A DNA stretch of 64,000 nucleotides. Source: an uncultured Acidobacteriota bacterium (GTDB taxonomy: Bacteria > Acidobacteriota > UBA6911). The stretch lies in contig CAWEJX010000001.1 of NCBI GenBank assembly GCA_963809485.1, positions 352,001-416,000 on the forward strand, written 5' to 3'. The translations under genes and the position numbers were made by a program. Of the stretch, positions 1-64,000 are shown in pieces; positions within the stretch are counted from its first letter, which is position 1, and each line of letters opens with the position of its first letter. Under the pieces are notes generated by a model. That model was not told where the DNA came from. It ran no database searches and saw nothing but the letters and a program-made list of their open reading frames with translations.

Positions 1-606
1 CGGCGACGGCAGAGTCAAATACGCGCTCGAAAGCTCGATTGTCCTTTTCAGCATCTCAATGCCCTGATCGAATTTTGACTGCTGCAGATAGGCGACCGAC
101 AGGTAATAAACGGCATCGGGGTTGGAGGAACTAATCTCGACCGACTGAAGAAACAATTTCTCGGCATCCGCGAATTTGTTCTGCTTGTAGCTTTCAAGCC
201 CCTGCCTCAGCAGATCGAACGCCCGGTTCTCCTCTGCCGGATCCTCGAAATGAAGTTTCTTGTCCGCGCCGGGAGCGAACTTGAGCGTTATGGTTTGCGG
301 GCCTCCGCTGACCATCGCGAACTCATAAAGTGCAGGAACAAAACCCTCCTTGCGCCCCACAATTCTATAGGCTCCATCCTCAATTTTCCCGAAATCGGCG
401 ATCCCCTGGGCGTCCGACTTCTTGTCCTTGGCTTTCTGGCTTTTAAGCTGAACCGCTACAACCTTGACACCCGGCACAGGATTTCCTGAGGCATCCGCGC
501 ACTTCACTTGAAGCGTGCCGTTTTCAGCGAAAGCCGGGAAAGCAGCAAACAGCATTGAAAAGGAAATGAAACAGACACAAAAAGCTTTCCAGCATCCTAT
601 TTTCAT
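1..606 (-). CDS. Secreted carboxypeptidase-regulatory-like domain + TPR protein (runs off window edge)
   Basis: Manual translation, absent from the ORF track: MKIGCWKAFCVCFISFSMLFAAFPAFA (signal peptide), then ENGTLQVKCADASGNPVPGVKV...DGAYRIVGRKEGF, then TPR-like AEKLFLQSVEISSSNPDAVYYLSVAYLQQ. Open to position 1. Confidence 0.8.
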   Translation of the reverse strand, partial: MKIGCWKAFCVCFISFSMLFAAFPAFAENGTLQVKCADASGNPVPGVKVVAVQLKSQKAKDKKSDAQGIADFGKIEDGAYRIVGRKEGFVPALYEFAMVSGGPQTITLKFAPGADKKLHFEDPAEENRAFDLLRQGLESYKQNKFADAEKLFLQSVEISSSNPDAVYYLSVAYLQQSKFDQGIEMLKRTIELSSAYLTLPSP

Positions 607-988
607 GGCGAATCTCGTTGATTTTTTGTTTGTAAAAAGCAAAGCCTGCCTCTTTTCGGCAGGCGCCGACGAAGCTTTGTTTCCGGTGAACTCCAAGCCA
701 GCCCGCACTTGCCCACACCCCCGATTGGCCCCATAGACATTACACGCAACAGGCCGATCTTGCAACTAATGATCGCAGCGGCAGGCAAAGGTTGCACAAA
801 TTCCAAAAAAGTCCTCAATCCAGGCTGCAGCGAAGCGCGCACGAGCCAGGCAGGCCCCCCAATCAGCATTGAGCCGGTACATTCCCAAAGCCGCAAGCAT
901 TTCAATCCCGCGACCTCCGCGTCCCTGCATAAGTCTCAGGAATATAGTGCTTTGCCTCGCCGGGAATTGCGGCTCGTTACCTCCTTTG

Positions 989-3225
989 CTAAGGGATTTT
1001 CACAACAAGCCTGGCGGTTCCGGTGTTGCCGTCCCCGTCGCTGGCACGGATTCCGATCAGGTGTTCTCCCGTTGAAAGCTCAGAAGTCGCTATTCTGTAT
1101 TCCTCCTGGATCGAGTCGGCGATCCCATCCACGGGAAAGACCAGGAACCACTCGCCGCCATCGATGGAGAACTCGGCCGTAGTGATTCGTCCGGTGAGCA
1201 CCCGTGCCCGGAATTGTGCCTCAACTCTCTTCCCGCTTGTTCTGTTCTCCATGATTTCAACCAGAGGGGTGGCATTGGCAACCACAAACGGGTCCGAAAC
1301 GAGCTCGCCGATGAGGTATTTGTCGTAAGGGTTCGCGGGCGCATCGCTCGCCACAACCTTCAGCCGGTATTGCCATCGGGCAAAGCGGCCGCATTCAAAG
1401 CATAGAAGGAATCGGTGAGCTTTTTCTCAAGCAGTTTCCAGTCCGATTCCACTTCGCCTCTGAAATAAAGCGCGTACTCCAGGGAGTCGTCATTATCGTC
1501 GGTCGCTTTCCAGGTGAAGGATTGGGCTCCCGGCTGAAGGACTTGACGAGGAGCCATGGGCTGCCTCTCCCTTCCCCGTTCCCGCGGGGCATTCAGCGAG
1601 CGTCCGTCCGGGCCGGTGGAAGGGGTGTAAAGCGTCAGCCCCCCCGCAGCCAGCGACGGTTGCTTCTGAAGCTCAATTCCATAAGGCAGCACCTCAATGC
1701 TGGTCACCTGAGGCCTCAGGTTTTGCTGTAAATAGGCCACCTGGACCTGTTCCAACATATCGGCCACGGCGCTGGAAGCCGCGCCGGCACTGTTTTTGAA
1801 TGTTGCACGCCATTGCAGGTAGCGCGCCCGGGGACTGGTTATCTGCTGTCCGGGGCCGCTATAGGCCGGGCTCCAGTCGCTCCAGGAGCTGTCCGCCTTA
1901 TCGGTGTTGCCCGTCCTCGTGGAGAGCTCTACCGTCGCTCCCGAAGGATTGGCAATCCGCCACGAAATTTTCCCCCAGGAGGCAACCGTTTTGGCATCCA
2001 GGGCGCTGGATTCATAGGCGCCTGCCTGGGCCCTTTGCGTCCGTAGCTTGTATACCTTGCCCTGGTTGCTGCTGCTGATGTAGACAGCATCTCCGTCCGC
2101 CAGCAGGCGAGTCAAATCTTCATCGGGAGTGTCCGAAACTACGGTCACCTGCTTGGCGGCATCAATGGAGAAGAGCCGGCCCTTGGGGCCCGCCGCAACC
2201 ATCAGGGATGAATCGCCGCGCACCATCGCGTCAAAGACTGTCTGTTCGTTGGAGCTGTAGACCGTCTCTATGCTTCCATCCTTTGTTATGGCATACACGG
2301 CCGATTTGGCGCCTGCGGATTCCTTCTCTCCGCCGGGTGCCGTGACAACCTTTGTCTCCTTTGCTTTTTCTGCAATCCCCAGCACGGATTCCATCGTGAC
2401 CGTGGCCGAGGAAGCTGTCGTGCCGGGGGCCGATACGGCCGATGGTTTGGGCGCCGGCAGCATATCCACTCCTCTGGCGGAAGCAGCGATAGCGTAGATA
2501 GTGCCGAATCGGTCCATCGTCAGGGAGCGGATTTCCTCAAGGGGAGCATCCATCAGGGCGAATCCCTTTCCTGACGGCGTGATTTCCATGATCAGTCCCG
2601 CGGGCGAGGTCCCGGCCAACAGACTGTTGTTGCTTCCCTTTGCCAGGCACACCACATGATTGTCGCCGCACGTATAAAATGCTGATTTCGCCCCGCTCTT
2701 GTCAACTTTGTAGACGACTCCACTGGCACCCGTTGCAACGTAGAGACTGCCTGCGTCATCAAAAATCAACGACCATATATATTTGCTTTCTGGATTGCAG
2801 AAATCGGTCGCCTGGCCGGGCCCCGTTACCTTGTAGACTTTTCCATCGGGTGAAGTCCCGACATAGAGCGTGTCGGAAGCGTCCAGCGCCATGGCGAAAA
2901 CATTCAGTTCCTTGGCCTGGAAATACAGGCTTCCCTTTCCCTGCGGATCAACCTTGAACACTTTACCCTCATCGCCCGTGCCGATGAAAAGATTGCCCGC
3001 CTTGTCGCGCACCATGGAAAAAACGTAGGATTGGCCCGTGTCATAGACCAGATCGTATGCGGGCGCCGGATATATCTTCCCGTCGGGTGAAAGAGACACA
3101 CGGTCGAACCTGCCCCTGAGCAGTTCCGCTTGCGTAAAATTTTCCCAGAATTGCGGAGTGACGCCCCAGACAGCCATGGACAGGACGAGCAAAACAGGCA
3201 GCAAAACAGGCTTTCGATATCGCAT
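989..3225 (-). pseudogene. Secreted beta-propeller + C-terminal beta-sandwich protein split by a single-base frameshift near 1370 (or an assembly error)
   Basis: ATG at 3225 after GGGAG; signal peptide MRYRKPVLLPVLLVLSMAVWG; repeated propeller blades (GNLFIGTG, TLYVGTS, SLYVATG). Frame ends LPDGNTG* but the adjacent frame continues YRLKVVASDAPANP to the stop at 989. Confidence 0.75.
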
Positions 3226-3364
3226 GATGTCTCCCAGTAACTGTGTTTCCGCAAACCGGCTGCGGGCCGCAGGTGCCATGGGCATACCGCACCTCGCGGC
3301 TTTCGTCCTGCGGCCAGATGTCGACGCAAGAGCGCAGGCAAATGGGCGCACTGCAAAGAGCAGG

Positions 3365-5215
3365 TCAAGGTTTTATCACGAGTCTCAAAATTTTTGCGCC
3401 TTCAATCATGAAGTCCGACGGCGGCAGCTCATATTCCAAAAGCGTGGAAGTACGAATCGAGGTGATGGCCCCGGCCTTGCGCTCCGATTTCAGTATGGAA
3501 AGATAGGACGGGGGCAGGCCGGGCATACCTTCCCCTTTAACCAGCACCCCGGGTTCCTGCCGGTAAAATCGAACATAGAGCCGGTCATTCTTCCGAATAT
3601 TGTTGATAAACCTTATGAGTTGCGTGAGGTCGCGCGGGACCAGGATGTCTCCTTCTTCCTTGTCCTCCAAGGACATGATCGCCGTTCCGTCGGCAACCAG
3701 CATCAGCATCGGCCCCGGAGAAGCATTCTCCGGGATCTTGACCGGATAGGTTTCGCGCAGCGACTCCCCGTTCGCTTTCTTGCAGGAAATTGCCAATTCC
3801 AGGGATTCGCCGGCTTTCACCTCGGTGCGGCTGAAACTGATGGAGTCCAGCATGGCCGCCTGATCCGTCTCCTGAGCCGAGATTTCGAGATCGATATTTT
3901 CAAGATCCAAATTCCTATAGCCCGCAGCCATCAGGTAATTGACCGGCACCGCGACGGACAGCGACGCGTCGGAGGGTGCGCCGCCGGTCGAGGAAAAGCG
4001 GTTGTTGACCTCTATCGGCAGTTGGTTCTTGATGTGAATCTTCCCTTTGACCCTCAGGGTCGTGAATCCCTGGGCGCGCTCTGTCGCGACAATGGTGTTG
4101 TAAACCGTGAGGTTGATCAGAAGAGGCGTAAGCAGAGGGTCGCGGGCCAGTTCGTATTTTAAATCCCTCCGGACTCCCCGGCTCGTCGTCAGATGCACAT
4201 TCAGCGGGACCATGCGCGGCATATCCCCGAGAATGCCGTAAATTCCCATTCCCCTGTCCTGGCGGATGGTTCCGGCCTGCTCGCCCGTTTCAAGGATCTT
4301 GAAGGAACTCTCAAGGCTCGGGAATACCGTGATGGCCCGTGCCTTGTGCATGGGCAGTTCCGTGAAACCGAGTTCCAACAGACTGTGGCCGAAAGCGTAA
4401 ACTTTGTTGCCGTCCACATGCGTGACCGTGCCTCCGGCGGAAACATCCAGATCGCCCCGGACCAGAGGAACCACGATATTGGAGCCGGGCTCGAGGGGCG
4501 AATCCTCGGGCTGCCGGGCAGATCGGGAGGCTGGTGAAGGTTTCGAGCCTCCTGTTCCCTGCAACAACGAAAGCCCCATGGCTCGAAGCCGCGGGGCAAA
4601 GGCGTCCAGAGTCGCAGGATGCAGTCCGCCCAGGCTGAGCGGCGTGGCAATGGGCACCAGTGCATGACCCCCGAAGGCGGCAAGGGCCGGCTGTTTTTTG
4701 AGGTCGCCTGTCTGTAGGCGCAGATCCTTGACGCCGTATCTGCCGCCGGAAGGAGGCATAGGTAAATTTTGGAGATCGCTTTTTTTGATAACGCCCTTGG
4801 CTCCGGAAGTCGGATCAGCCGGTTCATCGAACGTTTGAACCATCTGCGTGATGGGCGTAATTCCGCAGATTGGCTCCTTGGCGAATGTATAGGAAAAGGC
4901 AATGGCGCCCAGAAGCTTGCCGTCAATAAACACGGGGCTGCCGCTCATTCCTTCGAAGACGCCCGTCTTGTCGAGCATCTCGCCGCTGAGCCGGGCGAGG
5001 ACCGCGCTGGCACCGGGATTTATGCCGTGAAGAATCCCAAGGATTTCCACCTGGAATTCCTGCGGCGTTGTCCCTTGAAAGCAGGTCCTGCCTGTCCCTC
5101 TCATACCCGGCCGGAGGTCTTCAATCCTAAAAAATTCAGTCTTTGCCCAAAGCGCCGAAAGGGAGAGCAGCATCCATGAAACAGTCAGAGCCGCTGCCCG
5201 GAACCATCTTTTCAT
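3365..5215 (-). CDS. SpoIVB peptidase S55 domain secreted protein
   Basis: Signal peptide MKRWFRAAAL...; S55 motif GMSGSPVFIDGKLLGAI; second segment GGTVT...VYAFGH. Confidence 0.85.
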   Translation of the reverse strand: MKRWFRAAALTVSWMLLSLSALWAKTEFFRIEDLRPGMRGTGRTCFQGTTPQEFQVEILGILHGINPGASAVLARLSGEMLDKTGVFEGMSGSPVFIDGKLLGAIAFSYTFAKEPICGITPITQMVQTFDEPADPTSGAKGVIKKSDLQNLPMPPSGGRYGVKDLRLQTGDLKKQPALAAFGGHALVPIATPLSLGGLHPATLDAFAPRLRAMGLSLLQGTGGSKPSPASRSARQPEDSPLEPGSNIVVPLVRGDLDVSAGGTVTHVDGNKVYAFGHSLLELGFTELPMHKARAITVFPSLESSFKILETGEQAGTIRQDRGMGIYGILGDMPRMVPLNVHLTTSRGVRRDLKYELARDPLLTPLLINLTVYNTIVATERAQGFTTLRVKGKIHIKNQLPIEVNNRFSSTGGAPSDASLSVAVPVNYLMAAGYRNLDLENIDLEISAQETDQAAMLDSISFSRTEVKAGESLELAISCKKANGESLRETYPVKIPENASPGPMLMLVADGTAIMSLEDKEEGDILVPRDLTQLIRFINNIRKNDRLYVRFYRQEPGVLVKGEGMPGLPPSYLSILKSERKAGAITSIRTSTLLEYELPPSDFMIEGAKILRLVIKP

Positions 5216-5249
5216 AAGGACCCGACCTTTCAAAAAGTGAAGTATATCA

Positions 5250-5405
5250 GAATTACGAATGACGAATGACGAATGACGAATTGAAACATTCCTGCTTTAG
5301 TTCAAACAAGTCACTGTACGAATTTCTCCGAATTTCGAGCTAGAAGGATCGTCAATCCATCGTGTATGTTTTCAATTCGTCATTCGTAATTCGTTATTCG
5401 TCATT
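5250..5405. repeat. Inverted array of GAATGAC/GAATTAC heptamer tandem repeats (copy 1)
   Basis: Left arm GAATTAC-GAATGAC-GAATGAC-GAATGAC-GAATTGAAACAT; right arm ATGTTTTCAATTC-GTCATTC-GTAATTC-GTTATTC-GTCATT. Confidence 0.9.
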
Positions 5406-5430
5406 TGCGGTTTGAGGTTTGTCAATTCGC

Positions 5431-5459
5431 TTGCTATTCCCATTCTGCTGGCCTAATTT
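5431..5459 (+). promoter_or_regulatory. Putative sigma70 promoter of mobA
   Basis: TTGCTA-17 nt-TAATTT, ending 6 nt before the GTG start. Confidence 0.4.
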
Positions 5460-5465
5460 CTTTTC

Positions 5466-6119
5466 GTGATCTCAAACGACCTGTGTGCGGTTATCCTGGC
5501 CGGCGGACGCAGCCGCAGGATGGGCGTCAATAAAGCCTTGCTGAAGGTCGGCGGCCAGCCGCTCATTCAAAAACTCATCGACCGGGTGCTTCCACTCACA
5601 TCCCGTATTCTCATATCCTCCAACGATGAGGCCAGTTACGGGTTTCTCAATTTGCCGGTTGTTCCGGACTGCTTTATGGACCGGGGACCCCTGGCCGGCA
5701 TCCACGCGGCCATGAAGCAAAATGCCTGCTCCCTCTACATTGTGCTCGCATGCGATTTACCCAACCTGCGGGACCAGATTCTCCCGAGATTCCTTGAGAT
5801 CGCCGAGGGCTTTGACGGCGTCATTCCCCGCACCAGGGACGGCGTGGCTCATCCTTTATGCGCGATATATCGACGATCCTGCCTCCCTGTCATTGAACAC
5901 GCACTCGAGCGGGGGGGTAGCAAGGTAATTGAGGCCTTTCTTGACGCCAGTCTGTCCATCCGGTGGGTAGATCCGGACGAAGGCCTCTTTCTTGATGCCG
6001 ATCTGGCTAACATCAACACTCCAGAGGATTTACATCGGCTCAGTAGCAGCTCCAGCGAGCCAATGCGCAAAAGCTCTATATGTAGTAGTCCCTCCCCAGA
6101 TAACCCCGATATATTGTGA
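5466..6119 (+). CDS. mobA: Molybdenum cofactor guanylyltransferase
   Basis: VILAGGRSRRMG.NKALL, GPLAGIHAAM, ACDLP, HPLCAIY and NINTPEDL motifs. Confidence 0.9.
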   Translation: MISNDLCAVILAGGRSRRMGVNKALLKVGGQPLIQKLIDRVLPLTSRILISSNDEASYGFLNLPVVPDCFMDRGPLAGIHAAMKQNACSLYIVLACDLPNLRDQILPRFLEIAEGFDGVIPRTRDGVAHPLCAIYRRSCLPVIEHALERGGSKVIEAFLDASLSIRWVDPDEGLFLDADLANINTPEDLHRLSSSSSEPMRKSSICSSPSPDNPDIL

Positions 6120-6240
6120 TTTTTCTTGGTTGCTGCAGAACGGCTATGCTATAGTGGGGGTCGTATTTCAGAACCTCTGAAATGGGCCCTAAGTATTTGA
6201 AAACACTCAGCTGCAGTGGGATTTCTGGCGCCCGCACCCG

Positions 6241-7194
6241 ATGGTATGGGTTTCTTTTGGCGCAGGGTTCGGAGTTTCAGGAATGAAACGGCATGTTTAT
6301 GCAAAAGCCGATGCAGGCAAATACTTGCGGACAGCCCTGCCTGCCGTGGTCCTATTGCTGGGGGGCGTGTTTGCCGCTTTGGGATTCCTGGTATACAAAA
6401 TCACGCACCCGGGAGCAGTCCCGGAGACTGTAAATCCGTCTCATTATCTGTTGCCGTCATTGGAAGTCGCTATTCCCTCGGGCAGAGGGGAGGAAACCGC
6501 GGGGTGGTGGATCCCGGGGCTGAAAGGCGCGCCAGGAGTCCTTCTTGCTCCCGGCTACGGAATGAGCCGTTCGGACGCGCTCAGCCTGGCCGTAATGCTG
6601 CGTGAAAAAGGATTCAATCTTCTGGTTTACGACCAGCGCGGCTGCGGGACCTCTCCAAAGAGAGCCAGCACACTTGGTTTGCGTGAGGCTGAAGATATGC
6701 TGCAGGCGCTCGAGATTCTGCGCAACAGGTCCGAGATCGATGCTTCGCGAGTCGGAATCTGGGGAGTGGATGTGGGCGCGTACGCGGCTTTGCGGGCTGC
6801 TGCATCCATTCCTGAGGTTCGCGCGGTTGTTGCAGACGGGGCGTTTGAATTCGTGCCGGATTTTCTGGACTTAAAAATTTTTGAGGATTTTGGACTGGAG
6901 AGCGGCCCCATCCGGCTCGGCTGCGGCTGGGCATTCGCGCTGTTGCATCTGGGAGACCGTTCGCTGCTGAGCGAGCCTCTTCCGGTCCAGTCGCTTGCCG
7001 GACGGGCGGTTCTCTTTATCCGGGGCGAGAACCGCAAACGGCTGGGAGATTTGACGGCCGCATTGAACGACAGGTTCCGGCCCCGGCAGGAGATGGCTTC
7101 TTTCAAAACGTCGCGCGTTCGACTCATGGGCGGCGAAGATCTCAAGACCTATGACACACAGGTGACCGACTTCTTTCAGGTGAACCTCAGGTGA
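6241..7194 (+). CDS. Membrane-anchored alpha/beta-hydrolase fold protein with non-canonical active site (start may be 6283)
   Basis: N-terminal TM helix; GFNLLVYDQRGCG; IGIWGVDVGAYAA at the nucleophile elbow; VRAVVADG. Confidence 0.8.
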   Translation: MVWVSFGAGFGVSGMKRHVYAKADAGKYLRTALPAVVLLLGGVFAALGFLVYKITHPGAVPETVNPSHYLLPSLEVAIPSGRGEETAGWWIPGLKGAPGVLLAPGYGMSRSDALSLAVMLREKGFNLLVYDQRGCGTSPKRASTLGLREAEDMLQALEILRNRSEIDASRVGIWGVDVGAYAALRAAASIPEVRAVVADGAFEFVPDFLDLKIFEDFGLESGPIRLGCGWAFALLHLGDRSLLSEPLPVQSLAGRAVLFIRGENRKRLGDLTAALNDRFRPRQEMASFKTSRVRLMGGEDLKTYDTQVTDFFQVNLR

Positions 7195-7246
7195 AACAGG
7201 TAATTCAGTACAACAGGCGTTTTTCATCAAACGGGTATAGACCTCA

Positions 7247-10200
7247 ATGAACCAGATCAGGAAATTGGAACTCATCGGATTTAAATCATTCTGCGACCGC
7301 ACTCATATTCCTTTTAACGAAGGAATCACGGCCATTGTCGGACCCAACGGATGCGGAAAGAGCAATATCGCCGATGCCATGAGCTGGGTTGTCGGTGAGC
7401 AGAGCGCCAAGTCTCTGCGCACGGACAAGATGGAGGGGGTGATTTTCAACGGCACCCAGGCGCGAAAGGCCATGGGGTTTGCCGAGGTTGCTCTTACGCT
7501 GGCCCTCGACAACAAAATAGACATCCCCGGAGTGCCGGACTTGAATCCGGACGGCTTCACGGTCGGACGGCGTCTCTATCGCTCCGGCGAAAGCGAGTAC
7601 TATCTGGACGGCCATCGCTGCCGCCTTAAGGACATTCAGGCGCTGTTTGAAGGCACCGGGCTGGGACCGAATTCCTATGCCATTCTTGAACAGGGACGGA
7701 TCGGCCAGATCCTCAGCTCCAAACCCGCTGAACGTCGCGCGCTGATTGAAGAGGCCGCCCGAATCACTCTGTTCAAGAGCCGCCGTTACTCCGCAGAAAT
7801 GAAGCTCGAGATGGCCCAGCAGAATCTGACACGCGCGCAGGACATTATCCGCGAGGTGGTCCGCCAGCTCAATTCGCTCCGAAGGCAGGCCGCGAAAGCG
7901 CGGCGCTACAACCGCCTGCGCGAAGAGTTGCGCTCCGTACAGCGGATAAAACTCGGGATGGAAGAGCGGCAACTCCGGGAAAGGCTTTCGGAGTGCGCCG
8001 CCCGCTTCAGCAGCGCCCAGGAAAGCGAACGGTCGATTCTTTCGGAACTGGAGACCGCCGAAAAATCCCGGCAGTCCGAACGGGAGGAGTGCGACGCGCA
8101 GGAAGAACGGGTCCATCAGACTCGAGAGGTACTCGCCAGCCTGAAAATGGATGCGGGGAACGCGCAGAGTATGCTGGAGAACCAGGAAACGCAACGGCTG
8201 GGCCTTATGTCCCGGACCGGCGAACTGGAACGCGAACAGAAAGCCATTGAAGAGCGCAGGCAGCTCATCTCGAGCGAGATGGAACGCTTGAGCAATTCTT
8301 TTCGCTCGATCACGGACGAGATAGCGCGCGAACAGGAAGCGCTCGAGGCCGAGCAGGCCAAAAGCGACGTGACCCTGGATGCGATCCACCAGACTGAGGG
8401 AAAAATCGACGATCTGCGTTCTTTCCTTTTGACCGGGGCGGGGAGGCTTTCAGACCTGAAAAACCTGCAGGCCCGCTGCCAGGAAAGCCTGGAACGCATC
8501 GCCGCACGAACGTCCCGGCTGGAAGGCGAACGTCAGGCCAAATTCCAGGAACGCGCAGCCCTTGCGGCAGAACTCGAAAATGCCCGCAACGTCTCCGCGC
8601 TGCTGGCTGCGCGGCAGAAGGAGGTTTCCGCAAACTGCGAGGAACTCGAATCCAGAGCGCGGGAGCTTGGTGCCCGCATCGAAAGCGTATCGGAAGAAAT
8701 GTCGGCGCAGGTCAACGAGCACAGCCTGATTCAGCACCGGTTCTCCTCTCTCGAGGAGGTTGAAAGAAGGCGGAGCAACTACTCCGAAGGCGTTCAGAAG
8801 TACCTGTCGACACGGATTCCGGGAGAGGAGCCCTGCAAGGCCAAAACACTGGCCGACCACATTGAAACCGATCCCGCCTACGAAGCGGCCCTGGAAGATT
8901 ACCTGAACGATCCCCTGCAGTACATACTCGTGGAGAGCCGCGAAGACGCGGTGCAGGGGGTGGAACGGCTCAAGCGCATCGGTGCGGGGAAATGCACGTT
9001 CATGACCATACGCAACGGGCACAGCCATGCGGCCGGACCCGGCCGCCCTCCGTTGAGCGGCGATGGCGTGGTTGGTTACCTGGACGATCTCCTGCGCATG
9101 AACCCCGAGGTGAAGCATGCGTTCGAGCGCGCGCTTCCCGAATACGCCTCGACCATCATGGTCTCGGACCTGAATACCGCATTCCGCGTCGCCGAACATG
9201 CGTCGGGCGCCAATTTCCTGACTCTCTCGGGAGAGGCCTACTCTCCGCGCGGAACGCTATCGGCAGTCGGAGAACGCAAATCGATGGCGGGTTTTCTAGC
9301 GCTGAAGCGCGAAAAGCGTGAACTGGAGAAGAAACTGGGTATCCTGCTCGATAAAATCCAGTCGACGCGACAGGAACTCGCCGGCCTGAAACAGGAACAG
9401 GCGGCGGCCGCTGAGTCTCTGAAAGGGCTCACGGCGGAGTCCCGCAAGCTCGAAGTGGATATGGCGCTCGCCGGGCACGAAGTCTCGAGACTCGAGGGCG
9501 AGCTTGATAAGATAGCCCAGGCCGAAAACGTCGCCGACTCCGAGATCTCCCAGCTTGCCGATGAAAAGCGCGACCTCGAATCAAAGCTGAAGGATGCTGC
9601 GGCACAAATCGCGGAAATCGAGGCGCGCAGCGGAAGCGGCTCCGAAGAACTGCAGGAGCTTAACGGCAGGCTGCAGTCGCTGCGATCCGAGAGCGCTGCG
9701 CTCCTGAGACAGCTCGGCAACCTTGTTTCGGCGCACGCGGTTAAGCAGGAACGGCGGTCCGCCATGGGAAACGATCTGCGCCGCCTTGCAACCGAATCGG
9801 ATGACGTCCGCAAACGCGCCGATGTCAACAGCTCCGATGCCGCCCAGGCCCTTGAGAGAATCAAGGAACTTGAAGCGGCTCAGGAGGAAGCCAGGGTGAG
9901 AATTGTCGAATGCGGCCGGGCCGTTCAGGAAACCGGCGAAGCGTTGGAGGAAAAACAGCGGGTTCTCTCTGCCCGGCGCGCCGACCTGGCCGGCCTGGAC
10001 GATAAATTGCGGCAGCTTCACACTGCCCGCGAGGACGCGATGAATGCGCGCAGCAGGATCGAAATCGATAAGGCGCGGCTGGAGAGCGACCTCGAGCACC
10101 TGGAACGCAGCTGCCAGGAGGAATTTCACCTTTCAGTGTCCGAAGTGATCGCCGACATCCAGGAGGCGGACTGGCAGCGGGAATACCAGGAGGTTTCCGA

Positions 10201-10852
10201 AGCGCATGACCGCCTGCGGGAAATCATCGAGAATTTCGGCGCCATCAACATGCGGGCTCTGGAGGAATACAAGGAACTGGATCAGCGCTACCAGTTCATG
10301 AACGGCCAGCGTCTCGACATCGAAAAATCGATTGCCGACACACAGAAGGCAATATCGGAAATCAACCGCCGCTCCGTGGAACAGTTCGAAGAGGCCTTCA
10401 AGGCCATCCGCCAGAATTTCCAGGAAGTGTTTCAAATTCTGTTCGGCGGCGGCCAATGCGACCTCCGCATGCTTGACGAGGGAGACGTTCTGGAAAGCGG
10501 CATCGATATCATTGCGCAGCCGCCCGGCAAACGCCTGCAAAACGTATTGCTTCTTTCAGGCGGAGAGAAAGCTTTGACCGCGCTGGCGCTGCTGATCGCA
10601 ATCTTCCGTTTCCGGCCGAGCCCCGTGTGCGTGCTGGACGAAGTCGATGCGCCGCTCGATGACTCCAACATCGGCCGCTTCACGCGATTGCTAAAGGAGC
10701 TGAGCCGAAACACTCAGTTCATCATTATCACCCACAGCAAGAATACGATGGAGGCGGCGCAGACCCTTTATGGAGTGACCATGGAGGAGCCCGGTGTTTC
10801 CAAGATCATCGGCGTGGATTTCCAGCAGCACCAGGAAGCACTGGCCAGCTGA
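7247..10852 (+). CDS. smc: Chromosome segregation protein SMC
   Basis: Walker A GPNGCGKSN, long coiled coils with central hinge, LSGGEK signature, LDEVDAPLD. Confidence 0.97.
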   Translation: MNQIRKLELIGFKSFCDRTHIPFNEGITAIVGPNGCGKSNIADAMSWVVGEQSAKSLRTDKMEGVIFNGTQARKAMGFAEVALTLALDNKIDIPGVPDLNPDGFTVGRRLYRSGESEYYLDGHRCRLKDIQALFEGTGLGPNSYAILEQGRIGQILSSKPAERRALIEEAARITLFKSRRYSAEMKLEMAQQNLTRAQDIIREVVRQLNSLRRQAAKARRYNRLREELRSVQRIKLGMEERQLRERLSECAARFSSAQESERSILSELETAEKSRQSEREECDAQEERVHQTREVLASLKMDAGNAQSMLENQETQRLGLMSRTGELEREQKAIEERRQLISSEMERLSNSFRSITDEIAREQEALEAEQAKSDVTLDAIHQTEGKIDDLRSFLLTGAGRLSDLKNLQARCQESLERIAARTSRLEGERQAKFQERAALAAELENARNVSALLAARQKEVSANCEELESRARELGARIESVSEEMSAQVNEHSLIQHRFSSLEEVERRRSNYSEGVQKYLSTRIPGEEPCKAKTLADHIETDPAYEAALEDYLNDPLQYILVESREDAVQGVERLKRIGAGKCTFMTIRNGHSHAAGPGRPPLSGDGVVGYLDDLLRMNPEVKHAFERALPEYASTIMVSDLNTAFRVAEHASGANFLTLSGEAYSPRGTLSAVGERKSMAGFLALKREKRELEKKLGILLDKIQSTRQELAGLKQEQAAAAESLKGLTAESRKLEVDMALAGHEVSRLEGELDKIAQAENVADSEISQLADEKRDLESKLKDAAAQIAEIEARSGSGSEELQELNGRLQSLRSESAALLRQLGNLVSAHAVKQERRSAMGNDLRRLATESDDVRKRADVNSSDAAQALERIKELEAAQEEARVRIVECGRAVQETGEALEEKQRVLSARRADLAGLDDKLRQLHTAREDAMNARSRIEIDKARLESDLEHLERSCQEEFHLSVSEVIADIQEADWQREYQEVSEAHDRLREIIENFGAINMRALEEYKELDQRYQFMNGQRLDIEKSIADTQKAISEINRRSVEQFEEAFKAIRQNFQEVFQILFGGGQCDLRMLDEGDVLESGIDIIAQPPGKRLQNVLLLSGGEKALTALALLIAIFRFRPSPVCVLDEVDAPLDDSNIGRFTRLLKELSRNTQFIIITHSKNTMEAAQTLYGVTMEEPGVSKIIGVDFQQHQEALAS

Positions 10853-10857
10853 AGCAT

Positions 10858-10932
10858 AATTACGAATTACGAATGACGAATTAAACCAACCTGCTCCATA
10901 ATTGGGCATTCGTAATTCGTCATTCGTAATTC
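10858..10932. repeat. Inverted array of GAATGAC/GAATTAC heptamer tandem repeats (copy 2)
   Basis: AATTAC-GAATTAC-GAATGAC-GAATT ... GGCATTC-GTAATTC-GTCATTC-GTAATTC between smc and purC. Confidence 0.9.
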
Positions 10933-10945
10933 GACGGGAGGGGTT

Positions 10946-11845
10946 ATGGCAAAGGACTTGAATATCTGCATCCAAACCGAACTTAGCGGATTAAGGCTGC
11001 TGCGGAGGGGTAAGGTTCGGGATCTGTATGAGTACGGAGACAAGCTCCTGTTGATCGCGACCGACAGGATCTCCGCGTTCGATGTGGTGCTTCCGACGCC
11101 GATTCCCTACAAAGGCGCCGTGCTCACGCAGTTGTCCCGGTTCTGGTTCCATATGATGCACGATATTGTGCCGAACCACCTGATCAGTTCCAATGTCGAT
11201 GATTTCCCCCAGGATTTGAAGAGGTTCAGCGACACGCTCCGCATGCGCAGCATGCTTTCGGTCAAAGCTGAAATGTTTCCCGTCGAGTGCGTGGCGCGCG
11301 GCTACCTGGCGGGATCCGGATGGAAAGAGTACCGGGAAACCGGCTCCGTGTGCGGGATCCGGCTCCCCGCCGGCATGCAGGAATGCGACCGGTTGCCGGA
11401 GCCGATTTTTTCCCCCGCCACCAAGGCTGAAGAAGGACACGACATCAACATTTCGTTTGAGGATACCGTCAAAATCATCGGGCATGAACATGCAGCTCAG
11501 CTGAGGGATCTGACGCTCAAAATATACTCCCGGGCGGCCGAATATGCGCTCCAGCGGGGCATTATCATCGCCGATGTCAAATTTGAATTCGGGCTGCACG
11601 ATGGGAAAATTATCCTGTGCGATGAGCTTCTGACTCCCGACAGTTCCAGGTTTTGGCCGGCCAGCGGCTATAAACCGGGAAGGCCGCAACCCTCATTTGA
11701 CAAGCAATACGTGCGCGATTACCTCGAGCAGATCCATTTTGACAAGAGGCCACCCGGCCCCGAACTCCCGTCCGAGGTTGTACAGGGAACCACCAACAAA
11801 TACCTCGAAGCCTACCGTCTGCTCACGGGCTCGCCACTGGTGTAG
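10946..11845 (+). CDS. purC: Phosphoribosylaminoimidazole-succinocarboxamide (SAICAR) synthase
   Basis: GKVRDLY, ATDRISAFDV, PVECVARGYLAGSGW, IADVKFEFG, DELLTPDSSRFW, SFDKQYVRDYL. Confidence 0.97.
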   Translation: MAKDLNICIQTELSGLRLLRRGKVRDLYEYGDKLLLIATDRISAFDVVLPTPIPYKGAVLTQLSRFWFHMMHDIVPNHLISSNVDDFPQDLKRFSDTLRMRSMLSVKAEMFPVECVARGYLAGSGWKEYRETGSVCGIRLPAGMQECDRLPEPIFSPATKAEEGHDINISFEDTVKIIGHEHAAQLRDLTLKIYSRAAEYALQRGIIIADVKFEFGLHDGKIILCDELLTPDSSRFWPASGYKPGRPQPSFDKQYVRDYLEQIHFDKRPPGPELPSEVVQGTTNKYLEAYRLLTGSPLV

Positions 11846-12007
11846 CAGGGCATCGAGAACCTCCGGGTGCTTTGGGAAAAAATATCTGTATGCGTCCGCG
11901 AAATCTGTGATACAAACACGCAGCTTTGCGTTGTTTGGGCTAAATTTATCCTTGCCCGCATTATAGGCTGTAATTCATGATCGTCCCGATCAGGACAGGA
12001 GTTGCGC

Positions 12008-12556
12008 ATGCATTGGAGCCAATGGACCTTTTCCGACTGTTTTTTTGCCGGCATAATCCTGCTCTCCACCGGCATCGCTATAGCCAAGGGGTTTGTACGC
12101 GAGCTCGTAAGCCTGGTAGCTTTGATCGGCGGGCTCATTCTTGCCGCCGTGTATTATCCGGTGATGGCCGGCAGACTGATTGAGTTTTGCCGCACCGAGA
12201 CCGTGGCTAACCTGGCGGGATTTGTCATCATTTTTTCCGGCTGCCTGCTCCTGGGAGCCATCATTGGCTTTGTGATCAATCGCTTCATCAAGGCGGCCTC
12301 TCTTGGGTGGATCGACCGGCTGCTGGGGGGAGTGTTCGGGCTTCTGCGCGGCTGGGCCATCGCATCTGTCCTTGTTCTCGGGCTCATTGCTTTTCCGGTT
12401 CGCGAAAACCTGATGTCGCACTCATTCCTGGCTCCCTACCTGCTTGCCGGCGCACGAACGGCCGTTCTTCTGGTTCCGCAGCACCTCAAGGATCAATTCA
12501 ACGAGCAATACAAGAAGGTGCTTCATGCCTGGAACCAAAGCAGGAGCGCATCATGA
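12008..12556 (+). CDS. cvpA: CvpA (colicin V production) family membrane protein
   Basis: AGGAG RBS; KGFVRELVSL and IDRLLGGVFGLLRG motifs; about four TM helices; next to a purine gene. Confidence 0.88.
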   Translation: MHWSQWTFSDCFFAGIILLSTGIAIAKGFVRELVSLVALIGGLILAAVYYPVMAGRLIEFCRTETVANLAGFVIIFSGCLLLGAIIGFVINRFIKAASLGWIDRLLGGVFGLLRGWAIASVLVLGLIAFPVRENLMSHSFLAPYLLAGARTAVLLVPQHLKDQFNEQYKKVLHAWNQSRSAS

Positions 12557-12792
12557 GCGACTCTCAGGTCAAGCCTCCGCTCCGGCTCAAGGAGCGGCTC
12601 GAAATTCTCTGCAGGGAAATGGTCGAAAAAGGGATTTTATTTTCCGAAGCGACCGGGCAATTCGAAAGGTGCTTCATTACCGAGGTATTGCGGAGAAATA
12701 ACGGCAACATCATGCGCACGGCGAACGTTCTGGGCATTCACCGCAACACGTTATCCAAGAGGATCAGCCATAATACAACACGCAACAGGTGA
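12553..12792 (+). CDS. Small Fis-type helix-turn-helix protein
   Basis: ATGA overlap with cvpA stop; FERCFITEVLRRNNGNIMRTANVLGIHRNTLSKRI. Confidence 0.85.
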   Translation: MSDSQVKPPLRLKERLEILCREMVEKGILFSEATGQFERCFITEVLRRNNGNIMRTANVLGIHRNTLSKRISHNTTRNR

Positions 12793-13464
12793 TCAGGGCC
12801 GTTCTTGGATCTGTTCGGCATGATGCCGCACATCGACGCCCTGCACGAAAAACACAACGTCTTCGGCAATGTTTGTGGCGTGGTCGGCCAGCCGCTCCAG
12901 GCCCCTCGCGACAAAAAGATACTCCAGGCCTGGATGAATCCTGCGCGGATCCTCTTCCATGAATTTCAGGATTTCAGCATACATTTTGTCCCGCAGCCTG
13001 TCGACGGCGTCGTCGGACCGCAGGACGCTCCTCGCGAGTATGGCATCCCTCCGCACAAAGGCGTCCAGGCTGTTCCGGATCATGTCTTGGGCAAGTTTCG
13101 CCATATAAGGGATGTCGACCCTCGGGTCCAGCGGCAGCATGCGGATCAGAGAAAGTGCGCATTCGGCGATGTTGACCGCGATGTCGCCCATCCGTTCAAG
13201 ATTGTTGTTGATCTTGATCGACATGGTCACGAAGCGCAGATCCACTGCCACGGGCTGCTGCAGCGCCAGCAGGCGGATGGCAATATTGTCGATGTCGATC
13301 TCCAGCTGGTTAATCCTGCTCTCGTTCTTGAAAACGGTCAGCGCAGCCTGCTCGTCGCGATGAATCACGGCAAGGACGCTGCGGGAAATGGAATCCTCGA
13401 CCAGCCCGCTCATTTCCAGAAGCAGGCGGTTCAGCTCATCGAGTTCTTCAAAAAAGTGCTGCAA
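12793..13464 (-). CDS. phoU: Phosphate signalling protein PhoU (copy 1)
   Basis: TTG start after GGGGAG; LLALQQPVAVDLR, LERMGDIAVNIA, LERLADHATNIAEDV. Confidence 0.95.
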   Translation of the reverse strand: MQHFFEELDELNRLLLEMSGLVEDSISRSVLAVIHRDEQAALTVFKNESRINQLEIDIDNIAIRLLALQQPVAVDLRFVTMSIKINNNLERMGDIAVNIAECALSLIRMLPLDPRVDIPYMAKLAQDMIRNSLDAFVRRDAILARSVLRSDDAVDRLRDKMYAEILKFMEEDPRRIHPGLEYLFVARGLERLADHATNIAEDVVFFVQGVDVRHHAEQIQERP

Positions 13465-13559
13465 GTTTGGCTCCCCTTTCCCTAAAGGCTCTGCCCGCAG
13501 GACGGGCGGAGTTAACAAAAAGCCGAGGGCCAGGGCGGATCGCCCCCAGGCAGGTTAGG

Positions 13560-13958
13560 CAGTCAGGTACCTCCGGCAAAGCCGGAAGCAAGATTTGAAC
13601 CGCTCAAAGCGGTTGGATGAGTGACGCCGGTCTTGAACGCTGACTTACGCGGGCAAAAGCCGATGAGGCGCTTCCGATCCCCGCAGAGACCAGCGCTCCG
13701 CGCTGGACAGTTTTCTGCGGCGTCACTTTGGCAAACGCCCGGTTTCTCATACCCTTTATCTCCTTGCCGCACGGCGCTTGCCACAGTGCCGCCACAGAAA
13801 ACTCCATCAGAAGCGCCTCATCGGCTTTTGCTCGCCGACCCTCGCCGAACAAATCGGCGTTTGTCAGCGCTTTTGTCAGCGGATCTCAGCGTTTCAAAAT
13901 ACGGAGCTGTCAAACTCCATGAGTTCCCCAGCAGAGCCGGGGGTTTACCAAAGGAATT
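13560..13958 (-). mobile_element. Non-autonomous palindromic element with IS200/IS605-like ends (long copy)
   Basis: Shares both ends and flanking internal segments with 36391-36634; terminal hairpins CCTCCGGC-AAA-GCCGGAAG, AACCGCT-CAA-AGCGGTT and CCCCAGC-AGA-GCCGGGGG; no transposase ORF. Confidence 0.75.
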
Positions 13959-14811
13959 AGCCGAAACGTCCGGTGATGTAATCCTCTGTGCGCTTGTCAC
14001 CCGGATTGGTAAAAATCTGAACTGTCGGGCCGAACTCGGCGAGCTCTCCCTGGAGGAAGAACGCAGTGTAATCGCTGACTCTTGCGGCCTGCTGCATGTT
14101 GTGGGTCACGATTACGATCGTGTACTCCCTTTTCAGCTGGAAGATCAAGTCCTCAATCTTCGCCGTCGAGATCGGGTCCAACGCGGACGCAGGCTCGTCC
14201 ATAAGAAGGATTTCCGGCCGAACGGCAAGGGCTCGCGCGATACACAGACGCTGCTGTTCGCCTCCCGACATGCTCAGGGCGCTTTTGTGCAGCCGGTCCT
14301 TGACCTCATCCCAGATCGCTGCATGGCGCAGAGCCTCCTCCACCCGTGATTCCCTTTCCGCTGCCGAACCGGTGAGTCCGTTGATCCTGAGACCGTAGGC
14401 GACGTTATCAAAAATCGACTTCGGGAAAGGATTGGGCTGCTGGAAAACCATCCCGACATTTCGCCGCAGGGTTACGACATCAATATCAGGCGATATAATA
14501 TTTTGCCCATCCACGATGATCTCGCCCTCCATCCGGATATTGGGAATCACATCATTCATCCGGTTCAGAGAGCGCAGGAAGGTGGATTTTCCGCATCCCG
14601 AGGGGCCGATGATGGCGGTGACCTGGCGCGCGTAGATATCCATGGAGATGTCCCGCAGCGCTTTGTGCGTGCCATACCAGAAATTGAAGCTTTTCGCGGC
14701 GACCCGGATATCGAGTTGTCCGGATGGCTGCTTGGCATCTGGCCGGTCGGGCACCTGGGTACGGATACCCGGGACCTGAGAATTTTGGGAATTTACGACG
14801 GTGGAAAGCAT
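13957..14811 (-). CDS. pstB: Phosphate ABC transporter ATP-binding protein
   Basis: [53 protein letters not shown]. Confidence 0.97.
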
Positions 14812-15719
14812 CAGACACTCCGGTGGGCGACGCGCATGCGCGCCCGGATCACGACAGCGACAGCGTTCAGGATAAAGGTCAGAGCCAACAGCACGAATAC
14901 CGTGGAATACAGCAAGGGCTTCGTGGCGTCGACGTTCGGGGACTGCGTGGACATGATGAAGACGTGGTACCCCAGGTGCATGAACTGATCGTTGAGCCTT
15001 GTTGGTATTTGCGGGAGATAATATGCGGCCCCGACAAAGAGAATAGGGGCAACCTCGCCGGCAGCACGGCTGACCGCCAGCACAGAACCCGTCAGTACGC
15101 CTGGCATTGCGTGCGGCAGTACCACCCGGAAAACGGCCTGAGACTTTGTCGATCCCAGGGCGTAGCTGGCTTCCCGGAAACTGCGGGGCACTGCCTGAAG
15201 GGCTTCTTCTACGCTGACCACAACAACGGGCAAGGTCAAAACTGCCATAGTCAGCGCAGCCCAGATCAGCGCAGGCTGCCCATAGGCAAGCTCTCCAGCA
15301 TTTACCGTCTGATCGATCCCCTTGCCGACGAACTGCACAAAAAATCCAAGCCCGAAGAGGCCGAACACAATTGACGGGACTCCAGCCAGATTATTTACCG
15401 CCTGCCTTGAAATGTAATAAAACCATGAGCTGCGATTTGCATATTCCGAAAAGTAGATGGCGACAAACACGCCGGCCGGGGCTACAAATATGGTCATGAT
15501 CACAACGAGCGCCGCGGTGCCGAAGATCGCCGGGAAGACACCTCCGCCGGTCATTCCGTCGGATGGCGCAGCTGTCAGAAACTCCCACGATAGCCTCTCC
15601 CAGCCATGATAGGAGATGTTTCCGATCAGGATCGCCAGGATGGAAATGATGCCTGCGCCTGCCAAGGCTGTAAGCCAGCGAGTCGTGTGGTCCCAAAAAA
15701 ACCTCCGTCCTGTACCCAT
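14811..15719 (-). CDS. pstA: Phosphate ABC transporter permease PstA
   Basis: [41 protein letters not shown]. Confidence 0.95.
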
Positions 15720-15720
15720 T

Positions 15721-16683
15721 CTAGGATTCTCCTGACAGCCGATTTCTGAGCCGTCCTATGACCCAGGAACCGATGCTGTTCAAAACGAAGGTGATCAAAA
15801 AAAGCAGCAGCCCTATGAAAAAAATCACGCGGTAGTGTGGGCTGCCGAAAACAACCTCCGCCAACTCGGCAGCGATGGTGGCCGGAAGGGTCCGGGTTGA
15901 GTCAAAAAAGGACCACGAGGTGATAGCCGCGTTCCCCGATGCCATCAGCACAATCATAGTTTCACCGATGGCGCGGCCGAAACCGAGCACGAAGCCCGCA
16001 AAAATTCCCGGCGTGGCGGCGGGCAAAACAACGTGCAGGGTGGTTTCCGCTTTGGTTGCCCCCAGAGCCCAGGAGGCTTCCCTGAGTTTGCGCGGCACTG
16101 CAGAAAGCGCGTCCTCGCATACTGTAAAAATAATGGGAATAACCGCGAGACTCAGCGCCAGCCCGGCAACGATGGCATTCAGCCGGAAGTTAAAATCGAA
16201 CAAATTCTGAAGCCACGAGGCGAGAACGATGAGCGCAAAAAACCCGAGGACTACCGAGGGAAAACCCGCAAGCAGCTCGACGACCGGCTTGATGGTCTCC
16301 TGCGACCACCTGGGCGCAAATTCCGCCGTGTATACCGCAGCCGCAAGCGATAAGGGAATCGAGAAAATCATGGCAATGAGAGTGACTTTAAGGGTTCCCA
16401 AAAAAAGCGGCATCAGGCTATATTTCGGCTCTGTGGAGACGGGATGCCAGGAATATTCCAGAGGCGCCTCGGGTGTGCCATAGTTTTGAGGAAGAAAAAG
16501 GCGGCTTAATCCGACTTCTGCAACAGACTCCGGCTCGTAGAAAAGCGGCAAGGCCTCCCTCGCGATAAAGACCAGGATGAGAAACATAATTGCGATGGAG
16601 AGCCATGCGCTGACACGAATGAATCGTGCCGTGATCCAATCGCGGGCGCTGCGCCATGAAATTCCGCGGCTTTTTAGTTCCAT
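15721..16683 (-). CDS. pstC: Phosphate ABC transporter permease PstC (start uncertain, up to 16746)
   Basis: KPVVELLAGFPSVVLGFF, REASWALGAT, GRAIGETMIVLMASGNA. Confidence 0.93.
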   Translation of the reverse strand: MELKSRGISWRSARDWITARFIRVSAWLSIAIMFLILVFIAREALPLFYEPESVAEVGLSRLFLPQNYGTPEAPLEYSWHPVSTEPKYSLMPLFLGTLKVTLIAMIFSIPLSLAAAVYTAEFAPRWSQETIKPVVELLAGFPSVVLGFFALIVLASWLQNLFDFNFRLNAIVAGLALSLAVIPIIFTVCEDALSAVPRKLREASWALGATKAETTLHVVLPAATPGIFAGFVLGFGRAIGETMIVLMASGNAAITSWSFFDSTRTLPATIAAELAEVVFGSPHYRVIFFIGLLLFLITFVLNSIGSWVIGRLRNRLSGES

Positions 16684-16770
16684 TTCGGACAATCCCAGTC
16701 TCGGCGCCCCTGAGTCCGGCAGTAGGCCTGCTACGCCGGGACTCAAAGGCTCGAAGACTATTAAATAAGC

Positions 16771-17649
16771 TTACCTTTTGCTAAACTTTGCCAGCACATC
16801 CGGCGGCAGTGGATAATAGCCCACATCATTGACGACAGCCTGCCCTTCCGCTGTCATAACCCAATCGGTCAGCTTTTTAATCTGGTCTTTGGGCTGGCCA
16901 GCCAGGTACCAGTACAGGAAGCGGCTGATGGGATAGATGTTTTTCTGCACGTTCTCCAGAGTGGGTTCAACACCGGGAGTCTTATTGTCCTTTTTGACTT
17001 TGATTGCTTTGACGCCCTTCAGGTATGCAATCCCGCCATATCCGATGCCACGGACATCCTTGGAGACCGCATTAATGACGGCAGCAGTCCCCGGAAGCGT
17101 CTGGGTCGTCGGATAGTAATCTGCATTTTCCAGAACATGCTCCTTGAAGTACGCGTAGGTGCCGGAGCTGTTTTCGCGTCCGTAGAGGATGATGCGTTCA
17201 TCCTTGCCGCCAAAGTCCTTCCAGTTTTTCGCGGCGCCGGTATAGATCTTTTTTAACTGTTCCAGCGTCAGTTCCGCCAACGGATTTGCGGCATGAACAT
17301 ACACTGCCAACCCATCCAGGGCTACCGGCAGCTCGATGGTGGCAAGGCTGCGTTTTTGCTGAAGCTGGCTTTTTTCCGAATCCTTCATCGGTCGGGACGC
17401 TTCCGCGATATCCGTCGTCCCGTTAATCAGCGCCGCGATCCCGACTCCTGAACCGCCCCCCGTAACCTGAATCATGACTCCAGGGTTCTTTTTCATGTAT
17501 GTTTCAGCCCACCTCTGGCCGAGAAGCACCATCGTGTCGGATCCTTTGATGGAGATGTTGCGCGCCTGGGCAGATGCCGGGATCGATCCCGCAGTTCCGA
17601 TAAGGATGCAGAGAATGAATATCGCTGCAATCACCAAAAGTTTTCTCAT
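16771..17649 (-). CDS. pstS: Phosphate ABC transporter substrate-binding protein
   Basis: GAGGAGG RBS; signal peptide; IKGSDTM, GGGSGVGIAALING, RENSSGTY, YPISRFLY. Confidence 0.95.
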   Translation of the reverse strand: MRKLLVIAAIFILCILIGTAGSIPASAQARNISIKGSDTMVLLGQRWAETYMKKNPGVMIQVTGGGSGVGIAALINGTTDIAEASRPMKDSEKSQLQQKRSLATIELPVALDGLAVYVHAANPLAELTLEQLKKIYTGAAKNWKDFGGKDERIILYGRENSSGTYAYFKEHVLENADYYPTTQTLPGTAAVINAVSKDVRGIGYGGIAYLKGVKAIKVKKDNKTPGVEPTLENVQKNIYPISRFLYWYLAGQPKDQIKKLTDWVMTAEGQAVVNDVGYYPLPPDVLAKFSKR

Positions 17650-17725
17650 AGTTTTTTCCTCCTCAAAACACGGCATGTCTATTTCTTCAAGCATAAAGAT
17701 AATTTCATCAAGGGCTCCTGCCTGA

Positions 17726-19333
17726 TTAAAACTTGTAGATCAGGTCAAACTGCAGCCGCTTTAGATAGTTGTCCCTGCAACCCGACTGATCCGATGTGGT
17801 GCATCTGAGAGTGTCGGAGCCGATAGCAAGGTCTTTGTTGTCATAGGGATTTACCAGCTTACCGATCCATCCGGTAAATTGAGCGGTTACGTTGCTTTTG
17901 ATCGTGTATCCGAAACTCAATTTATGATTGAGTACGTTTGTAGATGAACGCAGATCGCTTTCATTCCAGGCGCCAATGACTGCGTCCTTTTCAATCCTGA
18001 TAAGGGCATAGCCAAATTGAACATCCTTGCTCTCCTTAGACCTTCCGACCGTCAATTCCGTCCAGTAGCCGCTCCGCTCACGCGGTCCGCGGACATTGTT
18101 CACAAAGTTGAAAACCAGACTGGTTGGAAAGCGGGCGCCGGTGTCGAAGTCAAGCTTCATGATGGCATCCAGATATGCGAACTTGCTGGCGTAGCCAATG
18201 ACCACATTGCTTGAGTTGCGAACTAAGGTATTGGAATTCGGAAGACTTGGTCTCAGACTGCTTCCCAGCGCCACAGCTATTGGATCGGAGCGGAGGAAAT
18301 CCAGGCCGGAACCATACAGGCCCAAGCGCACCTTGGAGCCCAACTGGAACTGGGCTTGAATCTGTCCGCCCAGAATATAGCTGTCCGCTCTGCCGGACAC
18401 TTCATTGAATGGAAGCTGAAAACCCACAACTGTGAAATTCTTTAAAACTGGTGAATTCACATCAAAGGATAGTGTTTGTGCGAGTCCTTCCACATTCACA
18501 TCGTTATCAAAGGTCATCGGAGTCCGGTACCATGGATAGGCAAACCTCCCCATGTCGAGCTTAAGAAATTGCGCATACTTCGGCTTGTAGGTAATGTATG
18601 CCTTGTCAATTCCAATGTTCTTTCGATTAAAAAAGCTGGTCAGTGTCTGGTTTGTGGAAACCGGATCGTCGAGGGTTCCCGATGCCAAGGAAAATCCTCC
18701 GCTGAACTCATCGGAAATCTTTCCGGTTATGTTGAAACGAAGACGGAATCGCTCACGAGTTCGGGTTTCGGCTCCCTCCTGGAGGAAAGTTTCTACTCGT
18801 GCCCGGATATCCCCGCTGAAGTTGAAATTGCCAAGCTGTTTACCCTTGGCGTCCGTTTCCTTCTTGTTGGCAGCGGTGTCGGTTTCGAGCTTGGTCAGGC
18901 GCTGATTCGCCTGGGCGTTGCTGTCCGCCACAGCTTCCAGCTCGCCCTTTATAAGTTCAATATCATCCACTTTAGGCTGCTGCGCCTGTTCATCCTGAGA
19001 CGGCTGCGCCACGGAGGAAGCTGCCGCGGCGGACGGTCGCGCTGTTCCAGAGCTTGCCGCCATCGCTTCCACCGCTTTGCCTAGTTGTCTTTTCTGCTGC
19101 TCAAGTTCGGACTTAAGCTGCTCTATTTGCCTGCTTTGAAGGTAGATCAGTTCACGCAGCTCATTCAGCTCGGTAGCTACTGAAACGGGAGAGGGCACAC
19201 TGGCATTAAGCATATCCGAATCCGTAGGTATTTCCTCGGCGTGATCGGAAGCCCGCGCAGGTATGTTCAATAATCCGGCAAGCAGGTTCAGGAAGAAGCA
19301 AAGGCCAATCAAAATGCACCTTATATGTCCCAT
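17726..19333 (-). CDS. Putative outer-membrane porin with N-terminal coiled coil, first gene of pst operon 1
   Basis: Signal peptide, coiled coil, FSGDIRARVE...RERFRLR, DPVSTNQTL, IDKAYITY; C-terminal RLQFDLIYKF beta-signal. Confidence 0.8.
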   Translation of the reverse strand: MGHIRCILIGLCFFLNLLAGLLNIPARASDHAEEIPTDSDMLNASVPSPVSVATELNELRELIYLQSRQIEQLKSELEQQKRQLGKAVEAMAASSGTARPSAAAASSVAQPSQDEQAQQPKVDDIELIKGELEAVADSNAQANQRLTKLETDTAANKKETDAKGKQLGNFNFSGDIRARVETFLQEGAETRTRERFRLRFNITGKISDEFSGGFSLASGTLDDPVSTNQTLTSFFNRKNIGIDKAYITYKPKYAQFLKLDMGRFAYPWYRTPMTFDNDVNVEGLAQTLSFDVNSPVLKNFTVVGFQLPFNEVSGRADSYILGGQIQAQFQLGSKVRLGLYGSGLDFLRSDPIAVALGSSLRPSLPNSNTLVRNSSNVVIGYASKFAYLDAIMKLDFDTGARFPTSLVFNFVNNVRGPRERSGYWTELTVGRSKESKDVQFGYALIRIEKDAVIGAWNESDLRSSTNVLNHKLSFGYTIKSNVTAQFTGWIGKLVNPYDNKDLAIGSDTLRCTTSDQSGCRDNYLKRLQFDLIYKF

Positions 19334-19416
19334 CTATCATCCCTCCAACATTTGTTTCCACAGGTGTATTCCCGACATTCTTTCCCCAATAGCCAGCCCA
19401 ACAATACACAGCAATA

Positions 19417-19454
19417 GTTGCGATGAGATGAAGCCTTTGTGAATCTTCTGTTAA
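19417..19454 (-). promoter_or_regulatory. Pho-box-like direct repeats upstream of porin-pst operon 1
   Basis: Minus strand TTAAC-n6-TTCAC-n6-TTCAT-n6-GCAAC, exact 11-bp period. Confidence 0.7.
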
Positions 19455-19530
19455 ATAAATTGCGGTCGTTTTCTTCCTTCAACAAACCTGTCTGCCTCGC
19501 CTGTAACGAATTTCAATCCCCGTCGAAATT

Positions 19531-19569
19531 TTCATCGCAATTTCACATCCTGTTCACGAAATTTTAACA
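19531..19569 (+). promoter_or_regulatory. Pho-box-like direct repeats upstream of the divergent 19596 gene
   Basis: TTCAT(19531), TTCAC(19542), TTCAC(19553), TTAAC(19564), exact 11-bp period. Confidence 0.7.
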
Positions 19570-19595
19570 ATTGAGGTCTTTTCTTATATTCAGGA

Positions 19596-20117
19596 TTGTA
19601 TATGAAGAGCGTGAATCTCAGAGCGCTGATTCGCCGAACAGTCCGCCGTATCAACCGGATACGCTCCGGTATCGGAGCGCCCGTGTATCTCTCCATCCCT
19701 GTCAATCTTCCAGAATGTTCCTGGCGCGACTGCAGCCTTGAAAAACTGATCGAGAGGCTGATCCATTATGCGGCACTGATAGGCAATCCAGCCAGAACCT
19801 TGAGAATTTCGGTGCATCCAAGAAAACAATTACTGGATCTGGATAGATTTTTCGGTGTCTCTCAGGCCCGCTGGGTTCAAATTAGAATCGAGATCGAGTC
19901 TTCAGAATTCGCGACAGGTGCCCAAAAACTCCTGCAGGATCATGGCTATCGCTGTCAGGAATGGATCCCTGTTGAGGGTACAATCACGCAGCTTGGAGCT
20001 TTTCGTTTCCGGTCGGAAGAAACACCTCAGATTCTGTTTCTGGCCCGGAATCATGGTCGCAGAAGCAGCTGCGACTTCCTGATTCCGCTGGCCGATTCGC
20101 TCTCTCTTTCGCGATAG
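19596..20117 (+). CDS. Hypothetical protein, possibly a degenerate HATPase-like fold (start may be ATG 19602)
   Basis: 173-aa ORF filling the gap, AGGA RBS, preceded by Pho-box-like array; pattern VNLRALIRRTV...LSIPVNLP...LEKLIERLIHYA...LRISV...VQIRIE. Confidence 0.6.
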   Translation: MYMKSVNLRALIRRTVRRINRIRSGIGAPVYLSIPVNLPECSWRDCSLEKLIERLIHYAALIGNPARTLRISVHPRKQLLDLDRFFGVSQARWVQIRIEIESSEFATGAQKLLQDHGYRCQEWIPVEGTITQLGAFRFRSEETPQILFLARNHGRRSSCDFLIPLADSLSLSR

Positions 20118-20322
20118 CCCGACCTGAGAGATATCCCGATGCTTCCGACACGATCTCCACATAAACAGGACTGGGTGTTATTCGACCTATGAAGAATGCA
20201 AAGCATACGTTCGGTTCGTAGACCGGTTTTTTGATTTATTCCCCATTTCTCATCGATGTAGAATGACCCGGCAGATTCGGGACTTGCAGGGAAGGAATCC
20301 CAAAATTCCGGGAAAAGCATCT

Positions 20323-21018
20323 ATGGCAAAGGGCCGGGTTCTGGTTATCGACGATGAGAAAGACCTGATCGAGCTGGTGCGCTATAACCTCGAGAAGGAA
20401 GGATTTCAGGTAAAAAGCGCAAAGGATGGCGAACGGGGTTTGGCCGCCGCCCTGCAGGAACTGCCGGATATCATTCTCATCGACCTGATGCTGCCCGGCA
20501 TCGACGGGCTTGATGTCTGCCGCTCCTTGCGCACCCACAGCCGGACGGCGCGCATTCCCGTCATTATGCTGACGGCCAAATCCGAGGAATCGGATCGTGT
20601 GCTGGGGCTCGAGTTGGGAGCGGACGACTACGTCACGAAGCCGTTCAGCCCCCGCGAGCTGATCGCCAGAATCAAGGCGGTGCTGAGGCGTACTTCAACG
20701 CCGCAAGCTCCTTCGGATGTGATCCGGCGCGGCGGGTTGATCATCGACCTCATGCGGCGCGAGGTAACCTGCGGGGGAGAGCCTATCCTCCTGACTGCCA
20801 CGGAATTCCGCCTGCTGCAGTTCCTGGCCGATCATCCCGGACGTGTATTCTCGCGCTCCCAGTTGATTGATGGTGCCTTGGGAAGGGATGTTTCGGTCGT
20901 GGACCGCACCATCGACGTTCACATCACAGGACTGCGGAAAAAGCTCGCCGCCTGCGGCGAGTGGATCGAAACCGTCCGCGGCTTTGGATACCGCTTCAGA
21001 GAACAGGCCGGGTCCTGA
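20323..21018 (+). CDS. phoB: OmpR/PhoB-family response regulator (PhoB paralog 1)
   Basis: VLVIDDE, DLMLPGIDG, GLELGADDYVTKPFSPREL, DRTIDVHI, IETVRGFGY; pho context. Confidence 0.88.
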   Translation: MAKGRVLVIDDEKDLIELVRYNLEKEGFQVKSAKDGERGLAAALQELPDIILIDLMLPGIDGLDVCRSLRTHSRTARIPVIMLTAKSEESDRVLGLELGADDYVTKPFSPRELIARIKAVLRRTSTPQAPSDVIRRGGLIIDLMRREVTCGGEPILLTATEFRLLQFLADHPGRVFSRSQLIDGALGRDVSVVDRTIDVHITGLRKKLAACGEWIETVRGFGYRFREQAGS

Positions 21019-21042
21019 AAGCATCGATTTTGCGGTCGCTGT

Positions 21043-22800
21043 CTATTGGCTGTTCAGAGGCAGGTGCACGTAAAAGGTAGAACCCTTCCCCACTTCGCTT
21101 TCCACCCGTATGCGGCCGCCATGGGCTTCCACAAGATGCTTGACAATTGACAAGCCCAGGCCCGTTCCTCCCGATTCCCGCGACCTCGCGGCATCTGCGC
21201 GATAAAACCTTTCAAAAATTCTATCCTGGTCTGCCTTTGGAATCCCGATACCCGTGTCCGCCACGGACAGAACCATTTCCGAACCCTCAACGGCTGCCTT
21301 CACCTGAATGCTTCCTCCCGCAGCAGTGTACCGTAAAGCGTTACCCAGAAGGTTCTGGAGGATCTCCTGAAAGGATCGCAGGTCGCCGGACAGCAAGGGC
21401 AGATCGGCGCTGTATTCCGCCTCCAGCAAAAGCTGCTTCTGCCGGGCCTCTATCCGCGCTACATCCATGCAGGGATCGATGATTTGTGAAACCGCGACGG
21501 GCTGCTTTTCACAATGCATTTGCCCCGCCTCGATTTGAGCCAGCTTCAGCAGGTCGTCGGTCAGTCGTCCCAGCCGCAGGGTGTGTTCGCGCATAATCTC
21601 CAAAAAACGCCTGCGGTTATGAGCATCCTCGAGTGCGCCTCCGAGCAGAGTCTCCGCAAACCCCTGGATTGCCGTAAGCGGAGTTTTGAATTCGTGCGAA
21701 ATGTTGGCGATGAAATCGCGGCGCGCCCGTTCCAGTCTTCGCATTTCCGTAATATCGTGAAGCACCATGACTGCGCCCTTCGTGGCCCCTTCGGAGCGTA
21801 TCGGCGCCGATGTGACGGCATAGCTGCGTGTCCGGATGGATCCGACGGTCACTTCCCCGCGAAGAGTTTCCCCGCCGGTCAGAGCCTTCAGAATGAAGGA
21901 GAGAAGGTCCGAATGACGGACGAGTTCCACTACGGGGCGCCCCTCGCAGGATATGTTCGGAATGCCTGCCGACTGGCGGAAAGCCCCATTGCAGTAAATG
22001 AGCCGGTTGTCTCCACCGATGACCGCAACTCCCTCTTCCATGCTGGCGAGAATCGCGGAAGACTGGTTCCTTTCCTCCGTCAGGGTTCTTATCGTGTGAT
22101 CCAGCTTCTGTGCCGTTTGATTGAGGGCGCTGGACAATTCGGCCAGCTCATCTCTGCGGCGGTCCATCGGCAGCAGCCGGAAATCGCCCTCTGCAACACG
22201 ACGCGAAAACTCCATAAGGCGTCCAATGCGTGCGGAAAAAGACCGGAAAAACAGCAGCGAAGCGCCTCCCGTCACGACCAGGATCAAAAAGGACATTGCC
22301 CAGAGACGGCTGCGAAACTCTTTGACTGCCTTTTCAAGCCGCTCGAGGGGCAACGACAGTCTAAGCACCAATGGTTGCCCATCATACGCCTGATATCGCT
22401 TTGCGAGATACACAAGGTCGTGCCGGAGCGTAGGGCTGCGCCGGACGGCGCGCCCGGAACTCTTTTCAAGCGCCTCCCTAATTTCCGGACGCGCCAGGTG
22501 GTTTTCCATTTTCGCCGGATCCTCCCCCGAATCCGCCAGCACCTTGCCGTTGCCCGCTACCAGAGTCATCCGGTCATCACTCCGGCCAAACCAGCCTGCC
22601 CATTCTTTCAGGACCGATTCATCCAAAGAGGCGGGGGGACTTGCCAATGCCAGCCTGGAAAGGGAGTCCAAATGCGAAAAAGCCGCGTCCAGGTGCTCGC
22701 GCCTCAAAGACCGGACCACATAGGCGTCCAGAGCGAAGATGGCCAGCAGCAGAAGAAGCAGGTAAAGCAGTCCTATTTTCCAGAAAAGCCTGTTTTTCAT
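21043..22800 (-). CDS. phoR: Phosphate regulon sensor histidine kinase
   Basis: Two TMs, periplasmic ENHLARPEI motif, HAMP, PAS, H-box DFIANISHEFKTPLTAI, IFERFYRAD, GGTGLGLSIVKH. Confidence 0.92.
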   Translation of the reverse strand: MKNRLFWKIGLLYLLLLLLAIFALDAYVVRSLRREHLDAAFSHLDSLSRLALASPPASLDESVLKEWAGWFGRSDDRMTLVAGNGKVLADSGEDPAKMENHLARPEIREALEKSSGRAVRRSPTLRHDLVYLAKRYQAYDGQPLVLRLSLPLERLEKAVKEFRSRLWAMSFLILVVTGGASLLFFRSFSARIGRLMEFSRRVAEGDFRLLPMDRRRDELAELSSALNQTAQKLDHTIRTLTEERNQSSAILASMEEGVAVIGGDNRLIYCNGAFRQSAGIPNISCEGRPVVELVRHSDLLSFILKALTGGETLRGEVTVGSIRTRSYAVTSAPIRSEGATKGAVMVLHDITEMRRLERARRDFIANISHEFKTPLTAIQGFAETLLGGALEDAHNRRRFLEIMREHTLRLGRLTDDLLKLAQIEAGQMHCEKQPVAVSQIIDPCMDVARIEARQKQLLLEAEYSADLPLLSGDLRSFQEILQNLLGNALRYTAAGGSIQVKAAVEGSEMVLSVADTGIGIPKADQDRIFERFYRADAARSRESGGTGLGLSIVKHLVEAHGGRIRVESEVGKGSTFYVHLPLNSQ

Positions 22801-22919
22801 TTAGGTGCAATTCTCCCGAATATAGGGTCTACGCCGAATTGAAACCCGGCCTCCGGTCCTGCCTTGTGTCAATTCCTGGTTTGCTTCCTACTCTTGAAAA
22901 TTCCGCATCCTGGCAAGAG

Positions 22920-23840
22920 CTAGCAATGCTTGATTACGGCGAGAGTAAGATCATCCGTCTGTTCGGCCTTTGAGCGCCGGTCCCGCAGGATCGCAGAGCA
23001 GATATCCCTGGCGCTCGCATCCTTTGCGCCGGATACAGCCCGTTCAAGGTGTTTCTGAGTATAGGATGAAAAAGGATCCAGCAGGCCATCCGTATATAGC
23101 AGCAACACATCTCCCTGCCCCATCAGGTTGAGTTCATTGACAGTGTATCGCTTTTTGTAGCCGAGGGGCCTCTCATAGTGGCTGGCGTCGGCCTGATCCT
23201 CGCTGGGCTGGAGCCCTATGGGCGGGTAGCTGATGAGCCTGTCCTGGCTTATCTCCACAAAACAATCGTATGCCCTGGAGAAAACCAGCGGCGGCGGATG
23301 TCCCGCACTCACAAACCGGAAACGGCCCGTGTGCGAAATCTCCCCGTAGATCAAAGTGATGAAAGTGTTGGCATCCGGTGTGGCTGCGAGGTTGCGCAGC
23401 GTCGATGACTTTAAAAAGCGCGTGTTTACCTGCTCGAAAAGACGCGTCGTAACCTCCCCATTCAAATCCATCTCATACAGGGCGGCAGTATGGAAAACCT
23501 GGTGCAGCATGAGAGCCCGGATCGCATCGGCAAAAGCGTGCCCGGCGACATCGGCGACCAGGACTCCCCCGCTGCGTTTGAGCCTCTGAAGAGACTTCAC
23601 GACTCCATCCTGTCCCTGTGAAGCGGCAACCCGGATCCGCGCATCCAGATCGAACCGTTCCCGGAAATTCATGTAGGTGATCAGATCCCCGCCCGCGATG
23701 CCGTTAAAGGGTATGGTCATGCCGTAGATGTCCGTGCCGGGGATTTTGGGTATAGCACCGGGCGCCGGCATAAGACGCTGCGACATGTATCGGGCGCCTT
23801 TCCGCAGTTCTTCATCAATAGAAATGTTGGAGTGCTCCAT
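22920..23840 (-). CDS. Stand-alone PP2C/SpoIIE (RsbU-like) Ser/Thr phosphatase
   Basis: GGDL, VADVAGH, SAGHPPP, GDVLLLYTDGL, DDLTLAVI motifs. Confidence 0.88.
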   Translation of the reverse strand: MEHSNISIDEELRKGARYMSQRLMPAPGAIPKIPGTDIYGMTIPFNGIAGGDLITYMNFRERFDLDARIRVAASQGQDGVVKSLQRLKRSGGVLVADVAGHAFADAIRALMLHQVFHTAALYEMDLNGEVTTRLFEQVNTRFLKSSTLRNLAATPDANTFITLIYGEISHTGRFRFVSAGHPPPLVFSRAYDCFVEISQDRLISYPPIGLQPSEDQADASHYERPLGYKKRYTVNELNLMGQGDVLLLYTDGLLDPFSSYTQKHLERAVSGAKDASARDICSAILRDRRSKAEQTDDLTLAVIKHC

Positions 23841-23965
23841 CCCCTTGCCCAATCTTCTGTGACCATGGGCGCTGCCGGAAGATTGGCCGCGCGGGAATTC
23901 GACCTATGCCCGCGCGCGGCGCCTCCGTCCGCCCTAAAGAAAACCCGGATCCGGCCTCCAATATA

Positions 23966-24673
23966 TCAGGATCTTTGCGGCGGAGGAAACTCTTCACGAA
24001 ATTTATAGCCGAAACCACGGACGGTCTCGATCCAGCCGCCGCATTTGCCCAGTTTTCTCCGCAGCGACATTATGTGAACGTCCATGGTCCTTTCCAGAAC
24101 GGTGACATCCGTCCCCAGAGCGCCGTCCATCATGGCGTTTCGCGAATAAACATACCCGGGGTGCGAGGCAAGGAAGTGCAGGAGACGATATTCGGTGGCG
24201 GTCAGGTCCACAGCCCTGCCGCTGCAGAAAACCTCGTGGCTGGCTGGATCCAGGGAAAGGTTCCCCCGTTTAACGATGGCCGGCTGTTTCCGCAAGTCCG
24301 ACGAGCGCCGTAGTAATGCCTTGATCCTCGCAGTCAACTCCCGCGGGCTGAAAGGCTTTGTCACATAGTCATCCGCTCCGAGCTCCAAGCCCACGACCCG
24401 GTCCGATTCGCCGGTTTTGGCCGTCAGTATTATTGTCGGGATGTGGGATATTCTGACGTCCGCCCTCAGCAGACGGCAAACCTCGAATCCGTCTATACCC
24501 GGAAGCATCAGATCAACGACTATGACATCGGGCTTTTTGCCGGCAGCCATGGACAAACCCGTCTCCCCGTCGCCGGCGCCGATGACCTCGAAGCCCTCTT
24601 TCTCGAGATTGTACCGGACGAGCTCGATAATATCCGCTTCGTCGTCGATTACGAGCACGATTCCTTTGGGCAT
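23966..24673 (-). CDS. phoB: OmpR/PhoB-family response regulator (PhoB paralog 2)
   Basis: VLVIDDEADIIELVRYNLEKEGF, GLELGADDYVTKPFSPREL, IETVRGFGY; directly downstream of phoU. Confidence 0.9.
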   Translation of the reverse strand: MPKGIVLVIDDEADIIELVRYNLEKEGFEVIGAGDGETGLSMAAGKKPDVIVVDLMLPGIDGFEVCRLLRADVRISHIPTIILTAKTGESDRVVGLELGADDYVTKPFSPRELTARIKALLRRSSDLRKQPAIVKRGNLSLDPASHEVFCSGRAVDLTATEYRLLHFLASHPGYVYSRNAMMDGALGTDVTVLERTMDVHIMSLRRKLGKCGGWIETVRGFGYKFREEFPPPQRS

Positions 24674-24683
24674 AACGAAATAT

Positions 24684-25361
24684 TCAGGACCGGGAGGTCC
24701 GCTCGCTGCTTTCATGTTTGTGGCGCACTTCGCGGCCTTCGACCAGGTAAATCACTTCTTCTGCGATATTCGTTGCGTGATCTCCCACGCGCTCCAGGTT
24801 TCGCGAAATCAGGATCAAAGCCAGGGCGCGCTGGATCGTTCCGGGATCGGCCATCATGTAGGTCAGCAGAACGCGAAAAATCTGATCGCGATATGCATCG
24901 ACCTTTTTTTCCTCCTCCAAAACCCTGTTGGCCAGCGTGCAGTCTCTCGCGACCAGCGCCTCGAGGCTGTCGCGCACCATCCGCTCGGCGATCTCCCCCA
25001 TAACCGGCAGATCGACGAAAGGCTTCAAGGGGGGCGCGTTGATCACGTGATGGGCATTTTCGACGATGTTGACCGCCTGGTCGGCGATCCTTTCCAGTTC
25101 CGTGGCAATGCGTGAGGCCATAAAAAGGAACCGCACATCCGTGCCGACAGGCTGCTGCAGGGCCGTCAGCTTTACGGCACTGTCGTCGATTTCAATCTGG
25201 AGTTCATTCACTTCACTCTCCTTGCGGTTCACCTCGTCTGCGAGCGACGCGTTGCGCTCGATCAGGATCCGGAGCGCGGTCTGAACCATCGATTCCGCCA
25301 GCCGTCCCATAAGGAGAAGTTTGTCGAGCAGTTCCTGGATCAATTCGTCAAAGTGGCGCAT
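24684..25361 (-). CDS. phoU: Phosphate signalling protein PhoU (copy 2)
   Basis: ALQQPVGTDVR, LERIADQAVNI, LERVGDHATNIAEEV. Confidence 0.95.
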   Translation of the reverse strand: MRHFDELIQELLDKLLLMGRLAESMVQTALRILIERNASLADEVNRKESEVNELQIEIDDSAVKLTALQQPVGTDVRFLFMASRIATELERIADQAVNIVENAHHVINAPPLKPFVDLPVMGEIAERMVRDSLEALVARDCTLANRVLEEEKKVDAYRDQIFRVLLTYMMADPGTIQRALALILISRNLERVGDHATNIAEEVIYLVEGREVRHKHESSERTSRS

Positions 25362-26137
25362 TAGCCGAACCTCCCTGATATATATTGCTCCGTCCTCGGA
25401 TCAGACGGCTTGGTGAAGATGGTCCGGGTCTCCCCATCCTCGACAAGTTCGCCCAGCAGCATGAAGGCCGTGTCGTCGGAGATTCTGGCGGCCTGCTGCA
25501 TGTTGTGCGTGACAATCACAATCGTGTAGTTTGCCTTGAGCTCCAGCATCAGCTCCTCGATCCTTGCCGTGGCGATCGGGTCAAGAGCGGAAGCGGGTTC
25601 GTCCATCAGGAGGACTTCCGGTTCCACCGCGAGCAGCCTTGAGATGCAGATACGCTGCTGCTGCTCCGGGGACAGCGATAGAGCCGACGTCCCCAAACGG
25701 TCCTTCAACGTGTCCCACAGACCGACCGAGCGCAGGCTGTGCTCCACGCGGCCCGCCAGCTCTTCCCCTTTGACCATGTTGTGGATCTTCGGCCCATAGG
25801 CGACATTTTCAAACACGGAGAGAGGGAAAGGATTGGGGCGCTGGAAAACCATTCCGACTCGTTTCCTCAGCTGCCTTAAATCGATGTCGCCGGCATAAAT
25901 GGATTTGCTGTCGAGGAGGACATCTCCCGAAACCCTCACCTTCGGAATGGTTTCATTCATGCGGTTGATGACTCTTAACAGCGTCGATTTTCCGCAACCG
26001 GAAGGGCCGATGATGGCGGTGATAGCCCTGGGACGAATGGAAATGGTGACATTGATCAAGGCGTGAAACTGGTCGTACCAGAGATTCAACGATCGGGCTT
26101 CAATTTTGGTTTCGCGGACATCCGTAATATTTACCAT
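25361..26137 (-). CDS. pstB: Phosphate ABC transporter ATP-binding protein
   Basis: [37 protein letters not shown]; signature motif degenerate (LSPEQQQR). Confidence 0.93.
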
Positions 26138-26140
26138 AAT

Positions 26141-26932
26141 CTACCCGAATCTTCCGGAAATATAGTCCGCGGTCCGCGGGTCCCTGGGCGTCGTAAACAG
26201 TATTTCAATCGGCTCCAGCTCGATAAGCTCCCCAAAGAAGAAGAAAGCCGTACGGTCCGAAGCTCGTGCCGCCTGTTTGACATTGTTGGTGACGAGGATG
26301 ATGGCAAGATCGGTCTTCAATTGGCGGAGAGCCTCCTCAATTCTTGCCGTGGAAATCGGGTCCAGTCCGGAGCACGGTTCGTCGAGCAGCAAAACCCTGG
26401 GTTCCAGGGCGAGAGTGCGTGCCAGACAGAGGCGCTGCTGCTGCCCGCCCGAGAGGTTGCGGGCAGGCTCGTTCAAACGGTCTTTCATCTCATCCCAAAG
26501 GTAGGCGGCGCGCAGCGCCTTCTCGACGCGATCATCGTAGCGGTCCCGCGACCCCGAATTGAGCCGAAGGCCGAAGGTCAGGTTTTCGTATACCGTCATC
26601 GGCAACGGAATCGGAACGGAGAACACCATTCCCACCTGGCGGCGGAGCATGGCCACATTGCTGTCGTACACAGAACGGCCGTCGAGCAAAATCCTCCCTG
26701 AAACTTCAAGATCCACATCGAGTTCCGTCATCCGGTTAAGGCAGCGCAGGAAAGTGGTTTTGCCTGCCCCGGCAGGCCCGATGATGGAGAGTATTTGCCC
26801 GCGGGGGGCCTCCAGGCTGATCCCTTTAAGTATCTCCACGCCTGCCGTCGAGACCCGCAGATTATCGGTTTTTATCCGGATATCGTTGGAAACTCCCGGA
26901 TTTTCGCTGGCCCCGCTTTGTCTACCGTCCAT
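26141..26932 (-). CDS. pstB: Phosphate ABC transporter ATP-binding protein (second subunit)
   Basis: GPAGAGKTT, LSGGQQQRL, DEPCSGLDPIST, YISGRFG; H-loop reads VTNN. Confidence 0.92.
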   Translation of the reverse strand: MDGRQSGASENPGVSNDIRIKTDNLRVSTAGVEILKGISLEAPRGQILSIIGPAGAGKTTFLRCLNRMTELDVDLEVSGRILLDGRSVYDSNVAMLRRQVGMVFSVPIPLPMTVYENLTFGLRLNSGSRDRYDDRVEKALRAAYLWDEMKDRLNEPARNLSGGQQQRLCLARTLALEPRVLLLDEPCSGLDPISTARIEEALRQLKTDLAIILVTNNVKQAARASDRTAFFFFGELIELEPIEILFTTPRDPRTADYISGRFG

Positions 26933-27830
26933 AGCGAAGCCTCTTTCGGATCTGAGCGCGGATGATGAAGGCGCTGAAGTTCAGCAGAAACGTCAGGGAT
27001 AGCAGGACAAGGACCGTTGCATAGAGAAGGGGCTTGGTCGCTTCGACATCCGGAGATTGCGTCGTCATAACGTAAACGTGATAGCCAAGCTCCATGAACT
27101 GATCGCTCAGCTTGCCCGGCAGTTCGGGAAGAAAGTAGGCCGCTCCCGTAAACATGACCGGAGCCACTTCACCGGAACCGCGGCTCACGGCAAGAATCCC
27201 TCCGGTGAGAATACCCCCGACGGCCTGCGGAAGGACCACGCGCCGGATCATCTGCCACCGGGTCGCACCCAGGGAATAGGCAACTTCGCGATAGCTCTGC
27301 GGAATTGCCCGAAGGGCTTCCTCGGTCGCCACGACCACCGTCGGCATTGTAAGGAGGGCGAGTGTCAGTGAAGCCCATATAATCGCGGGCTGGCCGTAAA
27401 CAAGTTTTCCGCCATATAAAGCGTGGTCAATCCCCCGGCCGACGAATTCGATGAAGAATCCCAGCCCGAAAAGGCCGAAAACAATCGCGGGCACGCCGGC
27501 AAGATTCTGAATGGCCAGGCGGACCAGCTGGACCGTGCGGGAACGCTTGGACGCATATTCATGCATGTAAATGGCCGTGGCCACGCCCAGAGGGATAACG
27601 GCAACCGTCATCAGGACAACGAGGGCAAAGGTGCCGAAGATGGCCGGGAAGATCCCGCCCCCGGTCATGCCCATTTCGGGAGCCCGGATCAGGAATTCGA
27701 GCGATATGGAACCTGCGCCATGAAGAAGGATATCCCCAAGGATGATGGCGAGCATCGCGATGATAATCAGGCAGGCGAGGATGCAGATGAACTGGAAGAT
27801 GCCGCCGACAACTTTTGCCCGCTCGAGCAT
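26922..27830 (-). CDS. pstA: Phosphate ABC transporter permease PstA
   Basis: GGIFPAIFGT, NLAGVPAIVFGLFG, RGSGEVAPV; likely ATG at 27830. Confidence 0.93.
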   Translation of the reverse strand: MLERAKVVGGIFQFICILACLIIIAMLAIILGDILLHGAGSISLEFLIRAPEMGMTGGGIFPAIFGTFALVVLMTVAVIPLGVATAIYMHEYASKRSRTVQLVRLAIQNLAGVPAIVFGLFGLGFFIEFVGRGIDHALYGGKLVYGQPAIIWASLTLALLTMPTVVVATEEALRAIPQSYREVAYSLGATRWQMIRRVVLPQAVGGILTGGILAVSRGSGEVAPVMFTGAAYFLPELPGKLSDQFMELGYHVYVMTTQSPDVEATKPLLYATVLVLLSLTFLLNFSAFIIRAQIRKRLRYGR

Positions 27831-27835
27831 AGGAT

Positions 27836-28801
27836 TTACGAAGCTCCCTGAAGCCTTTTCTGAAGCCGGCCCACCCACCAGTGGCCGAACAGATTGATCC
27901 CGAAAGTGATAAGAAACAGGAACGCGCCTACGAAGAACAGCACGTGATAATGCGCGCTCCCCACCACCACTTCTCCCAGCTCCGCCGCGATAGTCGCCGA
28001 AAACGTGCGGATGGAATCCGTGGGGGACAGAGAGAGAATGGCGGCGTTGCCCGACGCCATGAGAACAATCATCGTTTCTCCGATGGCGCGGCCGAAGCCC
28101 AGAACGCATGCGGCCAGCACGCCGGGCATCGCGGCGGGCAGGACCACGCGGGAGGCCGTTTGCCAGGATGAAGCGCCCATGGCAATCGAGCCGTCGCGGT
28201 AGGTCTGGGGAACCGAGGAGAAGGCGTCTTCACATACGGTATATACGATGGGAATCACAGCCAGGCTCAGCCCGATTCCCGCTGTCACGGCGTTCAGGCG
28301 GAAGGTCCAGCCAAAAATACTGTGAAGCCAGCCGGCCAATACCATGAGGCAGAAAAAGCCCACTACCACACTTGGGATCCCGGCCAGGATCTCAATGGCC
28401 GGTTTGACGGTCTCACGGGCCCAGGGCGGCGCAAACTCCGCGGTGTAGAGTGCGGCAAGGACGGCAAGGGGAATCGCTATCAGAGTGGCAATAATCGTCA
28501 CCTTCAGTGTTCCCGCCAGCAAGGGCAGCAGCGAGTATTTGGGAATCTCCGATATGGGTTGCCACGTGTATTCGGGCGCGGCGCCTTCACGCGCCGGCTG
28601 AGGAAGGAAGAGTCTCCCGAGGCCCGCCTCCTCCCCTATTTCGGCCGAAGTGAATATGGGGAGCGCCTCTTTGCCGATAAAGATGAAAATTAGAATAAGA
28701 GAAATAATCGCCAGGAAGGCGCTGCCGGTTATCGCCAGTCTCGCGATACGGTCGCTCAGAGCCCCGGAGGTTCGTGATTCAGACGACGAAAACATCATCA
28801 T
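27836..28801 (-). CDS. pstC: Phosphate ABC transporter permease PstC
   Basis: KPAIEILAGIPSVVVGFF, GRAIGETMIVLMASGNA. Confidence 0.95.
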   Translation of the reverse strand: MMMFSSSESRTSGALSDRIARLAITGSAFLAIISLILIFIFIGKEALPIFTSAEIGEEAGLGRLFLPQPAREGAAPEYTWQPISEIPKYSLLPLLAGTLKVTIIATLIAIPLAVLAALYTAEFAPPWARETVKPAIEILAGIPSVVVGFFCLMVLAGWLHSIFGWTFRLNAVTAGIGLSLAVIPIVYTVCEDAFSSVPQTYRDGSIAMGASSWQTASRVVLPAAMPGVLAACVLGFGRAIGETMIVLMASGNAAILSLSPTDSIRTFSATIAAELGEVVVGSAHYHVLFFVGAFLFLITFGINLFGHWWVGRLQKRLQGAS

Positions 28802-29652
28802 TTCTGCACCAGGGGATAGTAGCCGACCTTTTCACATATTTTTTGTCCCTCGGGGCTCAGCACCCAGTCAATAAAAGCCTCTATTTCACCCGTGGGGGCT
28901 CCCACAGTGTAAAAGAACAGCTGTCTCGACAGAGGATATTCGCCGCTGTCAACCGTCTCCATGGAAGGCTTAACTCCCGAAGAGGATTCATCGCCTCGGA
29001 TGGCGAGGGGCCTGATTCCGGAGGCATAGGCAATGCCCCCATAACCGATGGAAGCAGGATCTTTGGAGACCGCATTGACGATCGCCGCGGTTCCTGGCAA
29101 AGTCTGCACTTCACGGGCAAAGTCCTCGTTGTTAAGAACATGTTCCTTAAAGAATACGTAGGTGCCGGAGTTGTTTTCCCGGCTGTAGGCTACAATCCTC
29201 TGGTCCTTTCCGCCGACATCGCGCCAATTATTGATAGTTCCCGTATAAATGGATTTAAGCTGGGCCATGGTTAGGGACTCGATCGGGGAGGCCTGCGGCA
29301 CATAGATCGCGATTCCATCCAGGGCCACGGGTATTTCGGTCACATCCTTCCCGTGGCGCTTTTGAACCATTTCCTTTTCCTTGTCTTTCATGGGCCTTGA
29401 AGCTTCGCATATGTCCGTACCTCCGTTGATCAGGGCTGCAATTCCGGTCCCGGAACCTCCGCCAGTGACCTGAACTCGCTTGTCCGTGTGGATCTTCATG
29501 TAGGTTTCAGCCCATCGCTGGCCCAGAATGACCATGGTATCCGAGCCTTTGATGGTAATGGACCTGGCCCCAGGCCGGGAATCGCCTCCGCCTCCGCATC
29601 CATAGATTGTCATGGCAAATATAAGGATCAGCGCATACGCCGTGGCTTTCAT
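28798..29652 (-). CDS. pstS: Phosphate ABC transporter substrate-binding lipoprotein
   Basis: AGGAGG RBS; lipobox-like IYGC; IKGSDTM, GGGSGTGIAALING, RENNSGTY. Confidence 0.95.
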   Translation of the reverse strand: MKATAYALILIFAMTIYGCGGGGDSRPGARSITIKGSDTMVILGQRWAETYMKIHTDKRVQVTGGGSGTGIAALINGGTDICEASRPMKDKEKEMVQKRHGKDVTEIPVALDGIAIYVPQASPIESLTMAQLKSIYTGTINNWRDVGGKDQRIVAYSRENNSGTYVFFKEHVLNNEDFAREVQTLPGTAAIVNAVSKDPASIGYGGIAYASGIRPLAIRGDESSSGVKPSMETVDSGEYPLSRQLFFYTVGAPTGEIEAFIDWVLSPEGQKICEKVGYYPLVQK

Positions 29653-29696
29653 TGTTCCTCCTAAATATAATCTGGCTAAATGTTTACAGAACGAAT

Positions 29697-29734
29697 ATGA
29701 AAATCCGACGAGGATTTCGTTAAGATTTGGTTAA
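29697..29734 (-). promoter_or_regulatory. Pho-box-like direct repeats upstream of pst operon 2
   Basis: Minus strand TTAAC-caaatc-TTAAC-gaaatc-CTCGT-cggatt-TTCAT, 11-bp period. Confidence 0.7.
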
Positions 29735-29835
29735 GATCCGCGGAGCCGGCAGGAAGATTCCGAACCAGTTTTTTCCATTTTTTGAGCATGCGTACTCCGA
29801 ACCCTCTGAATCCTTCATAAATCTACCGGCCGAGG

Positions 29836-29863
29836 TTGACAATAAAAAGTTCGCTCTTATACT
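29836..29863 (+). promoter_or_regulatory. Sigma70 promoter of groESL
   Basis: TTGACA-16 nt-TATACT immediately upstream of the CIRCE. Confidence 0.8.
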
Positions 29864-29864
29864 A

Positions 29865-29891
29865 TTGGCACTCGCTTCGGGTGAGTGCCAA
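29865..29891 (+). promoter_or_regulatory. CIRCE element (HrcA operator)
   Basis: TTGGCACTC-N9-GAGTGCCAA perfect inverted repeat upstream of groES (consensus TTAGCACTC-N9-GAGTGCTAA). Confidence 0.92.
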
Positions 29892-29969
29892 GCGAAGCGG
29901 GTATTTTCAACTGATGTTATTTGGGAAGGTCTTATAAGCAATCGCTATAGAGAAGAGAGGAGACCATCT

Positions 29970-30257
29970 ATGAATGTTAGGCCTTTGCATGATCGGGTTA
30001 TCGTAAAACGCATTGAGGAGAAAGAAGTTGTTAAGGGCGGGATCATTATCCCGGACACCGCTAAGGAAAAGCCCATGGAAGGCGAGGTTATAGCCGCCGG
30101 CCCCGGTAAAGTCCTTGACGATGGCAAGCGTGCCGCAATGGACGTGAAAAAGGGAGATCGAATTCTCTTTGGCAAGTACTCCGGCACCGAGATCAAAATC
30201 GATGACCAGGATTACGTCATAATGCGGGAAGAGGAAATCCTCGCAGTTCTTGGATAA
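29970..30257 (+). CDS. groES: Co-chaperonin GroES
   Basis: [14 protein letters not shown]...[13 protein letters not shown]...KYSGTEIK; GAGGAG RBS. Confidence 0.97.
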
Positions 30258-31928
<1,671 letters not shown>

Positions 31929-31936
31929 AAGCCCTC

Positions 31937-32137
31937 AATCACGGATTGCGCGGCGCGGCCGGGCGGCCGCAACCAAATGGATGCGAATTCGCAAGACGGC
32001 CGCGCCGTTATGCGGACGGCTTTTCAAACCGTCCGCAGGCGTGCAGATCAATATATTTTTCCAAAATAGCATAAGGCTGCGTGTTTGTATTACGGATCAT
32101 TCACATTATCTTTGTGAAATCCGTGCAATCTGTGGTT
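31937..32137. repeat. Nested palindromic intergenic element downstream of groEL
   Basis: Outer arms AATCACGGATTGCGCGG / CCGTGCAATCTGTGGTT; inner CGGCGCGGCCG / CGGCCGCGCCG; hairpin TGCGGACGG / CCGTCCGCA. Confidence 0.7.
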
Positions 32138-32149
32138 ATATTCCGCCCT

Positions 32150-33739
32150 GTGCAACGAACGCTCCTTTCCATAGCTCTTCTTGCGGTAATTTCCCTCGGA
32201 ACCCTGTTTTTCCGGCTCGGATCCCTGCCATTGTCAGGCGCCGATGAACCCCGTTATGCCCGTATCGCGCAGGAAATGCACGATCAACAGCAATGGATTA
32301 CGCCGACACTCGAGGGAAAGCCCTGGCTAGAAAAACCTCCTCTTTATTATTGGATAACTATCCCTGCCTTTTCCCTAATCGACAGGATTGAGACCGCCGC
32401 GAGGATCGGGCCTGCCGTCTGTGCGCTGATATCCGCGATTGCTATCTTCTGGATAGGCTCTTTGCTCTGGAGCCGTCGAGCCGGCCTGCTGGGAGCCCTG
32501 ATTCTGCTTACCAGTCTAGGATTCGCGGGTTACGGCAGAAGCGCTTCCACCGACATGCCGTTTACGTGCTGCCTGACGGCCGCAATGGTGATCCTGGCCG
32601 CCGCGTCGGAGAGGGCTATCGGGAGAACGAAGGTGCTTTGGGCCTACGTTTTTCTGGGGCTGGCGGTGCTGGGAAAGGGCCCCGTAGCCATCATTCTGGC
32701 AGCGGGAATCATGCTCTGTTTCTGGCTCCTGGATGACCGAGGAATAGTCCTCGGGCGCTGGCACTTCTCTTCGGGGCTATTGATAACATTGGCGCTGGCG
32801 CTGCCGTGGTTCTGGATGGTTTTCCGGCAAAACGGTTACAGCTTTATCGCGACATTCTTTATCAATCACAATCTTGCCCGCTATGTGACGGACATTCATC
32901 ATCACTCGCAGCCCTTCTATTATTATCTGCCGGCCCTCCTGGCTCTCTCATTTCCCTGGAGCGGCTGGCTGGCAGTGCTGTTCCCCGTATCTCCGATAAA
33001 GGGCTTGCGGAGCTGGCGGCAATGGAATCCGGGGATGCTGTTTCTTACCTGCTGGCTGCTTTTTCCGTTGATCTTTTTTTCTCTTTCCGGCTCCAAACTC
33101 GCGGGCTATATCCTGCCCTGCCTGCCCCCTCTGGCTTTGATCCTGGGGGTGCGCCTCTCACAACTGATGGAGGAAGCCGCCGAATTCGCCCGGCTACGCG
33201 CCGCGATGATTCTATACCTGATATTTTGCTTAGGGATGGCCGTTGCTGCGCCCGTCTATTTTCACAAGGATTATGGCGGCCATTGGAGAACCGGGCTTGT
33301 GCTCTCGGCTGTGATAATGGTTCCCGCGGTATTCACGTTTGTATTCGGATTGAAAGGGCGATGGAGCCGGGCAATCGAAATTACGTTACTGCAAGGTCTG
33401 CTGGTCATCCTTGCCACGGCAGTTTTCGCCTTTCCGGTTCTCGCCGATTATCACTCGATGCGGGGCATTGCCGGCCGGGCACTGGAGCTGCTGCAGGCGG
33501 AAGAGCCGATCGTGACATACAGGTTCTTTCACCATACTCTCAATTACTACAGTGGGTACAGGATCGCCGGGAAACTGGATGATTTGAATGCCGCGCTTGT
33601 TTTCTCGCAGGAACACCCGCATTTCCTCGTAGTAACCGACAAGCGCAGCGTGCCGGAACTTGAGGCTTCCGCAAATTTCTCAATCACCTCCCTGGCGAGG
33701 CAAGGAAACACCCGTCTTCTGCGCATATCCCGAAGGTAA
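32150..33739 (+). CDS. ArnT/PMT-like (GT83/GT39) membrane glycosyltransferase
   Basis: DEPRYARIAQEM, EKPPLYYW, GLAVLGKGPVA, HHHSQPFYYY, SKLAGYILP; many TM helices. Confidence 0.88.
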   Translation: MQRTLLSIALLAVISLGTLFFRLGSLPLSGADEPRYARIAQEMHDQQQWITPTLEGKPWLEKPPLYYWITIPAFSLIDRIETAARIGPAVCALISAIAIFWIGSLLWSRRAGLLGALILLTSLGFAGYGRSASTDMPFTCCLTAAMVILAAASERAIGRTKVLWAYVFLGLAVLGKGPVAIILAAGIMLCFWLLDDRGIVLGRWHFSSGLLITLALALPWFWMVFRQNGYSFIATFFINHNLARYVTDIHHHSQPFYYYLPALLALSFPWSGWLAVLFPVSPIKGLRSWRQWNPGMLFLTCWLLFPLIFFSLSGSKLAGYILPCLPPLALILGVRLSQLMEEAAEFARLRAAMILYLIFCLGMAVAAPVYFHKDYGGHWRTGLVLSAVIMVPAVFTFVFGLKGRWSRAIEITLLQGLLVILATAVFAFPVLADYHSMRGIAGRALELLQAEEPIVTYRFFHHTLNYYSGYRIAGKLDDLNAALVFSQEHPHFLVVTDKRSVPELEASANFSITSLARQGNTRLLRISRR

Positions 33740-33837
33740 CCGCTTTATAGGTCTTATGCGGGCGGCTCTCCAGAACCATCCTTTACCCAAAAACGAAGAT
33801 TGGCGGCCTTACGGAGGAATTTGCACCTGACAGCCAT

Positions 33838-34311
33838 TTATCGAAAGGTGAAACCGATGGTGAATTTGATTTCGGGGCTGTCCAGGGCTCCCACCTTCAG
33901 CTCGCCGAATAGCCCGTCTTCGTGTTCAAGCCCGACTAGCAGATTAAAACCGCCGCCCGTGTCTGTCTCGCCGCCACGGTTGTGCGATTCGCCGAACCTG
34001 TATACAAGTAATGCGGGTCCGGCGCCCACGTAGGCAGAAAGATCCGATTTTGGAAGCGGGATCCGATATGCGAATTCGAGATTCGCCGCAATCGTGGTGA
34101 CGTGGCTCCCTATTCCGATTTCGAGATTCGGCCGGAAATCCAGGTTGCCGATCAATGGATCCGAAACGATGTGGCCACCTAAATGAAACTGGTTGGGATC
34201 CGCGGTTGCTCCGGCTCGAAGCCCAAATGCGGTTTCCGCCATGCCGGCGCCTGTGCCGAAGCATGTCAGCGCTACCAGAATTTGCACTGCCCAGCGAATT
34301 TTTTTTGGCAT
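33838..34311 (-). CDS. Small outer-membrane beta-barrel protein
   Basis: Signal peptide, alternating beta strands, YVGAGP, C-terminal KFTIGFTFR. Confidence 0.75.
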   Translation of the reverse strand: MPKKIRWAVQILVALTCFGTGAGMAETAFGLRAGATADPNQFHLGGHIVSDPLIGNLDFRPNLEIGIGSHVTTIAANLEFAYRIPLPKSDLSAYVGAGPALLVYRFGESHNRGGETDTGGGFNLLVGLEHEDGLFGELKVGALDSPEIKFTIGFTFR

Positions 34312-34400
34312 TCAGCTGATCTCCTGGAATGCATTTTTAGTGAAATCTGTGGTTGCTTTTTTATTCCAAAATATCCACCATTCCTGCTCAGGAGAAATGT

Positions 34401-35792
34401 ATGCTCAAACTGCACAATACCCTTACCGGAATCGAGGAGGAGTTTCATCCCCTGGAGGAAGGAGTGGTCCGCTTCTATACTTGCGGACCGACGGTTTACG
34501 ATTATGCCCACGTCGGGAACTTCAGGACTTTCGTGTTTCAGGATCTTCTGCGACGGTATCTAGTTTATTCCGGCTACCGGGTCATGCATGTGATGAATAT
34601 CACGGATGTGGATGACAAGACCATCCTGAACGCCCGAAAGGAAGGCATGACCCTGAAGGATTATACTATTAAGTATACCGAAGCTTTCCTCGAGGACAGC
34701 AAAACCCTCCGCATTGAGCCTGCGCAAATCATGCCCCGTGCGACCGACCACATACCCGAAATGGTTGCCCTTATCCGCAGGCTCGAGGAGAAGGGATATA
34801 CCTACCGGAAGGACGGGTCCGTCTATTTCAGCATCGCGCATTTCCCCGGCTACGGGAAACTCAGCAAAGCCGATTTCAGCGGCGCGCAGTCCGGCGCGCG
34901 TGTGGACGCGGACAAATACGACAAGGAAAACGCACGGGACTTTGTCCTGTGGAAAGCCCGGAAGGAGGGAGAAGATTCCTGGGAGACCGAAATCGGCCCG
35001 GGCCGGCCCGGCTGGCACATCGAGTGCTCGGCCATGAGCATGAAATATCTGGGCGAAACCTTCGACATCCACTGCGGCGGTGTGGATCTGGTTTTCCCGC
35101 ACCACGAAAACGAAATCGCCCAGAGCGAGTGCGCAACCGGAAAGCCATTTGTGCGCTACTGGGTGCATCCGGAATTCCTGATCGTCGAAGGGGAGAAGAT
35201 GTCGAAATCTCTGGGCAATTTTTACACCCTTCGCGACCTCCTGGCCCGCGGACATTCGCCTGAATCCATAAGGTATCTGCTCCTGTCGGTCCACTACCGG
35301 AAGCAGCTCAATTTCACGGCCGACGGATTGCATCAGGCCCAGGCATCGATTACGCGCCTGGCGGACTTCGTGCTGCGGGCAAAGGAGAAAGCCTCGCCCG
35401 AAAGGCCTTCCGCCGAATTTGCGGCCGAAGTTCAGTCCGCGCGGGAGCGCTTCAAGGAAGCAATGGACAATGACCTTAACACATCCGCGGCGCTGGCGGT
35501 GATCTTCGATTTTGTGCGTTCCGCAAACCAAAAGAACAGCCGGAATGCCTTCACAGGAGGCGATGCCCGCGCTGCGCTTGATTTTATAAAGGAAATAGAT
35601 GGCGTTTTCAGCATCCTTCCAGCGCAGCCCGAGTTGCTGGATGAGGAGATCGCCAGGCAGATTGAAGCCCGCCAGGCCGCGCGCCGCCGCAGGGATTTCG
35701 CAGAAGCCGACCGGATCCGGGACTGGCTTTTATCCCAAGGAATACAGCTGGAAGACACCCCGGGAGGCGTCCGCTGGAAAAGGCGCTCCTGA
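34401..35792 (+). CDS. cysS: Cysteine--tRNA ligase
   Basis: CGPTVYDYAHVGN, NITDVDDK, GRPGWHIECSAM, FPHHENE, KMSKSLGN. Confidence 0.98.
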   Translation: MLKLHNTLTGIEEEFHPLEEGVVRFYTCGPTVYDYAHVGNFRTFVFQDLLRRYLVYSGYRVMHVMNITDVDDKTILNARKEGMTLKDYTIKYTEAFLEDSKTLRIEPAQIMPRATDHIPEMVALIRRLEEKGYTYRKDGSVYFSIAHFPGYGKLSKADFSGAQSGARVDADKYDKENARDFVLWKARKEGEDSWETEIGPGRPGWHIECSAMSMKYLGETFDIHCGGVDLVFPHHENEIAQSECATGKPFVRYWVHPEFLIVEGEKMSKSLGNFYTLRDLLARGHSPESIRYLLLSVHYRKQLNFTADGLHQAQASITRLADFVLRAKEKASPERPSAEFAAEVQSARERFKEAMDNDLNTSAALAVIFDFVRSANQKNSRNAFTGGDARAALDFIKEIDGVFSILPAQPELLDEEIARQIEARQAARRRRDFAEADRIRDWLLSQGIQLEDTPGGVRWKRRS

Positions 35793-35836
35793 AAAATTCC
35801 CTGAAATGAAATGCTGCGACCGCAAACATTAACAAT

Positions 35837-36181
35837 ATGGCCGCGCCCCATTTGCTTAAGGGAAGGAAGGGAGAACGGATCGCTGCAATTTTTCTGCTCC
35901 GGCAGGGCTTCGACATCCTGGCGAGGCGCTACCGTGGCCGTTCCGGCGAATTGGATATCATCGCGTTCGAAAGCGACATGCTTGTGTTTGTGGAGGTTAA
36001 AACGCGCAGTTCCCGGGATTTCGGTGAGCCCTGGGAATTTGTTGACTGGCGGAAGCAGCAGATCCTGCGCCGCACGGCGGAGGAATTTATTGCAGATCAC
36101 GACATGGGCCAATACGCCTACCGCTTCGACATCGTCTCAGTGCTCGGCAAAAAAGTTGAGCTTTTCCGCAATGCCTTTTAG
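35837..36181 (+). CDS. yraN: YraN family (UPF0102) nuclease-like protein
   Basis: GRKGERIA, GELDIIA, LVFVEVKTR, RFDIVSV, NAF end. Confidence 0.9.
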   Translation: MAAPHLLKGRKGERIAAIFLLRQGFDILARRYRGRSGELDIIAFESDMLVFVEVKTRSSRDFGEPWEFVDWRKQQILRRTAEEFIADHDMGQYAYRFDIVSVLGKKVELFRNAF

Positions 36182-36279
36182 CCCTTGCAGATCGCCAGAT
36201 TCCACAAGATCTTCGGCAAAATCTGGGGTTGAGTTTTTCCCCCTGTTTGGATAATATCCTTCCGCTGCTTCGTACAAGG

Positions 36280-36354
<75 letters not shown>

Positions 36355-36390
36355 TCTAAAGCGGGTCCATTCCGGATACCGCTATCCATC

Positions 36391-36634
36391 CAGTCAGGCA
36401 CCTCCGGAAACGCCGGAGGCTTGAAAGATTGGAACCACTCAAAGCGGTTGAAGGAGTTACGCTGGTCTTGAACGCTGACTTACGCGGGCAAAAGCCGATG
36501 AGGCGCTTCCGATCCCCGCCGAAAAAATCGGCGTTTGTCAGCGCTTTTGTCAGCGTACCTCAGCGTTTCAAAATACGGAGCTGTCAAACTCTATGAGTCG
36601 CCCGGGCAGAGCCGTGGGTTTACCAATAGAATTA
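36391..36634 (-). mobile_element. Non-autonomous palindromic element with IS200/IS605-like ends (short copy)
   Basis: Colinear with 13560-13958 but lacking the central segment of roughly 160 nt; starts 36 nt after tRNA-Gly. Confidence 0.75.
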
Positions 36635-36836
36635 TCGCTTGCGGACGCTCATCAAAAGACCATCGTTCGTCAGCATCCGCGGGCATTGCATCATCCTGGA
36701 GCGGGCAAACTCGGCGCGTCCCCCCCCAGGCAAAGATGGGAATTGCCGATGTATTTACCTGTACTGCAACCCGGGAAGCAGGAGCAGACCTGCCGGTCCT
36801 TGTTAGCATACATGCGAGGCGGGTTTTCCGATGAAG

Positions 36837-39275
36837 CTACTCCATCGTCCTCGGCGGGATGGCCGACAAAACCGAAAGGTTGTGCGTGCCGAACAATGAA
36901 AAGGAAGCAACCGGCAAGTCAGACGTCAGCCGCACATACCCGGAAGTCTGGTCTTTCCAGTTCAGCGAACCAAAGTATTGCGGCAGGAGCCGGGCCCTCT
37001 TGTTGCCGGCCGGAATGTACCGGAGCGTCTCCTCGACCATTTTCCCGTCGGCATCAAGAAGCTCCAGCGTTACCTTCGCCGCGCTGCTGTTTGGATTAAG
37101 GATCGCGATGCCGGTGAAAAAGAGGTCGTTGGATGCGACATGACTGAAAAGCATTGAAGTCTGCAACTCGGAGATCAGCGCCAGGGCGGAAGCAAAGGTC
37201 TGGCGATTTATGTCGCCGAAAACGGTGCTTCCGGCAAGCCTTATGCCGTCGCTGACCATTTCGACATACCCTGAAGTCATCTTTTCCAGATCAAGGCTCG
37301 CAAAGAACGATGGATCGTCGATTAAAAGCTTCCCATTGGCCGGGATGACGAGAGTCCGCGTCGATCCGATCTGCTTGCCGTCTTCGGCAAAGAATCTGAA
37401 CTGAACGGTTCCTTTTCTGGAATCCAGGTTGACCACCGAAAGGCTGGTCCTATATTGGCCGCCAAGCACATATTGGGGCGAGTAGAGTGTTGTGTTGACT
37501 CCGGCGGCATTCTGCCCTGCCAGCATGGAAATATCACCCTTTGCCTGCTGCAGAACCTGGAAGGACTGAACGCCCTGATCCGCACTGACGCGGACATAGT
37601 CGGTCGCCTTTGCTTCAAGACCGGCAAACAGGTCGTTGAACAGGTCCGCCGTCAACGCGCCGTTCTTTGCAATCACTCGTGATTCGGACCTGCGAACCGC
37701 TCCGTCGGCGCCCATCAGCTTCAAGGTGACGCTGACGTCTTCCACGTTTTTATTGGCTATATTGAGTCGGCTATGACCGTTCGCCTGGATCTCGGTGAAA
37801 ATAAGATCCGTCAGCGTGTCGTCCTCGATATTGGCGCCATCCATGTAGTTCAGGTCACTGTCGAAAATCATGAATAGGCCATCGATGCCGGACGTGTCCG
37901 TATCGAGGCGTATCCAGCCGTCCGAGTTCGTCACGGCGAGGCCGTCCCCGAATATTGTCGAATCGTGGATCGGCAGCTGGGCGCCCGGCTCGAGCTCGTA
38001 GGTTCGTGGATTGTAGATTTGCCATCCATGAGTGTAACACCCGTCGCTCTCAATGGCGGTAAAAGCGAGACTGGCTCGTTCCGAGTCCAGATTGGCGAGT
38101 GCCATGCCCATTATGCCTTCCGCATGGCGCGCGGATGCCATTGCCGATTCCTGAGCTTCCCCAGCTAAAGCAAAGCGCGGCAGGGCGAACGTAAACGATC
38201 CCTTCTCTGTCGTGCTGAAATTATATTCGGGAGATGCAGCCAGGTCTCCCTCGGAATCCATGGACTTCACTCGGAATCGATAAAGCGTATGCTTCTGCAG
38301 GCCTTTCAGTGCAATGGTGTGCCGTGTAACCATGTCGTCAAGAGCAGCCCCGCGGGCATCCGATCCTTCAATCCAATACTCAACCTCTGAATTCGCAGCC
38401 CTGTCTGTAGTCCAGGATATCGTTGCACTTCTGCTGGTAACATTGGAGACGGCCACATCGCTGATCTCCAGGCTGGAATTCTTTCCCTTCGTGGTAAAGG
38501 TGTAATCGCCGGAGGTAGCCAGGTTGCCGGCAGAATCTCTGGATTTGACCCTATAGTGGTACGGAGTGTCTTCCATCAATCCGCTGAGTGCCTGGGTATG
38601 AAACTTATCCAGGTTTGTGTCAATCTTTGTGCTTTTCCCGTAGCTGGTGGAGGCGCCGTACTCAATCTGAGCAGTCGATGCTTCATCCGTCATCCATGTG
38701 ATGATTACGCCGGTGCTGGTAGGATCGGAGCTAAGCACGGAGGATATTTGCGGCGGGAACGTGTCTCCCGCGGCCAGCACAGTGATATTTCCCGATGTCA
38801 TCGAGACCTGGACAGAGTTTGCGGCAGGATCCGATGCAACAACTCCCCCTGGTTTAAGGGATAATGACCCGGTATCTGCAGCTGCGGATACATTCATCTG
38901 GATATGAGCAATTGGCCCGGAACTCAGAGCATTCTGGTTGAAACCAAAGATAATAAGGCGGACGCCGCCGGAAATTGCATTGGCGTAAGCGAGTTTACCT
39001 GCCGACGAAGAGGCTGCACCTGTTGAGACGGAAACAAATGAAAGCGAAGGGGAAAATATCAGGTCAAATTGCAGCGTACAGACAGATGCCGAACCCGGAT
39101 TGAACTGCACGGGTATGATTACCGAAGATCCAGGCGATCCCGAAGCCGATCCTGCCGCCAGGATGGGTGATTGTGCCATTGCGTTGGCGCCCACGAGCGT
39201 CCCGAGCAGCATAAAGCAGAATGCAAAACGTATAAACTGACACGGGACGTTTTTTTGAGTCCGCCGGGGTATCAT
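36837..39275 (-). CDS. Secreted protein: cohesin-like domain + 2 FN3-like domains + four C-terminal beta-sandwich repeats
   Basis: AGGAG RBS; signal peptide; GSASGSPGSSVIIPV...LQFDLIFSPSL...SSGPIAHIQMNV...GNITV; ITWMTDEAST...YHYRVKSRD; ISWTTDRAANSEVEY...YRFRVKS. Confidence 0.8.
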   Translation of the reverse strand: MIPRRTQKNVPCQFIRFAFCFMLLGTLVGANAMAQSPILAAGSASGSPGSSVIIPVQFNPGSASVCTLQFDLIFSPSLSFVSVSTGAASSSAGKLAYANAISGGVRLIIFGFNQNALSSGPIAHIQMNVSAAADTGSLSLKPGGVVASDPAANSVQVSMTSGNITVLAAGDTFPPQISSVLSSDPTSTGVIITWMTDEASTAQIEYGASTSYGKSTKIDTNLDKFHTQALSGLMEDTPYHYRVKSRDSAGNLATSGDYTFTTKGKNSSLEISDVAVSNVTSRSATISWTTDRAANSEVEYWIEGSDARGAALDDMVTRHTIALKGLQKHTLYRFRVKSMDSEGDLAASPEYNFSTTEKGSFTFALPRFALAGEAQESAMASARHAEGIMGMALANLDSERASLAFTAIESDGCYTHGWQIYNPRTYELEPGAQLPIHDSTIFGDGLAVTNSDGWIRLDTDTSGIDGLFMIFDSDLNYMDGANIEDDTLTDLIFTEIQANGHSRLNIANKNVEDVSVTLKLMGADGAVRRSESRVIAKNGALTADLFNDLFAGLEAKATDYVRVSADQGVQSFQVLQQAKGDISMLAGQNAAGVNTTLYSPQYVLGGQYRTSLSVVNLDSRKGTVQFRFFAEDGKQIGSTRTLVIPANGKLLIDDPSFFASLDLEKMTSGYVEMVSDGIRLAGSTVFGDINRQTFASALALISELQTSMLFSHVASNDLFFTGIAILNPNSSAAKVTLELLDADGKMVEETLRYIPAGNKRARLLPQYFGSLNWKDQTSGYVRLTSDLPVASFSLFGTHNLSVLSAIPPRTME

Positions 39276-39350
39276 AGGAAACTCCTGAGTCCGGTATGGA
39301 TGGTGTTTGCACTAATTTCTTTGCGTCCAGTAGGCAACAAAGCGCCCTCG

Positions 39351-41480
39351 CTACTGAATGACCTGCGGTGGGACCGCGGACAGAATTGACAGGTTGTTTG
39401 TGCCGAAGAGCGAGAAGGAGGCGACCGGCTGATCCGATGTCAGCCGCACATAACCTGACGTCTGGCTGTTCTCCGAGAGATACCTGAACTGCTCAGACAA
39501 TAGCCGTGCCTTCTTTTGTCCCCGTGGGATCCGCTCTGTGACTGTCTCGATCCGCGTGCCGTCTTCTGCGAAAAGCTCCAGCGTGGCGTTCGCATCATTC
39601 GCCCCGGGATTCAGGATGGCGATGCCGGTAAAATAGAGGTCATCCGAGGCCACATGACTGAAGATCACCGATTTGTGAAGCTCGGAAATAAGCGCAAGCC
39701 CGGAAGAAAAGGAGCCGCCGTTCCTGTTACCAAACAGGGTACTTCCGGCCAGCCTGATGCCGTCGCTGATGATCTCGACATACCCTGCAACCATGTTTTC
39801 CGGATTGGCATCCAGAAAAAATTGCTGATCATCGATGTGCAGTTTCCCGCTGGCTGGGAGAATAAGGTACTGAGTTGCACCCAGCTGCCGTCCATCCTCG
39901 CCCATAAATCTGAGTTGCACAGTCCCTGCTCTGGAATCCAGGTTTATAAGAGAAAGGCTGGTACGGTACGCTCCGCCGATTACATACTGAGGTGAATAGA
40001 GGCTAGTCGATCCTGCACTAAGGTCCTGTCCTGCAAGGACGGTAATATCCCCTGCTTCCTGTTGCATTATCAGGAATGGATGCAATCCTTGGGTCGCCCT
40101 CACCCTGACATAATCGCCGGCACCAGGCTCGGTTCGGGAGAAAAGGTCGTCAAACAGATCTGCCGTCAAAGCTCCGTTGGCTGCAATCACGCTCGAAACA
40201 GAATCGCGGACAGATCCGTCGTCCTTTATCAGGCTCAGCATTGCAAAGGCTTCCGAAGGACTATTATTCGCGATGCTGACTCTGTTATGTCCTTCCTTCT
40301 GGATCTCGACAAAAGCAAAATCCGTCATCCGGCCGCCCGAAAAGTTGGCTCCGTCCATGAAGCCGAGATCGCTGTCGAACACGAGGAAAAAACCATAAAT
40401 ATCCGACCTTGCACTCGCCAGCTTGATCCAGCCCCCGTAATCTGCAGGGAGATAACCCTTTCCAAAGACCTCCCGGTCCAATACCGCCAGTTGTGATCCC
40501 GGACTCAGTCCCTGGACTCTGGGATTCGTCACACCCTGTCCTTCAGTCAGATCTCCGGTGCCTTCAAGCGATGTGAATGTGACCGTAGCCGGCTCGACAG
40601 CCAGGTTGGCAAGAGCCATACCGGTCATGACTTCATCTTTCGAAGCTTCCTGGAAACCTCCGAAAGTCAACCTCGGCAAAACGAGTTCAGATAGTCCATT
40701 CTCAGAAGTATTGAAACTGAATCCGCTGGCGACCGCCTGGTTGCCGTCCGAATCGGAGGATTTCACGCGGAAGTAATAGGTGGTTCGCGTTTTCAGTCGG
40801 TTGAGTTCCAAGGCGTGATCCGTCTCAAGCCTGCTGAGGATCGCCCTCCGGGAAGCAGATTCAGCAGTCCAGTACTCGACTTCCGAATTGGAAAGTATGT
40901 TGGTTTTCCAGGATATTTTGGCGCTTGTGCCGGTAACGCCGGAAACGCTTACCGTGCTGATAAAGGGTGGAAAAGCACCAGTGCGAGAAAAAACCATTAC
41001 ATTGCCCGGGATCCCGGAAATGTTGACTGCATTCGCCAAGGTATCGGAGGCAACGACTCCGGCGATGACAACAGGAAGCAAACCGGCCGGAGCATTTGTG
41101 GAGATATTCAGCTGTACCTCGGCGATTGTTCCTGCGCCGATGGCGCTATCGTTCGATCCAAAAACCAGAATTCGGGCTCTGCCTGAAAATGAATTGGCCT
41201 TCACCGACTTGCCTGCCGATCTGGCCGCGGTTCCCGTCGAAGCTGAGACACATGAAAGCGCCGGAGAAAACATAAGGTCAAACTGCATAGTGCTTATGGA
41301 GGCAGTGCCCGGATCGAATTCAACCGGAATGCTGACTATATTGCCTGTCAGGCTGGAAGCGTCGCCAACGGCAATAGATCCAGACTGCTCTGTGGCGCCG
41401 GCGGCACAAAACGTCCCTGGCAGAACGCATAAAGACACCAGTATCAGGCACGAAATTGCGCAGGCACGCCGGAAGGTCAT
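39351..41480 (-). CDS. Secreted protein: cohesin-like domain + 1 FN3-like domain + four C-terminal beta-sandwich repeats (paralog of 36837-39275)
   Basis: ATGA overlap with upstream stop; GDASSLTGNIVSIPV...MQFDLMFSPAL...GAGTIAEVQLNI; shared LYSPQYV.GG.YRTSLS, FSHVAS.DL.FTGIAILNP, TSGYVRLTSD.PVASFSLFGT. Confidence 0.8.
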   Translation of the reverse strand: MTFRRACAISCLILVSLCVLPGTFCAAGATEQSGSIAVGDASSLTGNIVSIPVEFDPGTASISTMQFDLMFSPALSCVSASTGTAARSAGKSVKANSFSGRARILVFGSNDSAIGAGTIAEVQLNISTNAPAGLLPVVIAGVVASDTLANAVNISGIPGNVMVFSRTGAFPPFISTVSVSGVTGTSAKISWKTNILSNSEVEYWTAESASRRAILSRLETDHALELNRLKTRTTYYFRVKSSDSDGNQAVASGFSFNTSENGLSELVLPRLTFGGFQEASKDEVMTGMALANLAVEPATVTFTSLEGTGDLTEGQGVTNPRVQGLSPGSQLAVLDREVFGKGYLPADYGGWIKLASARSDIYGFFLVFDSDLGFMDGANFSGGRMTDFAFVEIQKEGHNRVSIANNSPSEAFAMLSLIKDDGSVRDSVSSVIAANGALTADLFDDLFSRTEPGAGDYVRVRATQGLHPFLIMQQEAGDITVLAGQDLSAGSTSLYSPQYVIGGAYRTSLSLINLDSRAGTVQLRFMGEDGRQLGATQYLILPASGKLHIDDQQFFLDANPENMVAGYVEIISDGIRLAGSTLFGNRNGGSFSSGLALISELHKSVIFSHVASDDLYFTGIAILNPGANDANATLELFAEDGTRIETVTERIPRGQKKARLLSEQFRYLSENSQTSGYVRLTSDQPVASFSLFGTNNLSILSAVPPQVIQ

Positions 41481-41986
41481 GGACAACTCCTGACGCCAAG
41501 GACAACATTGTTCAATATCTGAAGATCCAGCACATCCACCCTGCTGTCCTGGTTCAGGTCGTAACTTGCGGAGGAGACGTTTATGCCAAGGATTACGTTT
41601 GCAAGTGCCTGCAAATCGAGGGCATCGATGGATGAATCGCCATTGATGTTGCAGGTAACCGAGGAGGTCCCGATAGTCCGGGAAATTTCATTGGAAAAAT
41701 CACTTTCATTCCCATCGACATCGATGGCTGTGACCGCGAAATAATAGGTCCCGCCGCTCAGTTTCGGGACCAGGTATGTAGTCTGGTTTCCGATCAGAAT
41801 CGGAGCGCCGTAAGTCCCAGAGGTCGTGCCAACATAAACCTTGTAGCCTGCGATATTTGTAGAAACACTCGGATCCCACACTAGTGGAACATCGGCAGCC
41901 CAGGCTCCTGCGCAACTGCATATCACGACCAAGATGGCCAATAAAGTTATCGGGAAGGAACGGAAGCATAATCGCCAGGTCGACAT
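41477..41986 (-). CDS. Secreted FN3 + dockerin-domain protein
   Basis: Signal peptide ending AWA; FN3 (LVWDPS...AGYKVYVGTTSGTY...YYFAVTAIDVDGNESDFSNE); duplicated Ca-loop NINGDSSIDALDLQALANVILG / DLNQDSRVDVLDLQILNNVVLG. Confidence 0.85.
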   Translation of the reverse strand: MSTWRLCFRSFPITLLAILVVICSCAGAWAADVPLVWDPSVSTNIAGYKVYVGTTSGTYGAPILIGNQTTYLVPKLSGGTYYFAVTAIDVDGNESDFSNEISRTIGTSSVTCNINGDSSIDALDLQALANVILGINVSSASYDLNQDSRVDVLDLQILNNVVLGVRSCP

Positions 41987-42214
41987 AGTCTTTCTCCGGA
42001 TCTATGCCCTGAAGTATCGGCAACTTGTCGAAAAATCCGGTGACCTCCGTCACCAAAGCTTCCATTTGGCGGGGAGCCTGCAAAATCTGTGTTATTGTTG
42101 GAATGCGAATTATGCTAGGATGCGGCCTGGAACATGAGGCAGGCACAAATAGCCTGACAGGGAAACGACAGGTGAGGGATTTCCCTGGCAGGAATATTTT
42201 GCCTGCCTTTATTT

Positions 42215-43594
42215 TTAGGATCCCTTTTTCACCAGGACGGTCTTGATTGTCTCGAGGATAATAAGGGCGTCCAGAACCCAAGACATATTCTTGATGTAGA
42301 AAAGATCGTACTGCAGTTTTTCCACGGTGTGATCCAGCGTATTGGCATACCCGTAGTTGATTTGGGCCCATCCGGTGATTCCAGGCTTTACGACGTGGCG
42401 CAGCGGGTAAAAGGGTATTGATTCAGCAAGCTGTTGAACAAAGTGAGGACGTTCCGGCCTGGGACCAACGAGGCTCATATCTCCGCGCAAAACGTTGAAG
42501 AACTGCGGCAGTTCATCCAACCGCGTCCGGCGCATTATTTTGCCAAGGCGTGTGACTCGGCTATCCCCTTCCGCGGACCATACGGGACCGGTCTCTGCTT
42601 CGGCGTCTTCACGCATGGAACGAAATTTCACCAGCCAGAAGGTTTTCCCGTCCTGTCCTACGCGCTCCTGTCTATAGAATATCGGTCCTTTGGAATCCAG
42701 CTTGATCAGAACCATCAGGAGAAGAATAACGGGAGATAAAACCAGTAAAAGGACCGAGGATATTGCAACCGATAACACCCGCTTTTGAAAAAAAATGCGC
42801 TTGGAAACCGCAAATCCCTGGTTGAAGACCATCCAGCTGGGCTTCAGGTTTTCGATCGGAATTTTTCCAGCCACGCGTTCATAGAAGGCGGTTGCATCTT
42901 CGATGGCAATACCCCGGGTTTTGTATTCGAGAAGTTCTTTTATGGGCAGCTTCCCTCTGCGATCCTGCAATCCGACGACAATTCGATCCACCTTGTGATT
43001 CTCAACCAGTTTCGGCAGCTCTTCGTAGACTCCGACCACGCTTGGATTCACAATGGATTGCCCGACAAGCTTCGGATTGTCACCCACAAAGCCGACAACC
43101 CTTATGCCCAACTCGGGGTGCCTCAAAATCTCTCTTACGGCCTCGCGGGCGAGAGTGCCGGTTCCGAGCACCAGCAGGTTGGTGTGTGGAGCGCGACGGT
43201 CCCAATAGACGCGCAGGACAGAATGCCAGATCACAAGGAAGGCGCAGCTAAGCACCAGGCTGATTCCGAAAACTCCGCGGCCGATCATAACGCTCGGCGC
43301 TATGAAATAGAGAACACATAAGACCACGGTTGCCATAAACAGCGCCTGACAGAGGCGGAGGATATATTCCTTTGAAGAACGCGTTCTGCGGGACCCGTAT
43401 ATGTCGTTCAGGTGGAGCGAAAGCTGGAAAATTGCGGCGACCAATATTGCTTTTAGCAGCATGTGGTCGCCATTGCTTGAAGCCAGGGGGGATTCGCTCA
43501 GGCGGAGAAGATAGGCAGCCAAGACGCACCCTACCAAAAGCAGGGTTTCGACGAAGACCGCGCCGAATTTCCGCAACGCAAGATACCGCCACAT
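42215..43594 (-). CDS. Priming polyprenyl-phosphate sugar transferase, PEP-CTERM/exosortase A-associated type
   Basis: N-terminal TMs, Rossmann-like middle domain, FYERVAGKIP, KFRSM, RLDELPQFFNVLRGDMSLVGPRPERP, VKPGITGWAQI, EKLQYDLFYIKN. Confidence 0.92.
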   Translation of the reverse strand: MWRYLALRKFGAVFVETLLLVGCVLAAYLLRLSESPLASSNGDHMLLKAILVAAIFQLSLHLNDIYGSRRTRSSKEYILRLCQALFMATVVLCVLYFIAPSVMIGRGVFGISLVLSCAFLVIWHSVLRVYWDRRAPHTNLLVLGTGTLAREAVREILRHPELGIRVVGFVGDNPKLVGQSIVNPSVVGVYEELPKLVENHKVDRIVVGLQDRRGKLPIKELLEYKTRGIAIEDATAFYERVAGKIPIENLKPSWMVFNQGFAVSKRIFFQKRVLSVAISSVLLLVLSPVILLLMVLIKLDSKGPIFYRQERVGQDGKTFWLVKFRSMREDAEAETGPVWSAEGDSRVTRLGKIMRRTRLDELPQFFNVLRGDMSLVGPRPERPHFVQQLAESIPFYPLRHVVKPGITGWAQINYGYANTLDHTVEKLQYDLFYIKNMSWVLDALIILETIKTVLVKKGS

Positions 43595-43775
43595 GAACCT
43601 GTGCCCTCACTTCCACTGCAGCTTCAGTCTAACAGTTCATCGACAAGATGAAGGGAATCATTGATTAAAAAATGATTCGCCCGGTTAATTTTCTGAACTA
43701 GCGAAAAACATTAGGTTTAAGAATCAAGGAATGTTCGCGATCCCTTGGCGCCTAAGGCTGGGTGAGGGCCCACTT

Positions 43776-43804
43776 ATTATATGTTTCAATACGGCAGCCG
43801 TCAA
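43776..43804 (-). promoter_or_regulatory. Sigma70 promoter upstream of the sugar transferase
   Basis: Minus strand TTGACG-17 nt-TATAAT. Confidence 0.7.
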
Positions 43805-43859
43805 TACCAAATAAGAAGTTCATTGTTCACAGGCCACAGGAAGCTGTACCATATGCTTC

Positions 43860-44435
43860 GTGAATTTGGGATCAAGCCTGGCTCAATCCGTATATAACTA
43901 TCTCGACATCGGGAAATCACCGCGCCCTGCCGACTGCATTTACGTTCTCTCGGGCAATCAGGAACGAAATGCCTATGGCACCAAAATGTGGAGATACGGC
44001 TACTCGAGGCAGCTCATACTATGCGTCGGCAGGTCCGAGTTACCCAATTTTACGCAACTTAGGCTCGAAACAGACAGTGAGCCGGAACCCTTGTTGAAGC
44101 GGATGTCGGCTGCAGGAGATCATTTTCTGATTCGTAGAGATCGCCAGCAGACTTCCTATGCCCCGGCTCGAATGGGGCGATTGAAGATCCGTTCTGAGAC
44201 CCGCGCTTTGGCTGAGTACCTCAGCGATATACCCGTGCGATCTCTCCTCGTAGTCTCTTCACCCATCCACATGCGACGCGTGGCGCTATCCTTCCGGCGT
44301 GCCTTCCGAAAAGCCGGCGTGCATCTGGCTTTTGTAGCCGTGCCGGAAAATCCCTCGCTGTCTTCCCCTTCCATCCGGGCTGAAATCTGGATGGAGTTCG
44401 GGAAATATATTCTTTCTCGAGCCTTTTTACTCTGA
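43860..44435 (+). CDS. YdcF/ElyC (DUF218) family protein
   Basis: ADCIYVLSG..ER and SLLVVSSPIHMRRVALSF motifs. Confidence 0.75.
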   Translation: MNLGSSLAQSVYNYLDIGKSPRPADCIYVLSGNQERNAYGTKMWRYGYSRQLILCVGRSELPNFTQLRLETDSEPEPLLKRMSAAGDHFLIRRDRQQTSYAPARMGRLKIRSETRALAEYLSDIPVRSLLVVSSPIHMRRVALSFRRAFRKAGVHLAFVAVPENPSLSSPSIRAEIWMEFGKYILSRAFLL

Positions 44436-44614
44436 AACTCCGGGGCATCCGTTTGGATCGGACTCCTCTCAAAACCTGGAATCGGGGCTAATGCAGACCA
44501 CGGATTCATTCATTTTGCAATTTGATGCGCCAACCGTGCGTTAACTCGCTTCGGCTGCCCTGGTTTTCTGGGAACGCAACGGAAGCCGCCGCCGGTTTTC
44601 CGGATAACTCGGGC

Positions 44615-47600
44615 TTACAGTTTGGCCAATGTCGAACGGGCTTCATCGGCTCCGGAGAAGTTCGGGCTCAGGCGCAAAGCTTCCGAAAGTGAAGCCCTGG
44701 CGTTCGCTTTGTCGCCAGCTTTGAAATAACTCATCCCGAGATGATAGTGGAACACAGGATTTTTCGAATCCAGACGGACGCTCTCTTTGAGAGTCTGAAT
44801 CGCAGACTGGAAGGATCCTTGACGGTAATAAACCCAGCCAAGCGTATCCGTAACACTTGCCGAACCAGGCAGCTTTCTTTTGGCAATTCTTGCCAGACTT
44901 AATGCTTCGTTCAGGTCGCCGCCTGTTTCGGCCAGCAGCCAGGACAGATTATTCGCGGCCACCGTGAACTGCGGATCAATTTTTAAAGCTTCCCTGTAGC
45001 TCTCTATCGCCTTGGTTTTGTTCTTCTGCAATTCATAAATCGCGCCGAGTAATGCCCAGCTTTGAGAGGATTCCGGGTTGAGTTTGATAGCGTTATCCAA
45101 TTCCCTGATGGCCTGGTCTGCGGAATTTTGCATCCCGTATAGTTGCCCAAGGAGCTGATAGGTGCTCAGGTTGCTGCTATCGAGAGACAGCGCCTTGCGA
45201 TAGGACTGTTCGGCATTTGTATAATCGCTTCGGCTGGCATAAATCCGTCCCTGAATCTCGTAAAGCTTTGCATTCTTAGGAGATTTCTCAATCTGCTGGT
45301 TGACAAGCTGGAGAGCTTTTTCGGGATTCTTTCGAGCCAGGGCAATCTCCGCAAGGGCTGTCACCGGTTCCGCGTCACCCGGATTTGCTTTGACTGCCTC
45401 GTTCAGCAATTCCTCGGCTTTGGCAGTATTTCCCAAGCCATAATAGGCAAGCCCCAGGCGGTTGAGTGCCAAGGAATCCCCGGGCTTGACTTTCAGATAC
45501 GCTTCATAAGCATCTACCGCTCCTCTGTAATTTCGCTGGGCGTCGTAGGCGGCTCCCAGGCTCAGGCGTGCATCGGAAGAATTCGGATTTACTCGAAGGG
45601 CTTGTTGTGCGAAGCGAATAGCAGAAGCATAGTCACCGCTGTCATACTTGAGCCGGCTCAGTGCAATGTGGGCGATAGCCATCCGTGGATCCAATTCCAC
45701 AGCCCTGTTCCACGCCTCTTCGACCTTTGCAGATTTCGGATCCTTAAGGTATAGGGCCTGACCCAAGACAAAGTGGGCGGAGGCCAACTTGGGATTGATG
45801 CCTATGGCGGCCTGCGCCTCCTCTATGGCAGCATCGGCGCTTCCCTTCCCACGAAGCAGATCGCTCTTGATGATGTGCGCTTCGGTGTCATTTGGAGTCC
45901 TTTTCAGGATTTCATCAATGACCTTTATTCCTTTATCCCAGGATTTCTGGCGGAGGTACTGGATTGCCAGTTGTTTGTTGTAGGAAACATTGCCAGGTTC
46001 CCTTTGTGCCAGGCTTTGCAGAAGATCGGTGCTCTTTTCAGGCTTTCCCGTCCGCGAATAAAAGCCTGCCAGCGCGGAAGCAACCGCCGGATTCTTCGGA
46101 TCGGCCTGAACCGCTTTTTTATAGAGGTCCTCTGCGCGGACCAGGTCTTTCCGGGATTCAGAAATTTCAGCCTGCAGGCGCAGAATGGGCGCCTGGGCCG
46201 CACCGTTTGTACGTGCCATTTGCTGATTCAACCGTTGAACAGCCTTGTCCGGCTTACCCTGCCGCATATAAAGAGCCGTGATTCCCGAGAGGGCATCAAC
46301 AGAAGACGTATCAGTTTTAAGGGCAGCTTCAAATTGCGCTTCCGCCCGAGGCAAATCGCCGGCCGTCAAATATGCGGCCCCCAACCGCTCTTGTCCACGT
46401 GCATCCGCAGGATTACGCTGAACGTATGCTTCCAATTCCGGGATTGCAGCTCCTGTATTGCCCTTTTGCATATGCGCCGCGCCCAGGATCAAATGCGCTT
46501 CGGTACGGTTCGGGGCAATCGTCAATGCCTGCTGGGCATAACGAATCGCGTTGTCCGCATCTCCTGCCTCGAGCTTCAGCTGTGCCAGAGCCAACACAGG
46601 CTGTACGAAGCGGCCTGGATTCCGGGCGGCCTCGGTCCACTCCTTTTCCGCTGACTGCCGATCCCCGGACTGGAGATACGCCATTCCCAGAAAGTGCCGT
46701 GCCTGGACCGAATCGGGATCTGCATCTGCAGCGGACTTGAATTGCTTCAGCGCATCAGCATATTTGCTCTGCGCATACAGGATTCTGCCTTTAAGCACCA
46801 GCGCGTCCATGTTCTTGGGATCACTTTTGAGAATTACGTCGGCTATTTCTTCAGCTTTGCCGTAAGCCTTCTGATTAATATAGGAATCGGCTAGCCTTTC
46901 TTTCAGTTTTTCATCGTCAGGATTCTCTTTCACAAGCCCTTCAAGCACCTCGGCGCTCTTGTCGGCCTTTCCGATCAAACTGTAAAAATTGCTCAGCGCC
47001 TGGCGTGCGGCCGAGTTTTTCGGGTCGACGGAAACTGCCTTCATATAGGCTTGTTCAGCCTTAACGGGATCGTTCATCCTCAAATAGGCTTGCCCGAGGA
47101 CCTCGTATAGCTGAACCTGTTTCGGATTCTGCTCTATGGCCCGGTTGATGCGATCCAAAGCCTTTTGCGGATTCTTCTGAGACATATAGAGGCCTGCGAG
47201 CGAAGCAAGGGCATCGAAGTATTGCGGATTGGCTTTTAGAGCAGTCTCGAACTGGGCTTCAGCCTGCCTGGCAGCGCCCTGGGTCATGTAAACCATGCCA
47301 AGCCTGTGATGGCCTGCCGCGCTCTCAGGATTGCGCTGCACGAACTCCTCGAGCTCTCTTGCTGCTCCCTGGTAATCCTTGTTGTTCGCCAGGGCGATTC
47401 CCAGAACCAGCCTCGCCTCGCGGGCATTGGCATCGATTGCCAACGCCTGTTTGGCGAGTGATGCGGCGGTCTGTGAATCGCCGGCATTCAACCTCAGCTG
47501 AGCGAGTGCGATGTAAGCCTGTGTCAGGGTGGCGTCATAGCGTAAAGCCTGAATCAGCTCCTGCTCCGCCTTTTGCTGGTCCTCATTCAATAGCAGTGCG

Positions 47601-48727
47601 AAGCCCAAGAAATAGTGGGACTGGCCTCTCGTGGGCAGGGCTTTGACGGCCGCTTCCAGCTTTGTCACGGCGTCCGGAATCCTTTTCTGTGCCAGCGCAA
47701 TCCTGCCCTGGATCAGAAAAGCATCACCGTCCTTGGGATTGATCTTAAGGATCTTTTCGGCCAGCTGGCTCGCTTTGTCCAGTTCATTGCGGGAAATGTA
47801 GATTCCTGCCAAACGCTTGAGGGGCAACGGATCCGAGGCATTGTCGGAAGCAAGCTTCCTATAGGCTTCCATGGCGCGTTCTGTCTGTCCGGTCCCGGCC
47901 AAAAAATCCGCAAGCACGATTTTGTGGATGATTTCATTCGGATAGATATCACACAGCTTGGCGTAGACAGCTTCAGCCTCGGAAAGTCTCTTGTTTTGCA
48001 TCAAAAAATAGCCAAGCGCATTGTACGCGCTGCGGGATTTTGGATCCGCTGCAATGGCGCTTTGGTAGAGCTGTTCCGCTTCCTGGGGACGCTGCGAGAG
48101 GGAGTAGTAATTGGAAAGGGCAATCCTCGGCTCGACGGAATCGGGGGCGACCTCAATAGCATGCCTGTAAGCTTCCTCTGCCAGCTCCGGCTGACGCACG
48201 GTTTCCCCAGGATCGGACAGCTTGAGAAAGGCAGGCATAAAACGCGGCTCAGGCTGAAGACCTTGCCGCATCTCCCCTATGGATTCGTCGAGCTGGATCA
48301 TGCGCGCGTAAGTGTTGCCGAGGAGTATTTGCGCATGGACATTGCTGGAATCGCGCCTCAAAATCAATTCAGCCTTGCCCCGGGCATCGTCGAACTTCCT
48401 TTCCATGAGCAGGATGTTGGCAAGCCTTAGCTGGGCGGACAGATTGTTGGGATCGAGCTGAATGGTTTTCATCAGGGTCCCGTACGCATCGCTGAATTGC
48501 CCCACACAAAGTTGCCCGAGCGAAAGCTTATAGTGCGCTTCCGGGAGATTTGGAGCAGCCTTTACGGCGTTCCGAAATTCAATCATCGCCTCTTTGTACT
48601 TTCCCTGAGACAAGTACTTTTCCCCGTTGCTTATGTACTTTTGGGGATTCTTGGAACAACCGGCAATCGATAGCATAAAGACAGCCAGGACAAGCCAGCC
48701 GGCACGGAATCGAAATGAGCTAGGCAT
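44615..48727 (-). CDS. Giant TPR lipoprotein, PrsT-like
   Basis: Lipobox IAGC; EAMIEFRNA; continuous TPRs; C-terminal AANNLSWLL...DTLGWVYY...YHLGMSY; exosortase context. Confidence 0.85.
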   Translation of the reverse strand: MPSSFRFRAGWLVLAVFMLSIAGCSKNPQKYISNGEKYLSQGKYKEAMIEFRNAVKAAPNLPEAHYKLSLGQLCVGQFSDAYGTLMKTIQLDPNNLSAQLRLANILLMERKFDDARGKAELILRRDSSNVHAQILLGNTYARMIQLDESIGEMRQGLQPEPRFMPAFLKLSDPGETVRQPELAEEAYRHAIEVAPDSVEPRIALSNYYSLSQRPQEAEQLYQSAIAADPKSRSAYNALGYFLMQNKRLSEAEAVYAKLCDIYPNEIIHKIVLADFLAGTGQTERAMEAYRKLASDNASDPLPLKRLAGIYISRNELDKASQLAEKILKINPKDGDAFLIQGRIALAQKRIPDAVTKLEAAVKALPTRGQSHYFLGFALLLNEDQQKAEQELIQALRYDATLTQAYIALAQLRLNAGDSQTAASLAKQALAIDANAREARLVLGIALANNKDYQGAARELEEFVQRNPESAAGHHRLGMVYMTQGAARQAEAQFETALKANPQYFDALASLAGLYMSQKNPQKALDRINRAIEQNPKQVQLYEVLGQAYLRMNDPVKAEQAYMKAVSVDPKNSAARQALSNFYSLIGKADKSAEVLEGLVKENPDDEKLKERLADSYINQKAYGKAEEIADVILKSDPKNMDALVLKGRILYAQSKYADALKQFKSAADADPDSVQARHFLGMAYLQSGDRQSAEKEWTEAARNPGRFVQPVLALAQLKLEAGDADNAIRYAQQALTIAPNRTEAHLILGAAHMQKGNTGAAIPELEAYVQRNPADARGQERLGAAYLTAGDLPRAEAQFEAALKTDTSSVDALSGITALYMRQGKPDKAVQRLNQQMARTNGAAQAPILRLQAEISESRKDLVRAEDLYKKAVQADPKNPAVASALAGFYSRTGKPEKSTDLLQSLAQREPGNVSYNKQLAIQYLRQKSWDKGIKVIDEILKRTPNDTEAHIIKSDLLRGKGSADAAIEEAQAAIGINPKLASAHFVLGQALYLKDPKSAKVEEAWNRAVELDPRMAIAHIALSRLKYDSGDYASAIRFAQQALRVNPNSSDARLSLGAAYDAQRNYRGAVDAYEAYLKVKPGDSLALNRLGLAYYGLGNTAKAEELLNEAVKANPGDAEPVTALAEIALARKNPEKALQLVNQQIEKSPKNAKLYEIQGRIYASRSDYTNAEQSYRKALSLDSSNLSTYQLLGQLYGMQNSADQAIRELDNAIKLNPESSQSWALLGAIYELQKNKTKAIESYREALKIDPQFTVAANNLSWLLAETGGDLNEALSLARIAKRKLPGSASVTDTLGWVYYRQGSFQSAIQTLKESVRLDSKNPVFHYHLGMSYFKAGDKANARASLSEALRLSPNFSGADEARSTLAKL

Positions 48728-48852
48728 GAATTCCTCCGTAAAGAAGCGACCGAAATCTTTGCAAATTAATCTCTTACCGGATCCTTTTCAATACATCCCC
48801 TGGATAATTCATCAGGAGTAACCCACGCAACGGTCATGGAATACAAGCTTCG

Positions 48853-49515
48853 TTAATCCGGGATGTATCGGAATAGCATCGGGTATATCCGTTTCGCGAA
48901 ATCCACGGAGAGTCCTTCCGCCTTTTCCTCAGCAGCCGCCTCCAGTGACTCCGCCGGGCACATGATACGTACAAGCGCCGCATCCGTGCGCCCCAAACGC
49001 ATTTTATCCACCATTCCGTAGATCAAGCCCCAGTATTCGCTGGCGATGACTCGTCCGCAACCCTGATACCAGTAGAGCACAACTTGTTTGTCCGCCCCTT
49101 TAAGAATTACAATCCGGTTAACGCGTATGGATTTCCTGCCGTTGCCATCAGGGGGTGCGGTTACCGGTATATCAAGATAATCCTTCTCGACAGGGATCCA
49201 CCCGGAACCCGGAAGGCAGTTCAGGGGAGAATGAAAACCTCCCTTGAGGTGGTAGCCGATGTAAAGCCCCACGCTCTGACCGTCAGAATTGGTGTATTGG
49301 CGGGTTACATAGTCGCTGACCTGAAGCATATTGCGGGCATTATCACTGAGGTCCGCCAGAGGCTGTCCTTTCCACGAGCCAAGCTGCATCGGCAGGGTGG
49401 ATAGTGAATCGCGCTGCGGAATGGAAGCCGGTTCGAAGGTGCGTGCCATGATTCCCGCACCTGCGAGAAGGCAGATGCAAAAGACCAAAATCCGGATTGC
49501 CATGGATATCTTCAT
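48853..49515 (-). CDS. epsI: EpsI family exosortase-associated protein
   Basis: LPMQLGSWKG, HSPLNCLPGSGW, VLYWYQ..GR, GRTDAALVRI. Confidence 0.9.
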   Translation of the reverse strand: MKISMAIRILVFCICLLAGAGIMARTFEPASIPQRDSLSTLPMQLGSWKGQPLADLSDNARNMLQVSDYVTRQYTNSDGQSVGLYIGYHLKGGFHSPLNCLPGSGWIPVEKDYLDIPVTAPPDGNGRKSIRVNRIVILKGADKQVVLYWYQGCGRVIASEYWGLIYGMVDKMRLGRTDAALVRIMCPAESLEAAAEEKAEGLSVDFAKRIYPMLFRYIPD

Positions 49516-49559
49516 CGCTCAAAGCTCCTCACGAAACCACCTGACCCCATAAAAGGTTG

Positions 49560-50408
49560 TTAAGCTGCAGCCGGTTCCTCAGCGGGATTATTCTTCGCAG
49601 GCGCCAGTCGAAGCAAGATTCGGTGCACAAGGAATAGCATGCAAAAGGCCACCACAAAGACCAGCCATCCTGAGAATGTATGGAAGAACCCCTCGGCCGC
49701 TTCCGGGCCGTAGTAATGCGCAGCCAGGCCAGTTCCGGAGACGCGGATCGCATTCGCCGCGATGGCAATCGGTACTGTGGACAGGGCGAGGATAACACGA
49801 AGCCAGGTTCTAGCTTCGATAAAATACCCATACACAATTCCCAGAGTCAGCAGCGATATCAACGACCGGATTCCGCTGCATGCCTCGGCAACTTCCAGAC
49901 TGGTATTGGCTAATTGGATCACGTTGCCTTCGCGCAGCACGGGGACCTGGCAGGCTGCCAGGGTCCATTCGCCGAAACGGGAAGACAGCAGCTGCAAGGG
50001 GAATGTCACCGGGTTGAAGATCACTGAAGGAATCGGAATCATGAGCAGCAGGAAAGCTATCGGGAAAGCCATCACTTTCAGGCGCGCCCAACCGCAAAGA
50101 AAGGCGATGCCACCGATCAGGCAGAAGAGCATCGCTATCCGGTTGACGAATGGATGCATATTCAGCACGGTTGCTAGGATTGCGGGCAGAAAAATGATCA
50201 TTCCTGTCCAGGAAGGTTTCCGGGGCGCTTGAGCAAACTTGCCTCGCCTCTCCCATGCAAAATAGAGGGCTAATGGCACGATCAGGAAGCCATGAGAGTA
50301 ATTGTCATCCCGCATCCAGTCACTGACCATTTCGACAATGACCTGTCGATAAAGCAAGGCAAAACATGCAAGAACAAGCAGCAGCGCTGCGGCGGTTTTT
50401 TTATTCAT
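49560..50408 (-). CDS. Exosortase (EpsH/XrtA type)
   Basis: YSHGFLI, REGNVIQL, catalytic-region motifs VAEACSGIRS, ANAIRV, FHTFSGW. Confidence 0.93.
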   Translation of the reverse strand: MNKKTAAALLLVLACFALLYRQVIVEMVSDWMRDDNYSHGFLIVPLALYFAWERRGKFAQAPRKPSWTGMIIFLPAILATVLNMHPFVNRIAMLFCLIGGIAFLCGWARLKVMAFPIAFLLLMIPIPSVIFNPVTFPLQLLSSRFGEWTLAACQVPVLREGNVIQLANTSLEVAEACSGIRSLISLLTLGIVYGYFIEARTWLRVILALSTVPIAIAANAIRVSGTGLAAHYYGPEAAEGFFHTFSGWLVFVVAFCMLFLVHRILLRLAPAKNNPAEEPAAA

Positions 50409-50436
50409 TTTAATCCCAAATATTTAGCCTGAATCT

Positions 50437-51840
50437 TTACCGCAGTCCGTGACGCTCCATGAGCTCGTAAAGCGTCGGCCTGCTTACGCCAAGAGCTCGC
50501 GCGCTTTTCGAGATGTTTCCACCGTTCTCCAAAAGGGCTCTCTCAATAATTTCCCGTTCCAGCTCTTCGCGCGCCTCCTTCAGCTTGCCTTGAACGTTCT
50601 CCGGTTCCTCCGCCGGGGCCGCCAGATCCAGCTCCTCGGGTGAAATCGTTCTGCCTTCCGAAAGCACCAGCGCCCTCTGAACCCGATTCTGAAGCTCCCG
50701 AACGTTCCCCGGCCACGAATGCTTGCGCATGGCATCGAGCGCCGGTTTCGAGAATCGAGTGGGCGGCTTTTTCATTTCACGGCAATAGGATTTGACAAGG
50801 TGATGAGCCAGGTCGACGACGTCTTCGCCGCGATCCCGCAATGGGGGCAAGAGCACCCGAACCACTGCCAGGCGAAAATACAAATCCTCGCGGAATCGAC
50901 CGGCTTTCACAGCCGCCTCGAGATCCTGGTTTGTAGCGGCAATCACACGCGCATCAATGCGAATTGGATCCCTGCCTCCCACGCGCTCCACGATTTTCTC
51001 CTGCAGGAATCGCAGGATCTTGACCTGCAACTCGGGCACCAAATCGCCGATTTCGTCGAGGAAAAGAGTTCCGCCGTTTGCATACTCAAATTTTCCGCGG
51101 CGCTGGGACGTCGCTCCGCTGAAAGACCCCTTTTCGTGGCCAAAGAGCTCACTTTCGAGAAGGGTCTCGGGAATTGCAGCGCAATTGATGGCGATGAACG
51201 GTCCTTTCTTACGGGCACCCCGGTTGTGGATTGCATTGGCGATGAGCTCTTTGCCCGTGCCGCTTTCGCCAAGTAAAAGCACCGGGACATCGGTCTCGGC
51301 GACTTTCCGGACCGTCTCAAAAACAATCTGCATGGGCCGGCTGGACCCGATGATTTCCTCCAGTGAAACCCGCTGCGCCAGGCGTCGTTCCTCAATGCTC
51401 TCGTTCTCAAGAGCCAGCCGTTTGAAAACGCGGCCTAAAACAACTTTGAGCTCATCCAAATCCACGGGCTTGGGGAAAATGTCGTGAGCTCCTTTCTCGA
51501 TAGCCCGGAAAGCGTTTGCGCGTTCAGAGTTGCCTGAGACAATTATGACCTTTACCAGGGGGTTTAATGCGATCAGTTCATCCAGCGCAGCAAGGCCTTC
51601 GACGGCTTCGCGGGGATGGGGGGGCAGACCCAGGTCGAGCAGAACAACTGCAATTTTCTCCCTTCGAAAGGTATCAAGCGCACCGATCCTATCCGATGCG
51701 GCAAATACGGCATAGTTGTCCGATAGCGCCCAGCGCACCTGGCGAAGGATCTGCTCATCGTCATCCACTACCAGCAGTTTGGGTAGCGATGCCGTTTCCT
51801 TCTGGTCCTTCCGAACTGTCATTTTCCCGCTCTTTTCCAT
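50437..51840 (-). CDS. prsR: PEP-CTERM-box sigma54-type response regulator
   Basis: Receiver with LLDLGLPPHP; GESGTGKE; FLDEIG; FREDLYFRL; WPGNVREL; Fis HTH GVSRPTLY. Confidence 0.88.
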   Translation of the reverse strand: MEKSGKMTVRKDQKETASLPKLLVVDDDEQILRQVRWALSDNYAVFAASDRIGALDTFRREKIAVVLLDLGLPPHPREAVEGLAALDELIALNPLVKVIIVSGNSERANAFRAIEKGAHDIFPKPVDLDELKVVLGRVFKRLALENESIEERRLAQRVSLEEIIGSSRPMQIVFETVRKVAETDVPVLLLGESGTGKELIANAIHNRGARKKGPFIAINCAAIPETLLESELFGHEKGSFSGATSQRRGKFEYANGGTLFLDEIGDLVPELQVKILRFLQEKIVERVGGRDPIRIDARVIAATNQDLEAAVKAGRFREDLYFRLAVVRVLLPPLRDRGEDVVDLAHHLVKSYCREMKKPPTRFSKPALDAMRKHSWPGNVRELQNRVQRALVLSEGRTISPEELDLAAPAEEPENVQGKLKEAREELEREIIERALLENGGNISKSARALGVSRPTLYELMERHGLR

Positions 51841-51861
51841 CCTTTGCCAGTCCCTGCTTCG

Positions 51862-53958
51862 TTATCCACCGGAAACATTTGAAACCTCAGCCAGCGGAAA
51901 CCAAAGGTGCACCGTCGTCCCGCTACCCTCCTGGCTTTCGACTTTAATGGTGCCGTTGTGAGCCTCAACGATCTTTTTCGACTGATAGAGACCTATGCCC
52001 AGGCCTTCGCTCTTTGTGGTGTGGAATGGGACAAAAAGCTCTTTTTCAATAAATTCAATGCCCATTCCGGGGCCATCGTCTTCCACTGCCAGCTCTACTT
52101 GATCTGCTTTGCTTCGAGTCCTCAGCGTAATGGTCCCACCGGAAGGCATAGCCTCTCTGGCATTGAGCAGCAGGTTCCGTAGGACGCGCTCAATCTCCTC
52201 GGCATCCACGAAAACAGGCGGAACCTCAACAAGGTCAAGGATCAGCCGGTGCGAATGATCACCAGAGAAATTATCGGCAACAGTACGCACAATATGATTT
52301 AAATCGCAGATCTTTTTGTTGACCGGAACCGCCCCTGAAAATGCCCTCAGGCTGTTGCAGAGCTTCTTCATTTTTTCGGCGGTTTCAAAAACGGACTGAA
52401 ACGCATCCCGCTGGAAGTCAGGATTATCCCGGTACTGGGAGGCGTTTCTTGCTATGAGTGATAGCGTTGAAGCGAAGTTTTTCAGATCGTGGAGCAGGAA
52501 AGTGGAAAAGGTCCGAAAAACTTCGCTTTCCTTGGCTTCCACAAGGGTAGCCAGAAGATCCGTTTTGTGAAATTCCCCGGCGGCATATCGACCGAGGACG
52601 CCGAGGAACTCGAGAGCATCCCAATCGTAAGGCTGCCCGCTCCGATCGGGCCCCACAGTCAGGAGACCGACGACCCGGCCCCCGGAGTGCAGGGGAACAA
52701 CAACAGATGTGTTGGTTTTGGCGATGAGCTCCGGCATCAATTTCTCCAAAGCAGCGTTGTCGAACTCTTTAACGGGAGTCGGCTTGTCGACGTCAAACAG
52801 CTTCTCGACAATCCCGAATAGCTCAGTCCCTGAAGCGTACCCGATATTTCCAAGCATCCCGACCAATTTGAGACGGACCGGATTCTGCATTCTCAGCCAG
52901 ACACTGACGTCGATGGCTCCAACTGCTTTCTGCGCAATATCTGCGAGGGCCTCGGCAGCAGCTTCGGTTGCATCCAGGGCTCGGATCCGGTCGCTGGCTT
53001 CAATCCAGTATTGCCGGTAATCGTACTTTCCGGCAAGGAGGTTTCTCCGTATCCAGTGTTTCGCGCGATGACGGAAATCGGTCCAGAGGAGAATCACAGC
53101 CAGGGATAGCAGAAGAAGCAGGAAAAGCATCGCTTCGAGGGATACTTCCTGACTGCCCCACTGTCCCGCCCACCGCGCGGCGAGACTCGATATAATCAGG
53201 TAGATCCCGGCCCCGGTCAGCGTAATTGTGCTGTAGATAAATCCCTGAGAAACACTTACCTTCCAGCGGCCTGAACTCCTTCGCCAGGATACCAGGATCA
53301 GGAGGCAGGAAATCAGAAACAGGATTGGAAATATCTGAAGAGACGCAAAAGATATAAGTCCAACCCGGGGAGAAAAGAGAAGGACTTTGGAACCGATGTA
53401 AAGAATACACCCGAACATTCCCGCGAGACCAAGCAGGAGGAATTTGATCTCCCAACGGACACCTTCCGGGGCGCTTCTGAGCGTCTGTTCCAGGTTGGCG
53501 AGCACAACAACGGAAACCAGCACGAGATATAGTGCGCAGAAATAGGCCCCGGGACCCAGGGCGAAATCCCCGGGCGGAATTGCCATTGTCAGGTCAGGGG
53601 GCATGGAATACCAAATCCATACAAAGCCCACCGCGGCAGCAACCATAGTCAGAATGGTGGAGACAGATCTTTTGGGCCACAAGCGAGCACGGTCCTCGCG
53701 ACCCACGGTAAAGCTGACCAGATAGCCCAGAGGGGCGGCAACAACAATCAGGCCAAAGGAAAACCTCAACAAAGACTCAGTGGGCCAGGCACTCTGCAGC
53801 GAACGCAACACCATGGCGCCTGAAGATAAAGACAGCGGCAAAAGGAGAAGCGCAAGAAACCATGATGCCCTCCCAATTCGTCGAAAAAGGAACACCAGGA
53901 TCGCGGTGGTTATCCCGACCGCAAAGGAGAGCAATTGCACAAAACCCAAAGGTGGCAT
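51862..53958 (-). CDS. prsK: PEP-CTERM system histidine kinase
   Basis: Multi-TM N-terminus, NLEQTLR, KYDYRQYW, GAF, FSTFLLHDLKN, NPDFQRD, GLGIGLYQSK. Confidence 0.9.
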   Translation of the reverse strand: MPPLGFVQLLSFAVGITTAILVFLFRRIGRASWFLALLLLPLSLSSGAMVLRSLQSAWPTESLLRFSFGLIVVAAPLGYLVSFTVGREDRARLWPKRSVSTILTMVAAAVGFVWIWYSMPPDLTMAIPPGDFALGPGAYFCALYLVLVSVVVLANLEQTLRSAPEGVRWEIKFLLLGLAGMFGCILYIGSKVLLFSPRVGLISFASLQIFPILFLISCLLILVSWRRSSGRWKVSVSQGFIYSTITLTGAGIYLIISSLAARWAGQWGSQEVSLEAMLFLLLLLSLAVILLWTDFRHRAKHWIRRNLLAGKYDYRQYWIEASDRIRALDATEAAAEALADIAQKAVGAIDVSVWLRMQNPVRLKLVGMLGNIGYASGTELFGIVEKLFDVDKPTPVKEFDNAALEKLMPELIAKTNTSVVVPLHSGGRVVGLLTVGPDRSGQPYDWDALEFLGVLGRYAAGEFHKTDLLATLVEAKESEVFRTFSTFLLHDLKNFASTLSLIARNASQYRDNPDFQRDAFQSVFETAEKMKKLCNSLRAFSGAVPVNKKICDLNHIVRTVADNFSGDHSHRLILDLVEVPPVFVDAEEIERVLRNLLLNAREAMPSGGTITLRTRSKADQVELAVEDDGPGMGIEFIEKELFVPFHTTKSEGLGIGLYQSKKIVEAHNGTIKVESQEGSGTTVHLWFPLAEVSNVSGG

Positions 53959-54431
53959 CTGGTCATGTCCTGAAAAGATGAATTATACGCATTATACAAC
54001 AGCATAACTAAACGATTCAGTCTGCCCGGCCCGCAAAACGGAAACATGTCCTGAGCTCCGGTTTGTCATTTTACAGCAAATGCCAAAATCATGGATATCC
54101 CGGAGCTCACAGGCCAGAAAATCCTCATCCTACCTCATCGGCTTTTTCGCCATTTCATCAATCCTGATTGATCAGGAATCATGGGCCAAAGAAGATGAAA
54201 AATATCAGGCGCAGCAAATATCTGGAAAAATGGAGGAAAGAGTTATTAAATCAGATCCGATAAACATAAAGAAATGCTATATATAAACAGGCATGCACAA
54301 AGCCGCGGAATTACAGCCGCTCAGGGACGCCTCATTGGACGCAACTCGTTTAATTTTGCTTGTGCGGGATTATGTTTCAGGCACCTCCAAATGTTAGGAA
54401 TGGCCTCAAAGTGGAAATATTCTGAAATGCT

Positions 54432-55034
54432 ATGGCTATGATCACCTCAAAGAAGGCATATCTATATTTCCTGGAACAGGACCGGTTGGCTCTCGGCATT
54501 CAAAGTGGCGGTATGGCGCCAAAAATCAGGAAAGCCTTCTTACCGGACTATGTATGGAAATTTGAGAAACTGATGCGAAAGTTGGAGTATCTTACCAATA
54601 CAAAACAGGGAATGTGGGGAAATGCCCGCTTACTGGTTGCGCGCATAGCCTATTTCAGGCTATCGGTAAAGCTCGGATTTTCAATCCCCATAAATGTCTT
54701 TGACGCCGGACTATCCATTGCCCACTATGGAACAATAATAGTAAACAGCGCAGCGGTCGTAGGTAAGAATTGCCGCTTGCATGCAGGCGTAAATATCGGA
54801 GCAACAGGGGGACAGCGGGAAGCACCCCAAATAGGGGATAATGTATATATTGGACCCGGAGCCATCATATTCGGCAAAATCTCCATAGCGAACAATATTA
54901 CAATTGGAGCAAATGCAACGGTTAATAAAAGCTTCTTACAGGAGGGGGTTGTGCTTGCAGGGACTCCAGCCAAGATCGTGAAGGAAAACTGTCCTGTATG
55001 GTGGAAAAACCACAAGCTGCCCTTGGCGCCGTAG
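54432..55034 (+). CDS. Serine O-acetyltransferase-like hexapeptide acetyltransferase (EPS-associated)
   Basis: KLGFSIPINVF..GLSIAHYGTIIVN, APQIGDNVYIGPGA, IGANATV. Confidence 0.85.
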   Translation: MAMITSKKAYLYFLEQDRLALGIQSGGMAPKIRKAFLPDYVWKFEKLMRKLEYLTNTKQGMWGNARLLVARIAYFRLSVKLGFSIPINVFDAGLSIAHYGTIIVNSAAVVGKNCRLHAGVNIGATGGQREAPQIGDNVYIGPGAIIFGKISIANNITIGANATVNKSFLQEGVVLAGTPAKIVKENCPVWWKNHKLPLAP

Positions 55035-55412
55035 GCGAATATTTGGCGCTGCAAGATTCCCTGTTACAGTCCTGTCATCGATTATCCGAAAACGTGCCTT
55101 AATATGGAGTCACTGCCCAAATAAAGCGATAATAATGGCGTGAAATCGGCCGATTGATCTTATGGCGGTTGAGGCTGTGCCATGTCAAGATTTCGGATAT
55201 GCCAATAATTGTAAGATAAAATTGGGTTTATCCGTTAATCCAACTGTAACTGAGAGGGCGAAGCTATATATTCTGACAATTGGAGCTCATTCTGCTTTGG
55301 CGGAGAAAACCGCTTGAGGGGGTGAGGGTCCCAATTCTGATAGCTGTTCTCGGGCACCCGAGTGCCTAATCAATGATCTGAATGTGCGTCGAATCTGCGT
55401 CAGGTTGAAATT

Positions 55413-56615
55413 TTGAGAATACTTATTCTGGACGAAGAAATACCTTTTCCGCCCAACTCAGGGAAACGATTACGCACCTATAACCTGATAAAGCCACTTT
55501 CTCAGAGGCACAAAATTATCTATGTTTCCCGCCTTCTGGAGAGTGCAACCTATCACTCTGGAGATTTCGAGGCTCTAGGCATCCGGACCATGATCGTGGA
55601 TAAGCCTGTTCGCCGAAAATCTGGTTTGCGATTTTATCTTTCCTTAGCTACAAACCTGTTTTCATCTTCTCCATACGTTGTCTCCAGCCATTTTTCAAAA
55701 ACACTTTCTGGCACGATCGATCAGATGTGTCGGGAAGAAGCTATCGATCTGATCCACTGTGAATGGACCCCATATGCGGTAAATATGCCGCGATTCCCAT
55801 CACGGCCGACCGTTGGTATGGCGCACAATGTGGAATCAGTGGTTTGGCGAAGATATCAGCAGGTGGAAAAAAACCCTCTCAGAAAGCTGTTTTGGAGGCT
55901 TCAAGCCATTAAAATGGAGCGATTTGAGAGCAGAATGCTTCCGAAATTTACTCGAGTGATTTCCGTATCGGATCAGGATAAGCGCCTGATCAGCCGATGG
56001 GTCCCGCAGGACCGTATAGGAGTTGTGCCCAATGGCGTTGACACCAATTTCTTTAGTCCGGAATCCGGGACAGAGGTCCGTGAGTCTCTGGTTTTTACCG
56101 GATCGCTCGATTGGAGGCCGAATGTAGACTGTGTTCTTTACTTTCTGGATGAAATCTGGCCTTTGATAAAAAGGGATTTCCCCGGAAGCCGCCTCGCCGT
56201 GGTAGGACGAAGTCCACTTCCAATGCTTTCTTCGCGCATTGAGAGGGAGAGGAATGTAACTCTTTATGGATCAGTCGCCGATGTCCGTCCCTACCTGAAC
56301 AATGCGGAAGTTTGTATCGTCCCCCTGAGAATTGGCAGTGGATCCCGGCTAAAAATTCTTGAAGCACTTGCGATGGGAAAGCCCGTTGTCTCCACATCAA
56401 TCGGCGCGGAGGGGCTGGAAGTAGAAAATGATAGACACATTCTGCTTGGAGACAGCCCGTCTGATTTTGCAGCTGCCGTGTCGAAACTCTTCAGGGATGC
56501 CGAGTATCGACGGGAGCTGTCATCCGAGGGGCGAAGCCTGGTCATGCAAAAATATACCTGGCAGGTGCTCGCCGAACGGCTGGAAATTGAATGGCAAAAG
56601 GCAGTCTCTCAATAG
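55413..56615 (+). CDS. GT4 family glycosyltransferase
   Basis: PFPPNSGKRLR, HNVES, VPNGVD, FTGSLDWRPN, GSRLKILEALAMGKPVVSTSIGAEG. Confidence 0.92.
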   Translation: MRILILDEEIPFPPNSGKRLRTYNLIKPLSQRHKIIYVSRLLESATYHSGDFEALGIRTMIVDKPVRRKSGLRFYLSLATNLFSSSPYVVSSHFSKTLSGTIDQMCREEAIDLIHCEWTPYAVNMPRFPSRPTVGMAHNVESVVWRRYQQVEKNPLRKLFWRLQAIKMERFESRMLPKFTRVISVSDQDKRLISRWVPQDRIGVVPNGVDTNFFSPESGTEVRESLVFTGSLDWRPNVDCVLYFLDEIWPLIKRDFPGSRLAVVGRSPLPMLSSRIERERNVTLYGSVADVRPYLNNAEVCIVPLRIGSGSRLKILEALAMGKPVVSTSIGAEGLEVENDRHILLGDSPSDFAAAVSKLFRDAEYRRELSSEGRSLVMQKYTWQVLAERLEIEWQKAVSQ

Positions 56616-57757
56616 GGTTCCCTTCCTTGACAAAGCCTCTTATCTTGCATGTCCGTGCAACAAATTTTTATGGCGGGCCCGAAAAGCAGATATTTGAACA
56701 CATCCGCAGATCCCGCAATTATCGACATGCGGTCGTAACTTTTGTCGACAGCGCGGCCGGCACTGAGCTATCTGAAAAATGCCGCGTCGCAGGCATCCAG
56801 GTTCATGCCATAGGCCCCGGACAGCAATTCATACCCCTTGCCATCAGAAGGCTCCGTCAAATCATTGCATCATTGCGTCCGTCAATGATCTGCTCGCACG
56901 GATATAAGCCCGCGATTCTGCTTCCGATCGCAGCAATCGGACGAAAAATCCCAATATTGGGATTCGCCAGAGGTTTCACGGCAGAGAACACCAAAGTGGC
57001 ATTTTTTGAGTTTTTAGAGCGCCGCGCGATGGGCCGATTTTATGGCGTCGTCTGTGTCTGCAAAGCCCAACAGCAGCAACTCACTGAAGCAGGCATTCGT
57101 GCAAAGAGGTTTTGGGTTGTACAAAATGCCGTTTCTCTCCCCGACAAATCAGCTGAGTCGGAGACATCGGCACATCTGCGCAGGGATCTGGGTTTGTCTC
57201 CCGACATTACTTTGATAATATGCGCGGGCCGGTTGAGTCCGGAGAAAGGCCAGAGCGATCTCCTCCGAGCCATATCAATGTTGAGCATTGGCATCGCCAG
57301 GTATCGCCTACTCATTTGCGGTGATGGCCCCCTCCGTACGGTTTTGGAACGCGAAGCATCCAGCCTAGGCATAGCAGATCGTGTGAGGTTCCTCGGTTTT
57401 CGTCGCGACCTGATGACAATATTCCAGAGCATGAACCTTCTGGTTCTTCCTTCCCACACAGAAGGCCTGCCCAATGTAATACTCGAAGCCTTCTCCTGCG
57501 CAAAACCAGTAGTGGCAACAAGCGTTGGGGGCATTCCGGAATTGGTCGTGCATGGGAAAAACGGCCTTTTGGTCCCGCCCAAGCGTCCTGATCTGCTTTC
57601 CAGGGCGTTAGAGAGCTGTCTCGCTTCTCCCGAGAAAACACACTTGATGGGAAAAGAGGGTTTTTCAACTGTATCCGAGCAATTCAGTTTTGAAGCGCAT
57701 ACCAGGCGACTGGAGAAAATTTACGAGGAAGTGCTTGCCTCCGCAAACCTAATGTGA
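56591..57757 (+). CDS. GT4 family glycosyltransferase
   Basis: YGGPEKQI, AGRLSPEKG, EGLPNVILEA, VGGIPELV. Confidence 0.92.
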   Translation: MAKGSLSIGFPSLTKPLILHVRATNFYGGPEKQIFEHIRRSRNYRHAVVTFVDSAAGTELSEKCRVAGIQVHAIGPGQQFIPLAIRRLRQIIASLRPSMICSHGYKPAILLPIAAIGRKIPILGFARGFTAENTKVAFFEFLERRAMGRFYGVVCVCKAQQQQLTEAGIRAKRFWVVQNAVSLPDKSAESETSAHLRRDLGLSPDITLIICAGRLSPEKGQSDLLRAISMLSIGIARYRLLICGDGPLRTVLEREASSLGIADRVRFLGFRRDLMTIFQSMNLLVLPSHTEGLPNVILEAFSCAKPVVATSVGGIPELVVHGKNGLLVPPKRPDLLSRALESCLASPEKTHLMGKEGFSTVSEQFSFEAHTRRLEKIYEEVLASANLM

Positions 57758-57864
57758 GACCCATCCGATGGAGTTGCAGGGAATTCGAATTTGGGCCGCT
57801 AATAACTCTTATAACATCGGTTTCGCGTGCCACGCAATGATCCCCAAATGATAAGGGAGGCATC

Positions 57865-58899
57865 TTGATCAGAATACGCGCTTTTGAGAAGAGCGATATC
57901 CCACAAGTTGCTGATTTGCGAAGCAAGTTCTCAACGCACTCTCGTGAGATCTTGTGTTCTGACGCCCAATCATTACTGGAAAATCCGTTATACAACAAGA
58001 CAACGCCTTCCCTCGTCGCTCAAGATAATTCCGAGATTGTAGGGTTTATGGGAGTTATTCCCAGACTCATGAGAATGAACGGCGCTCCCATATATGCCGC
58101 AGTAATGACACAATTCATGGTGCACCCCGATTACCAGAACAAAGGCATAGGAAATACGCTTATGGCAGAAGTGGTGCACGGTCCGCAGGAATTATGCTTT
58201 TCAGACCGCGTAAACGAGCCTTCCCAGCGTGTTCATATTAGACTTGGTGGGAAAATAATCCCACTGCTAAGCATAGACTGGATAAGAGTTTTGCAGCCTG
58301 CTTCATTTGCATGGTCAAAGATATCGGGAGATGGAAGGCTCAATAAATGTATCCGGCCAGCGACAAAGCTGATGGATATTGGCCTTTCGCGCTGGATGGA
58401 AATTGACAAAACAATATTTGGGCGCTCATCGCTGAATGCAATTACATTTCTCAATCATTTTGAAGAGCTTTCCGCCAATTATGCCCTGAGCCCTGTCTAT
58501 TCCATTGAATATGTCCAGTGGCTTCTTGCCAGCCTCAAAAGGAGGAAACAGCGTGGCAGACTTCGAATGCTCGCCGTGTTAAGCTCCGAAGATAAGATAA
58601 TCGGAACCTATGCCTATTATGCAACCGGCAAAGGGACCGCGGAACTGATTTATTTCGGCGCAAATGAGGAATTCGCCGCACCGGTCCTGAATAGCTTTTT
58701 TGACGCTGCGTCCCACGATGGCTGCCATGCTGTCTTTGGCCGCCTGAATTCGCTTCTTTTGAGACCGCTATTGCATGGGCTATGCGTCTTCCGCTGCAGC
58801 GAGTGGATGGTTATCCACTCCAGACATGCCGAGATTCGTGCCGCCATACAAGAGAACAATGCATGGATTTCTCCGCTTGACGGGGAGTTAGCCTGTTAG
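57865..58899 (+). CDS. GNAT family acyltransferase
   Basis: IRAFEKSDIPQV, EIVGFMG, acetyl-CoA motif MVHPDYQNKGIG. Confidence 0.8.
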   Translation: MIRIRAFEKSDIPQVADLRSKFSTHSREILCSDAQSLLENPLYNKTTPSLVAQDNSEIVGFMGVIPRLMRMNGAPIYAAVMTQFMVHPDYQNKGIGNTLMAEVVHGPQELCFSDRVNEPSQRVHIRLGGKIIPLLSIDWIRVLQPASFAWSKISGDGRLNKCIRPATKLMDIGLSRWMEIDKTIFGRSSLNAITFLNHFEELSANYALSPVYSIEYVQWLLASLKRRKQRGRLRMLAVLSSEDKIIGTYAYYATGKGTAELIYFGANEEFAAPVLNSFFDAASHDGCHAVFGRLNSLLLRPLLHGLCVFRCSEWMVIHSRHAEIRAAIQENNAWISPLDGELAC

Positions 58900-59061
58900 A
58901 CCGCACCCCGGCTTCACATACGCTTCAGAATGAGGCGAGGCAAAATCGGTCAATCGCCCTCACCCTCCCCGTTGGTCGCTTGAGTGATAATAATAATTAT
59001 GCACTCGGTGCGTCCCTTCAAAGCTTTGGCAAAGACCCAAACCATTCTTTGAATTCCTGAA

Positions 59062-60234
59062 ATGATAAATCTTCTTGAGACATCCATCCCGAGAGCCTTG
59101 CAGTCGGAATCGGCCAGACTGGGAATAGAAGTCGGCGGCATGGAAATGTTGAACAGCATTTCCAACGAGTGGAGACAGCTCTGCGATCATGCAACAAACG
59201 ACGAGCCCTTCTATCGTCCAGAATGGATTTCCGCCCATCTCAAGGCTTTCGAGCCCGGCGCAGAGTTTCGGCTTGTTGTTGCCAGGGAAAAAACAGAAAT
59301 CCAGGCCGTTTTGCCGCTGGTTTTTGAACGCACACATTTTTGCGGCTTGCCCGTCATAAAGTATAGAAGTGTAACAAACAGGGGCACCTTTCGCTTCGAC
59401 CTGTTGCGTCGATCCGGATCAGAAGGCGCATCGGGCGTGCGCAACATTTGGCAGTTCTTCCGCGCCATGCCTGGATGGGATGTAATAGAAATAGCCAGTG
59501 TGCCGGAAAATGGAGCAACGGAGGATTTGCTGCAACTTGCTCGGCAGGATGGCTTTATGACAGGAAGTTGGGAAGCAGACAGTTCACCCTATGTAAACAT
59601 AGCAGATCTTGAAGGAGCTGATACTTATTATCTGTCAAAACAATATAAAAGATTTCGGGCGGATTTGCGACGCGAATTGCGAAACATATCAAAACTCGGC
59701 ACCCTATCCCTGGATCGAATCGACAACGCTGACGGCAGGGATTTGGACGATTTTTTCCGCCTCGAGAGCTCAGGCTGGAAAGGAACGAACAAAACAGACA
59801 TCATCTCGAAAGGGCAAAAAACGTTCTTTGAAGAGATCGCTCAGAAGGCCGCAGAAATGGGGTATCTCTCCTTTTATATGCTCCGGCTTGATGGCAGAAC
59901 AATTGCAGCCCACTTCGGGCTTTCCTACAAAGGAACCTATTACTCTCCCAAAATTGCCTATGATGAGAACTATAGAAGATTCGGCCCAGGACAGCTGTTG
60001 ATTGAAATGATATTGAAGGAGTGCATCGATCGCGACCTCTCCAAATACGAAATCCTGGGAGCTCCGGCCAAATACAAGGCCATGTGGACCTGCCGCCTTC
60101 GGAGACATTTTTTCCACTATATATTTTGCAAACGTCCTTATGGGCATCTACTCCACACGCTGAAATTCAGGATGATCCCCCTGATGAAAAAGCTTCCGAG
60201 GCAAGGCATGAGTCCGGAATCCAATCAGCGTTGA
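59062..60234 (+). CDS. CelD/BcsL-like (Acetyltransf_6) GNAT protein
   Basis: PFYRPEW, LESSGWKG, LRLDGRTIAA, KIAYDENYRRFGPGQLL, YKAMW. Confidence 0.82.
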   Translation: MINLLETSIPRALQSESARLGIEVGGMEMLNSISNEWRQLCDHATNDEPFYRPEWISAHLKAFEPGAEFRLVVAREKTEIQAVLPLVFERTHFCGLPVIKYRSVTNRGTFRFDLLRRSGSEGASGVRNIWQFFRAMPGWDVIEIASVPENGATEDLLQLARQDGFMTGSWEADSSPYVNIADLEGADTYYLSKQYKRFRADLRRELRNISKLGTLSLDRIDNADGRDLDDFFRLESSGWKGTNKTDIISKGQKTFFEEIAQKAAEMGYLSFYMLRLDGRTIAAHFGLSYKGTYYSPKIAYDENYRRFGPGQLLIEMILKECIDRDLSKYEILGAPAKYKAMWTCRLRRHFFHYIFCKRPYGHLLHTLKFRMIPLMKKLPRQGMSPESNQR

Positions 60235-60368
60235 CAGAAGGTCAAAGTAACCGCAGGGGCACGAAAGCTATCCCAGCCGGCCGGCCTGTAAAATCTTCCA
60301 AAAGAAACATATCCTGACTGCAAGCATGAGCATAATCAGGCTATCGATCAGGGAGCAGAAGAGATCAG

Positions 60369-61514
60369 ATGGCGAGCAACGGAAAAGGAACCCGCGCAGA
60401 TACAGATATAGAGGTGCATGCCGGTGGCATGGAGGCCATAGGCCGCATCGCCGATGAATGGCGCGAACTATGCAAGGTAGCCAGGAACGATGAGCCCTTT
60501 TATCGCCCTGAATGCATCGCCGCATACCTTCGGGCGTTCGACCGTGAGGCTAAGCTCAAGCTGATTGCGGCGCGCAAGGGGTCCAAGCTTACGGGCGTCC
60601 TCCCTCTAATATATGAAACAACAACCTTCCGGGGACTGCCTGTTCGAAAACTGAAGAGCCCGGCAAATGTTCATTCGCTGCGCTTTGACCTTCTGTGTCA
60701 ATCCGGCGCGGATGGGGATTCAGCCCTGCGGGCATTGTGGCGCTTCATCAGTCACATGTCAGGATGGGATATGCTTGAAGTTTCCTATGTGCCTCAGGAC
60801 GGGGCTTTCGAGCAAATCATGGCGGCTGCTTCCGCAAGTGGATTCCCGATCGGGCATGGTTACCTATGGCGCACACCTTACCTGCTTTTGGATCCAGGAA
60901 GCCCCGAACGGGATTGGGAAAGGCAGATGCACGGGGACCACAAGCGAGAACTCCGTCGCACACGGAGGAAACTTGAAGCACTTGGAAACCTCCGACTAAA
61001 GCGAATTACCGAGTTTGACGGCGATGCTTTGGAGACTCTGTACCGAATTGAGCAATCCGGCTGGAAAGGAAAAGCAGGCGGCGCAATTGCCAATCATTCG
61101 GATACAAAACAGTTTTATGGCGACCTGACAAGGTCCGCTGCTGAATTTGGGTATTTCGTTTTTCACAGCCTGGAGCTGAACGGATCCTGCATCGCGGCGA
61201 GCATCGGTATGTTCTATGGATCCCGCTTCTTTGCCATCAAGTGGGCTTATGATGAACAGTATTCCAAACTCGGGCTGGGCCACCTATTAATCGAGGATAT
61301 TATGGGAGACTGCAAAGCGCTGGGAGCCACTGAATTCCAATTTATGGGCCCTTGGGCTGAATATAAAGCCAGGTGGGCGAACTTGGTAAAACCGCACGCG
61401 TGCTGCTACATTTTCAGATCCGGGCGCTACGGAAGCCTCCTTCATGACATGAAATTTATGGCAACGCCCATAATCAAGCGCTGGTTAGGAAAAAACATAG
61501 TCCCCAAGGAATAG
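60369..61514 (+). CDS. CelD/BcsL-like (Acetyltransf_6) GNAT protein, paralog of upstream gene
   Basis: NDEPFYRPE, IEQSGWKG, KWAYDEQYSKLGLGHLL, YKARW. Confidence 0.82.
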   Translation: MASNGKGTRADTDIEVHAGGMEAIGRIADEWRELCKVARNDEPFYRPECIAAYLRAFDREAKLKLIAARKGSKLTGVLPLIYETTTFRGLPVRKLKSPANVHSLRFDLLCQSGADGDSALRALWRFISHMSGWDMLEVSYVPQDGAFEQIMAAASASGFPIGHGYLWRTPYLLLDPGSPERDWERQMHGDHKRELRRTRRKLEALGNLRLKRITEFDGDALETLYRIEQSGWKGKAGGAIANHSDTKQFYGDLTRSAAEFGYFVFHSLELNGSCIAASIGMFYGSRFFAIKWAYDEQYSKLGLGHLLIEDIMGDCKALGATEFQFMGPWAEYKARWANLVKPHACCYIFRSGRYGSLLHDMKFMATPIIKRWLGKNIVPKE

Positions 61515-61541
61515 CATCCTGCCGAAAACAGCGAGGTTTGA

Positions 61542-62597
61542 ATGACCAGAGCCAGACAATGGTTCCATGGCTTCCTCTACTACTCAGGCCTTTGGCTTGT
61601 TTTTCGAAAATGGAACCGCCGGCGTATCGCGATACTTATGTATCACGGCATCGTTGAGCGGGATCTCGGCACTTGGACCCAGGTGCCCGCAGAGGCATTC
61701 ACAAAGCAGATGCAATATATACATGATTCCTGCAAGCCAATCGCGCTGACCCATGCCGTCCGAGTGCTTCGACAGAAAGAGCCTGGACCCAGGTGCGGAG
61801 TCGCGGTGACTTTTGACGACGGCTTTCGAAGCAATGAAAAACTGGGCTATCCGGTTTTGAAATCCCTGGACATTCCCGCCACAATATTCATGACAACTTC
61901 ATTTGTTGAAAAATCCGGGAAATGGGGGGCGCTTCCGTGGAGTGATTTTATACGGCTGGTAATAAGACGGGCTCAGGCAACACACCTGGATGCAAGAGAA
62001 TTGGGACTAGGGATCATTGATTTGACCGACAGCAAGAGCACTTCTGATGCCACAAGGTCGATTCTCGGCCGGCTTAAGAGCCTGGACGCGGCGGAAAAAA
62101 ACCGGCTACTGGCTTTGATTGTTGATCGCGCGCAGCCATTGATGCCACTGGATCCCGAAGGGTACTATGATCCCCTCGACGCGGAAGCCCTGCGGCGGCT
62201 CATTTCAGGAGGGCTGATCGAATTCGGAGCGCATACTCTAAACCATGAAATTCTCACCCGCCTGCCAATAGAGGAAGCTTCAGAGGAAATGTGGGCATCG
62301 AAGGCCAAGACCCAGCAACTGACAGGGCAGCCGGTGCGTCACTTCGCCTATCCGAACGGGATGCCCTCCGATTACAATACCGACCTCCAGCGGATTGCAT
62401 CGAACCATTTCGATTCCGCTGCAACGACCCTTTCAGGGCTTAATTCCGTTGGCTGCAATCCATATGAACTCAAGCGCATTCCGATCGGAAACGACACCAA
62501 CATGATCGAATTCAAGCTTTGCCTTTCCGGCACTCTCGAATTTTTTGAAAGCTTTATCCAATGCCTCCGCCCGACCCTCCAGAACAGGATCCCATAG
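61542..62597 (+). CDS. Polysaccharide deacetylase (CE4/NodB-like)
   Basis: ILMYHG, VTFDDGF, GAHTLNH, FAYPNG. Confidence 0.92.
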   Translation: MTRARQWFHGFLYYSGLWLVFRKWNRRRIAILMYHGIVERDLGTWTQVPAEAFTKQMQYIHDSCKPIALTHAVRVLRQKEPGPRCGVAVTFDDGFRSNEKLGYPVLKSLDIPATIFMTTSFVEKSGKWGALPWSDFIRLVIRRAQATHLDARELGLGIIDLTDSKSTSDATRSILGRLKSLDAAEKNRLLALIVDRAQPLMPLDPEGYYDPLDAEALRRLISGGLIEFGAHTLNHEILTRLPIEEASEEMWASKAKTQQLTGQPVRHFAYPNGMPSDYNTDLQRIASNHFDSAATTLSGLNSVGCNPYELKRIPIGNDTNMIEFKLCLSGTLEFFESFIQCLRPTLQNRIP

Positions 62598-62598
62598 C

Positions 62599-63735
62599 AT
62601 GGCCCGTGTAAAAACGGAAACCGCAGTCATTCCGATACGCACAAGTGAAGATTTTCTGCAACTGGAGGCCGGCTGGAACAGTCTTCTGGCCCGAATTCCC
62701 GATCACACGCCTTTCTCCACTCACGCCTGGCTGCAATCCTGGATCGAGGCATTCGGCGATCAGGTCGAGATTATTTCTTTAGTTGCGAAAAGAGGCGAGC
62801 ACACCGTCGGCATCGCGCCACTGTGCAAATGGGATTCGGGTGCCGTCACCTTTATTGGCTATCCCCAGAGTGATTATGCGGATTTTCTGATTGATCCATC
62901 CCTCCCTTCGGCGCTGGGAACGATCCTCGAGGCTTTCCGGGAGCTGCCAAACAACTGGAGTCGAATGATTTTGGATCAATTCCCTGAATCTTATAGTACT
63001 TGCGCGGCCCTGGCCGCCTGCATGAAACAAAGCGGGTATCCCTTCCGCGTGGAGAAGTCGGACCCATCACCCGCAATGGTTCTGGACAACATCGCGGCAG
63101 CCAGAAAGGTCTATTACAAGCAGCATATTGCGAATTATATCAATAAGCTCAAAAAGCAGGGAAATCTTGCATTTAATATATATAGGGACTCCGATATCGC
63201 GGTATCACGGCTTGACGACTTATTCGAGCAGCATATTGCGCGGTGGAAAAACACGGCGACTCCCAGTGCTTTTGCCAGCGAAAGAATACGAAGATTCTAT
63301 AGAATCTTTACGACGCGAATGCATCGGCTGGGCTGGATTCACTTTTGCAGCCTTACGCTCGATGAGAAATTCCTCGCATTTTTTCTATCCTTCGAATACC
63401 GGAAAAAGCTATATCTTTACAAGCCGTCCTTCAATCCAGATTATGCCAAAACCTCGCCAGGCCAGACCATACTGCGCTATCTATTTGATTATGCCGTGCA
63501 GGAATCCATTACCGAAATCGACTTTTGCCGTGGCGATGAAGCCTACAAACAGCGATTTTCCAACGTCACCCGCCAAAATTGCCGTCTCCGGGTTTATCGG
63601 AACCGGATCTCCGGAACCATGGCTGTATCCGCCCGACGCCTTTGGCATTCCCAACCGGTCGCTGCTTTTTCTAGGAGCCGTTTTGCAGTCAGAATCAAAG
63701 AGATACTGAACAGGTTCGTATATACCGTAAAATGA
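62599..63735 (+). CDS. CelD/BcsL-like GNAT protein
   Basis: WNSLL...PFSTHAWLQSW, VGIAPL, SDYADF, SPGQTIL, DFCRGDEAYKQRF. Confidence 0.82.
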   Translation: MARVKTETAVIPIRTSEDFLQLEAGWNSLLARIPDHTPFSTHAWLQSWIEAFGDQVEIISLVAKRGEHTVGIAPLCKWDSGAVTFIGYPQSDYADFLIDPSLPSALGTILEAFRELPNNWSRMILDQFPESYSTCAALAACMKQSGYPFRVEKSDPSPAMVLDNIAAARKVYYKQHIANYINKLKKQGNLAFNIYRDSDIAVSRLDDLFEQHIARWKNTATPSAFASERIRRFYRIFTTRMHRLGWIHFCSLTLDEKFLAFFLSFEYRKKLYLYKPSFNPDYAKTSPGQTILRYLFDYAVQESITEIDFCRGDEAYKQRFSNVTRQNCRLRVYRNRISGTMAVSARRLWHSQPVAAFSRSRFAVRIKEILNRFVYTVK

Positions 63736-64000
63736 CAGATTGCATTGGCCGGCCAGATCCCTCGCCGAGGATCAACATCGCGTTTATTATTGATACTATA
63801 ATTAATCCTACGGGAGGAACTGAAAAACAGCTCCTGAGGCTCCTGCGCGACCTGGATCCCCAAAGGTTTCAGTCCTATCTTGTAACGCTCCGCTGTTCCG
63901 AATGGCTAAGCAAACAGACATTGGATATTCCGGTTATCACCCTCCAAAATCATGGAACGATAAAGCATGGCTTGGATTTCCTGAAATCGTTGTCCTTCGC
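63732..64000 (+). CDS. Glycosyltransferase (GT4-like N-terminus, runs off window edge)
   Basis: Manual translation MTDCIGRPDPSPRINIAFIIDTIINPTGGTEKQLLRLLRDLDPQRF...; ATGA overlap with upstream stop. Confidence 0.75.
   Translation, partial: MTDCIGRPDPSPRINIAFIIDTIINPTGGTEKQLLRLLRDLDPQRFQSYLVTLRCSEWLSKQTLDIPVITLQNHGTIKHGLDFLKSLSF

Follow-up and report, generated by a model that had tools for sequence, protein, structure and literature searches.

Cohesin and dockerin modules form a clasp with which clostridia and ruminococci assemble machines for degrading cellulose. In Clostridium thermocellum, anchoring scaffoldins of the SdbA and OlpA type combine a cohesin with a C-terminal SLH anchor, while in C. 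perfringens cohesin-FN3 and dockerin modules link glycoside-hydrolase toxins. Cohesin and dockerin modules are also common in genomes outside cellulosomes, and we know of almost no roles assigned to them there. An excerpt of PMC5244752, citing Peer et al. 2009, describes non-cellulosomal modules of unknown function as widespread. The PEP-CTERM matrix proteins form a second group for comparison: according to an excerpt of PMC9850573, floc formation in Aquincola requires prsT and a PEP-CTERM protein that shifts EPS from the soluble to the bound state, and the role proposed there for such proteins, PepA among them, is to hold EPS to cells.

The window analyzed here is a 64,000-nt stretch (positions 352,001-416,000 of CAWEJX010000001.1, GCA_963809485.1) from an uncultured member of the Acidobacteriota (UBA6911). 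It contains a trio of minus-strand genes: an FN3-dockerin gene followed by two paralogous cohesin-FN3 genes. The trio resembles the cellulosomal type I pairs of C. cellulolyticum (2vn5/2vn6) and C. acetobutylicum (6kgc) in its two Pfam families, in the duplicated Ca-loop segment of its dockerin and in its modelled cohesin fold (TM about 0.8). Its two dockerin halves, LDLQxLANxILG and LDLQILNNVxLG, show the near symmetry that is also seen in dual-binding-mode dockerins. In contrast to the cellulosomal pairs, the host is a diderm, the dockerin is attached to an FN3 domain rather than to an enzyme and is bracketed by two invariant cysteines, each cohesin protein has one cohesin and neither a CBM nor an SLH or sortase anchor, and the genes lie in an EPS/exosortase locus. 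A cellulosome was considered and rejected on the basis of the single cohesins, the FN3-borne dockerin and the absence of a CBM or glycoside hydrolase from the trio. A preliminary description had called the architecture unlike that of a cellulosome. While there is indeed no cellulosome here, an N-terminal cohesin followed by spacers and a C-terminal module common to many surface proteins does resemble the SdbA/OlpA scaffoldins, from which the trio differs in its diderm envelope and in a C-terminal module of four MG/Ig-like sandwiches without SLH likeness.

Compared with the C. perfringens modules, the trio has no enzyme, and its pair appears to replace a covalent bond within one modular protein. 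Like PepA, as portrayed in an excerpt of PMC9850573, the trio proteins are secreted, non-enzymatic and encoded beside prsK/prsR/prsT/xrtA and EPS genes; unlike PEP-CTERM matrix proteins, they have no PEP-CTERM tail, and their assembly is proposed to proceed via cohesin and dockerin. New here are the four-repeat module family, the strict co-occurrence of dockerin and cohesin, the equivalence of split and fused forms, and the linkage to XrtA genes across loci.

Gene organization and export features

The coordinates of the trio and its neighbours are given in Table 1. The ATGA overlap of the P0001 stop codon with the P0002 start codon, described earlier as translational coupling, can be read directly from the sequence and follows an AGGAG. 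P0002 is 711 aa long from a TTG (41486) and 709 aa from the ATG at 41480. All three proteins have a hydrophobic N-terminal segment (followed by AWA/AD in P0001) and an acidic mature pI (4.05 for P0001). No membrane helix follows that segment, and no hydrophobic helix occurs past residue 45. The proteins end in ...RSCP (P0001), ...PPQVIQ (P0002) and ...PPRTME (P0003). As none has a PEP-CTERM tail (PEP motif, membrane helix and basic cluster) or any membrane anchor, they are not exosortase substrates; a crude pattern for such tails matched 0 ORFs in the window. Searches of Pfam and NCBIfam matched no catalytic family in the trio.

Table 1. Features of the cohesin-dockerin trio and of the adjacent EPS/exosortase genes in the window
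Feature	Position	Strand	Description
P0003, cohesin protein B	36837..39275	-	812 aa: signal peptide, cohesin, two FN3, four-repeat module
Four-repeat C-terminal module of protein B, residues 376-812	36840..38150	-	Shares 53% identity with the module of protein A
Cohesin domain of protein B, residues 39-168	38772..39161	-	Pfam, phmmer
P0002, cohesin protein A	39351..41480	-	Signal peptide, cohesin, one FN3, four-repeat C-terminal module
C-terminal module of protein A	39354..40685	-	Repeats 268-375, 376-490, 491-600, 601-711 (~110 aa each)
Cohesin domain of protein A, residues 36-168 (TTG numbering)	40983..41381	-	Pfam, AF2, Foldseek
P0001, FN3-dockerin 'head' gene	41477..41986	-	169 aa: signal peptide, FN3, Cys-bracketed type I dockerin
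Dockerin, C112 to C168, two Ca-loop repeats	41483..41653	-	Pfam and PDB matches
FN3 'head' domain, residues 31-106	41669..41896	-	Pfam fn3 below cut-off; profile-PDB match
Hairpin + T-run	42036..42057	-	Possible terminator or attenuator between transferase and dockerin gene
XrtA/PEP-CTERM priming glycosyltransferase	42215..43594	-	TIGR03013, 482.5 bits (cut-off 393)
DUF218-like gene, divergent from transferase	43860..44435	+	Pfam DUF218, 26.8 bits (under cut-off 27.6)
prsT	44615-48727	-	TIGR02917, 610 bits
epsI	48853-49515	-	TIGR02914, 104 bits
Exosortase (XrtA)	49560-50408	-	TIGR03109, 214.7 bits (cut-off 208; narrow pass)
prsR	50437-51840	-	TIGR02915, 575 bits
prsK	51862-53958	-	TIGR02916, 326 bits

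Identification of the dockerin and cohesin modules

P0001 matches Dockerin_1 (PF00404) at residues 114-162 with 33.2 bits (cut-off 22.9), and its translation contains the Ca loops NINGDSSIDALD and DLNQDSRVDVLD between C112 and C168. A type I dockerin consists of two tandem segments of about 22 residues, in each of which a Ca-binding loop with O-donors at positions 1, 3, 5, 9 and 12 precedes a helix, and the P0001 loops agree with this pattern. In an alignment of 39 family members both cysteines are invariant, as are Ca-loop positions 3 and 12. Taking both loops together, the residues are D/N at position 1, N at 3, D at 5, N/D at 9 and D at 12 (N/D, N, D, D/N and D in loop 1; D, N, D, D and D in loop 2). 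The family profile matches the PDB dockerins 1daq (8.8e-7) and 2vn5_B (8.8e-6) as well as 2mte and the C. perfringens dockerin 2jnk (see also 2ozn). The preceding FN3 domain scores below the Pfam fn3 cut-off (residues 33-102, 21.1 bits versus 25), while the A1 profile matches FN3 structures at an E-value of 2e-11; this domain, the first after the signal peptide, is conserved in 77 loci. The 275 homologues of P0001 are about 166-170 aa in length.

The Cohesin family (PF00963, cut-off 24.1) is matched once in each paralog, by residues 38-149 of P0002 (32.2 bits) and residues 42-166 of P0003 (38.8 bits). P0002 also has an fn3 match (25.0 bits). P0003 has two fn3/Pur_ac_phosph_N stretches; the Pur_ac_phosph_N match corresponds to the FN3-like N-terminal domain of that enzyme and not to its catalytic part. 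The paralogs are 53% identical over the FN3 and C-terminal part and 43% identical over the signal peptide, cohesin and FN3. An AF2 model of the P0002 cohesin (pLDDT about 90) has the cohesin beta-sandwich fold: it superimposes on 6kgc_A, 5nrm_A, 2xdh, 1g1k_A, 2vn5_C and 2vn6_A with TM 0.76-0.83 and rmsd 2.4-3.4 A, the Foldseek TM(target) being 0.83 for 6kgc_A, 0.79 for 2vn5_C and 0.80 for 2xdh, which is the likewise non-cellulosomal cohesin of Archaeoglobus fulgidus. The N-terminal domains are thus not generic Ig or CBM folds. Foldseek also aligned the P0002 model with the cohesin+FN3 double module of the C. perfringens GH84 family (2w1n) over 245 columns at TM 0.47. The P0003 cohesin matches 2vn5_A (3.8e-4) and 1g1k_A (8e-4) by phmmer. 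Based on the Pfam and PDB sequence matches and the modelled fold, the modules are a true dockerin and true cohesins, and the preliminary description of all three proteins holds as to their domains.

Co-occurrence of dockerin and cohesin, and split and fused forms

All ORFs of 80 aa or more in 77 related loci and in the window were searched with family HMMs. A cohesin-bearing ORF was found downstream and on the same strand of every dockerin-bearing ORF (18/18, directly next to it in 17), while no cohesin was found in the 61 loci that have no dockerin. Stop and start codons overlap in the window and in loci L001, L003, L005, L006, L009 and L015. The dockerin locus of L014 sits between transposases and has a cohesin fragment only.

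Some relatives are single chains. L018 encodes one protein of 967 aa whose residues 1-103 are 67% identical to the FN3-dockerin protein of L003, and which from the first FN3 onward is 77% identical (588/763 positions) to the L003 cohesin protein; dockerin and cohesin would therefore stand in for a covalent link. L013 likewise encodes a fused protein, and a TIGR03013 gene lies immediately upstream of it. In a tree built from 26 C-terminal modules, fused forms are intermixed with cohesin-headed ones (L018 with L003, support 100/99; L013 with L006, 98/96), and supported branches force at least five switches between fused and split forms. Perfect co-occurrence together with natural single-chain versions strongly implies that the dockerin and cohesin pair with each other. 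Because the co-occurrence is strict, the genes are coupled and one-chain equivalents exist, the comparative evidence is unusually strong, and a concrete and testable function can be offered for this cohesin and dockerin. As to the assembly proposed in the preliminary description, it is not a multi-component scaffold: the pair most likely forms a 1:1 joint that would rebuild a protein made as a single chain in relatives.

It could instead be argued that the dockerin-like and cohesin-like modules are not partners and belong to independent secreted beta-sandwich proteins that share only their regulation. A Mantel test of dockerin against cohesin distance matrices for 16 pairs was null (r 0.19; 288 of 2000 permutations gave a value at least as high) and so gave no co-evolution signal, and unassigned modules of this kind are widespread (excerpt of PMC5244752). 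We nevertheless regard this explanation as highly improbable in view of the perfect co-occurrence (18/18 versus 0/61), the conserved stop/start overlap and Ca-loop residues, and the placement of the modules exactly where relatives have a covalent link.

A different alternative is a general display system in which the two cohesin proteins act as single-cohesin anchoring scaffoldins for any protein with a dockerin of this type, including enzymes from other parts of the genome, with the co-encoded FN3-dockerin protein being one cargo or a filler only. The plan of a cohesin with a C-terminal anchoring module is that of anchoring scaffoldins, and the four-repeat module follows very varied passengers. 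Furthermore, this dockerin region occurs in 14 longer proteins: five reprolysin-like Zn metalloproteases (434-463 aa), two GSDH-type proteins, three FN3+BACON proteins and four FN3 arrays. Three of the five metalloproteases (P0350, P0352 and P0354) were examined and have the same Cys bracket and ...CP end. As metalloproteases carry this dockerin subtype in other Acidobacteria, the earlier term "enzyme-free" is valid for the 64-kb window only. Against the display system, the gene coupled to the cohesin gene encodes an FN3-head dockerin protein in 18/18 cases and never an enzyme, fused relatives join exactly this head to this stalk, and the P0001 dockerin is the sole one in the window. We therefore consider a general display system rather unlikely.

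The four-repeat C-terminal module

Both cohesin proteins end in a module of about 440 aa consisting of four MG/Ig-like beta-sandwich repeats, which in protein A hhalign relates to one another with probabilities of 91-98.5% for five of the six repeat pairs. The AF2 model of the protein A module is confident and all-beta (pLDDT 92.3, pTM 0.90). No PDB sequence matched it at E<=10. The nearest named Atlas clusters are DUF5719 (0.95 and 0.94); in Pfam, DUF5719 (PF18986) matches P0003 at residues 489-639 with 26.2 bits, a score equal to the cut-off in an alignment confined to positions 160-304 of the 319 in the profile, and does not match P0002. To our knowledge DUF5719 has no known function, and no mention of it was found in the literature collection searched.

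The best Foldseek matches of the module are MG-domain arrays of C5, C3, TEP1 and A2ML1 (E-values down to 8e-9 for the module and 2.7e-10 for the full model), raising the question of whether it is a macroglobulin-like body acting as a protease trap or shield, as in alpha-2-macroglobulin/complement-type proteins. With TM 0.09-0.17 and rmsd >18 A, however, the search gave no informative structural relative, and the likeness is only of the generic sandwich-array kind. Only four domains are present, Pfam and NCBIfam gave no macroglobulin, thioester or bait-region match, and the locus context is that of EPS, all of which makes a macroglobulin-like body barely credible.

The module family has 2841 representative relatives. 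Among the best 150 of these, the module is in most cases at the extreme C-terminus, and in 33 of those 150 that were scanned the passengers included subtilase, BACON, TIG, LRR, InlB B-repeat, lectin, FN3 arrays and cohesin. Its position and varied passengers point to a likely anchoring role, and this large unannotated family may represent a general anchoring device. We tentatively raise the further possibility that the module is an undescribed, widespread anchoring or matrix-targeting domain of diderms, its many relatives including no solved structure, and that Acidobacteriota have repeatedly inserted or removed a cohesin-dockerin clasp in front of it. A matrix protein made as one chain would thereby become a plug-in display system, with FN3, BACON and metalloprotease heads exchangeable on an EPS-linked stalk. 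If so, soil bacteria would have evolved a cellulosome-like principle to construct their extracellular matrix.

Proposed assembly

The trio is probably best explained as a two-part, Ca-dependent, non-enzymatic extracellular protein of an XrtA/PEP-CTERM EPS locus. Sec signal peptides would export all three proteins, and a C112-C168 disulfide would clamp the dockerin of the small FN3 'head' protein. This dockerin is predicted to dock, in a Ca-dependent manner, onto the N-terminal cohesin of either paralogous 'stalk' protein, which consists of the cohesin, one or two FN3 domains and the compact four-repeat block. The non-covalent joint would thereby rebuild the FN3head-FN3n-four-repeat chain that is one polypeptide in related Acidobacteria, with the FN3 head at the distal end and the shared four-repeat block at the other, where it is likely to anchor the protein or bind the matrix. 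Made along with the EPS and presumably exported beyond the periplasm, the assembled protein would probably tie the polymer to the cell or cross-link the matrix. The pair is thus proposed to act as a non-covalent joint within a surface or matrix protein that belongs to the XrtA/PEP-CTERM EPS system, in keeping with the structural, Ca-dependent matrix role first suggested for the trio.

Acidobacteria rank among the most abundant bacteria in soils, and through their EPS and aggregation they shape both the structure of the soil and its retention of carbon. Knowing a defined protein of their matrix would provide a useful handle. In protein display, a small Cys-clamped dockerin and its cohesin, both from a diderm, might be used as an orthogonal pair.

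Linkage to EPS and exosortase genes

The window contains an XrtA/PEP-CTERM EPS locus, identified by above-cut-off scores for exosortase A, EpsI, PrsK, PrsR, PrsT and the TIGR03013 transferase. The trio lies directly downstream of the transferase and in the same orientation, as had been noted from the sequence. The proposed linkage to such loci was borne out in related genomes: of the 10 loci, the window among them, whose upstream flank extends over 5 kb or more, eight have XrtA-system markers, and a ninth (L009) has general EPS genes instead. TIGR03013 and the dockerin gene are neighbours in the window and in L001, L006, L007 and L010. TIGR03008 (pepcterm_CAAX) lies immediately upstream in L004 and L005, and in L008 it is set back by one gene, PrsK-PrsR-Xrt-EpsI-PrsT are upstream in L005, and TIGR03006 is found in L001 and L004.

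Since a hairpin with a T-run separates the transferase from the dockerin gene, co-transcription is not certain; the number of such sites in the region does not exceed that in shuffled sequences, and the hairpin evidence is weak. A search for sigma-54 sites upstream of the trio found none, which, with the hairpin, leaves synteny as the evidence for co-regulation of the trio and the EPS genes. The best sigma-70-like site upstream of the transferase is at 43804-43776. The DUF218-like gene keeps its position in L001, L006 and L013.

Identity of the trio proteins

The preliminary description read the trio as a 169-aa FN3 protein with a C-terminal dockerin (P0001) and two paralogs, each with an N-terminal cohesin (P0002 and P0003, cohesin proteins A and B). 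The description held in each factual point, and these assignments were borne out by Pfam, in which P0001 matches Dockerin_1 at 33.2 bits (cut-off 22.9), with a sub-threshold fn3 match, while P0002 and P0003 match Cohesin at 32.2 and 38.8 bits (cut-off 24.1) and carry one and two FN3-like domains, respectively, after the cohesin. The start of P0002 is likely to be the ATG at 41480, judged from the sequence, and not the TTG; this ATG overlaps the P0001 stop in ATGA and is preceded by AGGAG, in keeping with the coupling described for these two genes. P0003 begins 75 bases beyond P0002 with its own GGAG. Each protein has a signal-peptide-like N-terminus and an acidic mature part, and no hydrophobic helix was found in any of the three beyond this N-terminal segment.

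Coordinates and positions of the trio, its C-terminal modules and the flanking marker genes (L numbers are related loci in other genomes)
Locus	Feature	Coordinates or position	Strand	Details
Window	P0001, FN3-dockerin protein	41477-41986	-	169 aa
Window	P0002, cohesin protein A	39351-41486	-	711 aa counted from TTG
Window	C-terminal module, protein A	39354-40685	-	P0002 residues 268-711
Window	P0003, cohesin protein B	36837-39275	-	812 aa
Window	C-terminal module, protein B	36840-38150	-	~440-aa four-sandwich block of P0003
Window	TIGR03013 XrtA/PEP-CTERM priming transferase	directly upstream of trio	-	482.5 bits (cut-off 393)
Window	prsK-prsR-xrt-epsI-prsT	farther on
L001, L006, L007	TIGR03013	upstream
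L010	TIGR03013	divergent from dockerin gene
L004	TIGR03008 pepcterm_CAAX	9010-9714, directly upstream of dockerin gene		148-163 bits (L004/L005; cut-off 81)
L005	TIGR03008 pepcterm_CAAX	9134-9793, directly upstream of dockerin gene		148-163 bits (L004/L005; cut-off 81)
L008	TIGR03008	4651-5304, one gene further upstream
L005	prsK-prsR-xrt-epsI-prsT	upstream		additional
L001, L004	TIGR03006, XrtA-system deacetylase			additional
L009	Wzc-like tyrosine kinase and GT2 only
L014	orphan	between transposases

Comparison with solved structures agrees with these assignments. A dockerin family profile built from 39 members matches the type I dockerins 1daq (8.8e-7) and 2vn5_B (8.8e-6), and in a PDB sequence search the P0003 cohesin matches the C. 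cellulolyticum scaffoldin cohesin 2vn5_A at 3.8e-4; searching PDB with the whole of P0003 gave matches to cohesin and FN3 domains only. In an AlphaFold2 model of full P0002 (mean pLDDT 88.9, pTM 0.82), the N-terminal domain superposes on the solved cohesins 6kgc_A, 5nrm_A, 2xdh, 1g1k_A, 2vn5_C and 2vn6_A with a TM(target) of 0.76-0.83 and an rmsd of 2.4-3.4 A. The C. perfringens cohesin+FN3 double module 2w1n is also matched by this model.

In both dockerin calcium loops, the donor residues at positions 1, 3, 5, 9 and 12 are conserved family-wide, and the two cysteines bracketing the dockerin are invariant. The domain is probably clamped by a disulfide. At their C-termini, the dockerin proteins have a conserved Cys followed by one or two further residues, and a gene for the TIGR03008 protease, an Rce1-like CPBP protease, lies nearby in L004, L005 and L008. 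The ...SCP end might be read as a substrate for CAAX-like processing by this protease; given two invariant cysteines on either side of the fold, a C112-C168 disulfide would be the simpler reading.

Two other identities were rejected. Lipoproteins are expected to have G, A or S directly before the lipobox Cys; in the P0001 family, L, V or I precedes the conserved signal-peptide Cys and an AxA site follows it. Some JGI entries are named "predicted phage tail protein", but these names derive solely from the FN3 domain, and the surrounding genes are EPS genes.

No catalytic family was named in the trio by NCBIfam, and the cluster is "enzyme-free", as had been proposed, within the window. Elsewhere this label does not hold: the 14 longer carriers of the dockerin subtype comprise five reprolysin-like metalloproteases, two GSDH-type proteins, three FN3+BACON proteins and four FN3 arrays. 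The metalloproteases (P0350 and P0352-P0355) are reprolysin-like Zn enzymes of other Acidobacteria with the dockerin subtype of P0001; P0350, P0352 and P0354, the three inspected in sequence, share its Cys bracket and ...CP end.

Co-occurrence of dockerin and cohesin

The FN3-dockerin family has 275 matches, nearly all of 163-173 aa. A search of a single genome for each species yielded 77 loci, among which full-length FN3-dockerin matches were found only in Acidobacteriota/Terriglobia MAGs; the remaining loci (Nitrospirota, Thermodesulfobacteriota and others) have the FN3 head alone in common. Searching all ORFs of at least 80 aa in these loci and the window with an HMM for each part (head, dockerin, cohesin, C-terminal module) identified 18 dockerin-bearing ORFs, one of them in the window and 17 spread over 16 loci. 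A cohesin ORF lies downstream on the same strand in 18/18 cases and is directly adjacent in 17, with one intervening gene in L008; in L011 and L014 it is a short fragment. With the same HMMs and ORF limit, a cohesin was found in 0 of the other 61 loci. Stop/start overlaps between dockerin and cohesin genes also occur in L001, L003, L005, L006, L009 and L015. A Mantel comparison of dockerin and cohesin distances in 16 pairs (omitting the fragmentary cohesins of L011 and L014) gave no co-evolution signal (r 0.19, reached in 288 of 2000 permutations).

Split and fused forms

Many Acidobacteriota encode a single chain consisting of signal peptide, FN3 head, FN3 array and four-repeat module, without dockerin or cohesin. 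Such fused forms were identified with the family HMMs in L013, L017, L018, L032, L036, L037 and L055 and as second genes of L005, L008 and L009; Pfam found neither dockerin nor cohesin in the fused proteins of L013, L017, L018, L032 and L036 or in the L008 gene. The clearest comparison is between L018 and L003: residues 1-103 of the 967-aa L018 protein show 67% identity to the L003 FN3-dockerin protein, and the same protein shows 77% identity (588/763 positions) to the L003 cohesin protein, the latter taken from its first FN3 onward to the end. Intermediates exist in L027, where an FN3 array has a dockerin at its end, and in L031, where a single head-dockerin-FN3-module chain is followed by a cohesin gene. 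Judged from these alignments, dockerin and cohesin occupy the exact place of a peptide bond in relatives, and this equivalence of split and fused forms is the strongest available evidence that the dockerin would bind the cohesin and so rebuild the same protein.

An IQ-TREE phylogeny was built from 26 C-terminal modules, each spanning 330 or more of the 444 profile positions, after partial modules and spans of more than 560 residues were dropped. Cohesin-headed and head-fused forms interleave in this tree (L018 with L003, 100/99; L013 with L006, 98/96), and eight changes between them are needed, at least five being forced by supported branches, with a bootstrap that had not fully settled. The two paralogues of the window each group with their own orthologue in L001 (100/100), and the duplication therefore predates the split between the window and L001.

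The C-terminal four-repeat module

The P0002 stretch from residue 268 to 711 is built of four homologous ~110-residue repeats; profile-profile comparison gave a probability of 91-98.5% for five of the six repeat pairs and 36% for the sixth. Modelled alone, the module is compact and all-beta (pLDDT 92.3, pTM 0.90). Foldseek retrieved only macroglobulin/Ig-like sandwich arrays (C5, C3, TEP1, PrgB, PitA and Bap), with TM-scores of only 0.09-0.17 and thus no specific structural relative, and a family profile search of PDB sequences gave no relative at E ≤ 10. In Pfam, DUF5719 is matched by P0003 only, with a score exactly at the cut-off, and a literature search found no paper naming this family. 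Atlas searches returned unnamed Acidobacteriota and Chloroflexota clusters and DUF5719, and nothing else.

An exhaustive HMMER search placed 2841 representative proteins in the module family at E ≤ 1e-3, 332 of them at E ≤ 1e-30. In most of the best 150 of these 2841, the module reaches the protein end, with protein lengths of 370-2400 residues. In Pfam analysis of 33 of the best 150, the passengers include subtilase with BACON and TIG, BACON/PPC, C-type lectin, TIG domains, InlB B-repeats, LRR with FN3, a beta-propeller, many FN3 arrays and one cohesin. Since interchangeable passengers precede a common C-terminal module, this module is a candidate for an anchoring or targeting domain not described before.

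Linkage to EPS and exosortase genes

The co-oriented priming sugar transferase reported upstream of the trio is a TIGR03013 protein. Beyond it lie a divergent DUF218-like gene and then prsT, epsI, exosortase, prsR and prsK, with an opposite-strand block past prsK that encodes stp1/stp2 glycosyltransferases, FemAB-like acyltransferases and a deacetylase. In ten loci, counting the window, the sequence 5' of the dockerin gene was 5 kb or longer. XrtA-specific markers were found in eight of these and general EPS genes in a ninth, which upholds the proposed linkage of the trio to exosortase/EPS loci. The fused form of L013 also lies downstream of a TIGR03013 gene, and the five genes scanned with this model (L001, L006, L007, L010 and L013) scored 463-494 bits against a cut-off of 393.

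All three trio proteins lack a PEP-CTERM tail, and the exosortase is therefore not their sorting enzyme. Sigma-54 sites (TGGCACG-N4-TTGCW, at most two mismatches) gave seven matches where 11.3 were expected, none of them near the trio. A hairpin with a T-run lies at 42036-42057, between the transferase and dockerin genes; counts in the promoter/terminator scan were no higher than in shuffles.

The exosortase (49560-50408, minus strand) is short at 282 aa and has a separate EpsI gene (48853-49515, minus strand). It narrowly passes the XrtA cut-off (214.7 against 208), and its raw bits are higher to the fused XrtD and XrtW models, yet under the cut-offs of those models. PrsT (44615-48727, minus strand) has 1370 aa against 899 model positions and six matched stretches, corresponding to an expanded TPR array. 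At 57865-63735 (plus strand), divergent from prsK and after stp1/stp2, are three Acetyltransf_6 (FemAB-like) paralogues, a GNAT gene and a polysaccharide deacetylase, content typical of XrtA loci.

Proposed assembly and precedents

We propose that the trio proteins would leave the cytoplasm by Sec export and that the FN3-dockerin head would then dock through calcium onto the cohesin of either stalk paralogue (P0002 or P0003); translational coupling would fit an equimolar supply for the first stalk. The predicted product, FN3head:[dockerin-cohesin]:FN3n:four-sandwich protein, would act at the surface or in the matrix without being an enzyme and would be produced alongside XrtA-type EPS; through its four-sandwich end it is probably held to polymer or envelope. 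A functional analogy is offered by Aquincola, where, according to PMC9850573, flocs need prsT and a PEP-CTERM protein that increases bound polymer.

That cohesin-dockerin pairs also exist outside cellulosomes is known, as stated in PMC5244752 (citing Peer et al. 2009). Among the matches listed, and as far as their records describe them, publications on noncellulosomal pairs concerned cellulosomes, designer cellulosomes and engineered cohesin-dockerin display, those on dockerin, cohesin and Acidobacteria were CAZyme, metagenome or genome surveys, and dockerin literature on Solibacter held nothing on this system by title. No report that connects PEP-CTERM/exosortase loci with cohesin or dockerin, or that deals with the P0001 family, was found in a search whose coverage excluded subscription journals and supplements. 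The clasp itself is familiar. Three features appear to be new: a clasp of this kind serving as a joint within a protein encoded in the EPS locus of a diderm, the recurrent change between split and fused forms, and a C-terminal module family that carries no annotation.

Relatives and neighbouring genes

The closest public relative, L001, is an uncultured Acidobacteriota MAG contig collinear with the window from the DUF218 gene to cysS. DNA identity is 64-79% over the trio and transferase region (36824-43646) and 91% over the tRNA/cysS block (33407-36356); protein identity is 93% for CysS, 81% for the transferase, 69% for the dockerin protein and 62% for cohesin protein A. This faster divergence of the surface genes is consistent with fast-evolving exposed proteins. 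A tRNA-Gly(GCC) gene (36280-36354, plus strand), the sole Rfam/ARAGORN match in the window, separates the cysS unit from the convergent end of cohesin protein B; at the corresponding junction, L001 carries one gene more, for a CBM96-domain protein.

The FN3-head proteins of Nitrospirota often adjoin prsK/prsR/prsT. Their C-termini (L016, L019, L023, L026, L034 and L045) have GGGCGM..PPGPG.., a hydrophobic helix and a basic tail, with no PEP motif and no sorting signal named by NCBIfam or Pfam. The tail is possibly an unnamed Cys-type sorting signal, and it resembles the class of Cys-bearing signals reported by Haft (10.1101/2023.06.07.544157).

Absent from the window is a block found 3' of the cohesin genes in L005, L008, L009 and L010, comprising genes for a TPR protein (with no Pfam match at this position in L010), an unknown protein (~270 aa in L005, L008 and L010; weakly GldF-like in L005) and an ABC transporter (ATPase in L005, L008 and L010; permease in L009). 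Positions 12793-29652 of the window hold a duplicated Pho regulon region with two pst (phosphate-transport) clusters, two phoU genes, two phoB-like regulators, a phoR/pnpS kinase, a SpoIIE-type phosphatase and a Porin_5 gene.
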